NCBI GenBank assembly: GCA_041662625.1
Contig: JBAZSB010000001.1
Location: 617,385 to 681,384, forward strand
Direction of reading: 5' to 3'
DNA from: Patescibacteria group bacterium
GTDB taxonomy: Bacteria; Patescibacteriota; Patescibacteriia; Buchananbacterales; UBA6539
DNA: 64,000 nt
The notes below the pieces were generated by a model, which worked only from the letters and a program-made list of their open reading frames with translations, was not told the origin of the DNA and ran no database searches. This document shows positions 1 through 64,000 of the stretch, piece after piece. The translations under genes were made by a program, and so were the position numbers. Positions within the stretch are counted from its first letter, which is position 1. Every line of letters starts with the position of its first letter.

Positions 1-368
1 ATTACCTTGCCGAAGTCTTGCACGCCCCCTGCCCCGATTTTAGCTATTACTTCATCAATCTTTTTATTTAATTCTTCTTCACTTAACTCAGGGGGTAAAT
101 ATTTATTAACAATATTGATTTCATTTTCTTCTTTAGTCGCTAATTCCGCCCGGCCACCTTGCTGATACAAAACGGCAGCCTCTTTTCTTTTTTTAATTTC
201 GCTCCGCAGTAATTTAATTATTTCCTCTTCGGTCAGCGGCTCGCGATTTTTAGCAATCTCCGCATTAGTAATAGCCGTTTTAATCTGCCTTAATACCAAA
301 ACCGCCAGTTCATCCCTTGCTTTAAATGCCTGGTTAAAATCAGTTTCTAACTGTTTTAAAACTCCCAT
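1..368 (-). CDS. GatB/YqeY domain-containing protein (partial; continues beyond window start)
   Basis: Minus-strand translation from ATG (complement of 366-368) reads MGVLKQLETDFNQAFKARDELAVLVLRQIKTAITNAEIAKNREPLTEEEIIKLL..., typical GatB/YqeY helical domain; classic position downstream of rpsU. Confidence 0.7.
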   Translation of the reverse strand, partial: MGVLKQLETDFNQAFKARDELAVLVLRQIKTAITNAEIAKNREPLTEEEIIKLLRSEIKKRKEAAVLYQQGGRAELATKEENEINIVNKYLPPELSEEELNKKIDEVIAKIGAGGVQDFGKV

Positions 369-373
369 TGATT

Positions 374-616
374 TTAGCGGTAAGTATTCGGGGTTTTATC
401 TTCTTTAAGTTTGCCAATTTTTTTTAAGTATTCTCTTTTCACCTGGATTTCTTTGCGTCGTAGGGCTTCTCTTCTGATTTGCGTCTTATTTTTTGGCCGT
501 TCATAAAACCGAATCTTTCTCGATTGAATCAATCTACCACTCTGTTGTAATTTTTTGTGGAATCTTCTCAGTAAACTCTCAAAAGTTTCACTTTTCTTTC
601 TTTTTACTTCAGCCAC
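374..616 (-). CDS. rpsU: 30S ribosomal protein S21
   Basis: 80 aa, MAEVKRKKSETFESLLRRFHKK...; basic, matches S21 N-terminal consensus (MxxVxVRxNExxExALRRFKR). Confidence 0.9.
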   Translation of the reverse strand: MAEVKRKKSETFESLLRRFHKKLQQSGRLIQSRKIRFYERPKNKTQIRREALRRKEIQVKREYLKKIGKLKEDKTPNTYR

Positions 617-723
617 CGATATTCACCTCCTTTGTGATGAATAGTTATTAATTCTTAAAGGAAAATCTTAATCGATTTTCTGGTTTTATAATACCATTTT
701 CTAACTAATTAGTCAACAGAATT

Positions 724-2085
724 CTAACCACTAAACTGGTTTGCTAATTTCTTCTTCAATTCCTGAACAGTTTTATTAAAATTTATTACTTCCTGGACTC
801 CGCTTTCCATATCCCGAACTAAAATCGTACCATCCATTACCTCTTTTTGACCTAAAATTAAAGCATATCGAACATGAAGCTTATTGGCTAATTCTAGCTG
901 CGATTTTAGACTGTCTTTGGCAAAATTTTCTGCTACCTTAATATTTTCTTGGCGTAATTGCTCAAATAAAACCAAAGCTTTAACCTTGGCTTGGTCGCCA
1001 ATTTGCGCTAAAAATATTTCCGGATTCTGATCCGCTGGCAAAGCCGCCTCTTTCTGCCGCAATTGACTGATGACTCGTTCGACTCCTACCGAAACGCCAA
1101 CTGCCGGAGTGGGCCGACCGCCCAAAAGTTCCACTAAACCGTCATAGCGTCCCCCGCCCCCCAAGGCACTTTGGGCACTTTCTTCTTTTTCCCCTGGCCA
1201 AATTTCAAAAACCGTTTTGGTATAATAATCAAGACCACGAACTAAATAAGGATTGAGTTTATAAGAAATATTTAGTTCATCTAAATATTCGACAACCTTC
1301 ATAAAATGTTCCTTGCACTCATCATCAAGCCAATCAACAATTTGGGGTGCTTCGGTTTTGACAAACTGGCAAGAGGGTTTTTTACAATCCAGCAAACGTA
1401 ACGGATTTTTAGTTATCCGCTTTTTACAATCTTCGCAAAGCATCTTCCGCTTACTCCGATAGTAATTAGTCAATTCTTGAATATAGGCCTTGCGGCAATC
1501 CGGACGCCCAATGCTATTGATTTGGATGCTAATTTGCGATAAACCAATCTGTTTAAAAAAATTATTTACAATCCCAATCACCTGAGCATCAATCACCGGA
1601 TTAATATCGCCAATTATTTCAAAACCAAATTGATAAAACTGCCGCTGGCGGCCTGATTGCGGCCGTTCCCGACGAAATGCCGGCCCAAAGTAATAAAATT
1701 TTACTGGCTGGGGAAGATTAATCATACCGTGATTGATGTAGGCCCGCACGACTGAAGCGGTAAACTCTGGTCGGAGAACAACTAAGCCTTGCCCCTGATC
1801 GGTAAAACTAAACATTTCTTTTTCCACAATGTCGGTCTGTTTACCAATTGAACGAACAAAAAGGGCGGCTTCCTCTAAAATGGGCGGATCAATTTGCGGA
1901 AAACCATAACCATTGGCAAAACTTTCAGCGGTTTTTTTTACAAACTGCCAGTAAGGCTGGTCGGCTGGCAAAATATCTTTAAAACCTCGTAAAAGTTGAG
2001 GTGACTTCGATAAAAATTTCTTGCCCGCCGGTTTGGGTTTGTCACCCCGACTGATTGAAGCGGACCTTTCTTCGTTTTTAGTCAT
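724..2085 (-). CDS. hisS: histidine--tRNA ligase
   Basis: 453 aa; class II aaRS motifs, FRRERPQSGRQRQFYQ, GGGRYDGL, HisRS anticodon-binding C-terminus. Confidence 0.9.
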   Translation of the reverse strand: MTKNEERSASISRGDKPKPAGKKFLSKSPQLLRGFKDILPADQPYWQFVKKTAESFANGYGFPQIDPPILEEAALFVRSIGKQTDIVEKEMFSFTDQGQGLVVLRPEFTASVVRAYINHGMINLPQPVKFYYFGPAFRRERPQSGRQRQFYQFGFEIIGDINPVIDAQVIGIVNNFFKQIGLSQISIQINSIGRPDCRKAYIQELTNYYRSKRKMLCEDCKKRITKNPLRLLDCKKPSCQFVKTEAPQIVDWLDDECKEHFMKVVEYLDELNISYKLNPYLVRGLDYYTKTVFEIWPGEKEESAQSALGGGGRYDGLVELLGGRPTPAVGVSVGVERVISQLRQKEAALPADQNPEIFLAQIGDQAKVKALVLFEQLRQENIKVAENFAKDSLKSQLELANKLHVRYALILGQKEVMDGTILVRDMESGVQEVINFNKTVQELKKKLANQFSG

Positions 2086-2089
2086 AAAT

Positions 2090-2707
2090 TTAGAAATTAT
2101 AATTTAAATCATTTAAAACTAAACCAAGCCGATTCAAGGGCCAACCTCGAACTAAAGTTTTACCAATAATATCTTGGCGCGGCACTGGACCAAAAGCCCT
2201 CGAATCAAGGCTAGCGATTCGATTATCCCCCAAGACATAATATTCGGTCTGGCTTAGTTCAACTTCAACATCACCCAAAGTTTTCATGGCCGGCAGTAGA
2301 TAATCTTCCTGTAATTCCACCCCTTGCGGATTAGCTTGATTGAAAATCGTCACTTTACCTTCAGCAATTTTAATCTTTTCACCGGGCAAGCCAATAATTC
2401 GTTTGATAAAATACTGACTTAAATCAAAGGGGTAGCGAAAAACCACCGTATCACCCCGCTCCGGCTCATCAAAGCGATAACTGATTTCATTGATAATTAG
2501 ATACTCATGGTCATAAAAATTTGGTTCCATCGAAGCCCCTTTGACATAAAAAGGTTTAATTAAAAAATAACGAACCGGCACAATAATAACTAGAGAAATC
2601 ACCACCACTTTGAATACTTCCCAAACAAAAATAGCAACCTGCTTACCAAAAGATAAATTTTCTTCCTCCAGATAGGAGGGGGTTTTTTTCTTGCTAAATA
2701 GTTTCAT
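2090..2707 (-). CDS. lepB: signal peptidase I
   Basis: 205 aa; N-terminal TM, catalytic GASMEPNF (Ser box) and GDNRIASLDSRAFGPV (box E). Confidence 0.9.
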   Translation of the reverse strand: MKLFSKKKTPSYLEEENLSFGKQVAIFVWEVFKVVVISLVIIVPVRYFLIKPFYVKGASMEPNFYDHEYLIINEISYRFDEPERGDTVVFRYPFDLSQYFIKRIIGLPGEKIKIAEGKVTIFNQANPQGVELQEDYLLPAMKTLGDVEVELSQTEYYVLGDNRIASLDSRAFGPVPRQDIIGKTLVRGWPLNRLGLVLNDLNYNF

Positions 2708-2779
2708 ACTTCTAATTTTAGTCGTTAGCTTTTAGCTTGTAGCTTTTAGTAATTACAACTATAAGCCACAAGCCACAAT

Positions 2780-3508
2780 CTAACTAAGACGATCCGGGTA
2801 ATTCGTGATAATGCCATCAATCCCCAAATTTTCCAAATAATCAATTTTTTTATAATTATCAACCGTCCAGGCGCAAATTTTGATCCCGTGTTTTTTAAAT
2901 AGCGCCACCTTATTTTTATTTAATAAATGATAGTTGATGTTCAGGTAGTCGGCGTGGGAATTTTTAACCAGCCAGGTGATATAGTACTTAGTTATGGGTA
3001 AAAACAAAATGGCCAAAAAGTCGAGAATTAACCAAAAAGAGAAAAAATTGCCTGAACGAAAAACCAAAGCCGTGGTAATTTCCGGTTCCAAGCGTTCAGC
3101 AGCTCGGATTTCCCCGGCGTAATTGGAAGAAACCATCACATTGGAAAAATCAATTTTATAATCCCGCAAGGTTTGAATAACAATCTGAGCACTGCCTCGG
3201 ACTTTCAATTCAATATCTAATCCGACTTGATTATTAACTACTTCTAAGACTTCACCAAGCGTCGGAACTGTTTCTTCGCCTCTAATTACGAACTTTTTGA
3301 CCTCGGCTAAAGTTAATTTTCTAACCCGGCCAAATTTTTGGGTCAAACGTTTTAAATTCTTATCGTGAATCACGACCGGATATTTATCCTTAGTAATTTG
3401 AATATCAAACTCAATCATGTCCACCCCTATTTCCAAGGCTTTCTTAAAAGAAGAAATTGTATTTTCCGGAGCATAAGCTTTGGCGCCCCGGTGACCGATT
3501 TTTAACAT
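2780..3508 (-). CDS. glycerophosphodiester phosphodiesterase family protein (with an internal hydrophobic insertion)
   Basis: MLKIGHRGAKAYAPENTISSFKKALEIGVDMIEFDIQITKDKYPVVIHD... GDPD signature (HRG, E/D, H); residues ~150-185 hydrophobic (FFSFWLILDFLAILFLPI). Confidence 0.75.
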   Translation of the reverse strand: MLKIGHRGAKAYAPENTISSFKKALEIGVDMIEFDIQITKDKYPVVIHDKNLKRLTQKFGRVRKLTLAEVKKFVIRGEETVPTLGEVLEVVNNQVGLDIELKVRGSAQIVIQTLRDYKIDFSNVMVSSNYAGEIRAAERLEPEITTALVFRSGNFFSFWLILDFLAILFLPITKYYITWLVKNSHADYLNINYHLLNKNKVALFKKHGIKICAWTVDNYKKIDYLENLGIDGIITNYPDRLS

Positions 3509-3530
3509 AATTTACAATGTATAATTTATT

Positions 3531-3607
3531 TGGTGGACAATGCTGGACTCGAACCAGCGACCTTCGCGATGTGAACGCGACGCTCTAACCAGCTGAGCTA
3601 ATTGTCC
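3531..3607 (-). tRNA. tRNA-Val (anticodon CAC)
   Basis: Minus strand GGACAATTAGCTCAGCTGGTTAGAGCGTCGCGTTCACATCGCGAAGGTCGCTGGTTCGAGTCCAGCATTGTCCACCA; cloverleaf with anticodon loop TTCACAT; CCA encoded. Confidence 0.85.
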
Positions 3608-3831
3608 GTGGCCAGGGCGGGAAGCTATTACTGTTAATTGCTATAAAAAGAAAGCGTTGGGTTCACGGGACACCTAATTTTACGCTTTTGGTGTCTGCCC
3701 AATTACTAGTATTAAATTGCCCCTCAATCATAACATAAAATGTCAAGCCTGTAAACCGTAAAACTAATTAATAAAACTAATACCCGGCTTTTAATAACTA
3801 GCCTTCAGAAATTTGCCACAAGTGACTTTTT

Positions 3832-5277
3832 ATGGCAAAATTAAAACACCAAAACTCTATGGTCAGAAACGACGTTGATTTTCTCGACGAACAAAATAAA
3901 TTGGTCAAAAAGCCAAAAAGAAAACTGAAATTTATCAGTAAACTAATTATCTATTTACTGATAATTTTTGTTATCCTCTTTGTTGCCTTCGGCATCGGTG
4001 TGATTAATTCCGGGGAAAATTTGGCAAAAACTTTGGGCAACGTCGGCCTTTGGAGCCAGATTAAACATTTAATCGGCAGTGAGGATAAAAAATTACTGGG
4101 TGAAGACGAAGACCGGATTAATATTTTGCTCTTAGGAATCGGCGGTCTGGACCATGATGGTCCATTTTTGACCGATACCATGATGATTGCCAGCTTCAAA
4201 CCTTCAACCGATCAAGTAGCTTTAATTTCTATCCCCCGCGACCTCTTAGTACCGATCCCTGGCTATGGCTGGCAAAAAATTAACCATGCTGATGCTTATG
4301 GTGAAAACGCCAATCCGGGCCGCGGCGGCGAATTGGCTAAAAAAGTAGTCAGTCAGGTTTTTAACATACCAATTCATTATTATGTGCGCCTGGATTTTGC
4401 TGGTTTCAAAAAAATAATTGATGACCTGGGCGGAATCACAATTGAAGTCGAAAATGTTCTGGATGATGAATCTTACCCGGTACCGGGCAAAGAAACCGCC
4501 ACCACTTCAGAAAGGTATGAGCATCTTTATATTAAAACCGGTCGCCAACATCTGAATGGTGAATTAGCCTTAAAGTATGTCCGCTCCCGGCAGGCTAAAG
4601 GCATTGAAGGCTCTGATTTTGCCCGCAGTAAACGCCAACAAAAAGTTCTGATGGCAGTCAAAGAAAAAGGGTTGTCTTTGGGTACCTTGGCTAATCCCTA
4701 TAAAATCAGCAAGGTGATGGATACTTTGAGTCAACATCTGGCAACTGATCTGGAGGTCTGGAAAATTATCCGGCTTTTTAACATGGGTAAAAGCGTTAAA
4801 GAAGAAAATATTATCCGCCGGGTTTTTGATGATAGCCCTGACGGCGTCTTGTATGCAAACGTTACCGAAGGTGGCGCTTTTGTCCTGCAGCCTAAAGCCG
4901 GCGATTTTTCGGAACTGCAAAAGATCACCCAGCATATTTTTGACGCAGCCAAGATGGCTGAAGCAATGCCCAAACGGATCGAAATCCAAAATGGCACCAA
5001 AATTACTGGTTTGGCTTACCGAACTTCCCAATATCTCCAAAGCTTGGGCTACCAGGTGATTAATCTTGGTAATGCCCCAACCCAAGACTACCAAAAGACG
5101 GTAATTTATAATTTAGCTGATGACAGCAAAGATAAAACTGCGGAAAATTTGGGCAAATTACTGGGGGCCGAAATTGCGGAAGTTATCCCCGACTGGGTAA
5201 AAGCAACTACCAGCCCCAAAATCAGCAGCCACACCGATATTTTAATTATTTTGGGTCAGGATCGGAAAGAACTATGA
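3832..5277 (+). CDS. LytR-CpsA-Psr (LCP) family cell-envelope phosphotransferase
   Basis: 481 aa; N-terminal TM, LCP core (ILLLGIGGLDHDG...TDTMMIASF...ISIPRDL...INHA), C-terminal LytR_C-like region. Confidence 0.85.
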   Translation: MAKLKHQNSMVRNDVDFLDEQNKLVKKPKRKLKFISKLIIYLLIIFVILFVAFGIGVINSGENLAKTLGNVGLWSQIKHLIGSEDKKLLGEDEDRINILLLGIGGLDHDGPFLTDTMMIASFKPSTDQVALISIPRDLLVPIPGYGWQKINHADAYGENANPGRGGELAKKVVSQVFNIPIHYYVRLDFAGFKKIIDDLGGITIEVENVLDDESYPVPGKETATTSERYEHLYIKTGRQHLNGELALKYVRSRQAKGIEGSDFARSKRQQKVLMAVKEKGLSLGTLANPYKISKVMDTLSQHLATDLEVWKIIRLFNMGKSVKEENIIRRVFDDSPDGVLYANVTEGGAFVLQPKAGDFSELQKITQHIFDAAKMAEAMPKRIEIQNGTKITGLAYRTSQYLQSLGYQVINLGNAPTQDYQKTVIYNLADDSKDKTAENLGKLLGAEIAEVIPDWVKATTSPKISSHTDILIILGQDRKEL

Positions 5278-6467
5278 CTAAGCTCCCTATCGTCGTCATC
5301 ATCGGCCGCATCAATGTCGGCAAGTCTTCCCTTTTCAACCGGTTAACCGAAACAGGCAAGGCTTTGGTTTCAAAAATTCCTGGGACGACCCGCGATTATA
5401 ATTTAGGTCGGGTTAATTGGCAAAAAAAAAGTTTTAGCCTAATTGATACTGGCGGGGTCAATATTGAAACTTTAAAAAATAGCATCCGTTCACTCCTGCC
5501 GGACCAAAATAATCAACTAAAAAATGTTGACACTATTGAAAAAGAAATTGTCCGACAAACTAAAGAAGCTATTGCTAAAGCGGATTTAATCCTGATGGTG
5601 GTTGATGGCCAAGCTGGCCTGATGCCTGAAGATAAAGAGCTAGCTTTAGTGGTCAAAAAATTAAAGGCACCGGCCATGTTAGTTTGCAATAAGATTGATA
5701 ACCCCAAATACCAACACCAGCCCAATGAATTTTTTGCTCTCGGTCTGGGCCGGCCCTGGCCGGTTTCGGCAATCAACGGCAGTGGTACCGGCGATTTTTT
5801 GGACGAATTAATTAAAAAAATAAAAAACCGTCCGGGCCGACCAAAAAAACCAGAAGCTAAAAAACCAATCAAAGTCGCCGTCATCGGCAAACCGAATGTC
5901 GGTAAATCATCACTGGTCAATAAAATCCTAGGAGAAAACCGGGTCATCGTGGCCGATACGCCGCAAACTACCCGCGAACCTCAGGATACGGAAATTGATT
6001 ATCTAGACGAAAAAATTATTTTAATCGATACGGCTGGTTTAAGGAAAAAAGCAAAAATCAAACGCGGGTTGGAAAAAATGTCCACCAAAAAAACTCTGAC
6101 CACCATCAAAATTGCTGACATTGTTTTATTCCTAACGGAAGTTGATCAACCGCTGGGCAAGCAAGACGAACATTTAGCCGGTCTGATTAAAGACGCCGGC
6201 GCCGGGGTAATCGTGGTTGCTAACAAATGGGATTTAGTCCCGGAAAAAGATGAAAAAACCGACGGCGAAATAAAAAAATATTATCAACGTTATTTTCCCT
6301 ATCTCAGCTTTGCTCCTCTGATTTTTACTTCCGCTAAAACCGGCAAAAATACCGACAAAATTTTGGATGTAGTTTTAAGTGTTAACCAAGAAAGACGAAA
6401 GGAAGTGCCGGAAGATGAATTAAAAAATATTCTAAAACAAGTTGTAAAAATTCACTATCCGGCCTAA
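5274..6467 (+). CDS. der: ribosome-associated GTPase Der/EngA, tandem GTPase domains; ORF ends at an in-frame TAA
   Basis: Two G-domains (GRINVGKSSLFNRL...DTGG; GKPNVGKSSLVNKI...DTAG...NKWD); overlaps preceding gene by 4 nt; ends ...KIHYPA then TAA at 6465-6467, where the KH-like domain is expected to continue. Confidence 0.85.
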   Translation: MTKLPIVVIIGRINVGKSSLFNRLTETGKALVSKIPGTTRDYNLGRVNWQKKSFSLIDTGGVNIETLKNSIRSLLPDQNNQLKNVDTIEKEIVRQTKEAIAKADLILMVVDGQAGLMPEDKELALVVKKLKAPAMLVCNKIDNPKYQHQPNEFFALGLGRPWPVSAINGSGTGDFLDELIKKIKNRPGRPKKPEAKKPIKVAVIGKPNVGKSSLVNKILGENRVIVADTPQTTREPQDTEIDYLDEKIILIDTAGLRKKAKIKRGLEKMSTKKTLTTIKIADIVLFLTEVDQPLGKQDEHLAGLIKDAGAGVIVVANKWDLVPEKDEKTDGEIKKYYQRYFPYLSFAPLIFTSAKTGKNTDKILDVVLSVNQERRKEVPEDELKNILKQVVKIHYPA

Positions 6468-6659
6468 GCCAAAGGTCAATTACGGCCTCATCTTTATAGC
6501 CTGGTCCAGACTAAAACTAATCCCCAAGAATTTACCATCATAGTTGGCCAAAAACAATCAATTCATTTCTCTTATTTACGATTTATCGAAAATCAACTCC
6601 GGCAAAATTTTGGGTTTTTGGGCGTTCCTGTTAAAATAAAGGTAAAGAATCTTAGACAG
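6468..6659 (+). other. der: in-frame continuation of der (C-terminal KH-like domain) downstream of the internal TAA
   Basis: Same frame after the TAA encodes AKGQLRPHLYSLVQTKTNPQEFTIIVGQKQSIHFSYLRFIENQLRQNFGFLGVPVKIKVKNLRQ*, which aligns with Der C-termini (…RGRRLKIYYMTQ…PPTFVVFVN…[25 protein letters not shown]). Confidence 0.75.
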
Positions 6660-6781
6660 TAGATCGGTAGGCTGGTAGATTAGTAGAAGTAATAAAGTGC
6701 TTCTACTTTCTATCTATTAGCCTAACGTCCTACCAATCTACCCCCTACTTCCTAATTCCTACCGCCTAATAAACTAATCAT

Positions 6782-7354
6782 ATGAAACTAATCGTCGGCC
6801 TGGGTAATCCAGGCAAAAAATATGAAACCACCTGGCATAATGTCGGCTTTTTGGTAATTGATTTACTAAAAACCAAACAAGCCGGCGAATTTTTAAGCTG
6901 CAATAAAAGTAAAAAATTTAAAGCCGAAATTTGTGAAAACAACAGCCCGGAAGAAAAAATTATTTTAGCTAAACCCCAAACCTTTATGAACAACTCCGGC
7001 CAGGCTGTTAAAGCGATTGGACGATTTTATAAAATTAAGCCGGAAAACCTGTGGGTGATTCATGATGACATTGATTTGCCTTTGGGAAAAATCCGAATCT
7101 CCCAAAATGCCAGTGCCGCCGGCCATAAAGGGGTACAATCAATTATTGATGAAGTGGGGACGCAGGAATTCATTCGCTTTCGCCTTGGGATCCAGCCGAT
7201 TACTCCTTTAAAAATGCCAACGGAAAAATATGTCTTGCAAAAAATCGATTCAGAGAGTAAAGTAATTATTGATGAAGTAATAGAAAAAGTCCTGGCTGCT
7301 TTGGAAATCGCTTTAGCTCAGGGAGTAACTGAGGCCATGAATGAGTTTAATTAG
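6782..7354 (+). CDS. pth: peptidyl-tRNA hydrolase
   Basis: MKLIVGLGNPGKKYETTWHNVGF... canonical Pth N-terminus and HDD motif (VIHDDIDLPLGK). Confidence 0.9.
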   Translation: MKLIVGLGNPGKKYETTWHNVGFLVIDLLKTKQAGEFLSCNKSKKFKAEICENNSPEEKIILAKPQTFMNNSGQAVKAIGRFYKIKPENLWVIHDDIDLPLGKIRISQNASAAGHKGVQSIIDEVGTQEFIRFRLGIQPITPLKMPTEKYVLQKIDSESKVIIDEVIEKVLAALEIALAQGVTEAMNEFN

Positions 7355-7384
7355 AGCCGGGCTTTAAATCTGATAATTATCAAC

Positions 7385-7408
7385 ATAGCGCCAAGAGGCG
7401 CTTTTATT
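7385..7408 (+). terminator. intrinsic terminator after pth
   Basis: AGCGCC-aaga-GGCGCT hairpin followed by TTTTATT. Confidence 0.6.
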
Positions 7409-7667
7409 ATTGATGCAAAATGTCAAAAAAAATAGCCTCCAGAATCCTGCCTACCAGCGTAAGGCATATACCGAATAAACGGCACAGACCTCAGCTTGTG
7501 GCTACTAACCAGGCTAGGAGGGGTAACCTCGTATTCGCCGCTGGCAAACAGGATTCTGAAAGCTATTCTCTAAAGAATATAGTATGTTAACACTTTTCTT
7601 AAAAAATGTCAAGACACAACATATCCCAAGGCCAAAATCCGCTATTTTATTAGTAATTTTACAATAA

Positions 7668-8771
7668 ATGACAACTTTAATTATAAAAGATGAATTAAAA
7701 TATTGGCTGGCTTTTAATCAAATCCCAAAGATTGGCCCGGTCCGCTTTCAGAAACTTTTAAATTATTTCCCCGATCTGAAAACCGCTTGGCAAGCCGTAA
7801 GTCATGAGCTAATTAAAGCCGGGATTGAACCAGGGGTAGCAGAAGAACTAATCAGCTTAAGATTAGAAATTGATCCCGCTTTAGAATTAGAAAAAGTTGA
7901 AAAAATTAAAGTTCAAATCACAACAATCCTTGACCCTAACTATCCAAAGCTACTGAAAGAAATTTATGCTCCCCCACCCTTGATTTATCATTTTGGTAAT
8001 TTAGATTTGAATAATGATTTCCCTTTGGCGGTTGTGGGCCGGCGGAAAATCAGTCAGTACGGTAAACAAATAACCAGTGAAATTGTTTCCGAGTTAGCTA
8101 ATTGCAGTTTAACTATTGTCTCGGGTTTAGCTTTGGGAATTGATGCTTGTGCTCACCAGGCCACGCTACAAAACTCCGGAAAAACTGTGGCAGTTTTGGG
8201 CTCAGGCTTAAATCAGATTTACCCGGCTTCCAACCGTAAACTTGCCCAAGAAATTATTGAGTCCGGCGGTAGCATCATTTCTGAATTTCCTTTAGGCACA
8301 CCGCCCTACAAATCTAATTTTCCTCAAAGAAACCGAATTATCTCGGGCTTAAGTTTAGGTGTCTTAGTGACTGAAGCCGGCGAAAAATCCGGGGCGCTGA
8401 TCACCGCCGCCTACGCCTTGGAACAAAATCGAGAGGTCTTTGCGGTTCCGGGCAATATTTATAGTGCTGGTTCAATTGGCCCAAATAATTTAGTCCGGCT
8501 GGGTGCCAAATTAGTAACGGGTGCCGCTGACATTTTAGAAGTCTTAAACTTAAGCGAAGCAAAAGATTTTAAAAATACCAAAGAGCTAATCCCGGAAAAT
8601 GAAACCGAAAAAATCCTTTTGGAATTAATCACCACTGAGGCAGTCCACGTTGACAAATTAGTCCAGTGCGCTAGACTAGATATCAGCATTATTAATTCCA
8701 CTTTGAGCTTGATGGAAATGAAGGGAATGGTGAAAAACCTGGGTAATCAAAAGTATGTCAAAGCAAGATAA
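7668..8771 (+). CDS. dprA: DNA processing protein DprA (Smf)
   Basis: 367 aa; Rossmann-like DprA core (AVVGRRKISQYG..., GLALGIDACAHQ, GSGLNQIYPASN, GGSIISEFPLGT, RNRIISGLS). Confidence 0.85.
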   Translation: MTTLIIKDELKYWLAFNQIPKIGPVRFQKLLNYFPDLKTAWQAVSHELIKAGIEPGVAEELISLRLEIDPALELEKVEKIKVQITTILDPNYPKLLKEIYAPPPLIYHFGNLDLNNDFPLAVVGRRKISQYGKQITSEIVSELANCSLTIVSGLALGIDACAHQATLQNSGKTVAVLGSGLNQIYPASNRKLAQEIIESGGSIISEFPLGTPPYKSNFPQRNRIISGLSLGVLVTEAGEKSGALITAAYALEQNREVFAVPGNIYSAGSIGPNNLVRLGAKLVTGAADILEVLNLSEAKDFKNTKELIPENETEKILLELITTEAVHVDKLVQCARLDISIINSTLSLMEMKGMVKNLGNQKYVKAR

Positions 8772-8894
8772 AAGTTAATAAAAGTTTGTAAAAGCAAGAT
8801 AGAGTTTGTAAAAGCTAGTAATAGCCAGATAGTAACATCAACGTATCAACATAGCGCCAAAGCAAATTAATTAATAACAATTAACAAAATTATG

Positions 8895-9075
8895 GCGCTA
8901 ACAATGATAAATCCAAATGACAAAATCCAAATTTCCAATCAAATCCAAAATCCCAATGTCAAAAAACAATTTGATTTGGCCGAACGGACTGCTAAATTCG
9001 GCGAAAAAATAATTTGAGTTTTGAGCTTTGATATTGATTTGACATTGGAAATTTGGATTTTGACATTACCCTTTA
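8895..9075. repeat. AT-rich imperfect palindromic intergenic element (AAATCCMAA / TTKGGATTT arms) containing TTGACA boxes
   Basis: aaatccaaatgacaaaatccaaatttccaatcaaatccaaaatcccaatgtcaaaa ... ttgatttgacattggaaatttggattttgacatt; arms are reverse complements; same motif family as 30957-31095 and 36648-36790. Confidence 0.6.
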
Positions 9076-10396
9076 TTTAATGAAAAATTTATTACAAATT
9101 ACTTCAATGGACAAGAATCTTAAAAAATATCACCAGGCAGTCAATTATCTTGAATCAATTACCAATCTGGAACAACCCGACTACCTTAAAAAAACTAGTG
9201 GTCGGTCTTTATTTTTAAAACGGTTTAATTATTTTCTAAAGATTTTGGGTAACCCTCAGCAGGGCTTAAATTATATCCATATTGGCGGCACTTCGGGTAA
9301 AGGATCGACCGCCACGATGATTCAATCAATTTTAACTGAAGCCGGTTTTAAAACCGGGCTTTTTACCTCACCTTTTTTAACTACTTCGATTGAAAAAATT
9401 AAAATTGATGATTTATTGATTAGCCCTGATGAATTTACTAATTTAGTGGAAAAACTAAAGCCCGCCGTTGATAAAGCTTATCTGACTTCTCCCTATGGCC
9501 GGCCGTCGTATTTTGAAATTTTTACCGCCTTAGCATTTTTATATTTCCGGCAAAAAAAATGCGATTGGGTGGTTCTGGAAGTTGGCTTAGGCGGCCGCTA
9601 TGACGCCACTAATGTCATCCCACCGCCAAAAATTACAGTAATTAATTTAATCGGCTATGACCACGTTGAATTATTAGGCAAAACTTTGACTAAAATTGCC
9701 ACGGAAAAAGCCGGCATCATCAAGCCTAAAACCAGTTTTTTTACCACCGCCAAAAATAATAAAAAGGTCTTGGCAATTTTTCAAAAAGCCTGTAAAAAAA
9801 ATCAGGCAGAGTTTAATATTGTAGGCTGGCCAAAAACAGAATATCGGCTGAATTTACTGGGTAAACACCAGCAAGGCAATGCCGCTTTAGCTGCGGCGGT
9901 AGCCAAAAAACTTGGCATCAACGAAGCCAAAATTAAAGCCGGACTGGCCAAAGTTAAAATGCCTTGCCGCCTGGAAATTATTCAAAAAAATCCCCTAATA
10001 ATTTTGGATGGGGCCCATAACGTTTCTAAAATAAAGACAACAGTTGATTTTATAAGAAATTTGACATATCAAAAATTATATATTATTATTGCCCTAACTA
10101 AAGAAAGGAATGGATCAGATATTTTCAAAAAAATAAAATTGCTAGCCAATCATTCATTTGTCACCAGGTTTCAGTCAATCCACCACAAATGTTACCCGCC
10201 AAAAGATCTAGCTAAAAGAATAAATTCTAGAAAGCCAGTTGAAATTTGTCTTGATCCGCAAATAGCTCTAAACCAAGCGCTAAAAATCGCTAATAAAAAA
10301 GATTTAATTCTGGTGACTGGCTCATTCTATTTAGCCGGCGAGCTACGAACTAACTGGCGAAGTGAAGAAAAAATATTAAAAGAAAGGAAAGTCTAA
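9053..10396 (+). CDS. Mur ligase family protein, FolC-like (folylpolyglutamate synthase / dihydrofolate synthase-like)
   Basis: P-loop IGGTSGKGSTATMI, Mur-ligase middle and C-terminal (DGAHN) motifs; true start may be the downstream Met (MKNLLQ...). Confidence 0.65.
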   Translation: MDFDITLYLMKNLLQITSMDKNLKKYHQAVNYLESITNLEQPDYLKKTSGRSLFLKRFNYFLKILGNPQQGLNYIHIGGTSGKGSTATMIQSILTEAGFKTGLFTSPFLTTSIEKIKIDDLLISPDEFTNLVEKLKPAVDKAYLTSPYGRPSYFEIFTALAFLYFRQKKCDWVVLEVGLGGRYDATNVIPPPKITVINLIGYDHVELLGKTLTKIATEKAGIIKPKTSFFTTAKNNKKVLAIFQKACKKNQAEFNIVGWPKTEYRLNLLGKHQQGNAALAAAVAKKLGINEAKIKAGLAKVKMPCRLEIIQKNPLIILDGAHNVSKIKTTVDFIRNLTYQKLYIIIALTKERNGSDIFKKIKLLANHSFVTRFQSIHHKCYPPKDLAKRINSRKPVEICLDPQIALNQALKIANKKDLILVTGSFYLAGELRTNWRSEEKILKERKV

Positions 10397-10398
10397 CA

Positions 10399-12645
10399 AT
10401 GCCAAAAAACTTAGTCATCGTCGAAAGTCCGACGAAGGCCAAAACTATCTCAAAATTTCTGGGGCGCGACTACAAAATCGAGTCCTCTTTTGGTCATATC
10501 CGCGATTTGCCAAAAAGCAAGTTGGGTGTTGACGTTGATAATAATTTTGAACCGCAGTACGTCATCCCGCCCAAAGCCAAAAAGCGGGTCGGCGAACTAA
10601 AAAAATTGGCCGATAAATCCGACTTGATCTATTTTGCCACTGACGAAGACCGCGAAGGCGAAGCCATTTCTTGGCATTTGGTTGAAATTTTAAAAACGCC
10701 AAAAAGTAAAATTAAACGTATTGTTTTTCATGAAATTACCGAGGAAGCAATCCAAGACGCTTTAAAGAATCCCCGGACTATTGATTTGAATCTGGTTGAT
10801 GCCCAACAAGCGCGCCGGGTTTTGGACCGCCTGGTTGGTTACCAGCTTTCGCCGCTACTTTGGAAAAAAGTGGCCCGGGGGCTTTCGGCTGGCCGGGTCC
10901 AATCAGTTGCTGTTCGGTTAATTGTTGAACGCGAACGCGAAATTCAAGCTTTCAAAGCCGAAGAATATTGGAGTATTGAAACTATATTTTGTCCCCAAAA
11001 AGTTAAAACCGGGGAAAAACCAATTGAATTTGGCGCTCAGCTAAATCAAATTGACGACAAGACAATTGATAAACTGGCCATTAAAAATCAAGAACAAGCC
11101 GATAAAATCCTGGCGGATTTAAAAAATGCCCAGTACATTATTACTGATTTAGAGAAAAAAGCCACCAAAAAAAATCCCCTACCTCCTTTTACCACTTCCA
11201 CCTTGCAGCAAGCCGCCAATAACCGCTTGGGTTTTTCTGCCAAACAAACCATGATGTTCGCCCAGCAACTTTATGAAGGGGTAGAGCTGGGCAGCCAAGG
11301 GGCTGTAGGTTTAATCACCTATATGAGAACTGACTCGCTTAACCTGGCTGATAAATTTTTGACTGAGGCTCAAAGTTATATTAAAGATAAATTCGGCGAT
11401 GATTACACCCACGGTAAAAAATTATACAAAGCCAAATCAAAAATGGCCCAAGAGGCCCACGAAGCCATCCGGCCGACCTCTGCCTCTAATGATCCAGAAT
11501 CAGTCAAACAATATTTGGATGACCGCCAATACAAACTCTATAAATTGATTTGGCAGCGCGCTTTGGCTAGCCAAATGAGCGAAGCAGTAATGGATAATAC
11601 CCGAGTTGATATCAAAGCCCAGGCAACTCCTTATACTTTCCGGGCCACTGGGTCAATTATTAAATTTGCCGGCTTTTTGAAAGTCTACCCCACCAGCACC
11701 AAAGAAAATATCCTGCCTGAATTAAAAATTAAAGATGAACTTGATTTGATCGCCATTGATCCCAACCAGCATTTCACCCAGCCACCAGCCCGCTATTCCG
11801 AAGCAACTTTAGTTAAAGCTTTGGAAGAATATGATATTGGCCGGCCCTCAACTTACGCGCCGACTATTTCCACCATTCAGGACAGAAACTACGTGGTTAA
11901 AGAAGATAAAAGACTTAAACCAACTGAAATCGGCATTTTAGTCAATGATCTGCTGGTTGAACATTTCCCGGAAATTGTTGACTATAAATTTACCGCTCGT
12001 CTGGAAGATGACTTGGATGAAATTGCTGAAGGTAAAATCAAATGGCAGCCAGTGATTCACGAATTTTGGGGACCATTCAAAAAAAACTTGGACAAAAAGG
12101 ATAAAGAATTAAGTAAAAAGGAATTGACCGAAACCAAAACCGATGAAATTTGTGAGAAGTGCGGAAAACCAATGGTGGTTAAAATCGGCCGGTTCGGTAA
12201 ATTTTTGGCCTGCACTGGCTACCCGGAATGTAAAAATACCAAACCAATTAGTAACTCTGATTTTGAACCGCCAGCGCCACCCCAAGAAACCGGCGAAAAA
12301 TGTCCTGAGTGCGGCAGTCCTTTAGTTAAAAGAAAAGGCCGCTTCGGCGAATTCGTTGGCTGCTCTAATTATCCCAAATGTAAATATATCAAAAAACAAC
12401 CGGCTCAAGAATTCGGCACTTGCCCCAAATGTGGCCAGGGTAAAATCACAGGCAAACGTTCCCGCCGCGGCTGGTTCTATGGCTGCAACCGCTATCCGGA
12501 TTGTAATTTTGCCTTATGGGGCAAGCCAGTGATTGAAGAGGGTAAAAATGAACCCCAGACTTGCCCGGACTGCAGCTCAATTCTAGTCTACGGACCAAAT
12601 GACACAATCAAATGCAGTGCTAAAGGTTGTAAATATAAAAAATAA
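10399..12645 (+). CDS. topA: DNA topoisomerase I with C-terminal zinc ribbons
   Basis: 748 aa; TOPRIM (LVIVESPTKAKTI, ATDEDREGEAI), active-site region (GLITYMRTDS), three to four C4 zinc fingers at C-terminus. Confidence 0.95.
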   Translation: MPKNLVIVESPTKAKTISKFLGRDYKIESSFGHIRDLPKSKLGVDVDNNFEPQYVIPPKAKKRVGELKKLADKSDLIYFATDEDREGEAISWHLVEILKTPKSKIKRIVFHEITEEAIQDALKNPRTIDLNLVDAQQARRVLDRLVGYQLSPLLWKKVARGLSAGRVQSVAVRLIVEREREIQAFKAEEYWSIETIFCPQKVKTGEKPIEFGAQLNQIDDKTIDKLAIKNQEQADKILADLKNAQYIITDLEKKATKKNPLPPFTTSTLQQAANNRLGFSAKQTMMFAQQLYEGVELGSQGAVGLITYMRTDSLNLADKFLTEAQSYIKDKFGDDYTHGKKLYKAKSKMAQEAHEAIRPTSASNDPESVKQYLDDRQYKLYKLIWQRALASQMSEAVMDNTRVDIKAQATPYTFRATGSIIKFAGFLKVYPTSTKENILPELKIKDELDLIAIDPNQHFTQPPARYSEATLVKALEEYDIGRPSTYAPTISTIQDRNYVVKEDKRLKPTEIGILVNDLLVEHFPEIVDYKFTARLEDDLDEIAEGKIKWQPVIHEFWGPFKKNLDKKDKELSKKELTETKTDEICEKCGKPMVVKIGRFGKFLACTGYPECKNTKPISNSDFEPPAPPQETGEKCPECGSPLVKRKGRFGEFVGCSNYPKCKYIKKQPAQEFGTCPKCGQGKITGKRSRRGWFYGCNRYPDCNFALWGKPVIEEGKNEPQTCPDCSSILVYGPNDTIKCSAKGCKYKK

Positions 12646-12669
12646 GATATAAGAAACAAGATATAATCT

Positions 12670-13224
12670 ATGTCTTTTTTTAATATAATCATGATTGCAA
12701 TTGCTTTATCTTTGGACGCCATGGCGGTGGCGGCAGTCAGCGGGACGCAAGATCGGCATATAACTTTCAGACAATCACTAAAAATTGCTCTCTCTTTTGG
12801 TTTTTTCCAATTTTTTATGCCACTAGTCGGCTGGATCGCCGGCGTTGGTTTAAAAGATTTTATCTCTGGATTTGATCATTGGATAGCATTTCTACTTCTG
12901 GTTGTTATTGGCTTAAAAATGTTAATGGAATCTTTTAGCCCTGCCAAAACAAACCGGGTTGACATAAACAACTGGAAAGTATCAATTTTACTATCTTTAG
13001 CTACTAGTATTGATGCCTTGATTGTTGGTATAACTTTTGCTCTACTGCCGGTGAAAATCTGGTTTGCCGCTATAATGATTGGTATTACTACCATAATTTT
13101 ATCTCTAGCGGCAATTTATATTGGTAAAAAATTTGGTGAACTTTGGGGTAAAAAATCCGAAGCAATCGGTGGCCTAGTACTGATTGGAATCGGCTTAAAA
13201 ATCTTGCTAGGACATTTATTTTAA
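12670..13224 (+). CDS. mntP: manganese efflux pump MntP (DUF204)
   Basis: 184 aa, 6 TM, internal duplication with conserved DAMAV / DALIVG motifs. Confidence 0.8.
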   Translation: MSFFNIIMIAIALSLDAMAVAAVSGTQDRHITFRQSLKIALSFGFFQFFMPLVGWIAGVGLKDFISGFDHWIAFLLLVVIGLKMLMESFSPAKTNRVDINNWKVSILLSLATSIDALIVGITFALLPVKIWFAAIMIGITTIILSLAAIYIGKKFGELWGKKSEAIGGLVLIGIGLKILLGHLF

Positions 13225-13245
13225 ATTTAAAAAAACTTAACAAAC

Positions 13246-13273
13246 AAAAAACCCTCCATTAGGAGGATTTTTT
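13246..13273 (+). terminator. intrinsic terminator after mntP
   Basis: aaaaCCCTCCattaGGAGGatttttt. Confidence 0.75.
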
Positions 13274-13530
13274 GTAACCTACGCAAAGAGGAAAAATCAA
13301 TATATTGCCGCCATCGAATAGGAAACTACCGACAAAGCCAGATAGACTGGGAGTACTAGCGTGGCGGTCAAAACGGTAAATGTTCGGGAAATGTCAAAAT
13401 CGAAATCTGTTGGCTGCTCGCGAACTTGCGGTTGGATACATTCTTGCTTTTCCATACTTTTTGTTTTTATTTTTTAGATATCCCTCGCACAAAGCTTGGG
13501 CTGAAATTTTTAAGGAACAAAAGTTTTTTT

Positions 13531-13555
13531 GTCCCGACCTTTCGGGACTTTTTGT
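13531..13555. terminator. hairpin + U-tract (GTCCCGA palindrome family), bidirectional-looking
   Basis: tttttttGTCCCGAcctttCGGGACtttttg; A/T runs on both sides. Confidence 0.5.
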
Positions 13556-13820
13556 TTTTGCGCCCGTCAATTGTCTTAGGGCATGGTCTCACCAAAAGCC
13601 CCGAGCGACTGGCTTCAAAATAAGCTAAAGGGAGTCGAGGGGCGGAGGCGGACAATTTAAAAAGATAGGTCTTGGGCCTATCTGTATCATCTATAACCAG
13701 TATAGCATACCTAGCAATAAAAGTCAAGCGGAACGGGCGAAATTTTAATTAAATATTATAATATTTTAATATTAAAATTGATTCAATATTAAAAATTAGA
13801 AATTGAAAATTAACTAAAAT

Positions 13821-13882
13821 GCGGCTGAAAGAGAGATGAACCCTGAAACCATGTTGATGCTAGGGTTCTCCTTTCAGACCGC
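13821..13882. other. long near-perfect hairpin (about 21 bp stem with 2 mismatches) in a 1.3 kb non-coding region
   Basis: GCGGCTGAAAGAGAGatgAACCCTgaaaccatgttgatgctAGGGTTCTCCTTTCAGACCGC. Confidence 0.5.
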
Positions 13883-14596
13883 AGAATTATGATAGCAAAT
13901 CTAACTTTATTTGGCAATAAAATATGTATGTATATAATTTGACCCGGACCTGTAAATTACCAGATCCGGGGGTGGACAAGGTTCGTTCTGCGTCAGCGAA
14001 GAGCCTTCCGAATAATGGACTTTTTGTTCGTGGCGGTATGCATCTACTAAAATTGCTACGAGTTGTAGTCGCTAGCAAACTACCATAGCTAATTCCTTCG
14101 ACACAGTGACCGGGCGTTGCCTCTCGTACACCAAACGAATTGTCACGCCGAAGTAGTTAAGAGAGGATTAACCTCTCCCCGAGGGCCCTTCGGCCAACCC
14201 TCAGCTAGTCGACAGCTTCTTCATGAGATGGATCCTCCGTGCGATTGGGGTTGCGGTTAAACTACACTACATTTGTCTTGCCAGCTCTGCCGCTGTTCCG
14301 TATTGACTTTACTGATGCAGTCTAGCGAGCAAACCTGACTTATTAATATTACACATTTTTCGAAAAAAGTCAAGGATTTGCTAAAAATATTGTGGCTATT
14401 TCACTTAAATAAATTTCAGATTTTAAGATAATAAAGTTTCAAGATAAAAAGAAAACACCCCAAGTAAAACCAAGGGTGTTTTCCGGTTTCTAGGATTATT
14501 CCTAGCATCAATATCGGCATCTTAGCACAGATTTATCAACTTGTCAAGGCTTAATAAAAAGAGTAGGCTAAAAATAGACAAAGTAACATAAATAAT

Positions 14597-15640
14597 ATGG
14601 CTAAAAAATCTATGGCTAGAAGATTAAAAACTCTAACTAAAAGTAAGGTCAGCCCCAAAATTATTGCCGGGGTTATTGTTTTAATTGGCTTAATCGGCCT
14701 ATCTTTTGTTGGCTCTTCACTGCTAAGCACCTTTAATATTGCTATCACCAATACTAATGATAGTTCCAAGGGCGGCAGCACCAACGAACCCGGTTTAGTC
14801 GCCTATTATCGGTTTGATGAAGGCTCAGGTAATACAGCTACTGATAAAATTATCCAAAACAACGGCACAATTTACGGGGCTCAATGGACTGATAATGCTA
14901 TTTCAGGCAAAGCTTTAAATTTTGTTGGTGCTAATAATTATGTTGAGGTTCCTCATCATGATGTTTTAAATCTGACTGATGTGATTACGATTTCAGTCTG
15001 GATAAAATTGAACAAAACTGTGGCTGAACAAACTTATCAATACATGATTGTCAATAAATCAAACTGGACTGGTAAAGATGGCTTCCAACTTGTCTTTAAT
15101 AAACCTTATTCTAATAATTTAATTTTCAGGATCCTGTATGAAAATACTTTTAAAGATGCAGCTTGGGATGCCTCCAGTCTCAAAAAAAATATTTGGTATC
15201 ATCTTGTCGGCACTTATGACAAAAAATTTATTAAACTCTTTGTTGATGGCCAACTCAAAGCAATTGTAAGTCTAAGTAAGCCAATTGATATTACCACTAA
15301 CAAACTGTATATTGGCAACCCAGGAGCAGATTATTTTAATGGCAGCATTGATGAAGTAAAAATCTACGGTAAAACTCTAACTGATGATGAAATTTCTGCT
15401 GCCTACCTGAATACTCGCTGTAAAAGAGATAACATTGACCCTAGTAACATAACCGGCGCCCAGCATAATATGATAGTAAATTTCCCTGCTAATTTAACAA
15501 CGGCAGAAATAAATGGGATCTTGAGCGCTTATCCCTGGATGAATCCTTATAATTTAAACGCCTGCGATAAAATATTTTTGATTCAAAACGTGAATAATTC
15601 TTTCACTGATCCAGCTTTTGCTCCAATCTTTACTTATTAA
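14597..15640 (+). CDS. membrane-anchored secreted protein with LamG / concanavalin-A-like lectin domain
   Basis: N-terminal anchor MAKKSMARRLKTLTKSKVSPKIIAGVIVLIGLIGLSFVGSSLLS; LamG hallmarks (LVAYYRFDEGSG...GKALNFVG.NYVEVPHH...ITISVWIK...WYHLVGTYD...LFVDGQL...DEVKIY...LTDDEI). Confidence 0.8.
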   Translation: MAKKSMARRLKTLTKSKVSPKIIAGVIVLIGLIGLSFVGSSLLSTFNIAITNTNDSSKGGSTNEPGLVAYYRFDEGSGNTATDKIIQNNGTIYGAQWTDNAISGKALNFVGANNYVEVPHHDVLNLTDVITISVWIKLNKTVAEQTYQYMIVNKSNWTGKDGFQLVFNKPYSNNLIFRILYENTFKDAAWDASSLKKNIWYHLVGTYDKKFIKLFVDGQLKAIVSLSKPIDITTNKLYIGNPGADYFNGSIDEVKIYGKTLTDDEISAAYLNTRCKRDNIDPSNITGAQHNMIVNFPANLTTAEINGILSAYPWMNPYNLNACDKIFLIQNVNNSFTDPAFAPIFTY

Positions 15641-15652
15641 TACCTAAAAGAT

Positions 15653-16990
15653 ATGAATAAAAAAATACTTTTGTATCTAACCATTATTCTACTAGTTTTA
15701 GGCTCAGTAACCATTCTAAGTTACCCCGTATTGGCTAGACGCGCCGGCACTCAATACTATTTTAAAGCTGAAACTGGTTTCCCTTGTGGCGGGCTTTGTA
15801 CTGCCCAGGGCATACGCCCTCTTGGTTCAGAGGCTGGTTGTTCTTATGAATGTAAACCTGATTTTACACCTTTATGTTCAGATAACACTAACCCGAATTG
15901 GCCTTATGTTGATTATACAGTTGTTTGCACATTAAAAGCCGACTGCGGCTGTGACATAAAAGATCCTCATTGCGCTTCAGAATCGCAACACTGCGAGGAG
16001 AATGAAATAAGTTCTGAATTCACACCACCGGCCGATAACCCAGATGCTTTACCTTGTGGTGGCCATTCTTGTTGTCAAATTGCTTCAACCAGATCGTACA
16101 CCCAATGTATTGCTTGTACTCAGGAATTTAAAAATGGTCAGCTAATAGATATAAATGAGTGCGTCAAGGCAGAAGAATGTGGTGATCCTTGTTTGCAATG
16201 TCCGCCAGCCCATTGTGTTGTGCTTGACGCCAATAAAACCGGCCGTGATGTCGGCTACAAGTGTGTTCCTGATGAACCTACCCAGAAAAGCGCAGCAGGG
16301 GGCAGTAGCTACAGCGGATCCCCGGATGGTATTAAAACCAGTGATCTCGATGATAGCAGTATAACGGATGAAAATGGAAATGTTACCCCCTATCCTAAAT
16401 GCAAAAAGTGCAATAAAATTACTGAAATTGAATGTGAAGGCACACTAGGTAACTGGTGCTGCAAAAAAGGAAAAGAAACTTGCGGTGAAAAACCTCTGGC
16501 CGGATTAGGAACTAAAATTAAGGCTTGTGACCCTATCAGTTGCCCGACCGGTAATTACCCATCAGAGAACACCGTTAAATGCAATGGCGATGGCGAAGCG
16601 GCAGCGGCAATTTGTTGTAAACCAAATCCTGATGGTTCTAGCCCTTGCGGTAAAATTACAGTAACAAAACGAAGTCCCTTGCCACCATTTAAGATGATGA
16701 CTGTCACTGTTCCCACTTGCGTGCCTCCCGGTGATTGCAATTCTTCCTCAGAAGGCTATTGTGGTACTACTACTGATGGCAAGGCTGTTTGTTGTAAAGC
16801 CTCAGAAAATCAAAAATGTGTTCAGGTGGACGGGAAAAATCAACCAGCTTGCCAACCTTCAAGTTGTCCTTCTGGTCAAGTAAAATGTACCGGCAAAATT
16901 GAAGAGGCTGGACATACATCAACAGTCAGCATCTGCTGTAAGGCTTGTGGTGATCGTCACCCTAATGGTGCACCTTCCTGTGCTGATTAA
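15653..16990 (+). CDS. secreted cysteine-rich repeat protein
   Basis: 445 aa; N-terminal signal/TM, roughly 60 Cys in CxC / CC / CxxC patterns (…CCKPNPDGSSPCGK…, …ICCKACGDRHPNGAPSCAD). Confidence 0.6.
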   Translation: MNKKILLYLTIILLVLGSVTILSYPVLARRAGTQYYFKAETGFPCGGLCTAQGIRPLGSEAGCSYECKPDFTPLCSDNTNPNWPYVDYTVVCTLKADCGCDIKDPHCASESQHCEENEISSEFTPPADNPDALPCGGHSCCQIASTRSYTQCIACTQEFKNGQLIDINECVKAEECGDPCLQCPPAHCVVLDANKTGRDVGYKCVPDEPTQKSAAGGSSYSGSPDGIKTSDLDDSSITDENGNVTPYPKCKKCNKITEIECEGTLGNWCCKKGKETCGEKPLAGLGTKIKACDPISCPTGNYPSENTVKCNGDGEAAAAICCKPNPDGSSPCGKITVTKRSPLPPFKMMTVTVPTCVPPGDCNSSSEGYCGTTTDGKAVCCKASENQKCVQVDGKNQPACQPSSCPSGQVKCTGKIEEAGHTSTVSICCKACGDRHPNGAPSCAD

Positions 16991-17013
16991 TAAACAAAAT
17001 ATAAATTAAAAGA

Positions 17014-17043
17014 AACAGCCGTCACGACTTGCTGACGGCTGTC
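17014..17043. terminator. bidirectional hairpin between convergent genes
   Basis: CAGCCGTCAcgacttgcTGACGGCTG 9-bp stem; separates the 15653 gene (+) from the 17022 gene (-). Confidence 0.55.
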
Positions 17044-17384
17044 ATAATAGCGCTCGATCGAACATCCAGCTCGGCAAGCTGGTCGATGATCGCCATGAGA
17101 AACACCTCGTCTCTCGGGGTCAATGCGTGGGCATCGATCCACGGGAAAGCTTGAATCAACTCATCATAGCGATTCACAAAGTGTTCCTTGTCTTGCTGGA
17201 ACTGCGCGAGCAGCTGCTGCTGCTCAGCAGTTAGGTTGCTGGGATCAATTTCCCGCCACCCCTGGTAGGCTTGCTGCAACTCTAGGTTGCCTTTCAAAGC
17301 CTGCTTCACAGGAGTACTAGCGCAACCAGCGCCAACAACCAGTAATATCACCAGCCAAAGAGCAGTAGTCTGTTTCATTCTCAT
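17022..17384 (-). CDS. GC-rich lipoprotein of unknown function (Gram-negative-type lipobox), likely horizontally acquired
   Basis: SD GGAGGA 5 nt upstream of ATG (MRMKQTTALWLVILLVVGAGCAS...); lipobox VGAGC; locally GC-rich relative to the flanks. Confidence 0.55.
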   Translation of the reverse strand: MRMKQTTALWLVILLVVGAGCASTPVKQALKGNLELQQAYQGWREIDPSNLTAEQQQLLAQFQQDKEHFVNRYDELIQAFPWIDAHALTPRDEVFLMAIIDQLAELDVRSSAIMTAVSKS

Positions 17385-17462
17385 GTCCTCCACCCCGAAA
17401 ACGGGGTTAGCTTTTCAACCTGGTTTTATTCCTAAATTATACAATACCATAAATTTATCCTC

Positions 17463-18122
17463 TTGTCAAGCACATTTTCCAATGCTATAATTGCCTTGAT
17501 GAAAGAAAAAATCACAAAGGTAATTTTGATTAGTTTGGGAATTTTTTTTATTGCCTTTGGCACTTTTGCCATGGACTTTGGTATTTACCGCGGCAAACCC
17601 GGCTGGTTGCTCTGGCTCTGCTATTGGGGCATGGTCATTATCGGCTTTGGCATTTTAACTAAAAATGGCTATCTCATTTTAAGCCAAATAAATATTTTAA
17701 CTATTCCCCTGCTCTTTTGGAACATCGACTTTACTCATTATCTTGCAACCGGCAAAGACCTTTGGGGCATTACCGATTATTTCTTTGGCGAGATGCTAAA
17801 GACTGCCCGCTTCATCAGTTTCGAACATCTTTTTTTATTACCCCTAACACTTCTGGCGCTTTATTTAATTAAGATTAATAAAAAAGGCGCCTGGAAACTC
17901 AGTCTGGCGCAACTCGCCCTGTTTTTTGTCTTAAGCCGGCTTTTCACTAATCCCGAACATAATGTCAATTGCGTTTTTGTTTCTTGCTACCCGTTTTTTC
18001 CTACTGATAGCTGGCATCCCTTAAGATGGTTTTTGGTTTATGGCGCCATGATTTTGTTTACTTATTGGATCATAAGCGTTATGCCACTTTTTAAAAAGAA
18101 AATTGCTAAAAAAAATCAATGA
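17463..18122 (+). CDS. polytopic membrane protein, unknown function
   Basis: 219 aa with about 6 hydrophobic helices; start may be the internal Met (MKEKITKV...). Confidence 0.45.
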   Translation: MSSTFSNAIIALMKEKITKVILISLGIFFIAFGTFAMDFGIYRGKPGWLLWLCYWGMVIIGFGILTKNGYLILSQINILTIPLLFWNIDFTHYLATGKDLWGITDYFFGEMLKTARFISFEHLFLLPLTLLALYLIKINKKGAWKLSLAQLALFFVLSRLFTNPEHNVNCVFVSCYPFFPTDSWHPLRWFLVYGAMILFTYWIISVMPLFKKKIAKKNQ

Positions 18123-18160
18123 GCCTATAATAAAATTAGCCAATAATTAACCAAAACTTT

Positions 18161-20293
18161 ATGAAACTTCGACTTTTTTCCAAAAAACCTATGGCAAAAA
18201 AACTTCAAACAATCACTAAAACCAAAATTAACCCCAAAGTCTTAGCCGGGGTTATTATTTTAGTTGGCTTAATCGGCTTATCTTTCATTGGAACATCGCT
18301 CTTAAGCACAGGCGTCACTTTAGTTAACTCCAATACTAATGTTAACGACAACTCTAAACCAAAAATTGACCTTTGCAAGGCTCATAACGGAACCAATGAT
18401 TTAATCGCTTGGTATAAATTAGATAGTGCTGTAGATAATGTTACCCAAGACTATTCGGGGAATAATTTTGGGGGCATTGCTTCAGGCACTCCGGCTTTCG
18501 CCCCAGGCATTCCTGGCCAAGGTTGTCAGTTTGATGGCATCAATGATTATATTGCCCTGACATTTAAATATTGCGGCGGCAAACACTTAATTAATGGTTT
18601 AACCACTTGTGCTTGGTTCAGCACAACGGAAAAAACTGGCGTCAATTTTGATAATTGGGCTTTTATTGATTTTGATCGCACTCAATACTTCAGTTTTTTT
18701 GTCACGCCAACTGGTAAAATTGGTTTTTCTACCCACTCAGCTTCCAATAATAATTCAACCAATGACTTTTACAGCACCGTTAATGAAGAAGCTCCCGCTT
18801 TAAATGATGGCCAAGTTCATTTCGCTTGTGCGGTTTATAACCAAGGGACTAAATTAATTTATATTGATGGTAAAAAAAATGCCCAAACCTATGCTCATGC
18901 TGGCAAACCATTAGAAGGTACGGCTGACCGCTGGGGCTTCATCGGTGATGGCTCCCAAGCCACGGGGGCGGATGGTCTGCGATATAATAAATATTTTAAA
19001 GGGATGATTAATGAGGTCAGACTTTACGAAAAAGCTTTATCGGAAGATGACGTCAGATCACTTTATAAAGAAGTAATGATACCTACCTTAGATCCTTCTG
19101 GCCAGGTTAATAATAAATGTTCAGTCAGTCCAATCGATTCTGCCCAATGTTATACGGCAATTGATAGCGCCTGCACCAGCCAAACCATAAAACCAAAAGA
19201 TAGTTGCATCGAAACCTTTATTAATATTTATTTGGGTGATGATGCCGCTGCTAATAATGTCGCCGCCCTTGATCCCGAAGGTATTGGCGCCCCCTGGCCG
19301 CCTTTAGGTGATGATTTAATAGTAAAATACTGTATTTCAAACTTAAATTATACTCGAGCTAACCGGCCACTTTGTAAAAAGAATTTAGGCGGACTAGACT
19401 CATCAATCTTTGAAATAACTAGTAATGTTACTTTAATCAATAGTGCCCTAGCTAATTTAGGCTTGGGAGGAGCCAAATCAGGTGGCGCTTGTAGCTATAG
19501 TAGCTGTAATGACTGCAAAAGTTTAGGAACAGCTCTAGCTCAGGCGGCAGCCAGTTGCTCAAGTGGCGGTAGTTGCCCCAGTGATAAGGTAAAAAGTAAT
19601 TGTTCTGGGGATAAATATGTACTTTGTACTTTTGATGGTGGTTGGAGTGAATCAATGAAACTATCTGATTGCCAAGCTAAAAACCCGATAATATATTGCC
19701 CAATAACCCCAACTTGTCCAAGCACTGAAAAGTGTGATTGTAATTGGTTAGACCCTACGTACATAAAAGCTTCGCGATTTAGTTGCGCTCCTATTTTTAA
19801 AAAAGAAAATACCCAGTGCGGAGCAGCAAATGTTGCCGGTTCGGATGAACTTGTATGTAAACTAGGCTATGCCTTATGTTTCTTACCATCAGGTATGAGT
19901 CTAGCATCGGGTGCTCATGCTGGCGGCAATGCAGTGGATATATATGTTAGCGGCACAACTGCTCAAGATAAAATTCATCTTGGCCGCCAATTTCTCTATA
20001 ATATTGGACCTTCTGTCACGACTGAATTTTTCAAAAAACTAAGGGCTTTAAGCGAATTAATGCCCTGCGAGATTAAAGGATTAGGCGCAATAACTCCAGC
20101 AGAAAGAGTTCCAATGGTTCATCTTGATGTCCGCCAAAATAGAGGCTGCGTTTTCTATAATGTCACTTCCAAAACAAATCCCGCTGCTTGGGCTGGCAAA
20201 TGCGTTGAGGGCAGCTATCCCGAACTATTTTACAAATTTCCGCCTCAATCTCAAATAGATGCTGAAATAAAAAGTTGCGGCAACTACTATTAG
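18161..20293 (+). CDS. membrane-anchored LamG-domain protein fused to a C-terminal Cys-rich domain
   Basis: N-terminal anchor MAKKLQTITKTKINPKVLAGVIILVGLIGLSFIGTSLLS (paralogous to the 14597 gene); LamG block (LIAWYKLDS...GQGCQFDGINDYIAL...VHFACAVYN...LIYIDGK...INEVRLYEKALSEDDV); C-terminal about 350 aa Cys-rich. Confidence 0.8.
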   Translation: MKLRLFSKKPMAKKLQTITKTKINPKVLAGVIILVGLIGLSFIGTSLLSTGVTLVNSNTNVNDNSKPKIDLCKAHNGTNDLIAWYKLDSAVDNVTQDYSGNNFGGIASGTPAFAPGIPGQGCQFDGINDYIALTFKYCGGKHLINGLTTCAWFSTTEKTGVNFDNWAFIDFDRTQYFSFFVTPTGKIGFSTHSASNNNSTNDFYSTVNEEAPALNDGQVHFACAVYNQGTKLIYIDGKKNAQTYAHAGKPLEGTADRWGFIGDGSQATGADGLRYNKYFKGMINEVRLYEKALSEDDVRSLYKEVMIPTLDPSGQVNNKCSVSPIDSAQCYTAIDSACTSQTIKPKDSCIETFINIYLGDDAAANNVAALDPEGIGAPWPPLGDDLIVKYCISNLNYTRANRPLCKKNLGGLDSSIFEITSNVTLINSALANLGLGGAKSGGACSYSSCNDCKSLGTALAQAAASCSSGGSCPSDKVKSNCSGDKYVLCTFDGGWSESMKLSDCQAKNPIIYCPITPTCPSTEKCDCNWLDPTYIKASRFSCAPIFKKENTQCGAANVAGSDELVCKLGYALCFLPSGMSLASGAHAGGNAVDIYVSGTTAQDKIHLGRQFLYNIGPSVTTEFFKKLRALSELMPCEIKGLGAITPAERVPMVHLDVRQNRGCVFYNVTSKTNPAAWAGKCVEGSYPELFYKFPPQSQIDAEIKSCGNYY

Positions 20294-20318
20294 CATCTCA
20301 ATTAGCTCAATAAATAAA

Positions 20319-20365
20319 TGAGACCCCTGCGCTTACTGAACTACTTCAGCGCAGGGGTCTTTTCG
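20319..20365. terminator. strong bidirectional terminator
   Basis: GAGACCCCTGCGCttactgaactacttcaGCGCAGGGGTCTTTTCG; 13-bp stem. Confidence 0.8.
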
Positions 20366-20375
20366 CCTGAGGAAC

Positions 20376-20882
20376 CTACGGGTTGATCACAACATCGTGC
20401 AACCACCCCGAAGTGATCATCCTTTGCAGCCCGGTGACAAGGGCTGCGCGGTTGGCCTTCAGTGGCCGGAATGAAACGACCGTATATTGGTCGAACATCC
20501 GGCCTGCCCAGACAATGCCATTGAACGAAAGCTCGTCCACGCGCATTGCTTGCCAACCGGTGCCAAGGGCTCTGACCTGATCGAGTTGGATGTCGTCCAA
20601 CCCGTTGTTAATCAGGAGATACACCCTGCCATTACTGGCAAAAGCATACCAGTAGCTCTCAGCGTCTTCGCCCATATTCGGCGTGACAACCATCTGACCG
20701 TGGGCGATCTCTTTGGCATCGGCGAGCTCGCGGGTGCCCTTCTCACACTGATGAACAAACATCTCTCCGCGGGAGATGTTGCTTTCGGAGTAGACGCTAG
20801 GAAACTGATCTTGCGTCAACTTCGTCGTTGTCTGACACCCTGCCAGACAAGTCAGTGCTACTAAAAGTGCTATCTGCTTCAT
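20376..20882 (-). CDS. GC-rich lipoprotein of unknown function (lipobox LAGC), likely horizontally acquired
   Basis: SD GAGGAG then ATG: MKQIALLVALTCLAGCQTTTKL...; GC-rich relative to flanks; the ORF track gives a longer N-extension (to 20936). Confidence 0.55.
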   Translation of the reverse strand: MKQIALLVALTCLAGCQTTTKLTQDQFPSVYSESNISRGEMFVHQCEKGTRELADAKEIAHGQMVVTPNMGEDAESYWYAFASNGRVYLLINNGLDDIQLDQVRALGTGWQAMRVDELSFNGIVWAGRMFDQYTVVSFRPLKANRAALVTGLQRMITSGWLHDVVINP

Positions 20883-21037
20883 TTCTTGCTCCTCTAGCGG
20901 TTCAAAACCGCTTGTAGAATACAGTAATTCCGACAATTCCTGAATTTATCATTATACAATATTTTAAAAAATTTGTCAATATTAAAACAAAAAATACCCA
21001 ACAATTTAGCTTATTTTAGATATTTTTAATTAGTTAC

Positions 21038-21078
21038 CAAAACCGCCCCGAACTAAGTTGTGGGGCGGTTTTTTTATA
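21038..21078. terminator. bidirectional intrinsic terminator
   Basis: accaAAACCGCCCCgaactaagttgtGGGGCGGTTTttttt. Confidence 0.8.
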
Positions 21079-21094
21079 ACTAGCTGATTAACTT

Positions 21095-21508
21095 CTAATG
21101 TAAAGGAGGGGTACTGGTTGGCGTAGTTGTGGTAATACAAGCCCCATTCTGACAGCCACTTAAACATTTGTAATAATTAACTGATCGCAATAAGCCAGCC
21201 GGATCACCTAATTTACCGCAATACCACTCCCGTAAAGTTCCTGGCCTTAAAGTTCCAGCGCCATTACAGACATCTCTCTCAACTCTAACATAGCCGGTAT
21301 TATAAATTACCGTCGTCGTCCCGACTTTAAAATAATTTTGCCCCGAGTCTGTTTCACTACATGATACTGGTACAAGGGTAACTCCGGCTAACCCGCCAGA
21401 AATCATACCATAACCGACAGCCACTACTGCACCAATTGCAACGACAGCTACAGTGGCAAAAACGACTTTGCTAGAAACTCGGGTTTTAGTTTGGGTTAAA
21501 ACTGCCAT
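21095..21508 (-). CDS. small membrane-anchored, Cys-containing exported protein, unknown function
   Basis: 137 aa; N-terminal TM (VVFATVAVVAIGAVVAVGYG), 8 Cys in C-terminal half. Confidence 0.45.
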   Translation of the reverse strand: MAVLTQTKTRVSSKVVFATVAVVAIGAVVAVGYGMISGGLAGVTLVPVSCSETDSGQNYFKVGTTTVIYNTGYVRVERDVCNGAGTLRPGTLREWYCGKLGDPAGLLRSVNYYKCLSGCQNGACITTTTPTSTPPLH

Positions 21509-21538
21509 AGTTTTAAAAAATAAATTAGTTCAAAATAT

Positions 21539-22549
21539 TTAAATCGCTTTATTTTCCAGCCATTCCTGCATTACTGTCTGAATATCAGCCACACCGACCT
21601 GAGGCCAAGCTGCTTGGTCACCATCAAGTTTTGGCTTTTCCCCCCGTTCTTTCGCCGCCAAGTGATCATCGATATTTTCAATGCTGACCTTAGAAGCGGC
21701 TTCATCCATTAAATCAATAGCCTTGTCGGGGAAAGACTTATTTTTGATATGTTGGGCTGACAAATGGACTGCTGCCAAAATGGCTTCATCCGTAATATTG
21801 ACTTTATGGAACTGTTCATACTTCCTTTTGATCCCACGTAAAATTTGGATGGTTTCTTTCGAATCGGGCTCATCGATTAAAATGGGATGAAGCCGCCTGT
21901 CCAGGGTAACATCTTTTTCAATAAATTCTTTGTATTCCTTAGCCGTGGTGGCACCAATTACTTGTAAATCACCACGCGCTAAAGCTGGCTTTAGAATATC
22001 ATCAGCATCAATTGAACCTTCGGCTCCCCCGGCTTCGGCTAAAGTATGAATTTCATCAATAAACAAAATAATATTGCGCTTAGCCGCGGTAATTTCATCA
22101 GCAACTTTTTTTAATCGCTGTTCAAACTCACCGCGATATTTCGTCCCGGCCACAATTGCTGGTAAATCTAAAGCTAAAACTTTTTTTCCCAGTAGAATAT
22201 CAGGAACTTTTTTATCAGTAATTGCCTGAGCCAACCCTTCGGCCACGGCAGTTTTACCCACCCCGGATTTTCCCACCAAAACCGGATTATTTTTCGTCCG
22301 CCGGCACAAAACCTGAATGACCCGCTCAATTTCTTCCTCCCGGCCAATCACCGGATCAAGTTTGCCTGCTGCTGCCATTTGAGTTAAGTCCCGAGAGTAT
22401 TGGGCTAAAGTTGGTGTTTCTTTGCCAAGATTAGATAAATTAGTGAAATTAAAACTACTTCTTTTCCAAATAAAAAATAAAGCCGCCAAAATTATAACGG
22501 CAATAATTAAAGAATAAATTGAGGAAAGATTAAAAATCGAAAATGTCAT
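21539..22549 (-). CDS. membrane-anchored AAA+ ATPase resembling the D1 domain of ClpA/ClpB/ClpC (truncated, single AAA module)
   Basis: N-terminal TM, then [40 protein letters not shown] (Walker A), [10 protein letters not shown] (Walker B), sensor and arginine-finger regions typical of Clp D1; no D2 or middle domain. Confidence 0.65.
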
Positions 22550-22638
22550 GATACCATCTTAAAATTTAATAATTGATTTTTGACCCTAAATCCTTTACAA
22601 TAATTATACTATAAAATATAAGATAAAACAACAAAATT

Positions 22639-24153
22639 GTGACTGAAGTCGAAAGCTTAATTAAAATTCTCAAAGAAGGCAACAAAGAAAATAATAAAAC
22701 GCCAATTTTTCCTCATTTCCGACGGAAAAATCCGGAGTATGATTTAGATTTGATCAGATTGGCTTATGATTACGCCCAAAAAGCTCATGAAGGCCAAACG
22801 CGCAAGTCCGGTGAACCTTATATCGAGCACCCTTTGGCCACAGCGACTAAATTGGCAGAAATGGGCATGGATCAGGCAACAATCATTGCCGGCTTGCTTC
22901 ATGATGTTCCGGAAGATACTAATTATAGTTTAGTTGATATCGAAAAAAACTTTGGCCCCGAAGTGGCCAAACTCGTAGGCGGCATCAGCAAATTGGGCAT
23001 CATTAAATATCGCGGAATTGAAAAATATGCTGAGAATTTAAGAAAAATGTTTGTTTCCATGGCTGAAGATATCCGCATCATTCTGATTAAGATGGCCGAC
23101 CGGCTCCATAACTTGAAAACTCTTGGGTCTCTACCAAAAGAAAAACAAAAAAGAATTGCCCAGGAAAGTTTGGAAATTTATGCCCCGATTGCCAATCGCC
23201 TCGGCATGGGCCAAATCAAGGGCGAGTTTGAAGACCTGGCCTTCCCCTATGTCTACCCGGAAAAATATGAATGGATGAAAAAAGAAATCTTACCTAAAAT
23301 TGAAGTCCGGATGGAATATATCCAAAAAGTAATCAAGGTGGTAAAAAAAGAATTGGAAATTCAGAAGATTAAAGTTATCTCCCTCCATGGTCGGGCTAAA
23401 CGGCTTTATAGTCTTTATCACAAACTGGCTAAACCTCACTACGATGGCGACGTTTCAAAAATTTATGACTTGGTCGCTTTAAGAATTATTGTCCCCACCA
23501 TTTCTGATTGCTATCAAGTGCTGGGGATTATTCATAAACTTTGGAAACCACTCCCCGGCCGGATCAAGGATTATATCGCCCAACCCAAACCCAATGGTTA
23601 CCAATCACTTCATTCAACTGTCTTTTGCCTTGACGGAAAAATTGTTGAGTTTCAAATTAGGACACCGGAAATGCATGAACAAGCCGAGTATGGTATCGCC
23701 GCCCACTGGCATTATAAAGAAACGGAAAAGGGACCAAAAAATTTAGGCGATAAAGGCCACACTTTACCTAAAAAATTCCAATGGGTCCAAGATCTGGTTA
23801 ATTGGCAAAAAGAGATTCAAGATAACCAACAATATTTACAATCGTTGGCCATTGATTTTTTCAAAAACCGGATTTTTGTCTTTACCCCCCAAGGCGATGT
23901 TATTGATCTGCCCGAAGAAGCCACCCCGGTTGATTTTGCTTACCATGTTCATACCTGGATTGGCGATCATTGTACGGGTGCCAAAGTCAATAATCAGATG
24001 GTCAGCTTGGAGGCTAAACTAAAAAACGGCGACGTCATTGAAATCATCACCGATAAAAATCGTAAAGGTCCCAGTCATGACTGGCTAAAATTTGCTAAAA
24101 CTTCGGCGGCTAAAGGTAAAATCAGGTCTGGGGCCGATAAAATAAAAAAATAA
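22639..24153 (+). CDS. rel: bifunctional (p)ppGpp synthetase/hydrolase, short Rel/SpoT homolog (HD + synthetase + TGS)
   Basis: HD domain (HPLATATKLAE...HDVPEDT), RelA_SpoT synthetase (RAKRLYSLYHK...DLVALRIIV...GYQSLHSTV), TGS-like C-terminus; GTG/TTG start. Confidence 0.85.
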   Translation: MTEVESLIKILKEGNKENNKTPIFPHFRRKNPEYDLDLIRLAYDYAQKAHEGQTRKSGEPYIEHPLATATKLAEMGMDQATIIAGLLHDVPEDTNYSLVDIEKNFGPEVAKLVGGISKLGIIKYRGIEKYAENLRKMFVSMAEDIRIILIKMADRLHNLKTLGSLPKEKQKRIAQESLEIYAPIANRLGMGQIKGEFEDLAFPYVYPEKYEWMKKEILPKIEVRMEYIQKVIKVVKKELEIQKIKVISLHGRAKRLYSLYHKLAKPHYDGDVSKIYDLVALRIIVPTISDCYQVLGIIHKLWKPLPGRIKDYIAQPKPNGYQSLHSTVFCLDGKIVEFQIRTPEMHEQAEYGIAAHWHYKETEKGPKNLGDKGHTLPKKFQWVQDLVNWQKEIQDNQQYLQSLAIDFFKNRIFVFTPQGDVIDLPEEATPVDFAYHVHTWIGDHCTGAKVNNQMVSLEAKLKNGDVIEIITDKNRKGPSHDWLKFAKTSAAKGKIRSGADKIKK

Positions 24154-24209
24154 GAAATTAAAAAATTAAATGCTTTTTGATTTCTTATTTTTTTATTTTC
24201 TTAATCTGG

Positions 24210-25073
24210 TTAACCTACAATTTTTCTGATAACCTCTTCCAACTCCTCACTGGAATAAAATTCAATAGTAATTGTTCCGGCTTCGCCGGATTTTTTAACT
24301 GTCACTTTAGTCCCTAATACCCCTTGTAATTTTTCTTCCAGATCAGTAATATTTGGATCTTTGGCCTGACGAAAATGCCGCTTAACCACGACTTTTCTGG
24401 CCTGACCTTCAACTGCCCGAACCGTTAGATCCTGCTTCAAAACTTTTTGAAAAAAATTCATCCTTTCCTGCGGCGGCAGACCGGCAATTATGCGGGCCGT
24501 ACTATAATTAATCTTCCCATTGATTAAGGCTTTCTGAATTTCACTAGACAAAGTCAATAAACGCAAAGTATTAGCTACGACCGAACGATTCTTACCCACT
24601 TTTTTGGCTACTTCCTCTTGGGTTAAATTAAATTCATCAATTAACCTTTGGAAAGCCACGGCTTCTTCAATTGAGTTTAAATCTTTACGCTGCAAATTTT
24701 CTACTAAGGCTAATTCCAGTTTTTGCTGTTCTTTGATATCGCGAATAATCGCCGGCACGGTTTTAAATTCTAAAAATTGAGCGGCCCGCAAACGACGTTC
24801 GCCCGCAATCACTTCGTAACCATCTGACGTGGCAGTTAAAATCAATGGCTGCAAAATCCCATGCTCTTTAAGGGAATTAATCAATTCTTCCATGCTCTCA
24901 TAACTAAAGTCAGAACGGGGTTGCTGAGGGTTAGCTTTAATTTTAGCGATTGGCACCCTCGCTATCATTTCCTCATCAGGTAAAACTTCGGAATCCTTAG
25001 AAATGATTTTTTTATCAATTTTTGGCGGGATTAAGGAGCTGAGTCCTTTGCCCAAGCCGGTCGTCTTTGACAT
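24210..25073 (-). CDS. parB: chromosome partitioning protein ParB/Spo0J
   Basis: ParB box IAGERRLRAAQ, HTH region, 287 aa. Confidence 0.9.
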   Translation of the reverse strand: MSKTTGLGKGLSSLIPPKIDKKIISKDSEVLPDEEMIARVPIAKIKANPQQPRSDFSYESMEELINSLKEHGILQPLILTATSDGYEVIAGERRLRAAQFLEFKTVPAIIRDIKEQQKLELALVENLQRKDLNSIEEAVAFQRLIDEFNLTQEEVAKKVGKNRSVVANTLRLLTLSSEIQKALINGKINYSTARIIAGLPPQERMNFFQKVLKQDLTVRAVEGQARKVVVKRHFRQAKDPNITDLEEKLQGVLGTKVTVKKSGEAGTITIEFYSSEELEEVIRKIVG

Positions 25074-25077
25074 AATT

Positions 25078-25178
25078 TTGAATTTTTAATTTTGAATTTC
25101 GAATCAATTTCGAATATTAGAATATTAAATATTGAATTAAAATTCAAAATTCGAAATTATTTATTGATAAATTTGATT
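25078..25178. repeat. AT-rich palindromic intergenic element between parB and parA (AATATT / GAATTT motifs)
   Basis: tttgaatttcgaatcaatttcgaatattagaatattaaatattgaattaaaattcaaaattcgaaatt; shares aatattagaatatt..gaattaaaatt with 56335-56432. Confidence 0.55.
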
Positions 25179-25949
25179 CTAAATTAGATTCTCTAAAGTA
25201 ATAATCTCTCTCGCTAAATCTTCATACGCCTTCCCACCAGCAGAGCGGGCATCGTACGATAAAATTGATTGGCCAAAACTGGGCGCTTCAGTCAACCGGA
25301 CATTACGCGGCACTACCGTGGAAAATAAGCGGTGCGGGAAATGCTGTTTTAACTCGTTCAAAACCTGGCCGGAAAGCTTGTTACGCTTATCATAAAGAGT
25401 GACGAGGGCACCTAAAATCTCCAGGTTTGGCTTTAAGTTTTCTTTCACTAAACTAATAGTATTTAATAATTGGCTCAAGCCCTCTAAAGCTAGATATTCG
25501 GCCTGGACTGGAATTAAAACTTCATCAGCCGCCACTAATCCATTTATCGTCAGTAAATCCAAAGAAGGCGGACAATCGATAATGATATAATCGTAATCAT
25601 TGGTTACTTCAAGCAAAGAATGATGCAGTTTAAACTCTCGGTCATCCAAATTTACCAGTTCCACCCTCGCCCCGGCTAAATCCGGTGTCGCCGGCGCGAT
25701 TTTATAGCCCTGATGATTAGTCCCTTTGATAATCTCCCGAAAAGAAACTGGCTCAATCAAGGCATGATAAACTCCTTTATCCAGCTGATTAGGATTAAGC
25801 CCTAAGCTTGAAGTGGCATTAGCCTGCGGATCAGCATCAACCAATAAAACAAACTTACCCAGCCAAGCCAGATAAGCACCTAAATTAATCGCTGTAGTTG
25901 TCTTGCCGACTCCTCCTTTTTGATTAACAATGGCGATTGTTCGTGACAT
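25179..25949 (-). CDS. parA: chromosome partitioning ATPase ParA/Soj
   Basis: Deviant Walker A IAIVNQKGGVGKTTTAINLGAYLA; 256 aa. Confidence 0.9.
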   Translation of the reverse strand: MSRTIAIVNQKGGVGKTTTAINLGAYLAWLGKFVLLVDADPQANATSSLGLNPNQLDKGVYHALIEPVSFREIIKGTNHQGYKIAPATPDLAGARVELVNLDDREFKLHHSLLEVTNDYDYIIIDCPPSLDLLTINGLVAADEVLIPVQAEYLALEGLSQLLNTISLVKENLKPNLEILGALVTLYDKRNKLSGQVLNELKQHFPHRLFSTVVPRNVRLTEAPSFGQSILSYDARSAGGKAYEDLAREIITLENLI

Positions 25950-26012
25950 ACCTTAATTATAATAAAAAAATTCATCTTTGACAATTAAAGATTTTTTTAT
26001 TATACTAAAATT

Positions 26013-26096
26013 TGAGTTATTAGCCCGGGTGGCGGAATTGGTAGACGCGCACGACTCAAAATCGTGTGGACTTCGGTCCATGAGAGTTCGATTCTC
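26013..26096 (+). tRNA. tRNA-Leu (anticodon CAA)
   Basis: GCCCGGGTGGCGGAATTGGTAGACGCGCACGACTCAAAATCGTGTGGACTTCGGTCCATGAGAGTTCGATTCTCTCCTCGGGCA; long variable arm; no CCA. Confidence 0.85.
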
Positions 26097-26173
26097 TCCT
26101 CGGGCATAAATTGACACCTTTGACACCTAGCGAAAAATGGATTATCATAAGGAAGTTAATTACTTATATTCGA

Positions 26174-26248
26174 CGCGGGATAGAGCAGTAGCAGCTCGCC
26201 AGGCCCATAACCTGGAGGTCGGGGGTGCAAATCCCCCTCCCGCAACCA
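26174..26248 (+). tRNA. initiator tRNA-fMet (anticodon CAT)
   Basis: CGCGGGATAGAGCAGTAGCAGCTCGCCAGGCCCATAACCTGGAGGTCGGGGGTGCAAATCCCCCTCCCGCAACCA; C1:A72 mismatch and A11:U24 typical of bacterial initiators; 3' end ...CCCGCAACCA like E. coli tRNAfMet. Confidence 0.8.
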
Positions 26249-26275
26249 AGAAGTATTTTAGATAATTCAATGAGA

Positions 26276-26404
26276 CCAGGCCCATAACCTGGAGGTCGGG
26301 GGTGTCCCGACGCACATTATTTGTAATATTAATAAAGAAGTCGGGATCCCGATGATATTTAGAAATAAATTAAGGAATCGGGACAAATCCCCCTCCCGCA
26401 ACCA
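26276..26404 (+). pseudogene. partial duplicate of tRNA-fMet (anticodon stem to 3' end) carrying an ~80-nt structured insertion in the T-loop
   Basis: ccaggcccataacctggaggtcgggggtg [tcccgacgcaca...gtcgggatcccgat...aatcgggac] aaatccccctcccgcaacca; no 5' acceptor or D-arm upstream; insertion bounded by GTCCCGAC / ATCGGGAC inverted repeats. Confidence 0.7.
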
Positions 26405-26405
26405 A

Positions 26406-26482
26406 GGCGAGGTAGCTCAGTTGGTTAGAGCGAAGGAATCATAACCCTTAGGTCGTGGGTTCGACTCCCACCCTCGCTACCA
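26406..26482 (+). tRNA. elongator tRNA with CAT anticodon (tRNA-Met or tRNA-Ile2/lysidine)
   Basis: GGCGAGGTAGCTCAGTTGGTTAGAGCGAAGGAATCATAACCCTTAGGTCGTGGGTTCGACTCCCACCCTCGCTACCA; G1-U72, CCA encoded. Confidence 0.8.
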
Positions 26483-26600
26483 AATTTAGTTAATTTTAGC
26501 AAAAATCCCTCCAGACAGGGGTTTTTTATTGCTTGATAAAAAATTTTCTGTTAAAATTAAAGATATAGACTAATAATTATTTTAGAGTGAAAAATTATTT

Positions 26601-27074
26601 ATGATTCTAACTGTTCATGCTGCCGCCGGGGTGTTAATTGGCAGTTTTATCAACCAGTCACCAATCGCTTTTTTGGTAGGCTTCGTTTCCCATTCTTTTC
26701 TCGATATGCTCCCCCATGATGATAGTGACATCCATTCCAAAGGCCACACCGTCAAATCATTAAAAAAATTATACTTTAATAAAATTATCGGCCTGATTTA
26801 TCTTGATGTCTGCCTGGCAATAATTGTGGCAGCGGCTTTGTTTACCAATAATGCCCATTTTATCACCCGGCCAATTATTTGGGGGATCATCGGCTCGATT
26901 CTACCGGATGTTTTGCAGGCGCTTAGCTTTTTGCAGCCCAAAAATCGGGTTTTGAAAAAATTTAATGGATTTCATAGCCTTATTCATTATTCTCCCAAAA
27001 ACCCTATCTCTTTAGTTATGGGCCATACTATTCAAATAGTTACGTTAATAATCCTAATTAATCCACTGATATAG
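26601..27074 (+). CDS. membrane-bound metal-dependent hydrolase-like protein (YdjM/DUF457-like), paralog 1
   Basis: MILTVHAAAGVLIGSF...FVSHSFLDMLPHDD...ILPDVLQA; 4 TM; tandem paralog follows. Confidence 0.45.
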   Translation: MILTVHAAAGVLIGSFINQSPIAFLVGFVSHSFLDMLPHDDSDIHSKGHTVKSLKKLYFNKIIGLIYLDVCLAIIVAAALFTNNAHFITRPIIWGIIGSILPDVLQALSFLQPKNRVLKKFNGFHSLIHYSPKNPISLVMGHTIQIVTLIILINPLI

Positions 27075-27134
27075 TTAATATAAATTAGTTAATAAATTAA
27101 GCCGTTAAATTTAACGGCTTTAATTAATTAAGCA

Positions 27135-27605
27135 ATGTTTCTCACAGTTCATGCGACACTTGGCACTATAATTGGGGAGTATACCGGCAACATCGGCCTG
27201 GCTTTTGCGGCGGGATTTGTTTCCCATTTTATTTTAGATATGATCCCCCACGGTGATCAAGATCTAATGACTAGAGAAAAATCAAACCTCGCAAAACAAG
27301 ATCTGGTTTTGACTGCCAAAATCGCTTCGGCTGATGGTCTGGTAATGATAATTTTTTTGGCCATACTCTATTGGCAACATATTATCCCTTTAACCCTACC
27401 AGTTTTAGCCGGCATTATTGGGAGTATCGCACCTGATTTTATCAATGGTTTTTATTTGCTGACTAAACATCCTTGGCTAAAAAAATATTCTTATTACCAT
27501 TTTGCCCTTCACGATTTTATAAAAATCCGGCTTTCAATTACTACCGGATTTATCTGCCAATTATTAATTGTAATCCTTCTAACTATAGCTTTAATAATTT
27601 TCTAA
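27135..27605 (+). CDS. membrane-bound metal-dependent hydrolase-like protein (YdjM/DUF457-like), paralog 2
   Basis: MFLTVHATLGTIIGEY...FVSHFILDMIPHGDQD...IAPDFING; tandem duplicate of preceding gene. Confidence 0.45.
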   Translation: MFLTVHATLGTIIGEYTGNIGLAFAAGFVSHFILDMIPHGDQDLMTREKSNLAKQDLVLTAKIASADGLVMIIFLAILYWQHIIPLTLPVLAGIIGSIAPDFINGFYLLTKHPWLKKYSYYHFALHDFIKIRLSITTGFICQLLIVILLTIALIIF

Positions 27606-28851
27606 ATTTTCCTGGCTGCTTAAACGGCCCAATTAAAACTAAGTTCAAATTTTGCTCCTGAATTAATTCTTGAGCAATTTTTTTAATCTGTCCTTTTTTA
27701 ACTGCAAAAACTTTTTTTAGCTTTTCTTCTGGCGTAGAAATTTTATTCAGTAATAATTCTTGCTTACCGTACCAATCGGCAACATTTTCTGAATCTTCCA
27801 ATTCTAGAACTAATTTACCTTTCAAAAATTCTTTGGCCGATTCTAGCTCTTTATCAGTAACACCTTGATCCCGAATTATTTTTAGTTCGGCTAAAATTAA
27901 ACTGATCGCTTGGTTAATCCTAGCTTTGTCTAAACCAGCCTGAACTAACAAAGCACCGACATCCTGATAGGCAGCAAAATCAGCTTTAATATAATAAGCC
28001 AAGCCGTATTTTTCCCTGACCGTGGTAAATAAACGCGAACTCATATTCCCACCCAAAATAACGGCTAATAAATAAAGGGGATAAATTTTTGGATCATTCA
28101 GAGAATAGCTGGGGAAGCCCAGGCCAAGCTGGACTTGTTCGGTCGCTTTAAAAAATAATTCAATTTTTGGCTTATTTTGGCTAATTTTAATCTTTTTAAA
28201 ACCATTTTTATTTTTGTGACCCGTATTATTACCAAAGTATTCTTTAGCCAAAGCCCTGACTTTATTTTTATTAAAATTACCGGAAACTGTTAAAATCATT
28301 TTGGCCGGCTGATAAAATTTATTTTTATAATTTAAAATAGCGCGGCGAGAAATTTTTTTAATCACCTCTTTTGGACCAGAGATTATCCAACCTAAAGAAT
28401 TATCCCCAAAAATAGTTTTTTCAAACAGCGCCCCTAAATAGATTAAGGGGTTATCCTGATACATATTAATCTCCTCAATAATTACTCCCCTTTCTTTATT
28501 AATTTCTTGGACGGCAAAAGTTGAATTAAAAAGCATGTCGGAAAGCAAATCAAAAGCCAGCTCAATTTCTTCAGAGGCAACTTTTACATAATAACCAGTA
28601 TGATCTTTGCTGGTAAAAGCATTATATTCGGCGCCGACCGAATCAAGCGCTTTACTAATATCTAAACTCGTAGGCCGACGCTTAGTGCCTTTGAACATTA
28701 GATGCTCAATAAAATGAGAAGCCCCGTTGATACTTCGACCTTCATAACGCGAACCAACCGGTAGTAATACCAAAACCGTCACCGCCTTAGTTTCTTTAAG
28801 CGGCGCAGTGATTAGAGTTAGGCCATTTTTAAGTTTGGTTTTTGAATACAT
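27583..28851 (-). CDS. M16 family zinc peptidase (insulinase / PqqL-like)
   Basis: HxxEH zinc motif in SHFIEHLMFKGT; 422 aa two-lobed M16 architecture. Confidence 0.85.
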   Translation of the reverse strand: MYSKTKLKNGLTLITAPLKETKAVTVLVLLPVGSRYEGRSINGASHFIEHLMFKGTKRRPTSLDISKALDSVGAEYNAFTSKDHTGYYVKVASEEIELAFDLLSDMLFNSTFAVQEINKERGVIIEEINMYQDNPLIYLGALFEKTIFGDNSLGWIISGPKEVIKKISRRAILNYKNKFYQPAKMILTVSGNFNKNKVRALAKEYFGNNTGHKNKNGFKKIKISQNKPKIELFFKATEQVQLGLGFPSYSLNDPKIYPLYLLAVILGGNMSSRLFTTVREKYGLAYYIKADFAAYQDVGALLVQAGLDKARINQAISLILAELKIIRDQGVTDKELESAKEFLKGKLVLELEDSENVADWYGKQELLLNKISTPEEKLKKVFAVKKGQIKKIAQELIQEQNLNLVLIGPFKQPGKFRKLLKL

Positions 28852-28854
28852 AAA

Positions 28855-28945
28855 GAAGTAGCGAGTTAAGCGAGTTAAGTAAATTCAGTGAAATCAGCTG
28901 AACTCGCTTAACTTGCTGAACTCGCTTAACTTGCTATCGGATTCT
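28855..28945. repeat. gene-less inverted/direct repeat element of the GCGAGTTAAG family (same arms as the cassette at 51540-52030)
   Basis: agcgagttaagcgagttaag-taaattcagtgaaatcagctga-actcgcttaacttgctgaactcgcttaacttgct; arms reverse-complementary; each arm internally duplicated. Confidence 0.6.
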
Positions 28946-30345
28946 CAAAATATACTTAATTTTTCTTCAAAATAATCTTTTAGATCACCGACTTTAATTC
29001 TTTCCTGCTTCATCGTATCCCGATCGCGAACCGTGACCGCTTTGTCTTCTAAACTTTCGAAATCAACGGTTACACAATACGGCGTACCAATTTCATCTTG
29101 GCGGCGGTATCTTCGGCCAATTGAAGCCACTTCATCATACTGGCAAACCCAGTTTTGCCGCAAAGTATTAAAAATTTCTTTCGCTGGTTTAGCCAATTCA
29201 GGTTTTTTGGATAAAGGCAAAACGGCAATTTTTATCGGCGCTAATCTTTTATCAAATTTCATTACTACTTCCAATTCTTTGTTTGATTCAGTGGTGGTTG
29301 TCCGGCCGCCGGAAATTTCCGTGTAAGCATCAACTAAAACTGCCAACGTGGAACGGTCGGCGCCAGCCGAAGGCTCAATGACATAAGGAATGAATTTTTT
29401 GCCATCCTCCTCAGTATAGCTCAGGTCTTCTCCGGAAAATTTAGCATGCTGGCTCAAATCAAAATCCTGCCGGTTAGCAATGCCTTCCAGTTCTGACCAG
29501 CCGGCAAAAGGAAAATTATATTCGACATCAGAGCAGGCCTTGGCATAGTGAGCAAGTTCATCCTTCTCGTGCGGCCGTAAACGCAAATTTTCTTTTTTGA
29601 TTCCTAAAATTTTAATATACCAATTTATTCTTTCTTGCAGCCAATATTCATAGTATTTATCTGCCTCTTTGGGTTGGCAGAAATATTCACATTCCATCTG
29701 CTCAAATTCGCGGGTGCGGAAAATAAAATTACCCGGCGTCACCTCGTTGCGAAACGATTTACCGATTTGGGCAATGCCAAACGGCAGTTTCAAGCGCATT
29801 GAATCTTTAACATTTTTAAAATTGACAAAAATCCCTTGCGCCGTTTCCGGCCGCAGATAAACCGTTGCGCTTTCTTCTTCCAAAGGGCCCATAAAAGTTT
29901 TAAACATTAAATTAAACTGCCGCTCTTCGGTTAATTCCCCGCCACACTCCGGACAAACCGGCTTTTTTTTAGGCTTTTCTTTCATTGTCCCTAAGTCTGG
30001 CTTGGCCGAAATCGGGGCTAATAAGTGATCAGACCGAAATCGCTTTTTACATTTTTTACAGTCAACGAGCGGGTCAGTAAAACTTTTTAAATGGCCTGAA
30101 GCCTCCCAGGTTTTGGGGTGCATTAAAATAGAGGCATCCAAACCAACCACGTCATCGCGCTTTTGCACCATTTCTTGCCACCAAAGCCGCTTGATATTAT
30201 TCTTCAGCTCCACCCCTAGCGGACCATAGTCATAGAAAGAATTGAGGCCGCCATAAATCTCAGAAGACTGAAAAAGAAAGCCTCGGCGCTTACAAAGCGA
30301 AACGAGTTTACTCATTAAATCATTACTTTCTTGTTTCTTTGTCAT
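28945..30345 (-). CDS. glyQS: glycine--tRNA ligase (dimeric class II, GlyQS type)
   Basis: 466 aa; class II motifs ([21 protein letters not shown]; [10 protein letters not shown]), anticodon-binding C-terminus. Confidence 0.9.
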
Positions 30346-30387
30346 AAAAATAGATTACCTAATTTCCGACTTTTTTTCAAGCCCAGA

Positions 30388-30951
30388 CTAGATTAAAAGA
30401 CTTAATACCAAAGCGCTAGTGACTGTGACCGTAATATTGTCATTGATTTTAATCGGCAGGCTTTCCACAATTGCAGCCACAATCGCTGTCTTAAAAGCCA
30501 GAGAGAATGCGGCCATTAGACTGAGATCAATTATCATCCACTTTAATAAAATCATGGCACCAATTGTACCAAAAAACACAAAAGCTAAACTCCCGGCATA
30601 AGTTTTATTCTGGTTCCATGCTAATTCTTTAGCCCGAAAATTTTTACCCACTAAGGTGGCCATCCCATCACCCAATGCCAAAATTGCCCAAGCCGCAGCA
30701 ACAATTGACGGAGGGAAAACCAACACCAAAACTAACAAGGTCAAAAAATATAAAATGGCCCCCTCACTATACTTTTTTTCAAACTGACGATAAAGGTGGG
30801 ATTTTATCCTGAGTTTAGGAACCAAAAAAAGAGTAAAGAAAAGCAACAAGAAAAGAATCCCGACCGCTTGGAAACGGCTCAGGTATTTTAAAAGAAAGGC
30901 AAACAAAAAAAGCAAAACATGGATTCCTTGACGTTTTTCTTCACGAAACAT
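30388..30951 (-). CDS. small polytopic membrane protein, CdsA / dolichol-kinase-like CTP-transferase family (tentative)
   Basis: LGDGMATLVGKNFRAKELAWNQNKTYAGSLAF resembles the CTP-transferase C-terminal motif (G-D-G-x-A-x5-G ... K-[ST]-x-E-G-S). Confidence 0.35.
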   Translation of the reverse strand: MFREEKRQGIHVLLFLFAFLLKYLSRFQAVGILFLLLFFTLFLVPKLRIKSHLYRQFEKKYSEGAILYFLTLLVLVLVFPPSIVAAAWAILALGDGMATLVGKNFRAKELAWNQNKTYAGSLAFVFFGTIGAMILLKWMIIDLSLMAAFSLAFKTAIVAAIVESLPIKINDNITVTVTSALVLSLLI

Positions 30952-30956
30952 AGTGG

Positions 30957-31095
30957 TAAAAATTACAAATTACATGACGAAATCCCAAGTACCAAATCCC
31001 AAATATCAAACAAATCACAACTTTTAAAATTCAAAACGACAATTCTGAGCGTTTGGAATTTGGAATTTTGGTCATTGGTGCTTGTTTGGAATTTG
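30957..31095. repeat. AT-rich imperfect palindromic element (left flank of surface-protein module)
   Basis: aaattacaaat...aaatcccaagtaccaaatcccaaat...caattctgagcg...tttggaatttggaattttgg...tttggaatttgtaattctgaatttggtg; close paralog of 36648-36790. Confidence 0.65.
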
Positions 31096-31133
31096 TAATT
31101 CTGAATTTGGTGCTTATTTTTGTGCTTGGAATT

Positions 31134-34100
31134 TTACCCAAAGATACTTTTTTCTGGCGGCGGAGCAGCAGATTTTTTATCTTCTGGTTTTTCTTGAGTC
31201 TTACTAACCTTGGCCTCTGGCTTAATCTCTTCGATTTTTTCTAATTTTTCTTCAATATTTTCGCCAATATCTTTGACTTTTTCTTCGAGTTTTTCTAGCT
31301 CTTCAATTTTATCGGTAATTTCTTCTTCAACTTCTTTGACCTCTTTTTTAGCTTTGATTAACTCTTCCAGTGATTTACGACCAACTTCTAAATCTTCAAC
31401 TTTTTCGGTCAATGACGGTTCAGTGACTGGTTTTTCCACTGGTGGTACTGCCGGAGGAACCACTGGATGTGCCTCAATCACTTTAGCTGGTAGGCCAATT
31501 TTATCACTTGGCGGCGCAACCGGTGGCAGGGGCGGTGTTACTACTGGCGGTGTAATACTTGGCAGCGCTTCTGTAACTCCACCTTTCTTTAAACCGATAT
31601 TGAGTCCAACGATTGCCTCCTTAGCCTTGGCGATTAAATCAATTGCCTCAGTCTTATGAGGCTCATACCCCAATTTTTCAGCAGTCACATAATAGACATT
31701 ATTATTAACCAAGAAGGAATAGCGCCCCCGCGCATCAGTTAAACGGGTTTCCAAAAGCTTGTTATACTGCTTGTCATAAATCCGGGTGATCGCGCGAGCC
31801 AATGGCTTTTTATTATTTTGATCATAAATAATACCCCAGTTCTTCGGCGGTTTTTGATAACCCAGCCGGCGGAATAAAACATAAAGTAAACAATGGAAGC
31901 CAAACATCGTAAAGGTTAAAAATCCCGGACTAATTATCATGGAGACAGTAGCTAAAGGAACTGCTGAAAATGCTGCGGCGTATTGGACTTTGCGTAAATA
32001 ATATTGAAAGATGATTTTTTTAACTGGTTTAGTGTCTTCTTGGGGATCGAGAGGAATATTGGCCGTGATTTCTGCTTTTTGATTCGTCACCTCAATTGTT
32101 TCACCATGATATAAATCAAGAAATTTTACATCTTCTTTTTTATCTTTGAGGTATCGCGTGGGGAAATCAAATTTTGGTTTAGTCACACTTAAATAATAAC
32201 GACCCGGTTCAGCCAAAATTAAATAACGGCCCAGCTTATCAGTGACTCGCGATTGTATCAAGCGATTGTTCTCTTTCTGATATAATCTCACGATTGCTAA
32301 ATCAACTGGCTGCTTGGTCAAAGAATTATAAACCACGCCCCATTTCTTTCGTTTACGCCTAAATAAAGCGGCAAAGGGCTGGGTAATAAAAAATTGTAAG
32401 TAGGAAAGGAAATTAAAAAAGGAAAAAGTAGCGAAAGTATTAATTGCCACAGTAGCAATCAAAATTGGAGCGGCAATCCGATTAGTTTGTTCAACCTGGG
32501 GGTTATCTAATATTTTATCTTGCAAGAATGCTTGAACATTTTTAATAACTTCGGCAAAATTTAATTCACTATTATCAGTTGGCTTGGTACAACCCGGATC
32601 AGCCGGAAAATCAATTAAGCCATCTCTATCATTATCCAAACCATCCAGACATTGGGTCAGCAAAAATCGAAAGTTCGGCGGCAAACCACAGTCAACTGGG
32701 CAAGACCAGACTGTCTCAGCCTCTTCACAAATATTATTGCCACAACAGGGAACAGTAGCTAAACAGCGGCAAGCGGCTAAATCAATTAGTTGGCAGGTGC
32801 TGCAAGCCACTTCACAACCTTCAGTACAAGAACGGGTTTCTGGGGGCCGATCCAAGTTCAAATTACAATTGTTAATGTCATAACATTCCCGCCTTTGAAT
32901 ACCAGCAACACATGCGCCCCAGTTTAAACAAGTCCAATTGGGCGTACAGGGCAAAATACAATCCTGGGGACATTGCTCATGAGTTTCCCCTTGTTCGCAC
33001 TGACCATTACCGCAACAAGGTATCAACTCCTGGCAAACACACTGCTCAATATTAATTTGTTCACAAGTACCACAACTTAAACCGGGACAATTAGGGCCAC
33101 AGCTTTGTTGTAGCGCCGGCGGATTAATGGGCACGGGGCAGGCATTACGGTCGAAACATTCTCGGGTTTGAATCCCATTTAATGGACAAGGGTCTGGCTG
33201 CCAGTCAGTGCATTCCCAATCTGATAAACAATCAACCGGACAATCCACATGGCAAGTGTAGGGATCTTCGGCTGGCGGCTCACAAACATCATTACCACAA
33301 CAATTGACAGTATTTGTACAAGTACAAGTGGCTTCATCAAGCTCCTGACAATCGCCACAAGTCACTCCCGGACAGACACCACAATCTTGTTCATAGTCAT
33401 AATCGGCTTCGCAAGGCGGGATTGTTTGGTCAACGCAAGCTACGGTTTGTTTATTGGTTACTGGATTACAATCTCCGGGGGTACATAAAAAATCCGGCTC
33501 ACAAGCACATTCGGGGTCGCCCGGCTGCGAAGTGTCAGTACAAGTTGAAGCTGGATAGTCACAAAAACCATCACTATCATCATCAATCTGATTATCACAA
33601 ATCTCAACTCCGCCACTAGTCTGAAAGGAACCAGTGGCAACTGTTTGTAGGCTTCCGGCATTAGCGGTAATCCGATAATAATAAACCGTGCTGGGGGTTA
33701 AATTGGTAATATTATGGCTGTAATTCTGCCCGGACAAACTGGCTGAGCCTTCATTAACATCAGTGGTCATCCCCCATTCCAGCAAGGACGAAGTTGATTG
33801 GCAGCGCGTCCGCCAGCCAATAGTGGCAGTCGTGTTGGTAACTGATTCACTGATATTATCAATTAATAACTCATTTTTGCAGTCAGCCGAACAGCAATCG
33901 CCAGAAGTAATATTATTGTCATCACATTCTTCAGTTACTGGATCAAGGCTGCCATCGCCACAACCAACTTCTAATTGGCAGGTGGCTGAGCAACCATCAC
34001 CAGAAACAGTATTGCCATCATCACATTCTTCACCTGGATCTTTGATGTTATTGCCGCAGACCGGAACATAGCAATCTTGGTTAAATTTATTAGTAGTACA

Positions 34101-34913
34101 GCCATTACCGCAAGACACTTCCTGTGATCCAGCCACACATGGGCCGTAACTACAAATCATCGGACCAGGAATACAGGGTGGTGGGCCTTTATTATGGGCT
34201 AAGTAACCTTGGGCAAAATAATTATGGTTTTGGTCAACTTCTAAGTTATAAACTAAAACATCACCAGTTTGCATCTCAACTGCTGAAACAATAATTGCTT
34301 GACCGTCCTCACGCAAAAGCTTATCACCAATTTTTATCTGGCTGGCCTTAAGCCATTGATTATTAACATAAAGCGGGTGGTCAGATGTGACCTTAATTTC
34401 CTGATTAATAACCAAATATTGACTGGCCTGATGTTCAAAAGTTTTGAGAACCACTGACGGTTCTAGCGTTTTAGTTTTTTCATTATAGGAAATGACTAAA
34501 TCACCAACTTTTATTTCTTCAATTGCTAAACTTGAGCCACCAGCCAGGGAAATTTGGGTCCCAGCCAGAAAACACGGCACGCCACAAATACAAAGATTAC
34601 ACTCGGTATCCTCGCCGCAATCTGAACCTGATTCACAGGCTTCACCACATTCCTTAATACTATCACCACAAACTTTATCTGGCCTCGTGCAATCCCCTTT
34701 ACAACCATCACAGTCGCTATTATTACCATCATCACAGACTTCACTTAAAGCTGTCTGAATAATGCCATCGCCGCAACGAGGGGAAACCACATGGGCATTA
34801 ACATTAACATTAGCCGCTTCTGCCTGAGGCAAAAATAAACAAAGAAAAATTAACCCTAAACTCAAGGTTAAATTAAAACCCAGTAAAAAAAACTTTTTAC
34901 TTTCTTTTTTCAT
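31134..34913 (-). CDS. giant Cys-rich cell-surface protein with internal Hint (bacterial intein-like) domain, Myxococcus-type Cys-rich repeats, FN3, tandem ~90-aa Cys modules, TM segments, CarboxypepD_reg-like domains, Pro-rich and coiled-coil tail
   Basis: Signal peptide; Hint domain aa 114-241 (CFLAGTQISLAGG ... VYNLEVDQNHNYFAQGYLAHN); CGDGxxDPxxEECDDGNxxSGDGCSAxC repeats; FN3 (TATIGWRT...YYYRITA); 3x (CxxCxxLxxAxCxCxxxxPCCGNxxCExxE...CPxDC) modules; two WG(V/I)(V/I)Y...TD..GRY domains; EEK-rich C-terminus. Confidence 0.8.
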   Translation of the reverse strand: MKKESKKFFLLGFNLTLSLGLIFLCLFLPQAEAANVNVNAHVVSPRCGDGIIQTALSEVCDDGNNSDCDGCKGDCTRPDKVCGDSIKECGEACESGSDCGEDTECNLCICGVPCFLAGTQISLAGGSSLAIEEIKVGDLVISYNEKTKTLEPSVVLKTFEHQASQYLVINQEIKVTSDHPLYVNNQWLKASQIKIGDKLLREDGQAIIVSAVEMQTGDVLVYNLEVDQNHNYFAQGYLAHNKGPPPCIPGPMICSYGPCVAGSQEVSCGNGCTTNKFNQDCYVPVCGNNIKDPGEECDDGNTVSGDGCSATCQLEVGCGDGSLDPVTEECDDNNITSGDCCSADCKNELLIDNISESVTNTTATIGWRTRCQSTSSLLEWGMTTDVNEGSASLSGQNYSHNITNLTPSTVYYYRITANAGSLQTVATGSFQTSGGVEICDNQIDDDSDGFCDYPASTCTDTSQPGDPECACEPDFLCTPGDCNPVTNKQTVACVDQTIPPCEADYDYEQDCGVCPGVTCGDCQELDEATCTCTNTVNCCGNDVCEPPAEDPYTCHVDCPVDCLSDWECTDWQPDPCPLNGIQTRECFDRNACPVPINPPALQQSCGPNCPGLSCGTCEQINIEQCVCQELIPCCGNGQCEQGETHEQCPQDCILPCTPNWTCLNWGACVAGIQRRECYDINNCNLNLDRPPETRSCTEGCEVACSTCQLIDLAACRCLATVPCCGNNICEEAETVWSCPVDCGLPPNFRFLLTQCLDGLDNDRDGLIDFPADPGCTKPTDNSELNFAEVIKNVQAFLQDKILDNPQVEQTNRIAAPILIATVAINTFATFSFFNFLSYLQFFITQPFAALFRRKRKKWGVVYNSLTKQPVDLAIVRLYQKENNRLIQSRVTDKLGRYLILAEPGRYYLSVTKPKFDFPTRYLKDKKEDVKFLDLYHGETIEVTNQKAEITANIPLDPQEDTKPVKKIIFQYYLRKVQYAAAFSAVPLATVSMIISPGFLTFTMFGFHCLLYVLFRRLGYQKPPKNWGIIYDQNNKKPLARAITRIYDKQYNKLLETRLTDARGRYSFLVNNNVYYVTAEKLGYEPHKTEAIDLIAKAKEAIVGLNIGLKKGGVTEALPSITPPVVTPPLPPVAPPSDKIGLPAKVIEAHPVVPPAVPPVEKPVTEPSLTEKVEDLEVGRKSLEELIKAKKEVKEVEEEITDKIEELEKLEEKVKDIGENIEEKLEKIEEIKPEAKVSKTQEKPEDKKSAAPPPEKSIFG
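34191..34574 (-). other. Hint / BIL domain segment within the 31134-34913 gene
   Basis: Begins with Cys (CFLAGTQI), contains TSDHPLYV, ends VYNLEVDQNHNYFAQGYLAHN (C-terminal HN), as in intein/Hedgehog Hint modules. Confidence 0.7.
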
Positions 34914-35919
34914 TTGGTAATTTTTTTGTTTCCTGTTTTAATTTTTTCACCCGCGAGTTAATCTTAATTAGGATGATTAAAACAAAAAATATGATAATCA
35001 AAGCAATGATTGAAGAAACGGGAATAAACCAGAAACTCAATTCTTGAGTTACCGCTTGCTGACTGTCTGAGCCATAAGTTAAATTCAGGCTTGCTGAATA
35101 CCGGCCAAAGGTGAAATGATTTAGCTCCTCTTTAAGATTTCCCCAAAACTGTTGAATAATATTTGGATAAACCAATGGGCTTCCCCAGATAATTTCAAAT
35201 CTTCTGGTGCTTTGCGGCAAAACATTACGCAATTCTTTATTCACTGGTAAAACTTCTTTCTGGCCAAGCCAATTTTTCAATTCAATTGTCCCAGTCGGCT
35301 GCAGATGAATGTTGCCGGAATTATTAAACCGAATAATAAAATTAATGGGTAAGTGCCAAAAATAATTTTGGTCCCCTTGAATTTTAAATTCCAATAACTG
35401 CCCTTGTTCCACCAGTTCACCTTTAACTTTTAAAAAAATTAAAGTACCAACTTTGCTTTTAATGGTTACTGCGGGCTTTTCTTGAGTCGGTTCCACTTGA
35501 TTCTCCCAAAAAATTACAGCATAGTAGCCCCCAGGGATCGCTTGGGGCGGCACAACCACAGTAAAAGGAACAATAGCGGCTTGTTTTGGTTTTAAAAGAA
35601 TTGAATCTTGACTTAAATTAAACCAATTTAAGAATTCATCCTTTTCCTCCGGGGGTAAATAAACTGGCTGGCCCGCTTCATCACCGGCCTTAAATTTTTC
35701 GATGCTTGGAACCAAAAACAAATTTTGGTCGGTTTCATTATATATTTTAACTACTGCCGGCTGGGTCTGACCGGGATCAGCCTCTAATTCCAGCAAAGGC
35801 GAAATTACTGTGGTGGCCAAAACCGGACAACTAAAAAATAAAGTGAAAAATAAAATAACCAATGAACTAACCGCCAAAATATTAGGCCCCAGCTTCAGAT
35901 TAGAGATAAATAATGACAT
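34897..35919 (-). CDS. cell-surface protein, CscA-like (DUF916/DUF3324-type) with C-terminal TM anchor
   Basis: Signal peptide, two beta-rich domains (…PVYLPPEEKDEF…IPGGYYAVIFWEN…), C-terminal TM plus basic tail (IIALIIIFFVLIILIKINSRVKKLKQETKK). Confidence 0.5.
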   Translation of the reverse strand: MSLFISNLKLGPNILAVSSLVILFFTLFFSCPVLATTVISPLLELEADPGQTQPAVVKIYNETDQNLFLVPSIEKFKAGDEAGQPVYLPPEEKDEFLNWFNLSQDSILLKPKQAAIVPFTVVVPPQAIPGGYYAVIFWENQVEPTQEKPAVTIKSKVGTLIFLKVKGELVEQGQLLEFKIQGDQNYFWHLPINFIIRFNNSGNIHLQPTGTIELKNWLGQKEVLPVNKELRNVLPQSTRRFEIIWGSPLVYPNIIQQFWGNLKEELNHFTFGRYSASLNLTYGSDSQQAVTQELSFWFIPVSSIIALIIIFFVLIILIKINSRVKKLKQETKKLPNEKRK

Positions 35920-35922
35920 AAT

Positions 35923-36642
35923 TTAAAAATTAGACGTGGCCGAGTAAGTCAAAGTAGTGGTATAAGTACCACCAGCCGTATCAGTGGAGATATTAGCAAT
36001 ATAAGAAACCGTAAAAGTCGTTTGACTGATATCATTAGTCGCCGAAGCGACAGTATTGCCGCTGGCAAATTTAAACTGATTTGCCGTATTATAGCCGGTA
36101 GCGGCTGAACCAATTGGCGCAGTACCGCTTGGGTCAGCACCAATAAGTGGGCTGGTATTGGCCACCAAATTAATGCCAAATTGCTTTAATCCAGGGCTGG
36201 AAGCTGTAGCCGCTAATAACGCATCGATACTATTAGTACCGCTGGTTAAAGTTGATCCAAAAACTGTGATAACGAAACCTCCCACCGCATTAGTATCAAT
36301 AACCATAGTATGGCTGTCTCTACCGGTGGTAGAATCGGTTAATTCCCCTAACTCAATGGCCGGATCAGCAATTGAAAAACTTAAATATTGATCAGGATAC
36401 ATCTCACGAAAACCAGCTTTAATGCCATAAGTTGCGGCTGTAGCCGTAGCAGACAAAATTACCGACTCCCCAATCGTGTCCTGGATACCATAATTAGCTG
36501 AACTGCTATCCTCACTGCCACCGGAACTGAAAGCATCGGCCCAAATGACATAATTGGTGCTTTCCATTCTCGCCCAAATTTCACCACCAGAAAAAAACAA
36601 TAAACCGGCGCTAATTAATAAAAAAATTAATCTTTTTGTCAT
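35923..36642 (-). CDS. secreted Thr/Ser-rich beta protein, WxL-domain-like surface protein (tentative)
   Basis: Signal peptide; C-terminal ...TDTAGGTYTTTLTYSATSNF resembles WxL-domain C-termini (YxxxLTWxL) with Tyr in place of Trp; adjacent to CscA-like gene as in Firmicutes csc loci. Confidence 0.4.
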   Translation of the reverse strand: MTKRLIFLLISAGLLFFSGGEIWARMESTNYVIWADAFSSGGSEDSSSANYGIQDTIGESVILSATATAATYGIKAGFREMYPDQYLSFSIADPAIELGELTDSTTGRDSHTMVIDTNAVGGFVITVFGSTLTSGTNSIDALLAATASSPGLKQFGINLVANTSPLIGADPSGTAPIGSAATGYNTANQFKFASGNTVASATNDISQTTFTVSYIANISTDTAGGTYTTTLTYSATSNF

Positions 36643-36647
36643 TTATT

Positions 36648-36790
36648 TAAAATTACAAATCACAAATTCCAAGCTCCAAACAAATTCCAAATTATAATTT
36701 CCAAAATCCAAAATAGTAATTCTCGGGTTTTTGGATTTGTAATTTTGGTTATTGTAATTTGTTTGGAATTTGTAATTTTGAATTTGGTGA
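36648..36790. repeat. AT-rich imperfect palindromic element (right flank of surface-protein module)
   Basis: aaattacaaatcacaaattccaagctccaaacaaattccaaatt...taattctcgggtttttggatttgtaattttgg...tttggaatttgtaattttgaatttggtg; 27/28 identity with the 3' arm of 30957-31095. Confidence 0.65.
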
Positions 36791-36871
36791 CTATACATTA
36801 TGATTTATTCATAATTTAGAGCTTTGAAAAAGCATTCCTTGCTATCAATTATACTAAAAATCCAGCAAGTA

Positions 36872-36910
36872 AGCAAAATTGCCCCCTCGAGTATCTGGGG
36901 GCAATTTTGC
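36872..36910. terminator. bidirectional intrinsic terminator
   Basis: aaaattGCCCCCtcgagtatctGGGGGCaattttgc. Confidence 0.7.
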
Positions 36911-36949
36911 TTAAAAATTTACTAATCAACTCCAAAGGAAGCTTGTAAA

Positions 36950-37549
36950 CTACTGAGTGGTATCGATATTAGTGTTGGTATTGGTATCAGCGGCATCAGG
37001 AGTTTTATTCGTCAAATAATCATTAATTGCCTGTACTACCCGTGAGTCGTCTTTCAGGCCTTCGATAATAACGACGTGCTCGCGATTGATCATCATACTA
37101 TCTTTTGGGCCGTGGATTTCGCTGCCCAATTTAATCAAAGTTAATCTTTGTTCAGGTTGAGTCTGAACGTCTGAAGGCTGAGCAATAGTATTTGACGAAG
37201 TGACTACCTGAAGATAATAAATCTCTTTCAAAACAAGATAATCTTTATTTTGTTCGGCAATTTTGCCAAAATAAACTTGGCCGTTGGTCAAAAAAACTGC
37301 CTGCCAGCCTTCAGTTGAGATTGCTTCACCTGGTAAAGGCAAAAAATCAAGACTAACCACCCCGGCATAACCAGCGATCAGATAAAGACCGCCGCCAATA
37401 ATCACTAAGATAACAATTAAAGTAACCAATCCTTTGACCCAGGAACCACCATCACTATTTCTTTTTTTATCACCACCACCGACTGAACTGGGAATGCTGG
37501 TTTGAGGCCGCATCGGATTAGTAGACTTAATTGGCATCGGATAAGCCAT
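36950..37549 (-). CDS. membrane-anchored protein of unknown function
   Basis: 199 aa; N-terminal basic/Gly region, one TM (LVTLIVILVIIGGGLYLIAGYAG), extracytoplasmic domain, acidic Thr/Asn tail. Confidence 0.45.
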   Translation of the reverse strand: MAYPMPIKSTNPMRPQTSIPSSVGGGDKKRNSDGGSWVKGLVTLIVILVIIGGGLYLIAGYAGVVSLDFLPLPGEAISTEGWQAVFLTNGQVYFGKIAEQNKDYLVLKEIYYLQVVTSSNTIAQPSDVQTQPEQRLTLIKLGSEIHGPKDSMMINREHVVIIEGLKDDSRVVQAINDYLTNKTPDAADTNTNTNIDTTQ

Positions 37550-37639
37550 AAAACCTCCTTAAGTAACTGAGTCTTTTAGACTCTTAGTCAACTAAAGATA
37601 ATTATTTATTAATATAAAATTATGTATCTTTTAATTCTC

Positions 37640-38743
37640 CTAGGCGAGATCCTCATTTTCATGATCAAGCCGGGCTTTAATTTTTGGCAATTCTGACTTT
37701 TTGACAAAATCTTGAACTATTACCCCAATGGCGGTTGCTACCGGGATTGCCAAAATTAACCCAATTATACCAGCAAGACGAAAACCAATCAACATCACAA
37801 TAATAATTACCACCGGATTAAGGCCAACTTTTTTCTGCATTACTTTTGGCACCAAAAACTTCTCTTCCACTTGTTGAACGGCCACATAAAAAAGTAAAAT
37901 CATTATCCCCCGGCTCAGAGAAAAAGATGGCACCACAAAACCCAAAAAAACTGCAGGAACCGCCCCTAAAACCGGACCCAGGTATGGAACAAATTCGGTA
38001 ATTGCCGCCACCAAAGCCAAAACTAAAGCATAACGCGGTAAAAGGATAATCAAACCAACAAAAGAAAGAAGGCCAACAATCAAACCCAAGATGAGTTGGC
38101 CGGCTGCCCAAGCCGTAATCTTTTTTTGGATACTATGGAATAAATCAGTCAAATAATCATGATATTGAGCCGGAGCAATTACCTTAAATAATTTATTGAT
38201 TGCATCCTTTTCAATCACCAGATAAAAAACAATGATCAGAACGAGGAAAAAATTCACGATACTCTGAAAAATCGAACGAATAAGCGAATAAACTCCACCG
38301 GCGGCGTTCTCTAATCCCGATTGTAAACTTTTCAGACCACCCTGAATATTATCCATCAGGCCCTTCTCTTCTGAATATTGACGCAGACTATTAAAATTTT
38401 CGACAATCTTGCTCCAAAGATCGGGAAAATTTCTGGTTAAAATTCCAACCTGTTCGGCAATTGGCGGAATAATTAATCTCGCCACGATAAATAAAAATAC
38501 AAATAGGATTAGATAAATAAAAAGAATCAACAAAGCCCGCGGTATCTTTCTTTTAATAATACTTACCGACCAGCTTTCCAAGGCATCAACCAGGGGTTCG
38601 AGGACAATAGCGAGAATCACCGAAATAACAACCAGCAAAATGATATCGCGGATAAAATAAACAAAAGCTAAAAATAAAACAATCCCAACAATTTTCAAAA
38701 CCGTACCCGTAGAAATATTGATGGTTAGATTTCTGTTTTCCAT
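37640..38743 (-). CDS. AI-2E family transporter (UPF0118 / PerM / TqsA-like)
   Basis: 367 aa, 8 TM; conserved FVPYLGPVLGAVPAVFLGF block. Confidence 0.8.
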   Translation of the reverse strand: MENRNLTINISTGTVLKIVGIVLFLAFVYFIRDIILLVVISVILAIVLEPLVDALESWSVSIIKRKIPRALLILFIYLILFVFLFIVARLIIPPIAEQVGILTRNFPDLWSKIVENFNSLRQYSEEKGLMDNIQGGLKSLQSGLENAAGGVYSLIRSIFQSIVNFFLVLIIVFYLVIEKDAINKLFKVIAPAQYHDYLTDLFHSIQKKITAWAAGQLILGLIVGLLSFVGLIILLPRYALVLALVAAITEFVPYLGPVLGAVPAVFLGFVVPSFSLSRGIMILLFYVAVQQVEEKFLVPKVMQKKVGLNPVVIIIVMLIGFRLAGIIGLILAIPVATAIGVIVQDFVKKSELPKIKARLDHENEDLA

Positions 38744-38898
38744 AATAATGCAATAATGATTGGCTTCTTTCCTTGTTTAAATTATACTAAATAGGCACTC
38801 CAGTGTCAATCAAAAAGATATGCTATACTAAATGTATAATTCACTAAGAACTATCAAACTGGGAGCTAAAAAGACAAATCAAATATTACTATTAGATT

Positions 38899-39351
38899 AT
38901 GCCCACTATTACTACAAATAAAAAAGCTCTCCATGACTTCCAGGTGTTAGAAAAGCTTGAAGCCGGAATTATTTTGACCGGCCCAGAAGTTAAATCAGTT
39001 AAGGCAGGTCAAATCAATCTAAAAGGTGGCTATATTAGTATCGATAACAAAAGCCAGGTTTGGTTAACCGGCGTTCATATCGCCCATTACAAGCCAGCCA
39101 GTGCCATTCAGACTAACTATAACCCCAGCCGAACCAGAAAACTCCTGCTCAATAAAAAAGAGATTAATTACCTCCGGGGTAAGGAAAAGGAAAGAGGCTT
39201 GACAATTTTACCAATTTCTGTGTATACTAAAGGCAATCTAATTAAGCTGGAAGTTGGCTTAGTCAGAGGTAAAAAGCAGTATGACAAGCGCCAGACCATA
39301 AAAAAACGGGAGATCGACCGCGAGATCAGGCGCCATATAAAACGCAAATAG
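38899..39351 (+). CDS. smpB: SsrA-binding protein SmpB
   Basis: 150 aa; KALHDFQVLEKLEAGIILTGPEVKSVKAGQINLKGGYISI...RKLLLNKKEINYL...GLTILPISVY; basic C-tail. Confidence 0.9.
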   Translation: MPTITTNKKALHDFQVLEKLEAGIILTGPEVKSVKAGQINLKGGYISIDNKSQVWLTGVHIAHYKPASAIQTNYNPSRTRKLLLNKKEINYLRGKEKERGLTILPISVYTKGNLIKLEVGLVRGKKQYDKRQTIKKREIDREIRRHIKRK

Positions 39352-39413
39352 CAAATCGCTTATTGCTAATCGTAAAATGATTTGCTATTGGCGATTGGCG
39401 ATTTGCCAAATAC

Positions 39414-39802
39414 GGGGATGTCTAAAATCGATAGGATCTAGATTTAAAGTCCTCAGGTCGAGCATTGGTCTACTTGGCTCGCTAATCTCAATGACCAAAC
39501 AAATAAGTGCCAAATCACTTGTCGCTAAGGTAAAAAGTGCTTTCAGCTCTTTAGCCTTAGCTCCCGCTTTGGCCTAAAAACCCAGAGCCATCAGCCCGGT
39601 GATGCCTAATAGCCGGTCCCTGGTGTCAATAATTAGGCTGCCGCAAGTTAATGCCTCATTGATTTGCATAAGCACTTGAGGCTTTGGCTTTTGGGGTTTT
39701 GTCAGTTTTTGACCCAAAGGCCGAAAATAAAAATTGACTAAACCTGTAAAACTATTTTGAATCTAATTCTAGACAGGGGTGCAAATCCCCTCATCTCCAC
39801 CA
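39414..39802 (+). ncRNA. ssrA: tmRNA (ssrA)
   Basis: 5' GGGGATG... pairs with 3' ...CATCTCC-A-CCA giving G3:U70 (Ala identity); T-arm GGGG-TGCAAAT-CCCC; internal tag frame ...AFSSLALAPALA-TAA ending 39577; immediately downstream of smpB. Confidence 0.8.
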
Positions 39803-39807
39803 CTCGA

Positions 39808-39862
39808 CTCGTCCCGATTTATCGGGACTCGCTCGTGGTGCCTCGAATTTGGCAAGAGGCAC
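39808..39862 (+). other. two hairpins in the tmRNA 3' trailer (GTCCCG-atttat-CGGGAC; GTGCCTC-gaatttggcaa-GAGGCAC)
   Basis: Perfect 6-bp and 7-bp stems; no U-tract, so possibly processing/stability elements. Confidence 0.45.
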
Positions 39863-39904
39863 TAAGTAAAAACATTTAACAGTTAATTATTAACTTATAA
39901 GGCA

Positions 39905-40456
39905 TTGAGAATTTCAAGAAGACGACCAAATTACAAGGCCAGCCAATTTAAAAAACACCGGATTAACCAATTTATTCGGGTGCCACAGGTTAGGTTAATC
40001 GACGAGACCGGCCAAAATTTTGGCGTGGTCAGCACCAGTGAAGCTTTGGCAATGGCACAAGAAAAAGGCTTAGATTTAGTGGAAGTCTCCCCTCTCGCCC
40101 AGCCACCGGTTGCTAAAATCGTTGATTACAGCAAACTTAAATATCAGGAAGAAAAAGAACGGCGCAAAGAAAAAGCTAAGCAGAAAAAAATTGAAGTGAA
40201 AGGAATTAGATTGTCACTGAGAATTAGTGAACACGACAAGGACACCAAAGCCAAACAAGCGGAAAAATTTTTAAACCAGGACGATAAAATAAAAATTGAG
40301 ATAATCCTTAAAGGCCGGGAACGCCAGCATGCTGATTTAGCCCGCGAAATCATCAACAAATTTATCAGCTCAATTAACGGGTTAATCCCAATCAATATTG
40401 AACAACCGTTAAATATCCAGGGTGGCAAATTATCGGCACTGATCGCTAAAAAATAG
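39905..40456 (+). CDS. infC: translation initiation factor IF-3
   Basis: 183 aa; VRLIDETGQNFGVVSTSEALAMAQEKGLDLVEVSP...KIVDYSKLKYQ; non-ATG start (TTG/ATT region), as is common for infC. Confidence 0.9.
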   Translation: MRISRRRPNYKASQFKKHRINQFIRVPQVRLIDETGQNFGVVSTSEALAMAQEKGLDLVEVSPLAQPPVAKIVDYSKLKYQEEKERRKEKAKQKKIEVKGIRLSLRISEHDKDTKAKQAEKFLNQDDKIKIEIILKGRERQHADLAREIINKFISSINGLIPINIEQPLNIQGGKLSALIAKK

Positions 40457-40584
40457 TTAGCTAAGATCAAACCAGCCTATCGCTGTTTTTTAATTTAAGG
40501 GATAAAGCGATAGAGCGATATAGTCAATAAAGTTCTTTTACCTTATCGCTTTATCAACTATATTAACTCTATTAACTTAAAATT

Positions 40585-40788
40585 ATGAAACTAAAAACTC
40601 ACAAATCAACGGCAAAAAAAATTAAAATCACTGGGGGCAAAAGAAAAAAAAAATTATTCACCAAACATTCTGGTCAGGATCATTTTAATGCCCGCGAATC
40701 CGGAAATATGACCCGCCACAAACGGAAAAATATTGCCGTGTCTAAAGTTGATGAAAGAAATATTAAACGTTTATTACCTTATTCATAA
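40585..40788 (+). CDS. rpmI: 50S ribosomal protein L35
   Basis: 67 aa, MKLKTHKSTAKKIKITGGKRKKKLF...; basic. Confidence 0.85.
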   Translation: MKLKTHKSTAKKIKITGGKRKKKLFTKHSGQDHFNARESGNMTRHKRKNIAVSKVDERNIKRLLPYS

Positions 40789-40826
40789 AGTTAATTGCTA
40801 AAGGTTAACTGTCAATTGTTAAATTT

Positions 40827-41174
40827 ATGCCACGAGTAAAAAGAGGAAAAACTCACGTTGCCAAACGGAAAAGACTTTTTCAAAAAACTAAAGGCTATCG
40901 CTGGGGCCGCAAAAACACCATTCGCTTAGCCAAAACCGCAATCAACAAAGCCGGTGTCCATGCTTATACTGGCCGCAAAAAGAAAAAAAGAGTCAACCGG
41001 GCTTTATGGCAGATTCAAATCAACGCCGGCACCCGCCAGTACGATTTAAGCTATTCCAAATTCATCCATCTGCTCAAAAAGAACAAAATCGACCTGGACC
41101 GCAAAGTCTTAGCCGAACTTGCCGGCAAGCAACCGAAAGTTTTTGCCAAAATCATTTCTGAAGTAAAAAAATAA
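40827..41174 (+). CDS. rplT: 50S ribosomal protein L20
   Basis: MPRVKRGKTHVAKRKRLFQKTKGYRWGRKN...; infC-rpmI-rplT operon order. Confidence 0.9.
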   Translation: MPRVKRGKTHVAKRKRLFQKTKGYRWGRKNTIRLAKTAINKAGVHAYTGRKKKKRVNRALWQIQINAGTRQYDLSYSKFIHLLKKNKIDLDRKVLAELAGKQPKVFAKIISEVKK

Positions 41175-41197
41175 ATTACAATAAAAAATTCCACAGC

Positions 41198-41244
41198 GGA
41201 GGCGTACCCGCCCGCTTCGCGTTCGGGCAAGGCTCAGTTGGTTA
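41198..41244 (+). pseudogene. tRNA-Asp 5' fragment (acceptor 5' strand + D-loop) interrupted by a GC hairpin insertion
   Basis: GGAGGCGTA [cccgcccgcttcgcgttcgggcaag] GCTCAGTTGGTTA then diverges; preceded by ttccacagc, which is the reverse complement of gctgtggaa at 41686-41694. Confidence 0.6.
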
Positions 41245-41271
41245 TCTCTTTAAAAAAATAAAGTGCAAAAC

Positions 41272-41345
41272 GGAGGCGTAGCTCAGTTGGTTAGAGCGTC
41301 TGCCTGTCACGCAGAAGGTCGTGGGTTCGAGCCCCATCGTCTCCG
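41272..41345 (+). tRNA. tRNA-Asp (anticodon GTC)
   Basis: GGAGGCGTAGCTCAGTTGGTTAGAGCGTCTGCCTGTCACGCAGAAGGTCGTGGGTTCGAGCCCCATCGTCTCCG; flanked by aaagtgcaaaa / ctttgcacttt inverted extension; no CCA. Confidence 0.85.
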
Positions 41346-41395
41346 CTTTGCACTTTATTTTTTATTATCCAAAAGCCAATTATAAAATTAGGGGG

Positions 41396-41510
41396 GTCAC
41401 GCAGATTTACCCGCCGTAGCGCAAGCATAGGCGGGAGGTCGTGGGTTCTGCGCCACCTTAATTAATAAAAAAGGCGCACCAGCCTCTGGCTGGGAGCCCC
41501 ATCGTCTCCG
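41396..41510 (+). pseudogene. tRNA-Asp 3'-half copy with two GC-hairpin insertions (after anticodon stem and in T-loop)
   Basis: GTCACGCAGA [tttaCCCGCCgtagcgcaagcataGGCGGG] AGGTCGTGGGTTC [TGCGCCaccttaattaataaaaaaGGCGCAccagcctctggctgg] GAGCCCCATCGTCTCCG + ctttgcactttatttttt. Confidence 0.6.
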
Positions 41511-41542
41511 CTTTGCACTTTATTTTTTATTATCCAAAAATC

Positions 41543-41685
41543 GAGGGTTCGCCTGCCCCGCCCTAAGTCTTTAACCAAAAGACTAAATACTCATTTAAAG
41601 TAAGGCGTCAGCCGTTTCCGAGAGATTAAGTTAGAATACTAAATTTACTCTTTCGGACTTAGGGCGGGGAGCCCCATCGTCTCCG
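41543..41685 (+). pseudogene. tRNA-Asp T-arm/acceptor 3' copy with a ~110-nt insertion bounded by 14-bp inverted repeats (MITE-like)
   Basis: GAGGGTTCG cctg [CCCCGCCCTAAGTC ... GACTTAGGGCGGGG] AGCCCCATCGTCTCCG ctgtggaa. Confidence 0.6.
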
Positions 41686-41877
41686 CTGTGGAATTTTTTT
41701 TGTTAGCCAAAAGCGTCTGCCTGCCTGCACCGCCATTACTATCAACCCAGCCACCCCAAAAGGGCGGTTTTTAGTTAATCCCGATATGTATTTACTACGC
41801 CCTGGAAGCCACTTGACAAAAAATGCTATTCCATTATACTAAATAATACCACCTAAATAATAATTGAATATTGGAAT

Positions 41878-42237
41878 ATGGCAAAAGCACACATAACCAC
41901 CGAGAATGGCGTAAAAATAACAATTGAGGGAACGCCAGAGGAAGTAAGCACCTTAATGAAAAAAATGAAAACCGGCCGCTCAAAACAGAACTATTTTAGC
42001 GCGGCAAAACGAATTTCAAAAAACCGGGCAAAGGCAACCCCCATGAATTTAATTGATGGACTTATAGATGGTGGTTTTTTTAAAAAACCTCAGGAACTTA
42101 GTGCAATAAAAATTGCTTTGCAAGAACAAGGTCATAATTATCCGGTAAATCGCCTTTCCCCTGCCCTAATACGTCTAGTACGAAAAGGGCAATTAAAAAG
42201 AAAAAAAGATAAGAAGCTGTGGCTATATACCAACTAA
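41878..42237 (+). CDS. small basic winged-helix protein, paralog 1 of 5
   Basis: C-terminal module LIDGLIDGGFFKKPQELSAIKIALQEQGHNYPVNRLSPALIRLVRKGQLKRKKDKKLWLY shared by the next four genes. Confidence 0.55.
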   Translation: MAKAHITTENGVKITIEGTPEEVSTLMKKMKTGRSKQNYFSAAKRISKNRAKATPMNLIDGLIDGGFFKKPQELSAIKIALQEQGHNYPVNRLSPALIRLVRKGQLKRKKDKKLWLYTN

Positions 42238-42259
42238 TTAAAATTATATTTAAAATTTT

Positions 42260-42583
42260 ATGGCTTCAAATGAATCACAAAATAAAAAAATAATAATTAG
42301 ATTAGAGAAACTCGAAGCGGTTGTATTCGGAGACGGTAAGACATCAAAAAAAATAAAAAAGGATTCATCGTTTAGGGGACCAAAGGGTGGATGTCAATTA
42401 ATTTTGTCCAAGGGATTTTTTAATAAAAAGAGAGCTGTTGATGAAACAAAGAAGGAATTAGAAAAATATGATTATTATTATTCACGAGATGCCATTCAAA
42501 CAGCTCTTAATCGGATGTCTAAAAATAACGGGCTATTAGTTTCTCTCAAGGGTAAACCAAAAATGTATGTCAAAAGAAAGTAG
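42260..42583 (+). CDS. small basic winged-helix protein, paralog 2 of 5
   Basis: N-terminus IIIRLEKLEAVVFGDGK paralogous to paralog 4; C-terminus LILSKGFFNKK...AIQTALNRMSKNNGLLVSLKGKPKMYVKRK. Confidence 0.55.
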   Translation: MASNESQNKKIIIRLEKLEAVVFGDGKTSKKIKKDSSFRGPKGGCQLILSKGFFNKKRAVDETKKELEKYDYYYSRDAIQTALNRMSKNNGLLVSLKGKPKMYVKRK

Positions 42584-42836
42584 TAAAATTGCGAAAAGTG
42601 CACCTGATAGTTTAAAACTTTTATGGTCAAGAGGATTTTTCAAGTCCTGGAAAAATTATGGTCAAATTACTAAAAGTTTATCTAATAATGGCTATAATTT
42701 TACTACCTCCGGACTAAGTATGGCATTAGAACGTGCCAAGCATCTAACTAGGCGGGGCAAACGGGGCAATTACGAATACATTCAAAAATATCCTTTTGTT
42801 AAAGAAGGAGGTGAAAAGTCGAAAAATCATAAATAA
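42567..42836 (+). CDS. small basic winged-helix protein, paralog 3 of 5
   Basis: LLWSRGFFKSWKNYGQITKSL...LSMALERAKHLTRRGKRGNYEYIQ; overlaps previous gene by 17 nt. Confidence 0.5.
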   Translation: MSKESSKIAKSAPDSLKLLWSRGFFKSWKNYGQITKSLSNNGYNFTTSGLSMALERAKHLTRRGKRGNYEYIQKYPFVKEGGEKSKNHK

Positions 42837-42841
42837 CTACT

Positions 42842-43153
42842 ATGGACAAAACTACAAAAAATTTATTAATACGTGTTGAGAAACTTGAAAATGCAGTTTT
42901 CGGTACTAAGAAAAAAATAAAAACTGCTACGGGCGATGAGAAAAGCCTATCGAATCATATTATCGGATTGCGCGATCGCAGTACTTTTAGACAGCCGCTA
43001 ACGCCAAAAGAAATTCATGAAAAACTGGAATCCACCTATCCTTGTGACCTCAGTCGGGTCAAAGTAGAATTAATCCGACTTCAAAAGCGAAGGCAACTTA
43101 GAAAAACTTCAAAATTAATCGGGAAAAAGAGATACGTAGCATATGTCTGGTAA
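42842..43153 (+). CDS. small basic winged-helix protein, paralog 4 of 5
   Basis: LLIRVEKLENAVFGTKKK ... LSRVKVELIRLQKRRQLRKTSKLIGKKRYVAYVW. Confidence 0.55.
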   Translation: MDKTTKNLLIRVEKLENAVFGTKKKIKTATGDEKSLSNHIIGLRDRSTFRQPLTPKEIHEKLESTYPCDLSRVKVELIRLQKRRQLRKTSKLIGKKRYVAYVW

Positions 43154-43889
43154 CTCTCTCAAGAAAAAAGCCCGCGATCTTATCATCGACTCGAAGAGCC
43201 GCTATGTACTGATACAAAAACTTATTATCGGAGGATTTTTTGATTCACCAGTTTCAAGCGAGCGAACAGTTTTGGCTATAAAAGAAAAATTTGGTAAGCA
43301 ATGGAAAACCAATTATGTGCAGACATATATGCAAAAATTCATGTCGGCCGGCATTATTCACGCCATAAAGCCCAAAGGACAAAAATGTAATTATTGGGTT
43401 CTCGTAAACGTGACAAGGGAAATGGCCCTACGAGAAATTGGCAAGAGTATAAAAGTACAGGAAATCCAAGAAGAACTTTTCTCCAAAGCACTCGTGAATC
43501 GCTTACAAAAAAATTTCGGCCAGGACTTAGATGAATTACGTGAAAATTTTGGCAGAAATGGAAATTCGACGGCATTCTTATTGAGAAAAATTCTTGAAAA
43601 ATTGATTATTATTGTCTTTGCTAAGAATGGTAAGGAAAAACTTCTTGAAGATAAAAATCGGCCAGGTGGATGGGTTGGCTTAAAAGAAATGATTGAAATA
43701 GCAACCCGAGAAAAATTGAATGGTATTTCATTTTTAACAGCTAAAACGGGAAATGAAATAAGAGGGCTCAAATTTCTTGGTGATACCGCTGCACATAATC
43801 CTCTAGTAGATGTGCAAATGAGCACCATTGTTCCCCAGATGCCATTTATTATTACAGCATATGAAGAGCTCGCGAAAAGACTTCGATAA
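43143..43889 (+). CDS. winged-helix paralog 5 fused to a C-terminal alpha-helical domain, possibly DUF4145/HEPN-like
   Basis: N-terminus LIQKLIIGGFFDSPVSSERTVLAIKEKFGKQW...; C-terminus ...LRKILEKLIIIVFAK...EIRGLKFLGDTAAHNPLVDV...AYEELAKRL ([RK]xxG[ND]xxAH-type motif). Confidence 0.5.
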   Translation: MSGNSLKKKARDLIIDSKSRYVLIQKLIIGGFFDSPVSSERTVLAIKEKFGKQWKTNYVQTYMQKFMSAGIIHAIKPKGQKCNYWVLVNVTREMALREIGKSIKVQEIQEELFSKALVNRLQKNFGQDLDELRENFGRNGNSTAFLLRKILEKLIIIVFAKNGKEKLLEDKNRPGGWVGLKEMIEIATREKLNGISFLTAKTGNEIRGLKFLGDTAAHNPLVDVQMSTIVPQMPFIITAYEELAKRLR

Positions 43890-44004
43890 AGCAACCCCCA
43901 CTTCCTATCCGCCCGCCCCAAATCCATCCTAATTTTCAAAAAAGAAAAATCGCCTCTCGACTTCCCCTTCTAAATACTTAACGTCGCTCGAGGCGGTTTT
44001 TTGG

Positions 44005-44040
44005 AATAAAAAAGAGACCCATGACGAAACCACAGGTCTT
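44005..44040 (-). terminator. intrinsic terminator for the 44066-44740 gene
   Basis: Minus strand AGACCtgtggtttcgtcatGGGTCTcttttttatt. Confidence 0.65.
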
Positions 44041-44065
44041 ATTAGTGATGCTAGCCCGACTTATT

Positions 44066-44740
44066 TCAGTCCGGACAGCACATCGGGAACGTTTGCCCCG
44101 GAAAGTGTTCCTCGTTCCAGGACCAGCCCCCTGCTTCCTCCTTGCCTAAAACCTCAGGCGGTTTTTCGCAATTCCATTTGGTGCGTGCCTGCTCGCGATC
44201 ACCCATAATGGTAATACAAGTTGCATCGGAACAGTAGAAACAGCCAACTTCGTCGCCTGGTATAGCTATTTCCTCAATTCCAATACTGCCACATGCAGGA
44301 CAGTAACCATAGCGATCGTCCTGGAACCACTCGTCTTCCCGAACGACCTTGTCCGACCCGACGGTCCGCGGAAAAGGCAACATCGCCGTCACTTGCCTCA
44401 GTATTTCTTGCATTTCGTCGGGCGTCAAGCCCCGTTTTTCGACCGAAACATCGCCCCAACGATAGATTCGACTACTGGACCAGGTGATGATCTTAATCGC
44501 CGGATTTTTCGCCCTGATCGCCTGGGCAATTTTGGCGCCATCGTTTCCTGAACTATCCCCCAGCGTGAGGTTACCATCGACTATCGCAACATGGATCTTC
44601 AGGGAATCCAATTGATCCACGATTGCCAATGCTGCCTCCAATGTTTCCGCTTCGGTAACGGAGTGACCTGCCCCTTCCAGCCCCCGCTTTACGATTCTGC
44701 GGCCGCTGGGTCTGTCTTCGACCAAAAATACATTCGCCAC
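44066..44740 (-). CDS. GC-rich response-regulator receiver (REC) domain protein with C-terminal Cys-rich zinc-ribbon-like domain; likely horizontally acquired
   Basis: SD GAGGAGG then GTG; VFLVEDRPSGRRIVKRGLEGAGHSVTEAETLEAALAIV...IHVAIVDGNL...KIITWSS (CheY-like D/D/K); C-terminus CPACG...CFYCSDATC...WNCEKPP...PMCCPD; GC-rich relative to the flanks. Confidence 0.6.
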   Translation of the reverse strand: MANVFLVEDRPSGRRIVKRGLEGAGHSVTEAETLEAALAIVDQLDSLKIHVAIVDGNLTLGDSSGNDGAKIAQAIRAKNPAIKIITWSSSRIYRWGDVSVEKRGLTPDEMQEILRQVTAMLPFPRTVGSDKVVREDEWFQDDRYGYCPACGSIGIEEIAIPGDEVGCFYCSDATCITIMGDREQARTKWNCEKPPEVLGKEEAGGWSWNEEHFPGQTFPMCCPD

Positions 44741-45007
44741 TTCTCGTTCCTCCTCTCGTTGTAACTATCCTGTAATTACGAAAAGTCTGCCCTAATTTCG
44801 CCCAACAAAGGCGAAACCGACCCATCAATAAGAATAGGAATTCAATAAAAAATTACTACTTTAATGATAGTTTGTCAATTCAATGCCAAACTAGACGATT
44901 TCTGTCTACCTGCCCTGGCCTGCCGGCAGGCAGGCTTCTTGGCTCGCCATCTGGCGGCTAGTGGGGTATACTTAATATATAAGCGTATTACCGATTAAAT
45001 TGAATCT

Positions 45008-45313
45008 ATGCCGATTAAACAATTACATATTGTAGAAAAGATAAAATTTATTGTCTCTAGTAGTATAAGAACAAAAAAACAAATACTAGACGAGGTAGAA
45101 GAAGATGCTCAAGAACATCACCTGCTTAATCAAATGCAGGAAAAAGAAGACGATGCCAAAGTTGACCACGCCCAAAAGGAATTACAAGAAGAAAATGAGA
45201 TAGCAGACGGTACATATTCACGCATATTCCAGGCATTAGTAATAAGCATTTTTATTAATTTTATTTTTTTAGTAGCTTTTGCTATTCTTTGGTATTTTCT
45301 TATTTACAGATAG
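45008..45313 (+). CDS. small protein with acidic N-region and C-terminal TM
   Basis: 101 aa; ...ALVISIFINFIFLVAFAILWYFLIYR. Confidence 0.35.
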   Translation: MPIKQLHIVEKIKFIVSSSIRTKKQILDEVEEDAQEHHLLNQMQEKEDDAKVDHAQKELQEENEIADGTYSRIFQALVISIFINFIFLVAFAILWYFLIYR

Positions 45314-45328
45314 ATAGAAATAATTACT

Positions 45329-46078
45329 ATGGTCAAAAAAATAAAAAAATCTCATTTATTGTCACTTTTGGTAATTCTTTTTTTATTGCTGGCCTGGATT
45401 GTTTTTGAATTGTCGCTTGAAGATCCCAAAGGAAAAGTGAATGTGGTTAAAAAAGTTTACTACCAGGCCGTGCGCATTATTATACCGATTAAACCAGCAA
45501 TTAAGCTGGCAGTCCCCTACCACCGCCAGGAGCATGCTCTCTCATGTGAAGTTGCATCTTTACTAATGGCCTTGAAATATCGAGGGGTTAATGCCACAGA
45601 AAGTGAATTAATCCAGCAGCTGCCAATATCTGACCCAGCCCCACGGAGTAAAAATAACACCTGGGGTGATCCTAATTTAGGCTTCGTCGGTAATATTGAT
45701 GGCCGAATGCCCAATACTGGCTACGGCGTTTACGAACAACCGATTTATGATTTAGCTGCCAAATACCGAGAGGCTAAAATTATTACCAATGGAACACTGA
45801 CTGACTTAACGACGGAATTAGGCAACAATAATCCAATTGTCGTTTGGGGAGTAGTGGTTGGCAGAAGCAAAGATATCTCCTGGAAAACGCCGGAAGGAAA
45901 AATTATTATTGCTCAGCTCGATGAACACGCCCGGACTTTAATTGGTTTTACTGGCCAATCAGATAATCCGGAGTTAATGATCCTTTTAGATCCTCTTTAT
46001 GGCGAAGTAAGATTGAAAGTTGCAGATTTCTTAAAAAATTGGGATTTGCTTGAAAAAAAAGCCGTGGTTATTTACTAA
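45329..46078 (+). CDS. YvpB-like peptidase C39-family (C39_2) protein, membrane-anchored
   Basis: N-terminal TM; VPYHRQEHALSCEVASLLMALKY (Gln/Cys region of C39-like fold), ...ARTLIGF (His region). Confidence 0.55.
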   Translation: MVKKIKKSHLLSLLVILFLLLAWIVFELSLEDPKGKVNVVKKVYYQAVRIIIPIKPAIKLAVPYHRQEHALSCEVASLLMALKYRGVNATESELIQQLPISDPAPRSKNNTWGDPNLGFVGNIDGRMPNTGYGVYEQPIYDLAAKYREAKIITNGTLTDLTTELGNNNPIVVWGVVVGRSKDISWKTPEGKIIIAQLDEHARTLIGFTGQSDNPELMILLDPLYGEVRLKVADFLKNWDLLEKKAVVIY

Positions 46079-46146
46079 TTATTCCCAATTACTAAATCGG
46101 GGGCAGACAACAGACAGGTCATCATTTTCGTCCTTATCATTAAATC

Positions 46147-46180
46147 GATCGCCTCAAACTTGTTGAGAGGCGGTTTTTTG
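46147..46180 (+). terminator. intrinsic terminator
   Basis: atCGCCTCaaacttgttGAGAGGCGgtttttt. Confidence 0.7.
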
Positions 46181-46419
46181 GTACCAGATTATTCGCAAGG
46201 CTACCGCCCCGGCCAAGCGGTTTTCTAGGGTAGTATTATCCTAGATAATTATCGCTTAATCTAACTAAAAAAGCAGCCAAAGCGTAATCAAAGAAAGAAT
46301 TTGGGGAAGAAAACAGTATTATATAATAGACTGAGGTCTATTTTGTGTTGTTGATCTTGTCAAAATTTGGTATAATTTAAGTGTATTTATATATTATTAA
46401 TTTATTATTACCAAAAAAT

Positions 46420-49380
46420 ATGACCAAAAAATCAATCATTTTTTCCTTAACTGTAGCTTTTTTTGTTTTAGTGACATGTTTTTATTCTCTAACTTTTGCC
46501 CGGGCGGAAAATGACTATAACGGTAAAATTGTTAAAATGAATGGCTTAACCAGTCTTTATTATGTTGCTTCAAACGGAAAACGCTATGTCTTTCCGAGTG
46601 AAAAAATTTTTAAATCGTGGTTCCCGGATTTTAGTGATGTTATCACCATAGATTCCGGCGACCTGGCAGATATTCCTTTGGTTGGCAATGTCCTTTATCG
46701 CCCTGGCGTACTCCTGATTAAAATTAATACTGATCCAAAAATTTATGCCGTTACAAAAACCGGCATCTTGCGTTGGATTGAAACTGAAGCAATCGCCAAA
46801 GCACTCTATGGCGACAGTTGGAATCTTCTCGTTGATGATGTGTCTGATTCATTTTTTACTAATTATGCTATTGGAGAATCAATTGATGAGGTATCGGACT
46901 TCAATGCTGATGAAGAAGTCGAAGATACGGATACAATCGAAGCTAATCATGGTTTAGCTTTGGGCAATGCCAAACACGCCCGGACCAAAAAATGTGTTAT
47001 GTCAGGATCTATCCGGGTATGTGCGTCAAACGATAATAGTGGTAATGAAAGTAATAATAACAATAATGGTGATCCTTATATTACTGCGATTGAAGTTTCT
47101 AATAGCGGAGAGGCGGGATATATTGATGTTGATGACACTATCACTATTACTTTCAGTGAAGCTATTGACCCAAAATCAATTAATGCTAATCTCGAAAGAG
47201 GCGGCTATGTTAATGACGTTACTTATTCAAACACCGGTGGAGTCACGATTTCCTCATCAGGGAAAGTAACCGTTAATAACATTGCCTCTTTTAGCATGGG
47301 AACAGTTGATCTTTCGGAAACTTTCACGGCTAAATTAGACCTAAGTTCTAACGGAAAAATTTTAACCATTACCTTAACAAACGGAAGTGATGTTGAAATC
47401 GTCAGCGAAAATTTTGATAACGCTACTCAGGTTGGTGGTACTATCAAAGATTTGGCCGGAAAAGTAATGCCGAGCGATTCCAGTATTAATGATCCGACCG
47501 GGACTTTTGGCGGGGATAACAGCAGTAATCCTTATATAACTAAAATAGAAGTTGTTGATGGCGGAGAAGCGGGATATATTGATATTGATGACACTATCAC
47601 TATTACTTTCAGTGAAGCTATTGACCCAAAATCGATTAATAGCAACTTGGGAGCAGGCAATCAGGTTACCGGCATCTCATATTCACAAACCGGAGGAGTC
47701 AAAATTTCGTCATCCGGAAAAGTGACTATTAACGGTATTGCTTCTTTTGACATGGGAGCAGTTGATCTTTCGGAAACTTTCACTTCCAAACTCGCTCTTA
47801 GCTCTAATGGCAAAATTTTAACTATTACTTTGACTAGCGGCAGTGATGTCGAGATCGTTAACGAAGATTTTGATAATGCGAGTCAAACCGGCGGCACTAT
47901 TAAGGATTTAGCCGGTGATGGAATGGAAAGCGATTCCAGTATTAATGATCCGACCGGGACTTTTGGCGGAAACCTTTATAATAGCAGTGGCAATCCTTAT
48001 ATAACTAATATTAAGGTTTCCAACGGCGGCACAGAAGGATTTATTGACGCCGGTGACATTATTGAAATTACTTTTAATGAAGCCATTGACCCAAAATCAA
48101 TTAATAGCATTCTTGGGGCCGGAAGCTATATCACCGGCGTTTTGTCCACATCAAATGGCGGAGTCAGAGTTTCTTCATCAGGGGAAGTAATTATTAATAA
48201 CATTGTTTCTTTCGACATGGGTTCGATTGATTATTCAGAAACTTTCACGGCTAAACTAGCCCTTGATTCTAATAGCAAGGTTTTAACTATAACTTTGACC
48301 GGCGAAAACGATGCTGAAATCACCAACGAAGACTTCGACGTTGTTAGCCAGCTCGGCGGCTTTGTCAAAGATCTAGATGGTAATGCAATGGAAAGTGATT
48401 CTGGTATTAGTGATTTATCAGGAACTTTCGGAGGCAACTTTGATGATAGCAGTGGTAGTGGCAGTAACCCTTACATAACCGAAATTAAAGTTTCTAACGG
48501 CGGAGAAACGGGATATATTGATACCAGCGACAAAATTGCTATTACTTTCAGCGAAGCTATTGAGCCGGAATCAATTAATAGTGGACTTGACAGAGATGAT
48601 TCCGTTAATGGTATTTCGTATTCCCAAACCGGCGGAGTAAGAGTTTCGTCATCGGGAAAAATAACAATCAACAATATTGCTTCTTTTGACATGGGTTCAG
48701 TTGACGGTTCAGAAACTTACACTGTCAATTTGGCCCTCAATTCCAATGGCAGAGTTTTAACCATAACTTTGACTAGCGGCAGTGATGTTGAAATTACTGA
48801 TGAAGATTTTAGTGATACCAGCCAGACCGGTGGGATTATCGAAGATGAGGATGGTAATGAAATGCCTAGCGATACCAGTATTGGTGATCCGACTGGGACT
48901 TTTGGCGGAAAACTTTATAATAGTGGTGATGATAATAGTGCACCTTATATCACTGACATTCAAATTTCTAATGGCGGTGATTCCGGGTATATTGATACTA
49001 ATGACACGATTGAAATTACTTTCAGCGAAGCTATTGAACCAGAATCAATCAGCAGTAATCTTGAAGCCGGAAGCTATGTCACTAGTATTCCATATACATC
49101 AACTGGCGGAGTCAACGTTTTTGCCGCCGGCGCATTGTTTGTCGAAGGAATCTTTACCTTTGACGTCGGATCAGTTGAAAATTCTGGAATTTTTACCACT
49201 AAACTTGCCCTCAGTTCTAACGGTAAGATCTTGACCATTACTTTGACCAGTGGAAGTGATATCAAAATCACTAGTAAAAATTTTGACAGCACTAGCCAAA
49301 CCGGTGGCACCATCGAAGACGAATCTGGTAATGAAATGATTAGTAATTCCAGTATTAATGATCCGGATGGAAGTTTCTAG
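46420..49380 (+). CDS. large membrane-anchored surface protein with six tandem ~150-aa repeats
   Basis: Start at ATG 46420 (MTKKSIIFSLTVAFFVLVTCF); N-domain then 6x (NPYIT.I.VSNGGE.GYID..D.I.ITFSEAI.P.SIN....GISYSQTGGV.VSSSGK.TINNIASFDMG.VD.SETFT.KLAL.SNGK.LTITLT.GSDVEI..E.FD..SQTGG.I.D..G..M.SD.SI.DPTGTFGG). Confidence 0.7.
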   Translation: MTKKSIIFSLTVAFFVLVTCFYSLTFARAENDYNGKIVKMNGLTSLYYVASNGKRYVFPSEKIFKSWFPDFSDVITIDSGDLADIPLVGNVLYRPGVLLIKINTDPKIYAVTKTGILRWIETEAIAKALYGDSWNLLVDDVSDSFFTNYAIGESIDEVSDFNADEEVEDTDTIEANHGLALGNAKHARTKKCVMSGSIRVCASNDNSGNESNNNNNGDPYITAIEVSNSGEAGYIDVDDTITITFSEAIDPKSINANLERGGYVNDVTYSNTGGVTISSSGKVTVNNIASFSMGTVDLSETFTAKLDLSSNGKILTITLTNGSDVEIVSENFDNATQVGGTIKDLAGKVMPSDSSINDPTGTFGGDNSSNPYITKIEVVDGGEAGYIDIDDTITITFSEAIDPKSINSNLGAGNQVTGISYSQTGGVKISSSGKVTINGIASFDMGAVDLSETFTSKLALSSNGKILTITLTSGSDVEIVNEDFDNASQTGGTIKDLAGDGMESDSSINDPTGTFGGNLYNSSGNPYITNIKVSNGGTEGFIDAGDIIEITFNEAIDPKSINSILGAGSYITGVLSTSNGGVRVSSSGEVIINNIVSFDMGSIDYSETFTAKLALDSNSKVLTITLTGENDAEITNEDFDVVSQLGGFVKDLDGNAMESDSGISDLSGTFGGNFDDSSGSGSNPYITEIKVSNGGETGYIDTSDKIAITFSEAIEPESINSGLDRDDSVNGISYSQTGGVRVSSSGKITINNIASFDMGSVDGSETYTVNLALNSNGRVLTITLTSGSDVEITDEDFSDTSQTGGIIEDEDGNEMPSDTSIGDPTGTFGGKLYNSGDDNSAPYITDIQISNGGDSGYIDTNDTIEITFSEAIEPESISSNLEAGSYVTSIPYTSTGGVNVFAAGALFVEGIFTFDVGSVENSGIFTTKLALSSNGKILTITLTSGSDIKITSKNFDSTSQTGGTIEDESGNEMISNSSINDPDGSF
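47060..49380 (+). repeat. six tandem ~440-bp DNA repeats encoding the protein repeats
   Basis: Recurring ccttatataac..., gggatatattga..., cagtgaagctattgacccaaaatc...; repeat units visibly diverged. Confidence 0.7.
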
Positions 49381-49406
49381 AGGCTAAATATTATATCTTT
49401 CTCACC

Positions 49407-49433
49407 AAAAAATCGCCTAACAGGCGATTTTTT
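49407..49433 (+). terminator. terminator of conserved AATCGCC-N5-GGCGATTTTT family, followed by GCTATAAT -10-like box
   Basis: aaaAATCGCCtaacaGGCGATTttttgctataat. Confidence 0.7.
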
Positions 49434-49450
49434 GCTATAATCAAACTACT

Positions 49451-49687
49451 ATGATTATAAAAATTCTAGGTTTGGGCTGTCCCAATTGCCAAAAATTAGA
49501 AGCTAATGCCAAAAAAGCCGTGGAAGAACTTGGCTTGGATGCCAAAGTGGAAAAAGTGACTGACTTTGCCAAAATTGCCCAATACGGCGCCATGGCGATG
49601 CCGGCTTTGGTAATTAATGAACAGCTGAAAATCGCCGGGCGGATACCAGACGTTGAAGAGATAAAAAAATTACTAAAAAATGATTAA
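49451..49687 (+). CDS. thioredoxin-family small redox protein (redox-active disulfide protein 2-like)
   Basis: 78 aa; MIIKILGLGCPNCQKLEANAKKA...; CxxC at N-terminus. Confidence 0.8.
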   Translation: MIIKILGLGCPNCQKLEANAKKAVEELGLDAKVEKVTDFAKIAQYGAMAMPALVINEQLKIAGRIPDVEEIKKLLKND

Positions 49688-50639
49688 AGCTTTCAGCGAC
49701 TATTTAGCTTTTACGGTCTTTGGCCTTGGCCAAAATTCAGCGCTTGGCAAAAGTGTGGAGTTTTTTATTAATGACAGCATTAAAATCTTGCTACTGCTAC
49801 TGGTCATCACTCACCTAATGAGTTTAGTCCGTTATTACCTACCAATTGAAAAAATCAGGGATTTCCTCACTGCAAAAAAATTCTACGGTCTGGATTATTT
49901 TCTCGCCTCATTATTTGGTGCCCTCACGCCATTTTGTTCTTGTTCCTCCATTCCTTTATTCATCGGCTTTTTGGAGGCCAGGATTCCACTGGGGGTCACT
50001 TTTGCTTTTTTAATTACTTCGCCTTTAATTAATGAAGTGGCTCTGGCCTTGTTTGTCGGACTGTTCGGCTGGAAAGTCACAATTATCTACGCGGCGTCAG
50101 GAATTGCCATTGGCATGATTGGCGGCTATATTTTGGGAAAGTTAAATTTAGAAAAATATGTTGAGAAATTTATCTGGCAGATCAAAACAGATAATCGCGG
50201 GCCGCAAGCTAAAAAATTACCCCTAAAAAAAGTCTTAGTCATTGTCACCAAAGAGGCATTAGGTATTACCAAACAAATAACCCCCTACCTATTGGCTGGG
50301 ATTGCACTCGGTGCTTTGATTCATGGCTATATTCCCCAAGGCTTTTTTGAAAAATATATTACTAAAGACAATTTATTTGCCGTGCCGCTAGCAGTTCTCA
50401 TCGGCATACCGCTTTATTCCAATGCCAGCGGGGTGATTCCGGTCATTCAGGCGCTGGTAGCCAAAGGTTTGCCACTGGGAACGGCTTTGGCTTTTATGAT
50501 GGCAACCGTTGGTCTTTCCCTGCCGGAAGCTTTGATTTTAAAAAAAGTTATGAAGTGGCAGCTTTTAGCGGCATTCTTTGGAATAGTGGGTTTAGGAATA
50601 ATTATTTTAGGCTATCTATTTAATATCATTTTGTCTTAA
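49680..50639 (+). CDS. permease, DUF318 (YraQ-like), the usual partner of the thioredoxin-like gene
   Basis: 319 aa polytopic; CSCSSIPLFIGFLEARIPLGVTFAFLITSPLINE motif; overlaps upstream gene by 8 nt. Confidence 0.75.
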   Translation: MIKAFSDYLAFTVFGLGQNSALGKSVEFFINDSIKILLLLLVITHLMSLVRYYLPIEKIRDFLTAKKFYGLDYFLASLFGALTPFCSCSSIPLFIGFLEARIPLGVTFAFLITSPLINEVALALFVGLFGWKVTIIYAASGIAIGMIGGYILGKLNLEKYVEKFIWQIKTDNRGPQAKKLPLKKVLVIVTKEALGITKQITPYLLAGIALGALIHGYIPQGFFEKYITKDNLFAVPLAVLIGIPLYSNASGVIPVIQALVAKGLPLGTALAFMMATVGLSLPEALILKKVMKWQLLAAFFGIVGLGIIILGYLFNIILS

Positions 50640-50661
50640 AGCTTAAAAAGGGATATAATAA

Positions 50662-51168
50662 ATGCATATGAAAAAACTACTTTTATTATCATTACTAGCA
50701 ACTACTATCGCCTTGTCTGGTTGTATACCCACAATTACTCCCACCAATCAAAATCAACCAGAGATCAATAGCAATACTAACACTGTACCAAACGGAAATA
50801 AACTTGATTTAAGCAATCGAGGCCTAACGCAAGTTTCTCAGGATGTTTTCAAAATGACAAATTTACAAGAACTTAATGTTTCAAATAATAAGTTAACCGG
50901 CGCCTTACCTGCAGAAATCAGACACTTACAAAAACTACAAATACTTGATGCTTCTAATAATCAAATGACTGGCGTACCGGCAGAAATTGGCCAACTGCAG
51001 AACTTACAAATACTTAACCTGGCTAATAACCAGCTGACTGGATTACCATATGAGCTAGGCAACTTAAAAAAATTAAAAGTCTTAGACCTATCTGGTAATA
51101 ACTATTCGACTCAAGATCTTGAAATCATCCGCCAAGGTTTACCCCCTGACGTCAATATCATTTTGTGA
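50662..51168 (+). CDS. leucine-rich-repeat lipoprotein
   Basis: Lipobox LSGC; five LRRs (LQELNVSNNKLTGALPAEI / LQILDASNNQMTGVPAEI / LQILNLANNQLTGLPYEL / LKVLDLSGNN). Confidence 0.8.
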   Translation: MHMKKLLLLSLLATTIALSGCIPTITPTNQNQPEINSNTNTVPNGNKLDLSNRGLTQVSQDVFKMTNLQELNVSNNKLTGALPAEIRHLQKLQILDASNNQMTGVPAEIGQLQNLQILNLANNQLTGLPYELGNLKKLKVLDLSGNNYSTQDLEIIRQGLPPDVNIIL

Positions 51169-51198
51169 TTCGGTAATAAATTTTCTTGAATTCAAAAA

Positions 51199-51238
51199 CC
51201 AAAAAACCGCCTGACGACAAACTCAGAGCGGTTTTTTG
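51199..51238. terminator. bidirectional intrinsic terminator
   Basis: caaaAAACCGCctgacgacaaactcagaGCGGTTTtttgtt. Confidence 0.7.
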
Positions 51239-51272
51239 TTAGGCTCAGTATAGCGCGAAAATTCTGAGTCAA

Positions 51273-51482
51273 TTAAGCTTTCTGGGTTTTGGCCTTAAAG
51301 GTGGACTCCAAGACATGGTAACGCGGTTGTTTGCTGTTGTTGTCGTCTTCATTCCATTTCTTGTTTTGAAAAACGGCAACCCGCTTGCCATCAATCTCGC
51401 CAGTTAAAGCCGGCCCTTTTTCGCTCTTGGCCTTATTGACCCAAAGCGCTCCGAGCCTGTTCGAACTTTGATTTTGTGCCAT
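51273..51482 (-). CDS. small protein, DUF736-like (tentative)
   Basis: 69 aa; LGALWVNKAKSEKGPALTGEIDGKRVAVFQNKK...KQPRYHVLES. Confidence 0.3.
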   Translation of the reverse strand: MAQNQSSNRLGALWVNKAKSEKGPALTGEIDGKRVAVFQNKKWNEDDNNSKQPRYHVLESTFKAKTQKA

Positions 51483-51539
51483 AGGGTTATGGTTAGTTAA
51501 GAATAAGCATGGATTAGTTTAAAAATTAGAAAGTTTGTT

Positions 51540-51600
51540 TAGCGAGTACAGTTTATACAGCGAGTTTGGCGAGTTAAGTTTTGCTATTTTTTATTTGGCA
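51540..51600. repeat. left inverted repeat of the four-helix-bundle gene cassette
   Basis: agcgagtacagtttatacagcgagtttggcgagttaagtttt; reverse-complement partner at 51985-52030. Confidence 0.55.
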
Positions 51601-51948
51601 TTGAACCCAAGCGTTAAGCATTTTGCCAACCTCATCACATAGACTTATTATTTTTTCATAAGCTTCGTCTGATATATAATTTAAATCTTTAGCAATCAAT
51701 AGTTGATATTTGGTTTCCTCCAAAGAACCTCTGGAAATACTATAAAAGTGCAGGCTTTCTTTAACTGATAATCTACTAAAACCTTCAACAATATTTGAGG
51801 CAATAGAAACCGCTGCCCGGCGCAGTTGCTGAACTAAAGCATATTTTTCGTCTAAAGGAAAATTCTTAGTCATCCGGTAAATTTCCAATACCAATTTATG
51901 AGCTTTATTCCAAACCTTTAGTTCCTTGAAAATTTTGACATTTGCCAT
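51574..51948 (-). CDS. four-helix-bundle protein of the 23S rRNA intervening-sequence protein family
   Basis: MANVKIFKELKVWNKAHKLVLEIYRMTKNFPLDEKYALVQQLRRAAVSIASNIVEGFSR... Confidence 0.85.
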   Translation of the reverse strand: MANVKIFKELKVWNKAHKLVLEIYRMTKNFPLDEKYALVQQLRRAAVSIASNIVEGFSRLSVKESLHFYSISRGSLEETKYQLLIAKDLNYISDEAYEKIISLCDEVGKMLNAWVQCQIKNSKT

Positions 51949-51984
51949 AAGTTTATATTTATTGAGTGAAATTAAGTGCCCATA

Positions 51985-52030
51985 AACTGTACTGACTGAA
52001 CTCGCTGACCTCGCTGTACTCGCTATTTAA
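51985..52030. repeat. right inverted repeat of the four-helix-bundle gene cassette
   Basis: actgtactgactgaactcgctgacctcgctgtactcgct; contains the reverse complement of agcgagtacag and cagcgagtt. Confidence 0.55.
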
Positions 52031-52147
52031 TACAAAAAACGCCCTTTTTTGGCGCTATGTTGATTGGCTTAAGTTTTACTATTCTTAGGTTAGCAAAGCC
52101 CAATTGACCTGTCAAGGCCGCTTTATGCTATAATAAAGCTAACCTAT

Positions 52148-52492
52148 ATGACCAGCATCTACGAAAAAATTTTTGGCAAAGTGAAAAAGGGTAGCCTTTA
52201 CACCAGCCAGGGTAACTTCGGCGGCTCTTATAGCTCTTCCAGCCTGCGTTCCTCAATGCAGAAGTTTAGGAATACACTTTACAGCGGCGTGGCCGGCAAA
52301 AATCTTTCCAAAGAAAATGCTGACTATATCATTTCCGTTATTGAACCCCATTTAAAAAATTTGCCGCTTGGCGGAAAATTATCCTATTCCACAAAACTGG
52401 CAATGCGGGAAAAACTCTGGCAATCAGTGCTAGCCGGAAAGCTTAGTAAAGAAGACTTTGAAGACGCCAAACACATAATTGAATTGTTCTGA
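52148..52492 (+). CDS. hypothetical protein
   Basis: 114 aa, Ser/Gly-rich N-region, no recognised motif. Confidence 0.35.
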   Translation: MTSIYEKIFGKVKKGSLYTSQGNFGGSYSSSSLRSSMQKFRNTLYSGVAGKNLSKENADYIISVIEPHLKNLPLGGKLSYSTKLAMREKLWQSVLAGKLSKEDFEDAKHIIELF

Positions 52493-52512
52493 TCTAGTTA
52501 TCGTCAGAAATA

Positions 52513-52537
52513 AAGAATCGCCCAATTGGCGATTTTT
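52513..52537 (+). terminator. terminator of conserved AATCGCC-N5-GGCGATTTTT family, followed by GCTATAAT
   Basis: aagAATCGCCcaattGGCGATTtttgctataat. Confidence 0.7.
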
Positions 52538-52598
52538 GCTATAATATTATAATTTGTAATTAATACAGAGAATTAAGCCTCTGTTTTTATTTTAAAAA

Positions 52599-53975
52599 TT
52601 ATTGGTTGATTGGTTCGCTGTGAACAACCACGCGCTCAATTGCCGGCATTTGCTGCCGGGCCAAATATTCAATCCGGCTGGAACTGCTATGAGCGTCTTC
52701 TAGAGAAACTTGATTTTCAAAAGTGGCATGAACGGTAATAAAATAATTTCTACCAAATTTTTTGATGGCAATATTATGGATATCTTTAAGCAAAGGCGAA
52801 TCTTTTTTTATTTTAGCAAACACCTGATTTATTTTTTCCGTTTCAGCCTCGCTCACTGCTTCCCCTTCTAGAGTCTTTGGGTCAACCGGTTCAATATGGG
52901 TATTAATGGTTACTTCTTCGGCCAATTCTTTTCTAATTTGATCTTCAAGCTGGCTGGCAATATCGTGGGCTTGCTGGACAGAAAAAGCATTACTAATTTC
53001 CAAGTCAAAACTAACATCCATTTTGCCGTTTAATGATTGAACGGCAATATCATGAACCGAAACATCGAAATTAGCCGCCACCATCTGTACTTTCTCGGCA
53101 ATTGTTTCGCTGGAAATCGCAATCGCTTTGGCACTGACCAGTAAATCAGCTTCGGGTAGATGTTTTTTGACTTCGTCTTCAACATTTTTAATAATTTGCT
53201 GAACTTTAGACTGCGCCAGTTTTCGATTGACATTAATTACTAGTTCGATAAAAAGGGAAGCCCCAGCCGGCCGGACTCTTAATTTTTCAATGCTTAAAAC
53301 ACCATCAACCTGGATAACAAGGGCTGAAATTTTTTCCGTTGTCCCCTGGGGTGCAGCGTCAATTAAAACATCAATAGTTCTTTTGCCCAACCGCCAACCG
53401 GCAATTATCACTAGTAAGGCAACAAACAAAGCGGCAATGGAATCGGCGCCATTGATGCCAAATAAAACCAACCCTAAACCTAAAAGGACAACGGCCGAAC
53501 TCCAAATATCGGAACTGAAGTGCAAGGCATCAGCCTCCAGCGCCTGACTTTTGGTTTGCTTGGCGACCCTGGCTAAGGCGCGGGAACGGGAAAAATCAAC
53601 AATAATTGAAATGATAATAATGGCAAAGGCATACCAGGCGGCGTCAACTTTGGCGGGTTCAAAAAATAACCGCTTAAGACTTTCGTAAATAATCCAGGCA
53701 CTGGTTAAAAAAAGCAGCCCGGTTTCAATTAAAGCTGAGACACTTTCGGTTTTGCCGTGGCCAAACTGGTGGCGGCTGTCAGCCGGTTTATCGGAAACCC
53801 GCACGGCAAAATAAGTCAAAAGCGCCGCGCCTAAATCCATGGCGGAATGAGCCGCTTCAGAAATTATACCCAAGCTGCCAGTCACTACCCCAACAACCAG
53901 TTTACCTAGCGTCAAAAATAAGCTGGCAAAAACCGAGCTCAAAGCTACAGATTGTTTTTGATTAGTTTTAGCCAT
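52599..53975 (-). CDS. cation diffusion facilitator (CDF) family metal efflux transporter with extended C-terminal cytoplasmic region
   Basis: Probable start MAKTNQKQS (53975); TM core with HSAMDLGAALLTYFA...HQFGHGKTE...; about 200-aa C-terminal extension beyond a standard CDF. Confidence 0.8.
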   Translation of the reverse strand: MAKTNQKQSVALSSVFASLFLTLGKLVVGVVTGSLGIISEAAHSAMDLGAALLTYFAVRVSDKPADSRHQFGHGKTESVSALIETGLLFLTSAWIIYESLKRLFFEPAKVDAAWYAFAIIIISIIVDFSRSRALARVAKQTKSQALEADALHFSSDIWSSAVVLLGLGLVLFGINGADSIAALFVALLVIIAGWRLGKRTIDVLIDAAPQGTTEKISALVIQVDGVLSIEKLRVRPAGASLFIELVINVNRKLAQSKVQQIIKNVEDEVKKHLPEADLLVSAKAIAISSETIAEKVQMVAANFDVSVHDIAVQSLNGKMDVSFDLEISNAFSVQQAHDIASQLEDQIRKELAEEVTINTHIEPVDPKTLEGEAVSEAETEKINQVFAKIKKDSPLLKDIHNIAIKKFGRNYFITVHATFENQVSLEDAHSSSSRIEYLARQQMPAIERVVVHSEPINQ

Positions 53976-54030
53976 AAAAAGATTATTCTTTGTATTATAG
54001 CATATTACTCGAAAAACCAATAGAAAAAGA

Positions 54031-54065
54031 TAAAAAAAAGAGGGGAACTGAGACCAGCTCACCTC
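54031..54065 (-). terminator. intrinsic terminator/attenuator immediately upstream of the CDF start codon
   Basis: Minus strand GAGGUGAGCUGGUCUCAGUUCCCCUC + U8 (about 10-bp stem, one mismatch). Confidence 0.6.
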
Positions 54066-54099
54066 ATGTCGGGTCAGTCCCCGCAGTATCAGCATTAGG

Positions 54100-54444
54100 T
54101 TATTTCATCTGTCGGGTCAGTCCCCACAGTATCCGGACCAGTTTCCATGGTCCGATCTTTGCGAATAGCTTCCAATCAATTGGAGCTACTCCTTCCCTCG
54201 CTGTCGTCCGGTCGCCGCAAACAGCGACAAAGACCGGGAACAATACCGGTAGAAAAGCAGGGCAGACTCTGATCGTACCCCAAAACAAGTGGGGTAACAG
54301 ACTATCAAAACCTACCTTGCGGCTGTCGTTGGTAGGCAATGGGATTGCCTGCTCAAGCTCTCTGATGATCTCGCTTCTCCTCTGCTGACCACAGCCGGTC
54401 TTTGCTGCTTCATTCAGTAATGACATAACTCTCGCCGGTTTCAT
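54100..54444 (-). CDS. GC-rich 114-codon ORF with strong SD in the CDF leader; may be spurious if the region is a regulatory RNA
   Basis: ctaaacAGGAGGagtcgtcaATGAAACCGGCG...; GC-rich; contains two 24-nt direct repeats (gatactg[c/t]ggggactgacccgaca) at its 3' end. Confidence 0.25.
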   Translation of the reverse strand: MKPARVMSLLNEAAKTGCGQQRRSEIIRELEQAIPLPTNDSRKVGFDSLLPHLFWGTIRVCPAFLPVLFPVFVAVCGDRTTAREGVAPIDWKLFAKIGPWKLVRILWGLTRQMK

Positions 54445-54566
54445 TGACGACTCCTCCTGTTTAGCCTATTTCGGCTGACCTTACATTATCCTAAATTATC
54501 AGTTTTTGTCAAGAGTCTTTATTACTAATTTTTGTTTTCTTATTTTCTCTATGATATAATTAAACT

Positions 54567-55493
54567 ATGATTATCAGTTTCATCGTTATTATTATAGGCC
54601 TCTGCCTGTTCGAAGTTATCAGCAGTGTTGACAACGCTGTCATCAATGCCAATGTTTTAAAGACCATGCCGGTGAAATACCGCAAGATTTTTTTATTTTG
54701 GGGAATTATTTTTGCCGTCTTTGTGGTTCGGGGGATTCTACCTTTTTTGATTGTCTGGCTGGCCAATCCAGCTTTATCGGTAGTAGAAGTCTTTACTTTC
54801 GTTTTTTCTTCCAATAAAGAAATAGAGGAATACGTCGAGCAGTCAAAACCCATCCTGCTTTTGGGCGGCGGCGTTTACTTGTTTTTTGTCTTTTTATCCT
54901 GGCTTTTTTTGGAAGAAAAAAAATACGCTTTTTTGGTAGAAAATTTTTTGCACCGCCAAAGCATTTGGTTTTATGCCATTGCCTCGCTAATGTTAACAAC
55001 AATTATTTATTTAAGCTTGAAAGAAAATCCCATCCTAGCGCTTTCCGCTTCAATTGGCGCTTCAGCTTTTTTTATTACCGATGGCTTTAAAAAGAACGCC
55101 GAAGAGCAAGAAAGAAAATTACTTGATCCAAATAATAAACTCAGTGCCTGGAGTAAAATTCTATATTTGGAAATTTTGGATGCCTCTTTTTCCATTGACG
55201 GCGTCATCGGCGCTTTTGCCTTTACCATTTCGATCCCCTTAATTATTTTAGGCAATGGCTTGGGTGCTTTTGTCGTCCGGGAAGTAACCATCCGCGGCAT
55301 TGATACAATTTCAAAGTTTGCCTTTTTGAAAAACGGCGCCATGTATGCCATTGGCGTTTTGGGAGCAATTATGATTTTAGAAAGTTTTGGCCGCGAATAC
55401 CCCTTTTGGTTAGCGCCCTTAACTACGACTTCACTGCTTGGTTTCTTTTTATATCTTTCAATCAAGCATCTTAAACTGACAGAAAAAAAATAA
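54567..55493 (+). CDS. TerC / DUF475 family integral membrane protein
   Basis: 308 aa; LFEVISSVDNAVINA... and LEILDASFSIDGVIGAFAFT... duplicated motif typical of TerC-like proteins. Confidence 0.55.
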   Translation: MIISFIVIIIGLCLFEVISSVDNAVINANVLKTMPVKYRKIFLFWGIIFAVFVVRGILPFLIVWLANPALSVVEVFTFVFSSNKEIEEYVEQSKPILLLGGGVYLFFVFLSWLFLEEKKYAFLVENFLHRQSIWFYAIASLMLTTIIYLSLKENPILALSASIGASAFFITDGFKKNAEEQERKLLDPNNKLSAWSKILYLEILDASFSIDGVIGAFAFTISIPLIILGNGLGAFVVREVTIRGIDTISKFAFLKNGAMYAIGVLGAIMILESFGREYPFWLAPLTTTSLLGFFLYLSIKHLKLTEKK

Positions 55494-55507
55494 TAAATTA
55501 TAAAAAT

Positions 55508-55531
55508 AAAATCGCCAATCCGGCGATTTTT
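55508..55531 (+). terminator. terminator of conserved AATCGCC-N5-GGCGATTTTT family
   Basis: aaAATCGCCaatccGGCGATTttt. Confidence 0.7.
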
Positions 55532-55564
55532 ACTTGCCCACTCTTGGGTAGGATATAAAAAAAT

Positions 55565-56215
55565 ATGGATAAAAAAATTTTTATTGCCCTGACTCTTTAT
55601 TTAACTGCCCTTTTTGCCTCCAACACCTTGGGGATTAAATTGATGCCTTTTATTTTTGGTACTCATCTATCAGCGGCAATTTTTGCTTTTCCCATTGTTT
55701 TTTTAATGACTGATGTCATTGGTGAAGTTTACGGCAAAACACTGGCCCGGCTTTTTGTTAAAATGGGATTTTTTAGCACCCTGTTTTTCTTAGGCTTAAA
55801 CTGGCTTTCCAATGTCATGCCGGCCTCCCCAGATTTTTTTATGTTGCAGTCTTATAATGAAATTTTCGGCCTTTCTTTCCGTTTCGCCCTGGCGTCGCTT
55901 GCCGCCTTTGTCGTTGGCGAATACCAAGACGTTTTCTCTTTCTTTTTTCTTAAGGCCAAACTGGGCGGCAAACATTTCTGGCTCCGGTCTAACCTCTCCA
56001 ACCTCTGGGGTCAGCTGATTGATAGCGTAATTTGGTCCCTAATTGCGTTTTTGGGCGTCTATTCCCTAAAAATGATTGTAATGATCATCATCCCCTGGTG
56101 GCTGTTTAAAGTCGGCATGGGCATTATCTATACTCCCCTGAGTTATTTAGGCATAAGGCTTTTAAAAGGCAAATCATCATCTCCGGCTTTAAGTGACCAA
56201 GAATTAAAATCTTAA
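55565..56215 (+). CDS. queuosine-precursor (VUT / YhhQ, DUF165) family transporter
   Basis: 216 aa, 6 TM; ...AIFAFPIVFLMTDVIGEVYGK... Confidence 0.6.
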   Translation: MDKKIFIALTLYLTALFASNTLGIKLMPFIFGTHLSAAIFAFPIVFLMTDVIGEVYGKTLARLFVKMGFFSTLFFLGLNWLSNVMPASPDFFMLQSYNEIFGLSFRFALASLAAFVVGEYQDVFSFFFLKAKLGGKHFWLRSNLSNLWGQLIDSVIWSLIAFLGVYSLKMIVMIIIPWWLFKVGMGIIYTPLSYLGIRLLKGKSSSPALSDQELKS

Positions 56216-56334
56216 ATCAAATTCTGGTCTTGGCTCTATCCGCCGACTCAAATTCGAGATATCCCCCGTCATTAGCTATTGTAAAAAATAAAAACTTGGT
56301 ATAAGATAGAAATGTCGGGTGGAAAACAAGATAA

Positions 56335-56432
56335 GAATAAAATTAATTTTTAATTTAGAATTTAGAATTTTGATTCAATATTAAAATATTAGAATATTGA
56401 ATTAAAATTAGAATTTAAAAATTCTAGCTAGT
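56335..56432. repeat. AT-rich palindromic intergenic element (AATATT / GAATTT family)
   Basis: ttaatttttaatttagaatttagaattttgattcaatattaaaatattagaatattgaattaaaattagaatttaaaaattc. Confidence 0.5.
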
Positions 56433-57767
56433 ATGAATAATAATATCGAACTAAAGACAACTGAAAAAACAATCGAAAAGAAAAAATTTCTTTTTGTCTC
56501 TTATGATGCCTTAATCAGTGATATCGCCTGGCAAGTAATTAAGGAAGGTCATGAAGCCAAATATTATATCGAAAGTAAAATGGAAAATGATATTGCCGAC
56601 GGATTTGTTCCCAAAACCGATGACTGGGAAAAAGAATTGGATTGGGCCGATATCGTAATTTTTGATGATGTTTTAGGTATGGGTAAAATGGCCCAAAAAG
56701 CCCGCAAAAAAGGCAAATTAGTCATTGGTGGCACGCCCTATTCCGATATGCTGGAAGACGATCGCTCATTTGGCCAGGAAGAATTAAAAAGATTTGGTAT
56801 CCCTATCATCCCCTACCAAAGCTTTACCTCGTTTGACGAAGCCATCAGCTATGTCCAGCAAAATCCGGCCCGCTATGTCATCAAACCCAGTGGCGAAGCC
56901 CAAAACATCAAACTCTTCCTTTTTGTCGGTGCGGAAGATGACGGCAAAGATGTGATTCAGGTTTTAACTGCCTACAAAAAGATCGCTAAAAAAGAAATCC
57001 AGGTATTCCAGCTCCAGAGATGGGTCAATGGGGTCGAGGTGGCGGTTGGCGCTTTTTTCAACGGCAAAGAATTTGTTTACCCCATTAACGTTAATTTTGA
57101 ACATAAAAAACTATTCCCCAGAAACATCGGGCCTTCCACCGGCGAAATGGGCACCAGTATGTTTTGGAGCATGCCTAACCGCATCTTTAATCTGACCCTA
57201 AAAAAGATGGAGGCCAAACTAGCCGAAGAAGGCTATACTGGTTACATTGACCTCAGCTGTATTGTCAATAATAATGGGATTTATCCTTTGGAATTTACCG
57301 CCCGGTTCGGCTACCCCACCATCAGCATCCAGCAGGAAGGCATTTTAATGCCCATTTCTGAATTCCTTTATAAACTGGCGGAGGGTACTTTAACCAAATT
57401 TCGAACCCGAAGCGGTTTTCAAATCGGAGTCCGGATTGTGGCGCCGCCCTTTCCCTACGGCTCGGATATTAAAATTTTGGACAAACATTTCCGCGAAAAA
57501 GTTGTGATTTTCAAAAAACCGAATTTTGAAGGCGTTCATATTGAAGATGTAAAATTGGTTGACGGCGAATGGGTGCTAACCGGTACTTCTGGTGTATCCC
57601 TAATTATCGTCGGGTTGGGCCAGACAATGAAACAAGCTCAGCATCAGGTTTACCAAAGAATTACAAATGTTTTGATTCCGGATATGTATTACCGCACTGA
57701 TATCGGTGACCGCTGGTTTGAAGACAGCGACAAATTACACAACTGGGGTTATTTAAGAGAAGCCTAA
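56433..57767 (+). CDS. ATP-grasp enzyme, phosphoribosylamine--glycine ligase (PurD)-like
   Basis: 444 aa; N / ATP-grasp / C domain order; YVIKPSGEAQ..., ...EFTARFGYPT... resembling PurD EFNCRFGDPE. Confidence 0.5.
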   Translation: MNNNIELKTTEKTIEKKKFLFVSYDALISDIAWQVIKEGHEAKYYIESKMENDIADGFVPKTDDWEKELDWADIVIFDDVLGMGKMAQKARKKGKLVIGGTPYSDMLEDDRSFGQEELKRFGIPIIPYQSFTSFDEAISYVQQNPARYVIKPSGEAQNIKLFLFVGAEDDGKDVIQVLTAYKKIAKKEIQVFQLQRWVNGVEVAVGAFFNGKEFVYPINVNFEHKKLFPRNIGPSTGEMGTSMFWSMPNRIFNLTLKKMEAKLAEEGYTGYIDLSCIVNNNGIYPLEFTARFGYPTISIQQEGILMPISEFLYKLAEGTLTKFRTRSGFQIGVRIVAPPFPYGSDIKILDKHFREKVVIFKKPNFEGVHIEDVKLVDGEWVLTGTSGVSLIIVGLGQTMKQAQHQVYQRITNVLIPDMYYRTDIGDRWFEDSDKLHNWGYLREA

Positions 57768-57879
57768 AAATTACTAGACATCAAACTCGCCGGTTCCCTT
57801 CGGACCGCTTTTTTGTTAAACTTTAAAGGTAAGTCATCTCTTTCTGACCATTATTAAATAAGTGAAATAAGCTAGTAGG

Positions 57880-58080
57880 CTCTACCCCCTCTCCCTGTCC
57901 CTCCCCCACCTTTCGATTCTGCTCAAGGTGGCCTTGAGCTTGCCAAAAGGCCGCAAGGGGGGAGGGGACGAGATTAATAGGTTCGATGTGGTATTAGTTG
58001 AAACTCATTAATATCGTTTCCCTCTCCCTTAATGGGAGAGGGAACAAGGGAGAGGGTGAGGATAAGTATAACCCAATAGA
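57880..58080 (+). promoter_or_regulatory. structured polypyrimidine/polypurine-tract leader upstream of the 58087 gene
   Basis: ccccctctccctgtccctccccc ... aaggggggaggggac; TTTCCCTCTCCC-ttaat-GGGAGAGGGAA hairpin then a second GGGAGAGGGTGAGGA overlapping the SD-like region. Confidence 0.4.
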
Positions 58081-58086
58081 AAATCT

Positions 58087-59220
58087 ATGGATTCAAAACA
58101 AAATAATTCAGACAACAATAAAGAACTTGAGAGACTGATGAGAGATTTTGGTAATGTGGCTAATGCTTTAGCGATGTATCCGCCCGGCCATCCCCTGGCC
58201 GTAAGCCAGCTAAACAAGCTCTACCAAAAAATCACCAGTGCTTTTGAATCCACTGATATGTTAGCCATCCACCAAGGGGAAGGAATTTTGATAATTAATG
58301 ACAAACAAATAGCGGCTAATACCCCTTCAATCAAAAAAATTGTTGAACATCTTAACGATTTCAAAGTGACTGATCTGGAAATAACTAAAGGAATCAGCCT
58401 TGAAGAATTAAAAAATTTTTTGGAAATTATTACTCATAGCCAAGAAAGTATGGGGATGTATCCGGATCTAAAAACCGCCTGCGAGAAGAATCAGATTACT
58501 CATATCCAGTCACTCCAAGCGGCCTATATCCGGGTGCCAAAAAACGTCAAAGATAAGCTAGGCGGAAAAATAGTCGGCGAACTAAAAATCAGCACTGATG
58601 AAATGAAACGTTTGGTTGCCTACCTGAAAGGAGAAGTCGCACTCCAACACCCTGGTGAGACCAAAATCTATAAAAAAGTTTTTGCCAAACCCGAACTTTT
58701 AAGCAATCTGGTTGATCAAATCATTGTTGAATCCGCCAATCAGGAGCCGGAAAAAAGGAAAAAACTGGTGATTGTGGTTTTAAATCAAATCGGCCGTTAT
58801 CTAGCCCAAGACTCAACTAACCCCAGCCGGCAAAACCAAAACGTTAAAATTATTGATGCTTTGGCTAAAGCGCTGAATGGTTCAAAAAACTTTATTGCCC
58901 TCGGTGCTGATAATAATCTGAAAAATGAAGTTAGCCAAACCGTAGAAAAAATCAAATCTTTGGTAAAAAATCAAACTTTAATGGCGGAATACGCCAAATA
59001 CCAAGAAAAATTTCAGGAAATCAAAACCAAACTCCAAAAAATTTCCCCTCAGCTGGTAGAACTGGATTTGCCCAAAACAGCCGGTAGCACCCCGGAACTA
59101 ACTAAACTACTCCAAGAAATCAAAAGTTTTTTGGAAAAAATAAAAGCCAGTAGAGCTCTGGCTGAAGCTGATATTAAAAACATTGATTCCCTACTGCTAA
59201 AACTAAAAAAATATCTCTAA
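58087..59220 (+). CDS. hypothetical protein (alpha-helical, K/E-rich C-terminus)
   Basis: 377 aa, no recognised motif. Confidence 0.4.
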   Translation: MDSKQNNSDNNKELERLMRDFGNVANALAMYPPGHPLAVSQLNKLYQKITSAFESTDMLAIHQGEGILIINDKQIAANTPSIKKIVEHLNDFKVTDLEITKGISLEELKNFLEIITHSQESMGMYPDLKTACEKNQITHIQSLQAAYIRVPKNVKDKLGGKIVGELKISTDEMKRLVAYLKGEVALQHPGETKIYKKVFAKPELLSNLVDQIIVESANQEPEKRKKLVIVVLNQIGRYLAQDSTNPSRQNQNVKIIDALAKALNGSKNFIALGADNNLKNEVSQTVEKIKSLVKNQTLMAEYAKYQEKFQEIKTKLQKISPQLVELDLPKTAGSTPELTKLLQEIKSFLEKIKASRALAEADIKNIDSLLLKLKKYL

Positions 59221-59442
59221 TTTAGACAAACCCCGCACCTATATTTACTATTAATCTAATAGGTAGGCCAGGATCCCCATCCCGGCTGTCAATTTATACG
59301 CCAGCTAATCGCAGGCGGATTTTTAGACAAAGAGAAAACGGCCGAGTACCTTGTCTAGCTTGCGCTAGGGTACTCGGCCGTTTCAATTCGTTTCGACTCG
59401 CCTCCGCCAAGTTGTTCACTCGGCAAATTGTGGTGAGTCAGG

Positions 59443-60825
59443 CTACTCCTTCGGCGGTGTCATCTTGACACCCATTCCGTAGAAGCCTTCTCGAAGCACC
59501 CCGACAATCTCGTCGAGTTTCTCCGAGTTCTTCGCGTTGACGTCAGCGTTGGCCTGGTTGGCTTTCGCATTCGCCTGGTTGGCATCGGCCACGTCTTTGG
59601 TCACCTTGACCAACTGCTCCATCGACTGGGCCGTCCGGTCAAGCGAATTGCCCACTCTGTCCAGCGTGTTGGACACCAGCCCATTCGCGCGGGCCGGATC
59701 CAAGCCGGATACGCCGATTGCTCGACCGTGCGCGCTCATCAGCGCTTCAACCGCCTCATTGACTTCCGACCCATCTCCGTCGGCGATGGCCTTGTAGACC
59801 ATGCGGTCCCAATGGACGTTCCGAGAGCCAATGACTTCGAGTTCGCCGTGATTGTCAAGGTAGACTTTGGCATGAAGCCGGTTGTCTACAACCTGGGCTC
59901 CTTCGATGTCCTCCTTGGTCGCTGCTGCTTCGGTGGCCTTCTTGGCGGGCTCGTCCTTGGCGGCCTTGGCCACTTCCGTAGCCTGAGCCTTGGCCTTCGC
60001 GTCGTCGGACGCCGCCTCCTTGTGTCTGGACCACCCGAACACCAAGCCGATAGCCAGGACGAGACAGGCAGCCACGATCAGGAAGCCTCTGTTCAACCAG
60101 AACGGTATCCCGGTGGCGACGCCTCCGTCTGCTGTCGGCTCGGGCCGATTGCGGTCCCGACGCGGCTGGCGTTCCTCGCGCGGCCGAAAGGGAAGATCCT
60201 CGTGTCCCCGCGGCTGGCGTTCCTCGTGTCCCCGACGTGACGGCGCTCTCCGACCACCGCGATCTTCCCGATCGCCAAGCGGTTCGAAGCCACCGTCCGG
60301 ATCGAAGCCACCGCCTCCATCGACGTCCGGATTAAACTCCGAACCGCCTTCGACTGGTTGCCCCGACGGAACAATGGTCGGGATCTCGAAACCGCCCTCG
60401 TCAGGATCCCCGCCACTTGTTGCAGCGGAGAAAAGCGGCGGCGGGGTTCGGCCGGCGGCAACGGGCCCTTCTTCATCCAGGCTGAGACGATTCTCATCAA
60501 GGAAGAGCGGGGGCGGGGTGGTGCCGACGGGCTGCTTGCCTTCTTCGGGGACATCTGCCAGCGGCACAAATCCGAACTGCTGATCTTCTTCCGCACCGGC
60601 AGTCGGAAAGGCTGTGCCAGCGGCAGCAGGAATTCCCGGTGCGGCTCCCCTCAATGCCTCGACGAAGGCTACTCCTGCCGGATCGGCACGAAAGTGTTCT
60701 TGATCGTCCGCTTGGAACAGGGCATCGAGATCACTCTGACCCATCCCGGACTCACTCCGTGCGTCGGTCACTTCTTGCCCCGGACCGGCTTCGGGATCTT
60801 TTGCTCCACTCGTGTTCTCGTCCAT
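59443..60825 (-). CDS. GC-rich single-pass membrane protein with disordered acidic/Pro-rich cytoplasmic N-region and extracytoplasmic C-domain
   Basis: 460 aa; TM at about 237-260 (GFLIVAACLVLAIGLVFGW); internal nucleotide repeats (cgcggctggcgttcctcg x2) encoding EERQPRGHE / REERQPRRD. Confidence 0.5.
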   Translation of the reverse strand: MDENTSGAKDPEAGPGQEVTDARSESGMGQSDLDALFQADDQEHFRADPAGVAFVEALRGAAPGIPAAAGTAFPTAGAEEDQQFGFVPLADVPEEGKQPVGTTPPPLFLDENRLSLDEEGPVAAGRTPPPLFSAATSGGDPDEGGFEIPTIVPSGQPVEGGSEFNPDVDGGGGFDPDGGFEPLGDREDRGGRRAPSRRGHEERQPRGHEDLPFRPREERQPRRDRNRPEPTADGGVATGIPFWLNRGFLIVAACLVLAIGLVFGWSRHKEAASDDAKAKAQATEVAKAAKDEPAKKATEAAATKEDIEGAQVVDNRLHAKVYLDNHGELEVIGSRNVHWDRMVYKAIADGDGSEVNEAVEALMSAHGRAIGVSGLDPARANGLVSNTLDRVGNSLDRTAQSMEQLVKVTKDVADANQANAKANQANADVNAKNSEKLDEIVGVLREGFYGMGVKMTPPKE

Positions 60826-60858
60826 TACTCGACACTCCTTCTTGTAAGGCGGCTGGAT

Positions 60859-62082
60859 TCAGCCAACCGCCGGCCTGATTTCAACGTTCACTTCACTGCC
60901 ATTCACTACCATCAACCCAAGAGGGGCTTCCGGCCGATTCGTCTCTTCGAACACCAGGTTACTTTCCCATTTGCCGCTCTCCCCCTGGTGGATTTCATGG
61001 AGAGCGACTGCCCCAAACGATCCCTGCCGAACTTGAATCTTTCGGTAATCTTTGGGTAGCTTGTCGAAGACTACCTTGAACCGATCACCCTGATCGGCGA
61101 TTACCTTGGACCAGGTCCAACTGTCGAGGTCGTCGGGGTTGCCCGGCTTCACTGTCACCGTGTCCGTCTTCGGATGCGGCTTGGTGGGCCAGGTCGCCTT
61201 GGCAATGCTGGAACTGGTAGGAGCAGCAGCTACCTTCTCTTTGCTCGCAGGCAAAATTTGAGGTGGCTCTTCTTTTGGCGTTGCCGGTGGGCTCACCGAT
61301 GCGGCCAAATTGGGCTGCTCAACTACCTTCTGAATGGTATCAAATCGGATTTCTCCGCGCTTTACCAACCAGACACCATTCGAATCTGGTTGATACTGCT
61401 CGATCGGGACCATGTTAGCGGACATCCCGGTCTTGCCAGTCAAGCGAAAACTGGCATAAAGCGGCAGGTCGGGCCGAATCTCGAAAGTCGGGTCAACGAT
61501 CCACTTCCAGACCTTCTTCTTCTCACCCGACTGTTCGTCCACAACCTCTTCGATTACATTCCGATAGACCGGCGGGGTAACCTTGGGATCCCGGACGAAT
61601 TCGCCCGTTGTCTCATCCTTACGGAAGAACGGCTTGAGCTCCACGAGCTCGAAATCCGTCATCCCAGCCTGGATGAGTTCGAGCCGCTTTCCTGCCTGGT
61701 CGATATCCAAGAGGTCACCTGACATCTTGTCTGACGACGCAGCCAACGGATTACGGCCGGAAGTCAAACCGACCTTCTGCGACATTACTTGCAGTCGCGT
61801 TGGGCCAGTTCTGACCTCACTACTGACTTCGACTCCCAGATCCAGATTGGGTATACCGGGAAGGTTCACTTCCGGCACCTGCTGATCCAGGAGCGGCACG
61901 AGCAGCAGGAATGGCGTCGCCAAACAGGCCAACACCAACCATTTGCGTGCCCGCGTCTTCCAGAACAGTACAACCGCTACTGCCACCACCGCCATAATAG
62001 CCCCGGCCAAAGTGGTCAACCACCAAGCCAGAACCAAAACGGCTGCCAAAACGATGAATCGCCATATCCAGAACATGCTCAT
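60859..62082 (-). CDS. GC-rich membrane protein (two N-terminal TM) of unknown function
   Basis: 407 aa; ATGA overlap with the upstream gene, suggesting translational coupling. Confidence 0.5.
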   Translation of the reverse strand: MSMFWIWRFIVLAAVLVLAWWLTTLAGAIMAVVAVAVVLFWKTRARKWLVLACLATPFLLLVPLLDQQVPEVNLPGIPNLDLGVEVSSEVRTGPTRLQVMSQKVGLTSGRNPLAASSDKMSGDLLDIDQAGKRLELIQAGMTDFELVELKPFFRKDETTGEFVRDPKVTPPVYRNVIEEVVDEQSGEKKKVWKWIVDPTFEIRPDLPLYASFRLTGKTGMSANMVPIEQYQPDSNGVWLVKRGEIRFDTIQKVVEQPNLAASVSPPATPKEEPPQILPASKEKVAAAPTSSSIAKATWPTKPHPKTDTVTVKPGNPDDLDSWTWSKVIADQGDRFKVVFDKLPKDYRKIQVRQGSFGAVALHEIHQGESGKWESNLVFEETNRPEAPLGLMVVNGSEVNVEIRPAVG

Positions 62083-63245
62083 TCTCCTCGTCTCTTCCTA
62101 CCACCCGTCCCGCGGGTGGGTTTACTCGTTGGAATTTCTGTCTCTTCTGCGTCTTCAGCCACCTTCTCCTTACCACCGGCCTTGGCCCCAGACGAATCAA
62201 CACCGCCAAAGTCCAAGGTTACGGTTGGAAAACGGAGACCACCTTTCCCTGCTGCCAAGGTGTTTTGTAATCCCTCGGCAACCGGAAGAAAGATATTCCA
62301 CGGTGACTCGTCCGGCATCCCAGCGCCTTTCCTTAGGCTCTCCAATGCCTTACCGCGCTGAACTGCAGCCCGCGCACCCAACTCCGACTCGGTCACATGG
62401 GCCATTCCTGCCAGAACTTTTTCCAGAGGAAAGATGTTCTGGAAGCCAATGACTACCCTGATACCGAATCGTCCGATGTCGGGAACTTCCTCTTCAACGC
62501 CGCCGTTCATAATCTTGGTCGCGGCGTCGGCGAGTTGCATTAGTTCTCCCGCGTGGGCGATCTCAACTAACTCCACATCGGAGTAACCCGTTGTGACGTA
62601 GTTGATCGCGACTGACATAGCCTGAAGGATTACATCTTTCGATTTCCCCTTCAGGACGACAGCCCAGAGGATGGGATCAATCACTTCATACATCACGGTA
62701 GGATCCACATCAACCGGATTCGTTCTGGTGTTGGTCCGCACCCTCTTGGCATCAAGGCCTTGGGTTCGCATATCAACGACCTGAACTTCTACCCACAACA
62801 ATTCCGGCAGAACGATCATCTGCCAACCCTGACGCAAGTCTTGGTAGCTTCTCGCGTCCGAGGTATCATCACTTGGAGAAAATGAATTTCGTACCACCCA
62901 CGAAAACTTCTGGGGGATGTTACGAATTTCCACTAACCCAAGGATGACAATCCTCGTCATCAGGATCGGCTTACCGATTTCTTCATCCCGGCCGACTTCC
63001 TTCTTCTCCCAGAGGAAAAGAGGAACTCCTTGCTTCTGGCAGAACCACCGCCAGAAAAGGATTGCGCCACCAATCAGCGGCACAGCCACAGCGACAGTTA
63101 CCTTTGGGTTTTCACTCCACCCGAGGATAAACAGTGTCACTGCCAGCGCTAGCAGAACCAGCGCCTTGATCACTACCATTGCCAGTCTCATGTGTTTCGC
63201 TCCTTTCCAGAGTATCTCCAGGTCCCAAAGGACCTTACGTTGCAT
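62079..63245 (-). CDS. GC-rich SPFH / band-7 (stomatin/HflK-C-like) domain membrane protein
   Basis: N-terminal TM, then SPFH-like core (…ILMTRIVILGLVEIRNIPQKF…VDMRTQGLD…DVILQAMSVAINYVTTGYSDVELVEIAHAGELMQLADAATKIM…). Confidence 0.5.
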   Translation of the reverse strand: MQRKVLWDLEILWKGAKHMRLAMVVIKALVLLALAVTLFILGWSENPKVTVAVAVPLIGGAILFWRWFCQKQGVPLFLWEKKEVGRDEEIGKPILMTRIVILGLVEIRNIPQKFSWVVRNSFSPSDDTSDARSYQDLRQGWQMIVLPELLWVEVQVVDMRTQGLDAKRVRTNTRTNPVDVDPTVMYEVIDPILWAVVLKGKSKDVILQAMSVAINYVTTGYSDVELVEIAHAGELMQLADAATKIMNGGVEEEVPDIGRFGIRVVIGFQNIFPLEKVLAGMAHVTESELGARAAVQRGKALESLRKGAGMPDESPWNIFLPVAEGLQNTLAAGKGGLRFPTVTLDFGGVDSSGAKAGGKEKVAEDAEETEIPTSKPTRGTGGRKRRGE

Positions 63246-63485
63246 ACGGTTTCAGTCCACACTTCATCATAATTACTATACTTATATTGTCAAATTGCTG
63301 CCTTTTTCGCGCTAAAACAACAGAACAGCAATATTATATAATAGCATATTTTCAAAATTCTGTCAATATAAAATCGAAACTAAACTAAAAAAATCCCTAA
63401 TTTAAGGGAATTTTTTAAATTTTTTGCTAATTTAGGGTTATTTAAAAAATCTTATTTCTACCTATCAAATTTCAATATATAAGTC

Positions 63486-63887
63486 CTATTTACCTCCTGG
63501 AACACGAGTTTCTTCACCTCCTGGAACGGATGTTGCCCCGGTACTGCCCGTTATTGCCCCAAGTACAAAAGTCACAATCGCATAACTCATAAAAATAATC
63601 ACTAACCCAAAGGCCGCCCACATTACCATATCTTTGCCTTTTTTAATCTTTTCTTCACTGCCCGCCGCTATTACCCAGGTAAAACCACCTAAGATAAAGA
63701 CAAGTAGGGCCAGTGATCCGACAATACCCAAAAGCGCTTTAATTACATTACCAATTATGGCCCGCGGATCGGTTACACCGGATCCTAAGGGGTTAGGTAA
63801 TTCCACTGCCAAAACAACATTAAAATTCAAAAAAAACAAAAGAAGTAAAGTGGTAAAAAGAATAGTTCTTTTGATTCCTTTGGTCAT
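63486..63887 (-). CDS. TrbC/VirB2-like pilin family protein
   Basis: 133 aa; signal peptide then ELPNPLGSGVTDPRAIIGNVIKALLGIVGSLALLVFILGGFTWVIAAGSEEKIKKGKDMVMWAAFGLVIIFMSYAIV (two hydrophobic helices around a short polar loop). Confidence 0.55.
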   Translation of the reverse strand: MTKGIKRTILFTTLLLLFFLNFNVVLAVELPNPLGSGVTDPRAIIGNVIKALLGIVGSLALLVFILGGFTWVIAAGSEEKIKKGKDMVMWAAFGLVIIFMSYAIVTFVLGAITGSTGATSVPGGEETRVPGGK

Positions 63888-64000
63888 ACTATAATTATAA
63901 GTTACCTCGTTTAGAGTGTCAACGTCACGAGATTAAGAAGCTATTTTCTTAGGCTCTGGATTTTTTTAATCTTAAATATGATCAAACCAAGACTTATAAT

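Follow-up and report, generated by a model that had tools for sequence, protein, structure and literature searches.

The window analysed here, a stretch of 64,000 nucleotides, derives from a Patescibacteria (CPR) genome and contains two small, locally GC-rich lipoprotein genes, A and B, which raise the question of how genes of this kind came to lie among residents of a different composition. The original prediction had regarded them as repeated small-scale acquisitions from Proteobacteria, inserted next to genes for surface proteins. The reading favoured here, with a probability slightly above one half (about 0.55), is that they belong to a laterally derived class from a gene pool of the Patescibacteria, gene B being an old partner of a LamG surface protein and gene A being analogous by position.

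Lipoprotein genes A and B and their expression signals

Gene A (17022-17378, minus strand; WC675_03140) encodes, according to its open reading frame and translation, a lipoprotein of 118 aa. The gene and its VGAGC lipobox were confirmed; its start, previously placed at 17384, is better assigned to the ATG at 17378, because the Shine-Dalgarno (SD) sequence GGAGG (17387-17391, minus strand), read from the sequence and from a survey of upstream regions, lies 8 nt from this codon and only 2 nt from 17384, and the NCBI annotation (118 aa) agrees. The signal peptide, MKQTTALWLVILLVVGAG, followed directly by the lipobox cysteine, comprises K2, the hydrophobic stretch ALWLVILLVV and then G-A-G-C19; with Gly at position -3, this lipobox fits only the relaxed PROSITE-type pattern. 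The mature protein of about 97 aa is predicted to form three helices (single-sequence AF2 model, pLDDT 70), and no fold match was found in PDB. Among 5.8 billion protein clusters, searched through a word filter that distant homologs could escape, only gene A itself was recovered. The promoter region (17435-17469, minus strand) consists of TTGACA-17-TATTGT overlapping an extended -10 box, TGTATAAT, and in the 5' leader a small 6-bp GC stem-loop (17392-17407, minus strand) adjoins the SD; folded alone, this stem-loop is not significant relative to shuffled sequences. It looks terminator-like when read on the plus strand. At the 3' end, an 11-bp stem followed by UUCUUUUAAUU forms the intrinsic terminator (17014-17043, minus strand; dG -19.1, z -5.2), whose 5' arm encodes the last residues and whose 3' arm contains the stop codon.

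Gene B (20376-20882, minus strand; WC675_03155) encodes, again by open reading frame and translation, a lipoprotein of 168 aa with the signal peptide MKQIALLVALTCLAG preceding the cysteine, in which K2 and the stretch IALLVALTC lead to a canonical lipobox, L-A-G-C16; its single-sequence structure model is unusable (pLDDT 42). The upstream survey placed the SD, GAGGAG, at 20889-20894 (minus strand), 6 nt before the ATG, and folding revealed a 7-bp leader stem-loop (20896-20912, minus strand; z -2.6) 1-3 nt further upstream. The promoter (20951-20979, minus strand) is a perfect TTGACA-17-TATAAT, with 12/12 matches, located in AT-rich DNA outside the GC-rich segment. Beyond the gene lies a hairpin (20320-20362) with U-rich tails on both strands (dG -27.0 and -27.4, z -4.6 and -4.7). 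Of the two hairpins that had been described as strong bidirectional terminators, this one plausibly is such a terminator, common to gene B on the minus strand and the LamG gene on the plus strand, whereas that at 17014-17043 has its U-tract on the minus strand only and is a proper terminator for gene A alone.

Both proteins show the signal-peptide features of Lgt/LspA substrates, namely a basic N-terminal region, a hydrophobic core and a lipobox cysteine, here at residues 16-19 (pattern applied: [LVI][ASTVI][GAS]C near residues 15-25). Unlike named lipoprotein families, neither has a match in a Pfam search, and the only NCBIfam match (J517_1871) is confined to the signal peptide (residues 1-32) and scores 20.6 bits, where the cut-off is 60. 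With open reading frames, lipoboxes, SDs and elevated GC (52.7% and GC3 0.62 for A; 54.2% and GC3 0.66 for B) all verified, both A and B are real genes for lipoproteins, and each possesses a promoter, a leader, an SD and an intrinsic terminator of its own. Each would be transcribed singly from its sigma-70-type promoter into a transcript with a leader of about 50-70 nt, carrying a stem-loop beside the strong SD and ending at the intrinsic terminator. For the products, we predict export through Sec, attachment of the lipid to the lipobox cysteine by Lgt, cleavage by LspA and anchoring on the outside of the cell membrane. Sorting rules for an outer membrane would not apply, as the organism is presumably monoderm-like. 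Among those window proteins that were inspected, none was recognised as the product of lgt or lspA. An AT-rich native gene for an LRR lipoprotein (50662-51168) carries an ALSGC lipobox, and its sequence suggests that the lipoprotein pathway is in use. The lipobox style, which had been taken as a foreign mark, does not serve as one, as LAGC/LSGC-type lipoboxes occur in native AT-rich genes.

The GC-rich, SD-led gene class of the window

Genes A and B belong to a discrete minority class of 7/56 window genes. Positions 1-59000 have a GC content of 39.9%, and the GC3 of the class (n = 7) is 0.55-0.67 versus 0.372±0.057 (range 0.24-0.49) in native genes (n = 49). Recoding the same proteins with host codons predicts a GC3 of 0.40 for A and 0.42 for B, from which the observed values depart by z = 4.9 and 7.1, respectively; the surplus thus lies in the choice among synonymous codons and does not stem from amino-acid composition. 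All seven class genes exceed their host-recoded expectation (z = 2.9 to 12.3). The other members are a gene for a REC-domain protein with a Cys-rich C-terminus (44066-44740, minus strand; GC3 0.58, SD GGAGG), a gene for a 114-aa protein without a family match (54100-54444, minus strand; GC3 0.55, SD GGAGG), which has its own promoter, hairpin and terminator, and the largest block (59443-63245, minus strand), formed by three genes without homologs at 57% GC and GC3 0.58-0.67. The earlier grouping of these islands with A and B holds: a codon-usage log-likelihood ratio trained solely on the genes of 59443-63245, as an independent training set, is positive for 7/7 GC-rich genes and negative for 49/49 others, with no overlap. 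Codon-usage correlations are 0.74-0.81 inside the class and 0.34-0.52 between class and host. The gene for ribosomal protein L20 sorts with the native codon class; the split is therefore not an expression effect. The LamG and Cys-rich genes beside A and B, previously called AT-rich, have 40.5% and 44% GC, which is ordinary for this genome.

The class also differs in translation initiation. Any SD core precedes 6/7 class genes versus 6/49 natives (Fisher p = 1.8e-4), and a 5-nt SD gives p = 3e-5; the natives mostly lack an SD, and many appear leaderless. Composition and SD are two independent foreign-type marks, and atypical composition, codon usage and expression signals are features by which horizontally acquired genes are recognised. 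Together they are characteristic of a genome that uses SDs, with roughly 55-57% GC (an estimate), a GC3 around 0.6 and codon usage of its own.

Searches for a donor or vehicle of the class gave no positive result. Plasmids, phages and IMG/VR yielded no match (including plasmid and phage tblastn), and no integrase or transposase, meaningful flanking direct repeat or defence-system match was found for any class member, nor a tRNA near A or B. The genes also differ from integron gene cassettes, which are ORFs lacking a promoter, followed by an attC recombination site and arrayed next to intI: each gene has its own promoter, and the 3' hairpins are perfect-stem, terminator-like structures with U-tracts, with neither an array nor an integrase in the window. 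The class genes stand singly between residents, each having a promoter and terminator to itself, and differ in composition from the flanking DNA; in this they resemble phage morons and the 'atypical gene' classes of GeneMarkS-2 (PMC6028130). Unlike morons, they lie outside any prophage context and match neither PHROG nor IMG/VR entries. Laterally acquired genes tend to be AT-richer than their host, whereas the present class is GC-richer.

The gene B family and its LamG neighbour

Gene B lies convergent to a gene (18161-20293, plus strand) for a membrane-anchored surface protein of 710 aa with a LamG domain (Laminin_G_3, PF13385, 2.5e-15) and a Cys-rich region; this gene lacks an SD and has a native composition (GC3 0.315). 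Only three homologs of gene B, P0003 (43% identity), P0004 (32%) and P0008 (30%), emerged when 1.84 billion representative proteins were scanned in full with HMMER. The resulting family of four members, whose invariant residues include C46, W78 and W125, occurs only in Patescibacteria-type or uninformative contexts. As in the window, the genes for P0003 and P0004 each face a convergent LamG gene, of 737 and 702 aa, respectively. P0008 lacks the lipobox cysteine and lies on a 2-kb contig without an informative neighbour, its adjoining 383-aa protein having no LamG hit on record. The contig of P0003, L006, also bears a five-gene array of VirB2-like pilins, a feature reported for Patescibacteria (PMC12102498).

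Only the L006 ortholog of B was compared at the DNA level. Its GC content is 52% and its GC3 0.652, versus 0.659 for B in the window, against a background GC3 of about 0.52 in L006 and 0.37 in the window genome. It likewise has a terminator, as well as a leader hairpin, CAGCTT-TGA-AAGCTG, 4 nt upstream of its GGAGG; the leader stem-loops of the two orthologs occupy the same place and differ in sequence. Divergence between the window and L006 is similar for B (42% identity), LamG (33% over 710 alignment columns) and the pilins (36-43%). The convergent B/LamG pair with its terminator has been kept in relatives with only about 40% protein identity, and the site next to LamG is occupied by B in both the L006 and P0004 contigs. 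Because the convergent position and the unit architecture are retained in relatives, gene B has long accompanied the LamG surface protein gene in a fixed position and is not a recent insertion, as had been supposed. Its best hits fall only within the same CPR lineage, and the L006 gene has a similar GC, an outcome that had been named in advance as refuting the original prediction.

Origin and possible roles of the class

The class most likely represents laterally derived accessory surface genes, whose source would probably be a gene pool circulating within the Patescibacteria, or an unsampled donor, and not Proteobacteria. In an earlier study, other Patescibacteria were the source of 83% of the transfers detected into this group, and up to 13% of genome length was attributed to HGT (PMC12455944). 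The class resembles the transferred genes and small islands of that study: these are atypical accessory genes scattered in a genome of about 0.9 Mb, their most likely source lies within the phylum, and their share of the window, about 10%, is inside the reported range. It differs from them in having no nameable donor, mobility genes or repeats, in the position that B keeps in distant relatives, and in the way in which translation is initiated.

Since gene B is old and the synonymous codons of its two orthologs are saturated (21 identical vs 23.4 expected), a neutral foreign signature should have decayed, and the GC3 values of 0.66 and 0.65 conflict with this. Old transfer within the phylum is the leading reading of the persisting signature. 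Its main rival, which we consider unlikely, is a stable second gene class, kept by selection or GC-biased gene conversion in an AT-rich, SD-poor genome and not composed of recent imports; it could then provide surface or host-interaction genes with an expression regime of their own. Such maintenance would account for a B unit that has, in two lineages, the same GC3, SD, leader hairpin, terminator and LamG-side position despite saturation, for LamG having the lowest and B the highest GC3 in both genomes, and for the further GC-elevated, SD-led small genes that L006 holds amid SD-less natives. However, we know of no force that favours G-ending Lys, Glu and Gln codons plus C-ending ones across seven unrelated proteins, L20 has native codons, the codon usage of B in L006 tracks its own background (r = 0.70) more closely than the window class (0.52), and the comparison covers two genomes only. 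Recent, repeated gain from Proteobacteria or from some other diderm, perhaps the host cell, is very improbable, and for B it is largely refuted. The foreign-type GC3, codon usage and SD would fit it, and Patescibacteria do gain some genes from other phyla, with 3 of about 130 events coming from Pseudomonadota (PMC12455944). Nevertheless, the word-filtered cluster search for A, the HMMER scan for B and plasmid and phage tblastn gave no homolog in Proteobacteria, and no non-CPR homolog was found for B among the 1.84 billion representatives or for A among the 5.8 billion clusters; neither gene has its closest homologs in a different lineage, as an identifiable donor would require. None of B's three homologs has a proteobacterial context, the synteny of B extends to distant CPR relatives, and its lipobox is of a native type. 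In all three samples with exact copies, these are confined to this one CPR context, so no donor copy co-occurs. Practically no weight attaches to a joining of GC-rich reads from another organism to the CPR contig, although the composition shifts abruptly at gene boundaries. Contigs from ERZ27249449, SRR18595301 and SRR6484324, assembled independently (MEGAHIT-style and Logan pipelines), span both flanks of A and B at 100% identity, and the contig is therefore not chimeric here. The junctions of 44066-44740 are likewise reproduced at 100% identity in other assemblies, as are those of 59443-63245 in SRR18595301; the boundaries match functional promoters and shared terminators, and the L006 ortholog of B shows the same layout.

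With regard to function, gene B probably acts at the cell surface together with the adhesin-like LamG protein, which it would bind, anchor or modulate, perhaps by way of its one invariant free cysteine; this link is drawn from conserved adjacency only, the two genes being convergent and not co-transcribed. The arrangement recalls pairs of an adhesin or toxin with a partner or immunity lipoprotein, in which a small exported lipoprotein is likewise conserved beside a large surface protein with a conserved C-terminal domain; it departs from them in its convergent orientation. In a more specific role, doubtful in our judgement, B would be a lipoprotein for immunity or inhibition that shields its producer from an enzyme or toxin activity in the C-terminal domain of the LamG/Cys-rich neighbour; the same would hold for A by analogy. 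The pairing persists across three lineages despite surrounding rearrangements, and conservation of the LamG protein is highest in its C-terminal 240 residues (42% identity between window and L006 over the last 200-240 aa), which contain a motif pair, H-x-GGNAVD ... PMVHLDV, that we take to resemble LAS/M15 zinc peptidases. However, this C-terminus has no Pfam or PDB sequence match even at E = 10, convergent genes that are not co-transcribed are unusual for toxin-immunity pairs, and P0008 has neither the lipobox cysteine nor a neighbour with a recorded LamG hit.

Gene A probably has a role analogous to that of gene B, as judged only from its equivalent position behind a paralogous LamG and Cys-rich module (14597-16990, plus strand). 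The relatives examined included none in which gene A's neighbours recur. No homology was detectable between the 445-aa Cys-rich secreted protein of this module (15653-16990) and the C-terminus of the 710-aa LamG protein. The module begins with a LamG paralog (14597-15640), and its Cys-rich gene is convergent to gene A, mirroring the layout of LamG and gene B.

Two Lipoprotein Genes and Their Expression Signals

The two lipoprotein genes, named WC675_03140 (gene A) and WC675_03155 (gene B) by NCBI, are located on the minus strand of the 922-kb contig of a Patescibacteria MAG, whose proteins include the accessions MFA6255007.1 and MFA6255010.1. Gene A (17022-17378) encodes a protein of 118 aa with the N-terminus MKQTTALWLVILLVVGAG followed by C, and gene B (20376-20882) one of 168 aa with the N-terminus MKQIALLVALTCLAG followed by C; the lipobox of B (L-A-G-C) is canonical, and that of A (G-A-G-C) matches the relaxed pattern only. 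The reading frame originally predicted for gene A was retained, but position 17378 was preferred to 17384 as its start, because a GGAGG motif (17391-17387) is located 8 nt from the former and 2 nt from the latter. The Shine-Dalgarno (SD) sequence of gene B is GAGGAG, 6 nt 5' of the ATG. Each gene is a separate transcription unit, with a perfect TTGACA-17-TATAAT promoter for B (20979-20951, minus strand), TTGACA and an extended -10 box for A (17469-17435, minus strand), and a small stem-loop adjoining the SD in each leader. The terminator hairpins were expected to be strong and bidirectional, and both are indeed strong. Bidirectional action is plausible for the hairpin of gene B (20320-20362, both strands; dG -27 each way, z about -4.6), which is common to the LamG gene, whereas that of gene A (17014-17043, minus strand; dG -19.1, z -5.2) has a U-tract in the direction of gene A only.

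A stem-loop was found just 5' of the SD both in gene B (20896-20912, stems AGCGGTT/AACCGCT) and in its ortholog on the related contig L006 (L006:6299-6313, stems CAGCTT/AAGCTG), and comparable hairpins precede the SD in gene A and in the gene at 54100-54444. These stem-loops, each statistically weak when taken singly, may be a functional leader element.

The possibility of a chimeric contig was not borne out, as contigs from ERZ27249449, SRR18595301, and SRR6484324 cross both flanks of A and B with 100% identity to the window; the junctions of the GC-rich islands at 44066 and 59443-63245 are likewise reproduced at 100% identity in other assemblies. Exact copies of the A and B proteins were confined to one genomic context, so no donor copy co-occurs in these three samples. 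A literature search on the sample accessions gave nothing.

A GC-Rich Gene Class with Its Own Codon Use and Shine-Dalgarno Sites

The GC content of A (52.7%) and B (54.2%) exceeds the 39.9% of window positions 1-59000, and their GC3 values (0.62 and 0.66) compare with 0.372±0.057 in the 49 other genes of the window, hereafter natives, whose maximum is 0.49. When the two proteins were recoded with host codon frequencies, the expected GC3 was 0.40 for A and 0.42 for B (z = 4.9 and 7.1), and the excess thus falls at synonymous sites. These results agree with the original prediction that both genes are locally GC-rich; the neighbours described there as AT-rich have a GC content that is ordinary for the genome (LamG 40.5%, Cys-rich 44%).

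A codon model trained on the 59443-63245 block alone and scored against a leave-one-out host model gave positive log-likelihood ratios in all seven GC-rich genes (A, B, 44066-44740, 54100-54444, and the three genes of 59443-63245; +0.11 to +0.35 bits per codon) and negative ones in 49 of 49 other genes (-0.16 to -0.55), without overlap of the ranges. Codon-fraction correlations were 0.74-0.81 inside the class and 0.34-0.52 between class and host, confirming as a discrete codon class the proposed grouping of A and B with the three islands. The class does not reflect a high-expression effect, since ribosomal protein L20 scores -0.38. The favoured codons (AAG, GAG, CAG, and those ending in C) point to a global GC shift, and together with the native-type L20 they rule out translational selection. 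Structured RNA was also discarded as a cause of the class, since the Rfam and ARAGORN matches, a tmRNA gene and five tRNA genes (39414-39802; 3531-3607, 26023-26482, 41272-41346), map elsewhere. The remaining local GC peaks, at 26176-26476 and 41201-41576, are explained by these RNA genes.

The presence of an SD is a second, independent mark of the class. Among natives, any 4-nt SD core was detected upstream in only 6 of 49, and GGAGG or AGGAG in 1 of 49, while in about a dozen a TATAAT-like -10 box lies 2-13 nt ahead of the start codon (example native starts of the SD survey are 12670, 25949(-), 46381, 50662, 54567, and 63887(-)), so that the genome appears for the most part leaderless or SD-independent. 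In contrast, an SD precedes six of the seven members of the GC-rich class (Fisher p = 1.8e-4 with any core counted, 3e-5 with 5-nt cores). The consensus SDs noted in the original prediction are therefore present and carry more weight than first seemed, natives being almost devoid of them. This difference in SD use matters when genes are called and start sites predicted in CPR genomes, and the persistence of a GC-rich, SD-led class beside leaderless AT-rich natives is an odd feature of this one.

Searches of the seven genes against Pfam, NCBIfam, PHROGs, and PADLOC revealed no family beyond a REC domain in 44066-44740 and sub-threshold or signal-peptide matches. The latter comprised a weak Zot-like PHROG and the Pfam Chlorosome_CsmC, both below threshold, in 59443-60825, and an NCBIfam match in gene B that covers the signal peptide only. 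In the product of the GC-rich, SD-led gene at 44066-44740, an orphan REC (response-regulator receiver) domain is joined to a C-terminal region rich in Cys; no output domain was recognised, and no kinase is encoded in the vicinity. The largest GC-rich block, 59443-63245, encodes three membrane-associated or disordered proteins without an above-threshold Pfam family and directly adjoins a VirB2-like T4SS pilin gene (63486-63887). The terminator of 54100-54444 falls within the first 40 codons of the longest cation-efflux ORF (52599-54095), whose true start is probably an internal Met (MAKTNQ...) around 53975. The minus strand carries all five GC-rich transcription units, and natives are divided into 31 plus and 18 minus ((18/49)^5 ~0.007 by our own arithmetic). 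Finally, a 1.37-kb stretch without a gene call (13225-14596) has a GC-rich core at about 13935-14340 (~50% GC); it showed no credible ORF, no Rfam match even at E = 1, and a weak fold (z -1.6 and -1.25), and may represent an unknown RNA or a class member that has decayed.

Homologs, Conserved Synteny, and Origin of Gene B

A word-filtered search of 5.8 billion clusters gave no homolog of either gene, and a full HMMER scan of 1.84 billion representatives identified three for gene B: P0003 (43% identity, E 7e-33), P0004 (32%), and P0008 (30%). Two marginal matches, P0005 and P0006, are giant proteins with ankyrin and YDG repeats and were rejected as spurious; a search with a profile built from all four members of the family recovered no further ones. 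The B family is a new small lipoprotein family. Gene A was discarded as a diverged paralog of B, as the two are unrelated beyond the signal peptide. Plasmids and phages searched by tblastn contained no match to A or B, and none was confirmed when IMG/VR was scanned with the alignment of the B family, A, two 59443-63245 proteins, and the LamG C-terminus. LamG-alignment scans of GTDB genomes and JGI metagenomes were followed by scans with a degenerate DDLIVKYC pattern, all 35 matches of which were chance by local tblastn.

P0003 is encoded on L006, a 10-kb contig that also holds an array of five VirB2-like pilin genes, as has been described for Patescibacteria (PMC12102498). It is convergent to a 737-aa LamG protein, which aligns to that of 710 aa encoded beside gene B (18161-20293(+), LamG710) over 710 columns with 33% identity (E 2e-106). 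P0004 is convergent to a 702-aa LamG gene, followed by a truncated AAA gene of the same kind as the one that flanks B opposite LamG in the window, while P0008 is on a 2-kb contig beside a 383-aa protein with no Pfam match on record. The accessions given for the contigs of P0004 and P0008 are ERZ1426824, ERZ1426843, and ERZ1426827. The B/LamG pair was therefore kept together in three lineages with rearranged surroundings, which contradicts the proposed insertion of gene B. The proteobacterial origin is not supported either: the best matches of B are all from CPR, with 52% GC in the L006 gene, its homologs are found only in LamG-linked or uninformative contigs, and A has none in the word-filtered search. 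Nor is the Gram-negative-type lipobox a foreign mark, since the AT-rich native LRR lipoprotein at 50662-51168 (36% GC) carries ALSGC. The proteobacterial look of both genes stemmed from GC content and SD sites, not ancestry; composition by itself overstates the recency of transfer and misassigns the donor. For horizontal origin in general, composition and signals are favourable, but no donor or mobility hallmark was found.

Between the window and L006, divergence is alike for B (42% identity), LamG (33%), and the pilins (36-43%), and synonymous codons at identical residues of the two B genes match at chance level (21 observed vs 23.4±3.7 expected). The L006 ortholog nevertheless has the highest GC3 of the 11 genes of its contig (0.652, with LamG lowest at 0.442), a pre-SD stem-loop that differs in sequence from that of the window, and a strong terminator. 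Its SD is GGAGG, whereas no canonical SD core precedes the pilin, SBP, and LamG genes. After an old neutral import, the GC3 of B would be expected to fall toward 0.37 in the window genome, as that of LamG has (0.315). Three ways out can be considered. The leading reading, based on the DNA of one relative, is a long-ago acquisition from a much GC-richer donor that is partly ameliorated, which agrees with the report that most transfers into Patescibacteria stem from within the phylum (PMC12455944). Alternatively, B could have been replaced in place. The main rival is that something maintains the GC-rich, SD-led signature, and the B unit does keep its GC3, SD, leader hairpin, terminator, and position despite saturated synonymous sites. 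Extended to these Patescibacteria in general, this would mean an AT-rich, SD-less or leaderless majority coexisting with a GC-rich, SD-led, hairpin-leadered minority of surface or exported genes, held by selection rather than renewed by transfer, a proposal that we regard as unlikely. If this were true, host-interaction genes would have a translation-initiation and codon regime dedicated to them; that the genes of the class are tuned to expression in the host cell is more speculative still. The locus is a further instance of a CPR genome that carries atypical accessory genes, and shows how much of a 0.9-Mb genome may be foreign-type accessory genes without a traceable donor.

L006 also carries two GC-elevated, SD-led small genes amid SD-less natives (L006:1847-2254 and L006:9471-9863), one encoding a LAGGC lipoprotein (48.6% GC) and the other a 130-aa protein (55% GC), and neither has a homolog in the window.

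The Surface Module and Its Possible Function

Patescibacteria live attached to other microbes, a lifestyle of which their surface proteins are understood least. Genes A and B are found in two alike tandem modules, in which a LamG gene (14597-15640(+), LamG347) and a gene for a Cys-rich protein of 445 aa (15653-16990(+), Cys445) are convergent to A, and a membrane protein gene and LamG710 are convergent to B. The two LamG proteins are paralogs with 30% identity and near-identical N-terminal anchors. LamG710 is a LamG fused to a Cys-rich C-terminal half, to which Cys445 was rejected as a homolog, with no homology detected. The B family has a single invariant free cysteine (C46) and invariant tryptophans, and LamG710 has many conserved cysteines; B would act at the cell surface together with the LamG protein. 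This tiny lipoprotein family, tied in position to an adhesin-like LamG gene, provides a testable candidate pair for host attachment.

The C-terminal region of LamG710, about 240 aa (19583-20293; L006:7088-7840), is its best conserved part, with 42% identity and many invariant Cys. It contains the motifs H-x-GGNAVD and PMVHLDV, which we take to resemble those of LAS/M15 zinc peptidases. Pfam and PDB sequence searches lent this assignment no support, with no match obtained even at E = 10. A role of B as an immunity-type lipoprotein is possible, but hinges on that unsupported enzyme assignment. Single-sequence AF2 models were unusable for gene B (pLDDT 42) and gave a generic three-helix protein for gene A (pLDDT 70), with no PDB match below E = 0.8. 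Elsewhere in the window, the gene at 31134-34913, of native composition, encodes a 1259-aa surface protein with PT-HINT, DUF4215, carboxypeptidase-regulatory-like, and MG3-like domains, which looks like a product of the polymorphic-toxin or giant-adhesin type.

Follow-up and report, generated by a model that had tools for sequence, protein, structure and literature searches.

A 5′-truncated initiator tRNA gene copy split by a palindromic double-hairpin element in a Patescibacteria bacterium, and related inserts in dead tRNA gene copies of other bacteria

Background

Among described systems, the closest to the arrangement reported here is SegB of phage T4, a free-standing GIY-YIG homing endonuclease encoded among tRNA genes, whose 27-bp recognition site includes the T-arm motif GGTTCRANTCC and which cleaves many different tRNA genes (PMC2330249). 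SegB furthermore drives segmental duplication and amplification around tRNA genes (PMC13096335). The prokaryotic Slx1-like minimal GIY-YIG proteins (UPF0213), by comparison, are probable repair or structure-specific nucleases with no known mobility or linkage to tRNA genes (PMC1564403).

In the 64 kb stretch of DNA analysed here (the window), a partial copy of the initiator tRNA gene is split by a palindromic double-hairpin element of a family for which the name DH is coined in this work. The likeness to SegB lies in the GIY-YIG genes that are embedded among tRNA genes at DH loci of other genomes, and in the splitting of the SegB T-arm motif by DH. SegB is, however, a phage protein with a defined 27-bp site, whereas the DH-linked open reading frames (ORFs) are chromosomal, encode 80-107 amino acids comprising the catalytic domain only, and are nearest to UPF0213/Slx1. 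Neither palindromic inserts nor nested old and new tRNA copies have been described for SegB. The DH-adjacent ORFs resemble the UPF0213 proteins 1YWL and 1ZG2 in sequence and single-domain size, but differ in their location inside duplicated tRNA genes, where a TAG in the tRNA sequence often serves as their stop.

Small palindromic repeats include REP/BIME sequences with their RAYT proteins, cyanobacterial small dispersed repeats, Rickettsia palindromic elements, fungal mitochondrial double-hairpin elements and GC clusters. As with these, DH elements are short hairpin units, single or in tandem, multi-copy, without ORFs and tolerated in the loops of RNA genes. Judged by the descriptions of these repeats, DH is set apart by its strong preference for tRNA-derived DNA, its co-occurrence with GIY-YIG genes and a core that is conserved across phyla, and we know of no sequence similarity between DH and any of these families.

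Results and discussion

Organisation of the initiator tRNA locus

The locus comprises the following features, with tRNA nucleotides given in the linear numbering of the tRNA gene:

26120-26148, + strand: promoter-like site (TTGACA-17-TATCAT) 5′ of the tRNA-fMet gene, from a consensus scan only
26174-26248, + strand: intact initiator tRNA-fMet (CAT) gene with encoded CCA (ARAGORN; Rfam tRNA, 56.9 bits)
26249-26275, + strand: AT-rich 27-nt spacer, AGAAGTATTTTAGATAATTCAATGAGA, matched by an independent assembly (L001) alone
26276-26304, + strand: piece A of the dead copy, exactly fMet nt 26-54 (blastn 29/29; repeat family D2)
26305-26383, no strand assigned: DH element of 79 nt (sequence, folding, homologues elsewhere)
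26384-26404, + strand: piece B of the dead copy, exactly fMet nt 55-75, from C56 through CCA (blastn 21/21)
26406-26482, + strand: tRNA-Met (CAT) gene of the elongator Met or Ile2 type (ARAGORN; Rfam, 66.9 bits)
26501-26526, + strand: terminator-like hairpin and T run 3′ of tRNA-Met, from a consensus scan only

The intact gene carries the C1xA72 mismatch and the A11:T24 pair, as in bacterial initiator tRNA, and a TGCAAAT T loop with G at position 55, but its anticodon stem (CCAGG/CCTGG) lacks one of the three consecutive G:C pairs usually found in initiators. It is the functional copy, supplying the function in place of the fragment downstream. Piece A of this fragment retains the anticodon arm with CAT, the variable loop, the 5′ strand of the T stem and T54 and G55, and together the two pieces form a direct repeat of the fMet 3′ segment (50 nt; 100% identity) in blocks of 29 and 21 nt. 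The fragment cannot form a tRNA because its 5′ half (nt 1-25) is missing, and no copy of this half was found elsewhere in the 64-kb window by blastn. A single nucleotide separates piece B from tRNA-Met, the gene that originally followed the old fMet 3′ end, and the same 1-nt fMet/Met junction is present in a further genome (L005). The 27-nt spacer has no counterpart 3′ of the fragment and aligns loosely with a 26-nt spacer at the same junction in a relative (L018).

The consensus scan revealed no terminator-like site in the fMet-Met interval, and the fMet gene, the fragment and the Met gene are predicted to form one transcription unit bracketed by the promoter- and terminator-like sites. The interval from 26249 to 26405 is a non-functional leftover, a 5′-truncated fMet copy (nt 26-75) whose T loop is split by DH, and locally it is junk DNA beside an essential gene. 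The first-pass annotation had described an intact initiator gene followed by a partial duplicate that begins at the anticodon stem and extends as far as the 3′ end, a layout that ARAGORN, Rfam and blastn confirm. Its cluster of three CAT genes reduces to two, the third CAT being that of the fragment, while the T-loop insertion bounded by inverted repeats stands with a length of 79 rather than 80 nt.

In the T loop of the fragment, the insert separates G55 from C56. It consists of two 7-bp hairpins, the first at 26305-26346 (TCCCGAC..GTCGGGA) and the second at 26347-26383 (TCCCGAT..ATCGGGA), which abut at the perfect palindrome TCGGGATCCCGA. Folding of the fragment as RNA gave -42.1 kcal/mol (z = -2.97 against shuffles), and folding of the fragment as DNA gave -13.6 kcal/mol (z = -2.6). 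At the junction AGGTCGGGGGTG/CAAATCCCCCTC, 24/24 positions agree with the intact fMet gene 87 nt upstream, and there is no target-site duplication at 26305-26383, the flanks being GGGGGTG and CAAATCC. A known RNA family was rejected as the source of the insert, since an Rfam search returned nothing at the gathering threshold and only noise up to E 10. A likeness of the fMet acceptor stem (CGCGGGA/TCCCGCA) to the hairpin arms (TCGGGA/TCCCGA) was set aside as a probable coincidence, because inserts in unrelated tRNAs have these arms as well.

Related genomes and further hairpins in the window

Two syntenic relatives retain a state in which both fragment and insert are absent: one (L114) carries a single fMet gene, 100% identical to that of the window, then 17 nt, then Met, and the other (L008) likewise has one fMet gene, 17 nt and Met. 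The intact single copy for which the first-pass annotation had proposed a comparison with related genomes is found in both. The exact empty allele, an uninterrupted fMet gene followed by 1 nt and Met, had no matches in JGI metagenomes, and a relaxed empty-site pattern led to the 17-nt spacer state of L114. In L018 the orthologous fragment is degenerate, with half of DH deleted and extra hairpins present. In related genomes, DH homologues split the T loop of other dead tRNA pieces at the same point, namely in tRNA-Leu (L013) and in tRNA-Met and an older fMet copy (L010/L018). The flanking genes, encoding RelA/SpoT, ParB, ParA, the tRNA cluster, a YdjM-like protein, an M16 peptidase and a class II aminoacyl-tRNA synthetase, are syntenic with those of relatives.

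Hairpins of the TCCCGA..TCGGGA type occur four times in the window against an expectation of 0.04, and none of 100 shuffles gave more than one. The other occurrences, and a second tRNA locus with hairpin inserts, are as follows:

13532-13547, no strand assigned: single TCCCGA/TCGGGA hairpin, TCCCGACCTTTCGGGA, with T runs on either side (sequence, shuffle test)
39812-39827, no strand assigned: single hairpin, TCCCGATTTATCGGGA, 10 nt past the CCA end of the tmRNA gene (sequence, shuffle test)
41190-41725, + strand: tRNA-Asp locus, with the intact gene (41272-41346) nested among old pieces (sequence, blastn, repeat families)

The GTCCCGA palindromes first noted at 13531 and 39811 exist, with a stem that is far commoner than chance would predict. 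The former is probably a single-unit relative of DH and is also bidirectional-terminator-like, while the latter is identical to a unit in a Komeilibacteria locus (L069:3835). In other genomes, single-hairpin units of this kind form inserts of their own within tRNA fragments. At the tRNA-Asp locus, four old pieces can be recognised: piece A (nt 1-9, a hairpin, nt 10-22), piece B (nt 34-43, a hairpin, nt 44-56, two hairpins, nt 57-73), piece C (nt 46-57, a 118-nt hairpin, nt 58-73) and piece D (nt 24-35). The leader of piece A and the trailer of piece C form a 22-nt inverted repeat. The resemblance proposed between the fMet insert and the tRNA-Asp fragments holds as far as the phenomenon is concerned, but the tRNA-Asp hairpins belong to other sequence families.

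Distribution of the DH family and its association with tRNA sequence

The DH core is defined as TCCCGA-loop-GTCGGGATCCCGAT-loop-ATCGGGA with a total length of 54-87 nt, which the element at 26305-26383 fits. A search with this exact-stem pattern among GTDB species representatives, a biased sample in which the stems are fixed by the pattern, yielded 90 distinct stretches in at least five phyla (Patescibacteria, Margulisiibacteriota, Omnitrophota, Planctomycetota and Bacteroidota), whereas we estimate a chance expectation of ~0.04 for the 27 specified bases. DH-rich species include Buchananbacteria SO_2016_GW1_99 and WOR-1 RIFOXYB2_FULL_42_35. The loops are variable, pairing extends beyond the fixed core, and units occur as single, double and triple hairpins. 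Between two organisms whose neighbouring protein shares 63% identity, hairpin 2 agrees at 36/37 positions. The first-pass annotation had taken the insertion for a miniature hairpin element and proposed a search beyond the window, and membership of this multi-copy, multi-phylum family supports it. A phage origin was rejected, as the viral collection contained no matches to the pattern. A location of DH inside RNase P RNA in two loci (L025 and L060) was likewise unsupported, Rfam giving no match.

Comparison of DH junctions (12+12 nt) with intact tRNAs at a threshold of at least 18/24 identified tRNA matches at 39 of 94 junctions, mostly in the T loop or D arm, against 0/94 control positions. 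For 24 of 96 DH copies, the uninterrupted paralogous site is present in an intact tRNA of the same locus, with the 3′ pieces downstream and the 5′ pieces upstream of that gene. The same architecture recurs at many tRNAs, with left pieces as short as 5-14 nt, and the hairpin is always in the dead copy. In-silico removal of DH restored a tRNA in only 4/98 cases, and in all four the isoacceptor was also encoded by an intact gene no more than ~400 nt away. All inserts at the window locus and related loci are at cloverleaf loop or stem-base positions. DH is present in both orientations, which vary relative to both the tRNA and the GIY-YIG ORF, arguing against DH as a fixed cis-acting end of a nuclease element.

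Small GIY-YIG nuclease genes at DH loci

The sole protein family recurrent within 500 nt of DH is a GIY-YIG family of Slx1/UPF0213-like proteins (Pfam PF01541; e-values: 2e-18 and 2e-14), which match the UPF0213 proteins 1YWL and 1ZG2 (e-values: 7.5e-5 and 6e-3), then SLX1. These small nucleases lack a DNA-binding domain and resemble UPF0213/Slx1 rather than SegB or I-TevI. Their ORFs lie within 300 nt of DH at 13 loci, ~14 times the density elsewhere in the same loci, and for ~85% of DH copies no such ORF is close by. A same-strand intact tRNA follows 13 of the 18 GIY-YIG ORFs at a distance of -25 to +16 nt, and seven of the ORFs stop at a TAG inside the tRNA that follows. A Chitinophagales locus (L109) that was not selected via DH has the same layout, an old 5′ fragment with a hairpin being followed by a GIY-YIG ORF and then by tRNA-Arg. 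A GIY-YIG ORF is present at the equivalent locus of L018/L064 and at 12 or more other DH loci. Neither an ORF nor a remnant was detected in the 64-kb window (tblastn; HMM search over all stop-to-stop frames, E > 0.8), in which respect the locus differs from a SegB-like homing element. The co-occurrence of GIY-YIG genes and DH could be indirect, in that nuclease elements make dead tRNA copies in which hairpins accumulate independently.

Proposed origin and alternative explanations

We favour, with some reserve, the view that the fMet fragment is the scar of an invasion of the tRNA gene through break, repair and hairpin spread, a mechanism deduced from the arrangements described above. The fMet scar would be the local, ORF-less case of a recurring nested architecture, in which an intact tRNA gene lies between pieces of an older copy of itself, the 5′ pieces upstream and the 3′ pieces downstream, with small palindromic hairpins in the older pieces and, at many loci, an 80-107-aa Slx1/UPF0213-type GIY-YIG gene wedged directly before the intact tRNA. 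The process would start with a nuclease-made break in the DNA of the tRNA gene, and repair of this break would yield a restored gene and a partial duplicate. Break-induced gene conversion through the conserved T arm and D arm of different tRNAs may then carry palindromes from one dead copy to another, and they would persist only where no essential single-copy tRNA is destroyed. A hairpin in the T loop would split the exact motif needed by a SegB-like enzyme and cut the homology to the live gene into blocks of 29 and 21 nt, and as such the scar would be stabilised. Site-specific cleavage of tRNA genes by the small GIY-YIG nuclease, which lacks a DNA-binding domain, is hypothetical. Simple nesting would also predict an old 5′ piece, which the fMet locus lacks.

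More tentatively, the small GIY-YIG genes, nested tRNA copies and TCCCGA-type palindromes may together constitute an unrecognised class of selfish element of bacterial chromosomes. A structure-specific nuclease would in this case cut the hairpin-forming arms of tRNA genes, survival of the element would depend on an intact tRNA carried or regenerated behind the ORF, and a TAG in the tRNA would serve as stop, while the palindromes would be cis-acting or confer immunity and would spread horizontally between phyla.

Alternatively, DH may be a palindromic transposon of the MITE or REP kind that is non-autonomous, mobilised in trans by a transposase (for example of the IS200/IS605 or RAYT type, acting on single-stranded DNA hairpins) and inserted into hairpin-forming DNA such as tRNA arms, with the tRNA duplications as separate, merely tolerant sites and the GIY-YIG link as coincidence. 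We consider this unlikely, albeit several properties of DH agree with it: its multiple copies in several phyla, its variable loops, the existence of single, double and triple units, the lack of a nuclease gene beside most copies, and its presence in a group I intron, in an insertion within 16S rRNA and in AT-rich DNA between genes. Across the family no target-site duplication was found (0 cases; k = 3-7), as in IS200/IS605-type insertion. The terminal inverted repeats of 6-8 nt occur without such a duplication, and a DDE-type MITE was rejected on these grounds. The hairpins too would fit an IS200/IS605-derived element. Against a transposon, no transposase family recurs near DH within the loci, and the left flanks have neither a fixed target motif nor a consistent 5′ tetranucleotide, their weak W-S|S-W preference being hard to separate from conserved tRNA motifs. 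The stems of 6-7 bp with long loops are unlike the end hairpins of the IS608 type, and the ~14-fold enrichment of GIY-YIG genes beside DH also speaks against a coincidental link.

An intact tRNA gene with its 3′ part directly repeated alongside also recalls attL/attR duplication by the integrases of genomic islands and prophages, and the duplicate could be the relic of a tyrosine-integrase element in the fMet gene. In that case the 50-nt repeat would be the attL/attR identity block, deletion would have reduced the element to 27 nt, and a hairpin element would later have inserted into the spare att site. The repeat copies are exact, and an anticodon-stem-to-3′-end repeat fits in size and position the tRNA att identity blocks that Williams reportedly described in Nucleic Acids Research in 2002. 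We nevertheless regard such a relic as very unlikely and rejected it: only 27 nt separate the repeats, with no element, integrase or foreign DNA between or around them, the housekeeping neighbours are syntenic with those of relatives, and the repeat is itself interrupted by the hairpin. The same layout furthermore recurs at many tRNAs with left pieces of just 5-14 nt, often too short for att sites, other DH loci carry 5′ fragments upstream of intact genes, which integrase att sites do not produce, and DH is missing from the viral collection. The earlier likening of the duplicated segment to an integrase attB fails on the 27-nt gap, the lack of integrase and foreign DNA, and the recurrence with such short pieces.

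It is highly improbable that the fragment and hairpin form a functional RNA, be it a tRNA-like decoy (for instance against an anticodon nuclease or a VapC-type toxin cleaving initiator tRNA), an aid to the processing or stability of the fMet-Met transcript, or one of the halves of a split or intron-bearing tRNA. Its position inside a predicted transcription unit with no terminator ahead of it, its whole anticodon arm, the 100% identity of its pieces to the live gene, a predicted fold that is stabler than shuffles and the location of all inserts at cloverleaf loop or stem-base positions would favour a function. The fragment is, however, absent in syntenic relatives, one of which has an identical fMet gene, the 5′ half is missing from the window and the L018 ortholog is degenerate, while across the family DH occurs in both orientations and an intact copy stands beside the DH-bearing copy wherever DH removal restored a tRNA. 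Archaeal non-canonical introns, split and permuted tRNAs and bacterial rRNA intervening sequences share with DH the presence of structured inserts at D-loop, T-loop or junction positions, and the leader-trailer complementarity at the tRNA-Asp locus recalls split or permuted tRNAs. The host is, however, a bacterium (it has tmRNA), the DH-bearing copies lack essential halves and have an intact copy adjacent, and there is neither a bulge-helix-bulge motif nor a sign of excision. An intron-bearing or split tRNA was rejected, as nt 1-25 are missing, ARAGORN called no tRNA across the junction after in-silico removal of DH and the intact fMet gene lies 27 nt upstream; nor does the insert-bearing copy represent a tRNA with a canonical intron, the case against which the first-pass annotation had set its reading.

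The prospect of a mis-joined repeat, an assembly artefact that had also been considered at the outset, is negligible even though two Logan contigs (L002 and L003) end within tRNA-Met, so that assemblers do break here, because an independent assembly (L001; ENA ERZ27249449; 99.98% identity over 6.4 kb) is identical in the fMet region, including all 652 intergenic nucleotides, and the insert is a unique sequence whose homologues are present in other genomes at corresponding positions.

Implications

No earlier published description of the DH family was found in full-text literature searches, and for the pattern as a whole only SegB and the general classification of GIY-YIG proteins turned up. 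The pattern has three parts, namely palindromes that mark dead tRNA pieces in at least five phyla, intact tRNAs nested in older copies of themselves, and minimal GIY-YIG genes fused to the fronts of tRNAs. If these are mechanistically linked, SegB-type homing at tRNA genes would extend from phages to bacterial chromosomes, and a function would be suggested for the UPF0213/Slx1-like proteins; should the selfish-element reading be true, this would be the first biological role for a large protein family of unknown function. Such a link would also account for the frequent assembly breaks at tRNA genes in candidate-phyla genomes, and would caution annotators that tRNA-like fragments are scars rather than split or intron-bearing genes.

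The initiator tRNA locus and its relatives

The duplicate lies between two CAT-anticodon tRNA genes, in a region made up of the following features (tRNA genes called by both ARAGORN and Rfam; fMet nucleotides numbered linearly along the gene):

26023-26106: tRNA-Leu(CAA)
26120-26148: promoter-like site
26174-26248: tRNA-fMet(CAT), intact
27-nt AT-rich spacer, the first of five segments between the CAT genes
26276-26304: exact duplicate of fMet nt 26-54
26305-26383: 79-nt insert
26384-26404: exact duplicate of fMet nt 55-75, CCA included
single A ahead of tRNA-Met
26406-26482: second tRNA-Met(CAT)
26501-26526: terminator-like hairpin
39414-39802: tmRNA gene, elsewhere in the window

The layout described in the first-pass annotation, namely an intact initiator tRNA and a partial duplicate whose T loop is split by an insert, is borne out. 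The insert is located between G55 and C56 and comprises two adjoining 7-bp hairpins (TCCCGAC..GTCGGGA and TCCCGAT..ATCGGGA), which meet in the perfect palindrome TCGGGATCCCGA. No second copy of the 5′ quarter of the gene (fMet nt 1-25) is found anywhere in the window. The entire intergenic region is identical in an independent ENA assembly (ERZ27249449; L001), and the duplicate is therefore not an assembly artefact, an outcome the annotation had itself named as refuting. The fragment is bracketed by the promoter-like site and the terminator-like hairpin, suggesting that it is probably co-transcribed and then discarded.

The host belongs to the Patescibacteria (CPR) and is close to Candidatus Buchananbacteria. 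Syntenic loci were fetched via the conserved downstream gene for a 157-aa protein. Two relatives (L008 and L114) show a simple arrangement of fMet, 17 nt and Met, with the fMet gene of L114 sharing 100% identity with that of the window; the fragment and its insert are therefore additions rather than the ancestral state. In a third relative (L013), a 3′ fragment that stems from another tRNA-Leu allele lies after an intact tRNA-Leu; its T loop contains, at the nt 55/56 boundary as in the window, a 61-nt insert homologous to that of the window. A further organism (L010/L018), from the same sample as L001, carries three copies of the element within 1.1 kb. The first is inside an old, otherwise nearly full-length fMet copy, the second, half-deleted, is inside a 3′ fMet fragment which begins at the same nucleotide (CCAGG) as that of the window and is preceded by a similar spacer, and the third is inside a 5′-truncated tRNA-Met pseudogene with three further hairpin inserts. 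The window fragment is a dead partial copy, and a function for it and its insert is not likely.

Several additional features can be observed at these loci. The initiator tRNA (26222-26236) and the tmRNA (39776-39790) have the T arm GGGGTGCAAATCCCC in common, with a T loop (UGCAAAU) in which position 55 is G rather than the near-universal U; G55 is kept in the relatives L008, L013, L015, L018 and L114, while L005 reads TGCAATT. The D loop of the window fMet (AGTAGCA) lacks the usual GG. On the minus strand of L005 (1640-1910) and L007 (100-320), only 1 nt separates fMet from a downstream 5′ fragment of tRNA-Met (nt 1-33); 32 nt further on comes a full tRNA-Met with an altered 5′ acceptor strand (GCCGAGG). 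The 3′ strand of the latter still matches the old 5′ strand in L007, resulting in a C2:C71 mismatch, which is compensated in L005, where the gene is also bordered by 14-nt inverted repeats (CCCCGCACCAAATT). Between tRNA-Leu and fMet of L005 (2010-2090, minus strand), a hairpin runs straight into the final 17 nt of a tmRNA sequence (TCCCCTCATCTCCACCA), at a site distant from any tmRNA gene of that locus. Assembly GCA_964535715.1 (L015, L096) is titled 'uncultured Gammaproteobacteria', a label that looks wrong given its gene order and proteins, which are those of Buchananbacteria-like relatives of the window. Two Logan contigs of the same strain (L002, L003) stop at window positions 26436 and 26455, both within tRNA-Met, and many of the GIY-YIG homologues described below come from contigs shorter than 2 kb; short-read assembly seems to fail at the repeated tRNA pieces.

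A family of double-hairpin palindromes

Species-representative genomes were scanned with a core pattern of 27 specified bases (TCCCGA N20-40 GTCGGGATCCCGAT N3-30 ATCGGGA), yielding 90 matching stretches where, by our own arithmetic, about 0.04 are expected by chance. Judged by record title, these double-hairpin (DH) elements occur in many Patescibacteria lineages, Margulisiibacteriota/WOR-1/Saganbacteria, Omnitrophota, Planctomycetota and Bacteroidota, with 5-8 copies apiece in several genomes; the viral collection contains no match to the pattern, and no Rfam family matches the element. Loop lengths vary (21-38 nt and 6-32 nt), the loops often supply extra pairs that extend the stems, and single-hairpin units with DH arms are also found as separate inserts. 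DH is a mobile or copied family that builds up in dead tRNA pieces.

Two short palindromes of the window (13532 and 39812), which had been noted as recurrences of the insert motif, are very probably relatives of the DH hairpin, since four TCCCGA..TCGGGA hairpins are observed in the window against 0.04 expected. The unit at 39812 has an identical counterpart in a Komeilibacteria genome. This single hairpin (39803-39840) lies directly 3′ of the tmRNA gene and is bordered by TCGACTC and CTCGCT, which are similar to T-loop and 3′ acceptor sequence of the tRNA-Met that begins at 26406; the matches are very short, and this stretch, too, might be a degenerate tRNA fragment. A second palindrome family (CCTGCC..GGCAGG, 16-20 nt) is present in an intergenic position at 44909-44938, with the core CCTGCCGGCAGGCAGG, in the D loops and T arms of tRNA fragments of L013, L010 and L018, and in Saganbacteria, Margulisiibacteriota, Planctomycetota and Komeilibacteria loci.

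Insertion sites and nested tRNA genes

When the 12 nt on each side of a DH were joined and compared with the 136 intact tRNAs of the fetched loci, 39/94 junctions matched at ≥18/24 positions, versus 0/94 random control positions. Insertions concentrate in the T loop (..GGTTC|RA.. or ..GGTK|CRA..), where the D arm begins (..TAG|CTCAG..), in the D loop and in the anticodon region. Insertions are present in both orientations, and no target-site duplication was found at the DH copies. Removal of the DH in silico restores a tRNA in only 4/98 cases, each with an intact gene of the same isoacceptor within about 400 nt. In 24 cases the locus also has an intact tRNA that contains the insertion site uninterrupted, with fragments of 3′ sequence downstream and those of 5′ sequence upstream of this gene; the two halves of an older copy enclose the live gene.

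At the tRNA-Asp locus (41190-41725) this nesting occurs twice over, with an outer old gene (pieces A and C) surrounding an inner old piece (B) and the intact gene. The leader of A and the trailer of C form a 22-nt inverted repeat, and GC-rich hairpins break up pieces A-C in loops or at stem bases. A separate leader/trailer inverted repeat, of 26 nt, belongs to the intact gene (41272-41346). Four old pieces can be distinguished (nt 1-22, 34-73, 46-73 and 24-35), identical to the live gene but for one mismatch in piece C, and the first three carry unique hairpins at positions 9/10, 43/44, 56/57 and 57/58.

DH elements are also located inside an insertion interrupting a Saccharibacteria 16S rRNA gene after model position about 1386 (L074, 548-700), within a group I intron match (L101, 1306-1613) and adjoining a group II intron fragment beside a 16S gene (L062, 4555-4750).

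Small GIY-YIG nuclease genes

A GIY-YIG protein of 80-107 aa is the only protein family recurring within 500 nt of DH. Its ORF is found within 300 nt of DH in 13 loci, at a density about 14x that elsewhere in the same loci, and both small ORFs between the old and new tRNA copies of L018 belong to it (Pfam E: 2e-18 and 2e-14). A same-strand intact tRNA follows the ORF within -25 to +16 nt in 13/18. Seven ORFs overlap the following tRNA and stop at an internal TAG, either at the conserved U8-A9-G10 (L031, L052, L064 and L072) or in the D arm (L036, L048 and L109). The Chitinophagales locus L109, a homologue picked independently of DH, harbors in order an old 5′ fragment with a 20-nt hairpin within its D loop, the GIY-YIG ORF and an intact tRNA-Arg. 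The nearest sequences are UPF0213 proteins (1YWL, 1ZG2), followed by SLX1, which by sequence comparison places the predicted enzymes in a minimal prokaryotic Slx1-like branch and not in the I-TevI/Seg branch. The 64-kb window contains no GIY-YIG ORF or remnant. A TIGR02436 four-helix-bundle protein (E: 1e-24) is encoded 28-285 nt from DH in three loci (L045, L046 and L096); TIGR02436 is known as the '23S rRNA intervening sequence protein' family.

Possible mechanism and alternative explanations

The closest documented system is SegB of phage T4, a GIY-YIG homing endonuclease encoded in a tRNA cluster, the 27-bp site of which includes GGTTCRANTCC. SegB cuts many tRNA genes near their 3′ ends, and its activity drives segmental amplification around tRNA genes. 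By inference, the small nucleases would break tRNA-gene DNA, and repair would restore an intact gene while leaving partial duplicates behind. Break-induced conversion, using the conserved sequences of the T arm and D arm, could then copy palindromes from one dead piece to another, which would explain the presence of one element at equivalent structural sites of fMet, Leu and Met fragments. Insertion into a live single-copy tRNA would be lethal, and was never seen in the loci examined. A T-loop hairpin may stabilise the scar, both by splitting the motif required by a SegB-like enzyme and by dividing the homology with the live gene into blocks of 29 nt and 21 nt. More speculatively, the insert positions (loops and stem bases) may be the expected cut sites of a structure-specific Slx1-like enzyme acting on extruded hairpins.

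Against a nuclease-driven mechanism, most DH copies have no nuclease gene nearby, their orientation is variable and the small GIY-YIG enzyme lacks a DNA-binding domain, and the association between the two could be indirect. A transposase acting in trans is a serious rival. It is unlikely that the fragment serves as a functional decoy or processing element, as it is absent from close relatives, its ortholog in L018 has decayed and DH orientation varies. The resemblance of the duplicated 3′ segment to an integrase attB, proposed at first pass, does not hold up, as there is neither an integrated element nor an integrase, the flanks are syntenic with relatives, and duplicates at other loci are short or derived from the 5′ side. 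A split or intron-bearing tRNA, the latter also anticipated there, is rejected, as the duplicate has no 5′ half and an intact copy accompanies it in every case.

In the full-text literature, coverage of which was incomplete such that earlier work may exist, no description was found of the DH family, of tRNA genes nested among hairpin-laden remnants or of fusions between UPF0213-type GIY-YIG genes and tRNA genes. We rate the phenomenon as probable nuclease-associated tRNA-gene invasion combined with small palindromic repeats.

What the first reader, a model, noticed from the sequence alone, without database searches (positions are those of the whole stretch)
41190..43889. tRNA-Asp locus shattered into partial copies with GC-hairpin insertions, followed by a tandem array of five paralogous winged-helix proteins
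An intact tRNA-Asp (41272-41345) is surrounded by three partial copies. Each copy is interrupted by a GC-rich hairpin insertion, one of ~110 nt bounded by a 14-bp inverted repeat. The array ends are themselves inverted (ttccacagcGGAGGCG ... CGTCTCCgctgtggaa). Directly downstream are five tandem, diverged paralogs of a ~100-aa basic winged-helix protein. The last is fused to a helical domain with an [RK]xxG[ND]xxAH motif (DUF4145/HEPN-like). Next come a foreign-GC REC-Zn-ribbon gene, a small TM protein and a YvpB-like peptidase. Duplicated tRNA 3' segments are the usual scars of integrase-mediated insertion, and small MITE-like hairpin insertions in tRNA fragments are unusual. A diversified wHTH array ending in a HEPN-like fusion resembles an uncharacterised defence or addiction island. 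Taken together, this may be a novel mobile/defence locus.
Basis: partly seen in the sequence, partly recalled or inferred. Interest (0 to 1): 0.8.

Follow-up and report, generated by a model that had tools for sequence, protein, structure and literature searches.

The report
Nested, hairpin-split tRNA-Asp copies plus HEPN cassette
One working tRNA-Asp gene of a Patescibacteria genome sits among dead tRNA-Asp pieces split at loop positions by GC-clamped hairpin insertions, a pattern that recurs across this phylum, and an unrelated, horizontally spread five-gene operon ending in a predicted HEPN RNase has landed just downstream.

The parts
41183..41204 (+). Left arm of the outer inverted repeat (AAAAAATTCCACAGC + GGAGGCG): 5' leader and acceptor strand of the outer, ancestral tRNA-Asp copy. 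It pairs with 41678-41699.
   Evidence: I3: 22 nt, 95% complementary
41198..41244 (+). Fragment A: tRNA positions 1-9 (41198-41206), a 25-nt GC-rich insert at the 9/10 junction (41207-41231, weak hairpin), then positions 10-22 (41232-41244).
   Evidence: D2, D8; z -1.2
41253..41363 (+). Intact tRNA-Asp(GTC) (41272-41345) bracketed by a 26-nt inverted repeat of its own leader and trailer (41253-41278 / 41338-41363).
   Evidence: (I1)
41396..41539 (+). Fragment B: positions 35-44. A 30-nt hairpin follows at the variable-loop position 44/45 (41406-41435), then positions 45-57. Two hairpins sit in the T-loop (41449-41493), then positions 58-74. B ends with a 29-nt copy of the intact gene's 3' flank (46-nt perfect repeat 41494-41539 = 41329-41374).
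   Evidence: z -2.7 and -4.2
41544..41699 (+). Fragment C: T-arm 5' side (GAGGGTTCG). A 117-nt AT-rich insert in the T-loop follows, bounded by a 14-bp GC-clamped inverted repeat (41553-41669). Then come positions 58-74 and the right arm of the outer inverted repeat (41678-41699).
   Evidence: I8, I3; z -5.6
41712..41732 (+). Fragment D: positions 24-35 (AGCGTCTGCCTG), followed by the truncated left end (cctgcaccg) of the anticodon-loop hairpin element that is complete in L017, L020, L043 and L062.
   Evidence: (D3)
41733..41775 (+). Original trailer and terminator-like hairpin plus T-run (ccattactatc...agccaccccaaaagggcggttttt). It is conserved after the array in L017 and L062. The stem is imperfect here and the consensus scan did not call it.
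41813..41840 (+). Promoter-like site of the cassette (TTGACA-16-TATACT, 11 of 12).
41878..42237 (+). p1: 119 aa, basic, GFF-motif small protein. Orthologues at 54% in a Binataceae cassette and 34% in L062.
42260..42583 (+). p2: 107 aa, basic, with an N-terminal helix like that of p4.
42567..42836 (+). p3: 89 aa, basic. Overlaps the end of p2. Orthologues at 46-53% in other cassettes.
42842..43153 (+). p4: 103 aa, an N-terminal helix plus a winged helix. Its stop overlaps the p5 start by 11 nt, and it always lies directly upstream of p5.
43143..43889 (+). p5: 248 aa, an N-terminal winged helix plus a C-terminal HEPN (DUF4145-like) domain. R148, E152, K153 and H218 are invariant; K210 is nearly so (K210-x7-H218).
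43983..43997 (+). Terminator-like hairpin plus T-run that closes the cassette.
26276..26404 (+). The same phenomenon at another gene: a 3' partial copy of tRNA-Met (positions 26-54 and 55-75), split in the T-loop by a 79-nt double hairpin.
   Evidence: z -3.4

Best explanation
There are two separable things.

(1) The tRNA-Asp array, 41183-41775.
- It is an ancestral tRNA-Asp gene in pieces. Its 5' end (A) is still joined to the rplT spacer, and its 3' parts are still joined to the original trailer and terminator.
- A complete tRNA-Asp gene, with its own self-complementary leader and trailer, is nested inside and does the work.
- The dead pieces have been split, only at positions that are single-stranded in the cloverleaf, by a family of GC-clamped palindromic insertions 25-120 nt long.
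- I infer that these are small non-autonomous mobile elements that insert into single-stranded loops extruded by tRNA genes. A hairpin-recognising DNA enzyme would supply the activity in trans, for example an IS200/RAYT-type Y1 transposase or a GIY-YIG nuclease, both of which sit at this locus in relatives.
- Some family members carry a whole tRNA gene, which would explain the nesting.
- The pieces persist because interruption leaves no identity tract longer than about 17 nt to recombine. The one exception is the recent 46-nt repeat.

(2) The cassette, 41813-43997.
- It is an autonomous, horizontally transferred operon. Four small basic winged-helix proteins precede a winged-helix-HEPN protein, and p4 is translationally coupled to p5.
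- I infer that p5 is an RNase-type toxin or effector, held in check or targeted by the small DNA/RNA-binding partners. That would make it a toxin-antitoxin or abortive-infection style module.
- It landed in the variable site downstream of tRNA-Asp.

Shown: anatomy, recurrence, covariation, folds, distribution and contexts. Inferred: mobility mechanism, RNase activity and the defence role.
For: Array:
- Colinear pieces and both inverted repeats.
- All interruptions fall at 9/10, the end of the D-loop, 34/35, 44/45 and the T-loop, here and in L016, L017, L020, L037, L043 and L062.
- In L017 the 3' two-thirds (D + hairpin + B) are contiguous and run into the same trailer and terminator as in the window.
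- L012 and L015, among the closest by L20 (79-80%), have a plain gene plus terminator, so the shattered state is derived.
- The variable-loop hairpin keeps a 6-bp outer stem, a 3x3 internal loop and an inner stem of 2-7 bp across 5 copies. 95.5% of cells pair, 3 pairs change on both sides, and 4 of 500 shuffles reach the observed values. The T-loop hairpins show GCGCC/GGCGC against CCGCC/GGCGG and CCAGCC/GGCTGG against CCCGCC/GGCGGG.
- The CCCCGCACC... end family is in a D-loop (L017), in anticodon loops (L062 twice, L024) and in an intergenic spacer (L052). In L024 it encloses a complete tRNA-Leu(CAG) inside an outer tRNA-Leu(CAA), which ARAGORN recognises once two inserts are removed in silico.
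- L062 holds 3' ends of at least three different tRNA-Asp alleles, so foreign DNA has entered repeatedly.
- Mobile-DNA enzymes occupy this very site in relatives: Y1_Tnp 1.5e-15 (L012), a large serine recombinase with an RM system (L014), GIY-YIG 1.7e-14 inside the array (L016).

Cassette:
- Its own promoter and terminator.
- 721 homologues at 58-74% identity in Patescibacteria, Acidobacteriia, Terriglobia and Binataceae. Gene order is conserved and p1-p4 have separate orthologues.
- DUF4145 scores below threshold in 12 of 28 homologues.
- H218 is invariant and K210 nearly so, with the same x7 spacing as the catalytic R146/H154 of the DUF4145 RNase RAZR.
- Neighbours include HigB, PIN/PhD, BrnT, VbhA-Fic, an Mrr-like REase, a large serine recombinase and a prophage TerL end.
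- The same N-terminal domain is fused to CHAT in P0216.
Against: Array:
- No second copy of any hairpin exists elsewhere in the 64-kb window.
- There are no target-site duplications.
- No transposase, GIY-YIG or recombinase homologue lies in the window. Mobility therefore rests on between-genome comparison of a few copies.
- Compensatory changes in DNA palindromes can arise by template switching without selection.
- Fragment detection used exact matches, so the apparent perfect identity of pieces to the live gene is partly ascertainment.
- Some copies are clearly decaying: L062 copy at 592, and the anticodon stem of the L024 outer gene.

Cassette:
- No Pfam, PADLOC or PDB sequence hit reaches threshold.
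- Lys replaces the canonical catalytic Arg in 27 of 28 close homologues.
- There are no phage, plasmid or IMG/VR matches.
- Paralogy of p1-p4 with the p5 N-terminus is not statistically shown.
Confidence: 0.5

Rival explanations
1. Classical att-site scars only. The partial copies are attR/attL remnants of successive integrase-mediated insertions into tRNA-Asp, with anticodon-loop and T-loop crossover classes. The element bodies were later deleted, and the hairpins are leftover element ends or terminators.
For: Several 3' copies start at the anticodon arm or the T-arm, the known integrase sublocations (PMC9897764 for the general mechanism). L014 has a large serine recombinase island abutting tRNA-Asp. 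L062 carries foreign tRNA-Asp 3' alleles. The region downstream of the tRNA is variable.
Against: It does not predict 5' fragments upstream (A here; L016, L017, L037, L043). It does not predict interruptions inside the duplicated segment at loop positions only, or a nested complete gene with a new leader. It also does not predict the same hairpin family in a D-loop in one genome and an anticodon loop in another. Spacing between copies is only tens of nucleotides.
Confidence: 0.17
2. The hairpin-bearing tRNA-like pieces, especially B, are a selected, functional structured RNA or DNA element. Candidates are a processing, stability or termination module for the tRNA-Asp transcript, a decoy for tRNA-targeting nucleases or integrases, or a protein-binding site.
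For: tRNA-derived segments and stems are conserved while loops have turned over. There are compensatory pairs, and a conserved 3x3 purine-rich internal loop with inner stems of different length. In each genome the fragments carry that genome's own acceptor variant: A3/U70 here, G3/C70 in L017. A HEPN cassette lies next door in two genomes.
Against: Close relatives L012 and L015 lack the array entirely. Copies are degraded or rearranged in L062, L016 and in the window itself, where D is separated from B. No Rfam family matches. Only 5 copies are available for covariation. L016 and L017 have the array but no cassette, and cassettes elsewhere have no array.
Confidence: 0.15
3. The hairpins are RNA-level intervening sequences or introns, like the hairpin intervening sequences of 23S rRNA or archaeal bulge-helix-bulge introns. 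They would be excised from transcripts of the interrupted copies, which would then still contribute tRNA.
For: Insertions lie only in loops, with their ends paired into long stems. The outer copies are colinear and nearly complete in L017 and L024. Patescibacteria are known to be intron-rich, including group I introns at 35/36 of tRNA-Asp (PMC13011429).
Against: An intact uninterrupted gene is always present. In the window the pieces are not colinear, because D follows C. The inserts are far too short for group I introns and none is detected. The L024 outer anticodon stem has two mismatches. No splicing endonuclease was sought or found.
Confidence: 0.08
4. The cassette is a set of ordinary transcription regulators, with multiple winged-helix repressors and a non-catalytic HEPN-like sensor domain, and is not a toxin or defence system.
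For: All five are basic winged-helix-type proteins. One source names a homologue 'predicted transcriptional regulator'. Lys replaces the catalytic Arg. There is no PADLOC hit.
Against: Identity of 58-74% across phyla with patchy distribution indicates horizontal spread. Neighbours are repeatedly toxin-antitoxin, restriction or prophage genes. The His and the [KR]x7H spacing are invariant, as in the active DUF4145 RNase RAZR. The N-domain is fused to a CHAT protease elsewhere.
Confidence: 0.2

Closest known systems
tRNA gene fragments left by integrative elements (attL/attR; Williams 2002 sublocations; reviewed in PMC9897764)
   Same: Partial 3' copies of the target tRNA lie in direct orientation next to the live gene. 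They start at the anticodon arm or T-arm. Cargo downstream is variable.
   Different: Here there are also 5' pieces upstream, copies are interrupted internally at loops by hairpins, a complete gene is nested inside an older one, and spacing is tens of nucleotides with no element body.
Small palindromic mobile elements (REP/BIME with RAYT transposases, IS200/IS605-derived PATEs, MITEs, Rickettsia palindromic elements)
   Same: They are 25-120 nt long, with GC-rich terminal inverted repeats and an AT-rich interior. Hairpin structure is kept by compensatory change. They occur at different sites in different genomes. A Y1_Tnp gene sits at the homologous locus in L012.
   Different: There are no target-site duplications. 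There are no multiple copies within the 64 kb examined. They are strongly confined to loops of tRNA gene copies. One member carries a whole tRNA gene. No cognate transposase has been identified.
Group I introns at position 35/36 of tRNA-Asp/Asn in Patescibacteria (Nakagawa et al. 2026, PMC13011429)
   Same: Same phylum, same tRNA, and an insertion in the anticodon loop.
   Different: The inserts here are 20-125 nt, not ribozyme-sized. No Rfam group I match was found. The boundary is at 33/34 or 34/35, without the U/G splice-site signature. Other loops are also hit. The carriers are fragments, not the working gene.
RAZR / PD-T7-4 (zinc finger + DUF4145 HEPN RNase; PMC13017515) and the DUF4145 branch of the HEPN superfamily (PMC3710099)
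   Same: A C-terminal DUF4145-like HEPN fold with a basic-x7-His motif, an N-terminal nucleic-acid or partner-binding domain, and defence-island contexts.
   Different: The N-terminus is a winged helix, not a Cys4 zinc ribbon. Lys mostly replaces the catalytic Arg. Two to four small winged-helix genes always accompany it. There is no PADLOC hit and no Pfam hit above threshold.
HEPN-MNT (HepT-MntA) toxin-antitoxin systems
   Different: There is no nucleotidyltransferase partner. The upstream partners are winged-helix proteins. The HEPN domain is fused to its own winged helix.

Membership tests
Integrase att-site tRNA fragment | A partial copy comprising the 3' part of the tRNA, from the anticodon or T arm to the 3' end, in direct orientation | tested here: met
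   B, C and the tRNA-Met copy
Integrase att-site tRNA fragment | An integrated element with an integrase or recombinase lies between the intact gene and the fragment | tested here: not met
   The copies are separated by 27-60 nt. No recombinase lies in 38-50 kb, and there is no homologue of the L014 recombinase anywhere in the window
Integrase att-site tRNA fragment | The duplicated segment is an uninterrupted repeat of the tRNA sequence | tested here: not met
   The segments are split at 9/10, 34/35, 44/45 and 56-58 by hairpins
MITE / REP-type palindromic mobile element | Terminal inverted repeats or a stable hairpin, and small size | tested here: met
   14-bp perfect inverted repeat; z -2.7 to -5.6
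MITE / REP-type palindromic mobile element | Multiple dispersed copies in one genome | tested here: not met
   No copy outside the tRNA loci within the 64-kb window. The rest of the genome was not available.
MITE / REP-type palindromic mobile element | The same element at non-homologous sites, as evidence of movement | tested here: met
   The CCCCGCACC-ended family is in the L017 D-loop, the L062 and L024 anticodon loops, and the L052 intergenic spacer
MITE / REP-type palindromic mobile element | Target-site duplication and/or a cognate transposase | tested here: inconclusive
   No consistent duplication at the junctions. A Y1_Tnp gene lies next to tRNA-Asp in L012, but none is in this window
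Group I intron in tRNA | [quoted passage not shown] | tested here: not met
   No Rfam Intron_gpI match at E<=10 in 41100-41900 or at gathering score in 13 related loci. The inserts are 20-125 nt
Archaeal-type split or BHB-intron tRNA | A bulge-helix-bulge motif at the exon-intron junctions, and a splicing endonuclease in the genome | not tested
   The organism is bacterial (tmRNA, SmpB). The motif and the enzyme were not searched for.
HEPN superfamily | A four-helix up-down bundle fold | tested here: met
HEPN superfamily | A conserved R-x(4-6)-H catalytic motif | tested here: inconclusive
   H218 is invariant. The basic residue is K210 (R in 1 of 28) at x7 spacing, as in DUF4145 of RAZR (R146/H154), not x4-6
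Pfam DUF4145 | A score above the Pfam gathering threshold | tested here: not met
   No hit for the window protein. 12 of 28 homologues hit at best E 0.011, below the cut-off
RAZR / PD-T7-4 | An N-terminal Cys4 zinc-finger domain, and a match to the PADLOC model | tested here: not met
   The N-terminus is a winged helix, and PADLOC gives no family for p5 at E<=1
HEPN-MNT toxin-antitoxin | An adjacent minimal nucleotidyltransferase antitoxin | tested here: not met
   No NTase domain in p1-p4 or in the neighbours
Type III toxin-antitoxin (ToxIN-like RNA repeats + terminator + toxin) | A tandem RNA repeat array obligatorily upstream of the toxin gene | tested here: not met
   Cassettes in other phyla have no tRNA or repeat array upstream. 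L016 and L017 have arrays without the cassette

The most novel reading that the evidence does not exclude
Patescibacteria may harbour a previously undescribed class of palindromic elements that home specifically into the single-stranded loops of tRNA genes. Some of them would carry a complete tRNA gene as cargo. They would therefore replace the gene they destroy and build nested 'tRNA inside tRNA' loci. Alternatively or in addition, the conserved hairpin-bearing tRNA-like modules could be functional RNAs. The neighbouring four-winged-helix plus HEPN operon would be a new multi-component RNase defence system.
Probability: 0.25. Interest if true: 0.8.

Novelty: new variant of a known kind. Interest (0 to 1): 0.62.

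Why it matters
If the hairpins are loop-targeting mobile elements, they would be a new way for selfish DNA to exploit tRNA genes. They would also explain how tiny, streamlined genomes keep accumulating tRNA debris. They matter for annotation too. Fragments and interrupted copies can be miscalled, and Patescibacteria tRNA sets are already known to be under-detected because of introns. The nested arrangement, a tRNA gene delivered inside a hairpin into another tRNA gene, would be a mechanism for tRNA gene replacement and horizontal spread. The cassette is a large family with no structure or assigned function. It has 721 homologues in the 90%-identity database and 110 representatives at 50% identity. 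It couples several winged-helix proteins to a DUF4145-like HEPN domain, the domain class recently shown to be an abortive-infection RNase. It is a concrete candidate for a new defence or addiction system.

Tried and rejected
- Assembly artefact: rejected. Two other assemblies reproduce C, D and the cassette.
- Group I intron or other Rfam family in the array: none.
- Genome-wide hairpin family within the window: none. The two exact CCTGCCCCG matches elsewhere are in coding sequence, and the count equals chance.
- Hairpin-interrupted tRNA-Asp as the only copy in some genome: not found. ARAGORN, with and without intron mode, found only intact genes in the 1.5 kb after rplT in 45 loci, or none.
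- Array and cassette as one system (type III toxin-antitoxin-like or decoy): not supported by co-occurrence. Note, however, that L062 also has a p1-like gene after its array.
- Cassette on phages or plasmids: no tblastn hit in INPHARED or PLSDB, and no relative in IMG/VR.
- Sequence-level relatives of p5 in the PDB: none.
- AFDB Foldseek library: not available.
- Profile-profile link between p4 and the p5 N-terminus: the equivalent motif is aligned but the match is not significant.
- Scan of viral contigs for the CCCCGCACC inverted repeat: returned a different nested-palindrome family, not near tRNAs. It is not evidence for this element.

Full report
**Setting.** The window comes from a Patescibacteria MAG. 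The 248-aa protein is NCBI 'WC675_03300 [Patescibacteria group bacterium]' on a 922-kb contig. Upstream of the finding lie a permease, smpB, tmRNA (39414-39802), infC, rpmI and rplT. This order, followed by tRNA-Asp, is conserved in Candidatus Buchananbacteria-like genomes recovered with the L20 protein (L012-L018, L020).

**Observation.** ARAGORN and Rfam find one intact tRNA-Asp(GTC) at 41272-41345. Exact-match and repeat analysis finds same-strand pieces of it:
- A: positions 1-9 and 10-22, upstream of the gene.
- B: positions 35-44, 45-57 and 58-74.
- C: T-arm 5' side and positions 58-74.
- D: positions 24-35.

Together A, D and B cover the whole tRNA except G23. The outer 22-nt inverted repeat joins the leader of A to the trailer of C. 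A separate 26-nt inverted repeat joins the leader and trailer of the intact gene. The live gene therefore sits inside an older copy.

The inserts between pieces are hairpins. DNA folding z-scores are -2.7, -4.2 and -5.6, and the insert in A is weak at -1.2. Independent assemblies reproduce C, D and everything downstream, and they break inside the 46-nt perfect repeat.

**The phenomenon is recurrent.**
- L017, L016, L018, L020 and a metagenome contig L062 (L20 83% identical) carry tRNA-Asp pieces around an intact gene, with breaks at the same tRNA positions.
- In L017 the 3' two-thirds are contiguous. They read D, an anticodon-loop hairpin, 35-44, a variable-loop hairpin, 45-57, two T-loop hairpins, then 58-75. 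They run straight into the same trailer and terminator that follow D in the window. This is the displaced 3' part of the ancestral gene.
- L012 and L015 have a plain gene plus terminator, so the shattered state is derived and patchy.
- More distant Patescibacteria show 5' pieces upstream and 3' pieces downstream of a tRNA-Asp of different sequence (L037, L043). L038 has two tandem 107-nt units after tRNA-Lys, and L024 has a nested tRNA-Leu.
- In this window tRNA-Met (26174-26248) is followed by a 3' copy split in the T-loop by a 79-nt double hairpin.
- Every interruption I could place lies in a loop or junction of the cloverleaf.

**Nature of the hairpins.**
- The variable-loop insert is homologous in five copies. 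It has TTTA, a 6-bp stem (CCCGCC or CCCTCC), a 3x3 purine-rich internal loop, and an inner stem of 2, 2, 7 or 5 bp with unrelated sequence.
- On a five-sequence alignment 95.5% of cells pair, three pairs change on both sides, and only 4 of 500 shuffles reach the observed values. Slid controls drop to 30-50%.
- The T-loop hairpins also differ by compensatory pairs between the window and L017.
- One family, with ends CCCCGCACCAAAT.../...ATTTGGTGCGGGG, about 110-125 nt and an AT-rich interior, lies in the D-loop in L017, in anticodon loops in L062 (twice) and in an intergenic spacer in L052.
- In L024 its arms enclose a complete tRNA-Leu(CAG) gene inserted in the anticodon loop of an outer tRNA-Leu(CAA). 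That outer gene also has a CCTGCC-initiated hairpin in its D region. After removing both inserts in silico, ARAGORN calls an 87-nt tRNA-Leu(CAA) with perfect acceptor and T stems but a degraded anticodon stem.
- A second family (cccgcccgaacgac...gtcgttcagtcgggcggg) occupies the D-loop in both L016 and L062.
- The junction CTG|CCTGCCCCG recurs in window C and D, L020 and L043.
- None of these hairpins has another copy in the 64-kb window. No Rfam family, including group I introns, matches.
- The known Patescibacteria tRNA-Asp introns are ribozymes at 35/36 (PMC13011429). They are a different thing, and that paper does not mention fragments or hairpins.
- Literature searches found nothing describing this pattern in the library.

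**Mobile DNA at the site.**
- L012 has an IS200/RAYT-type Y1 transposase gene directly after the plain tRNA-Asp (1.5e-15).
- L014 has a large serine recombinase plus Vsr and an RM system abutting the tRNA.
- L016 has a GIY-YIG ORF (1.7e-14) inside the array, whose stop codon is the TAG at tRNA positions 8-10.
- L062 contains 3' ends of at least three different tRNA-Asp alleles.
- No homologue of these enzymes is in the window.
- I therefore favour serial insertion at a hot spot plus colonisation by palindromic elements that target single-stranded loops. The enzyme is inferred, not shown.
- Classical att scars (PMC9897764) explain some 3' copies. They do not explain the 5' pieces, the loop-only splits or the nesting.

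**The cassette.**
- A strong promoter-like site (41813-41840, 11 of 12) and a terminator (43983-43997) delimit five genes. None hits Pfam or PADLOC.
- p5 has 721 homologues at 58-74% identity in Patescibacteria, Acidobacteriia, Terriglobia and Binataceae. It has 110 cluster representatives in the 50% library.
- It is always preceded by two to four small ORFs, and the last overlaps its start by 11 nt.
- tblastn shows p1, p2, p3 and p4 each have their own orthologues (35-54%) in those cassettes, in the same order. They are an old module, not local duplicates.
- The AF2 model of p5 (pLDDT 87.8) is a winged helix plus a helical bundle.
- DUF4145 scores below threshold in 12 of 28 homologues.
- Across representatives at 23-46% identity, R148, E152, K153 and H218 are invariant and K210 nearly so. 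The K/R-x7-H spacing equals the catalytic R146/H154 of the DUF4145 RNase RAZR (PMC13017515).
- p4 (pLDDT 77) is a helix plus a canonical winged helix, with the same PDB neighbours as the p5 N-terminus. Profile comparison is not significant.
- Contexts are HigB, PIN/PhD and BrnT toxin-antitoxin genes, DUF3800, VbhA-Fic, an Mrr-like REase with GIY-YIG, a large serine recombinase, and the end of a prophage next to TerL.
- The N-domain is fused to CHAT in one relative.
- There are no matches in phage, plasmid or IMG/VR collections.
A toxin-antitoxin or abortive-infection RNase role is the best inference but is untested.

**Linkage.**
- Relatives with arrays (L016, L017) lack the cassette. L016 has TrmB-like, unknown and DHH genes before the conserved C39 peptidase (73% identical to the window's), so that peptidase is core, not island.
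- Cassettes in other phyla have no adjacent tRNA, apart from a tRNA-Arg 4.3 kb away in L001.
- L062, however, has a p1-like gene (34% identity against 83% for L20) right after the same terminator.
- So different cassette variants have used the same site. The association is one of location, an insertion hot spot, not of mechanism.

**Verdict.** It is too simple on origin and wrong to treat the array and the genes as one system. Both parts are uncharacterised variants of known kinds. The tRNA-loop hairpin and nested-gene pattern is the more surprising part.

Noticed in passing
window 26276-26404: A 3' partial copy of tRNA-Met (positions 26-54 and 55-75) lies between the two tRNA-Met genes. It is split in the T-loop by a 79-nt double hairpin (tcccgac..gtcggga / tcccgat..atcggga).
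   Followed up: partly
window 44066-44740 (- strand): A receiver-domain protein (Response_reg 1.4e-7) with a Cys-rich C-terminus. Its GC is 0.535 against 0.409 for the window. It is convergent with the cassette and absent from relatives at this site.
   Followed up: partly
window 59443-63245 (- strand): A block of 52-62% GC in a ~40% GC genome holds three large minus-strand ORFs (460, 407 and 388 aa). It is probably foreign DNA.
   Followed up: no
L016 6126-6389; also L016 4332-4526, L043 4871-5068, L058 4910-5086, L030 7406-7642: Small GIY-YIG ORFs sit next to or inside tRNA and tmRNA loci in several Patescibacteria. In L016 the ORF ends on the TAG at positions 8-10 of the intact tRNA-Asp.
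   Followed up: partly
L024 8660-8960: A complete tRNA-Leu(CAG) gene is enclosed by CCCCGGCACCAAA/TTTGGTGCGGGG arms. It lies inside the anticodon loop of an outer, slightly degraded tRNA-Leu(CAA), which also has a hairpin in its D region.
   Followed up: partly
L038 826-1040: Two tandem 107-nt units follow tRNA-Lys. Each has the 3' flank, a hairpin, positions 34-47, a hairpin replacing the T-stem 5' strand, and positions 54-76.
   Followed up: no
L068-L118 (IMG/VR), e.g. L090 7598-7717, L068 5948-6067: Low-GC viral contigs carry a nested palindrome family: GCAGGGAACCAAGGTT-CCCCGCACCCCTCC, about 80 nt of AT-rich sequence, then GGAGGGGTGCGGGG-AACCTTGGTTCCCTGC. It is not near tRNAs and is probably unrelated to the Patescibacteria elements.
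   Followed up: no
window 41253-41363 and relatives (L016, L017, L020, L037, L043, L062): tRNA-Asp genes in these lineages have 5' leaders complementary to their 3' trailers over 8-19 nt, followed by a T-run. The acceptor stem is thereby extended into a terminator-like hairpin.
   Followed up: no
P0216: A 336-aa protein joins the p5-type N-terminal winged helix to a CHAT protease domain (3.1e-9). This suggests the winged helix is a swappable sensor or adaptor module.
   Followed up: no
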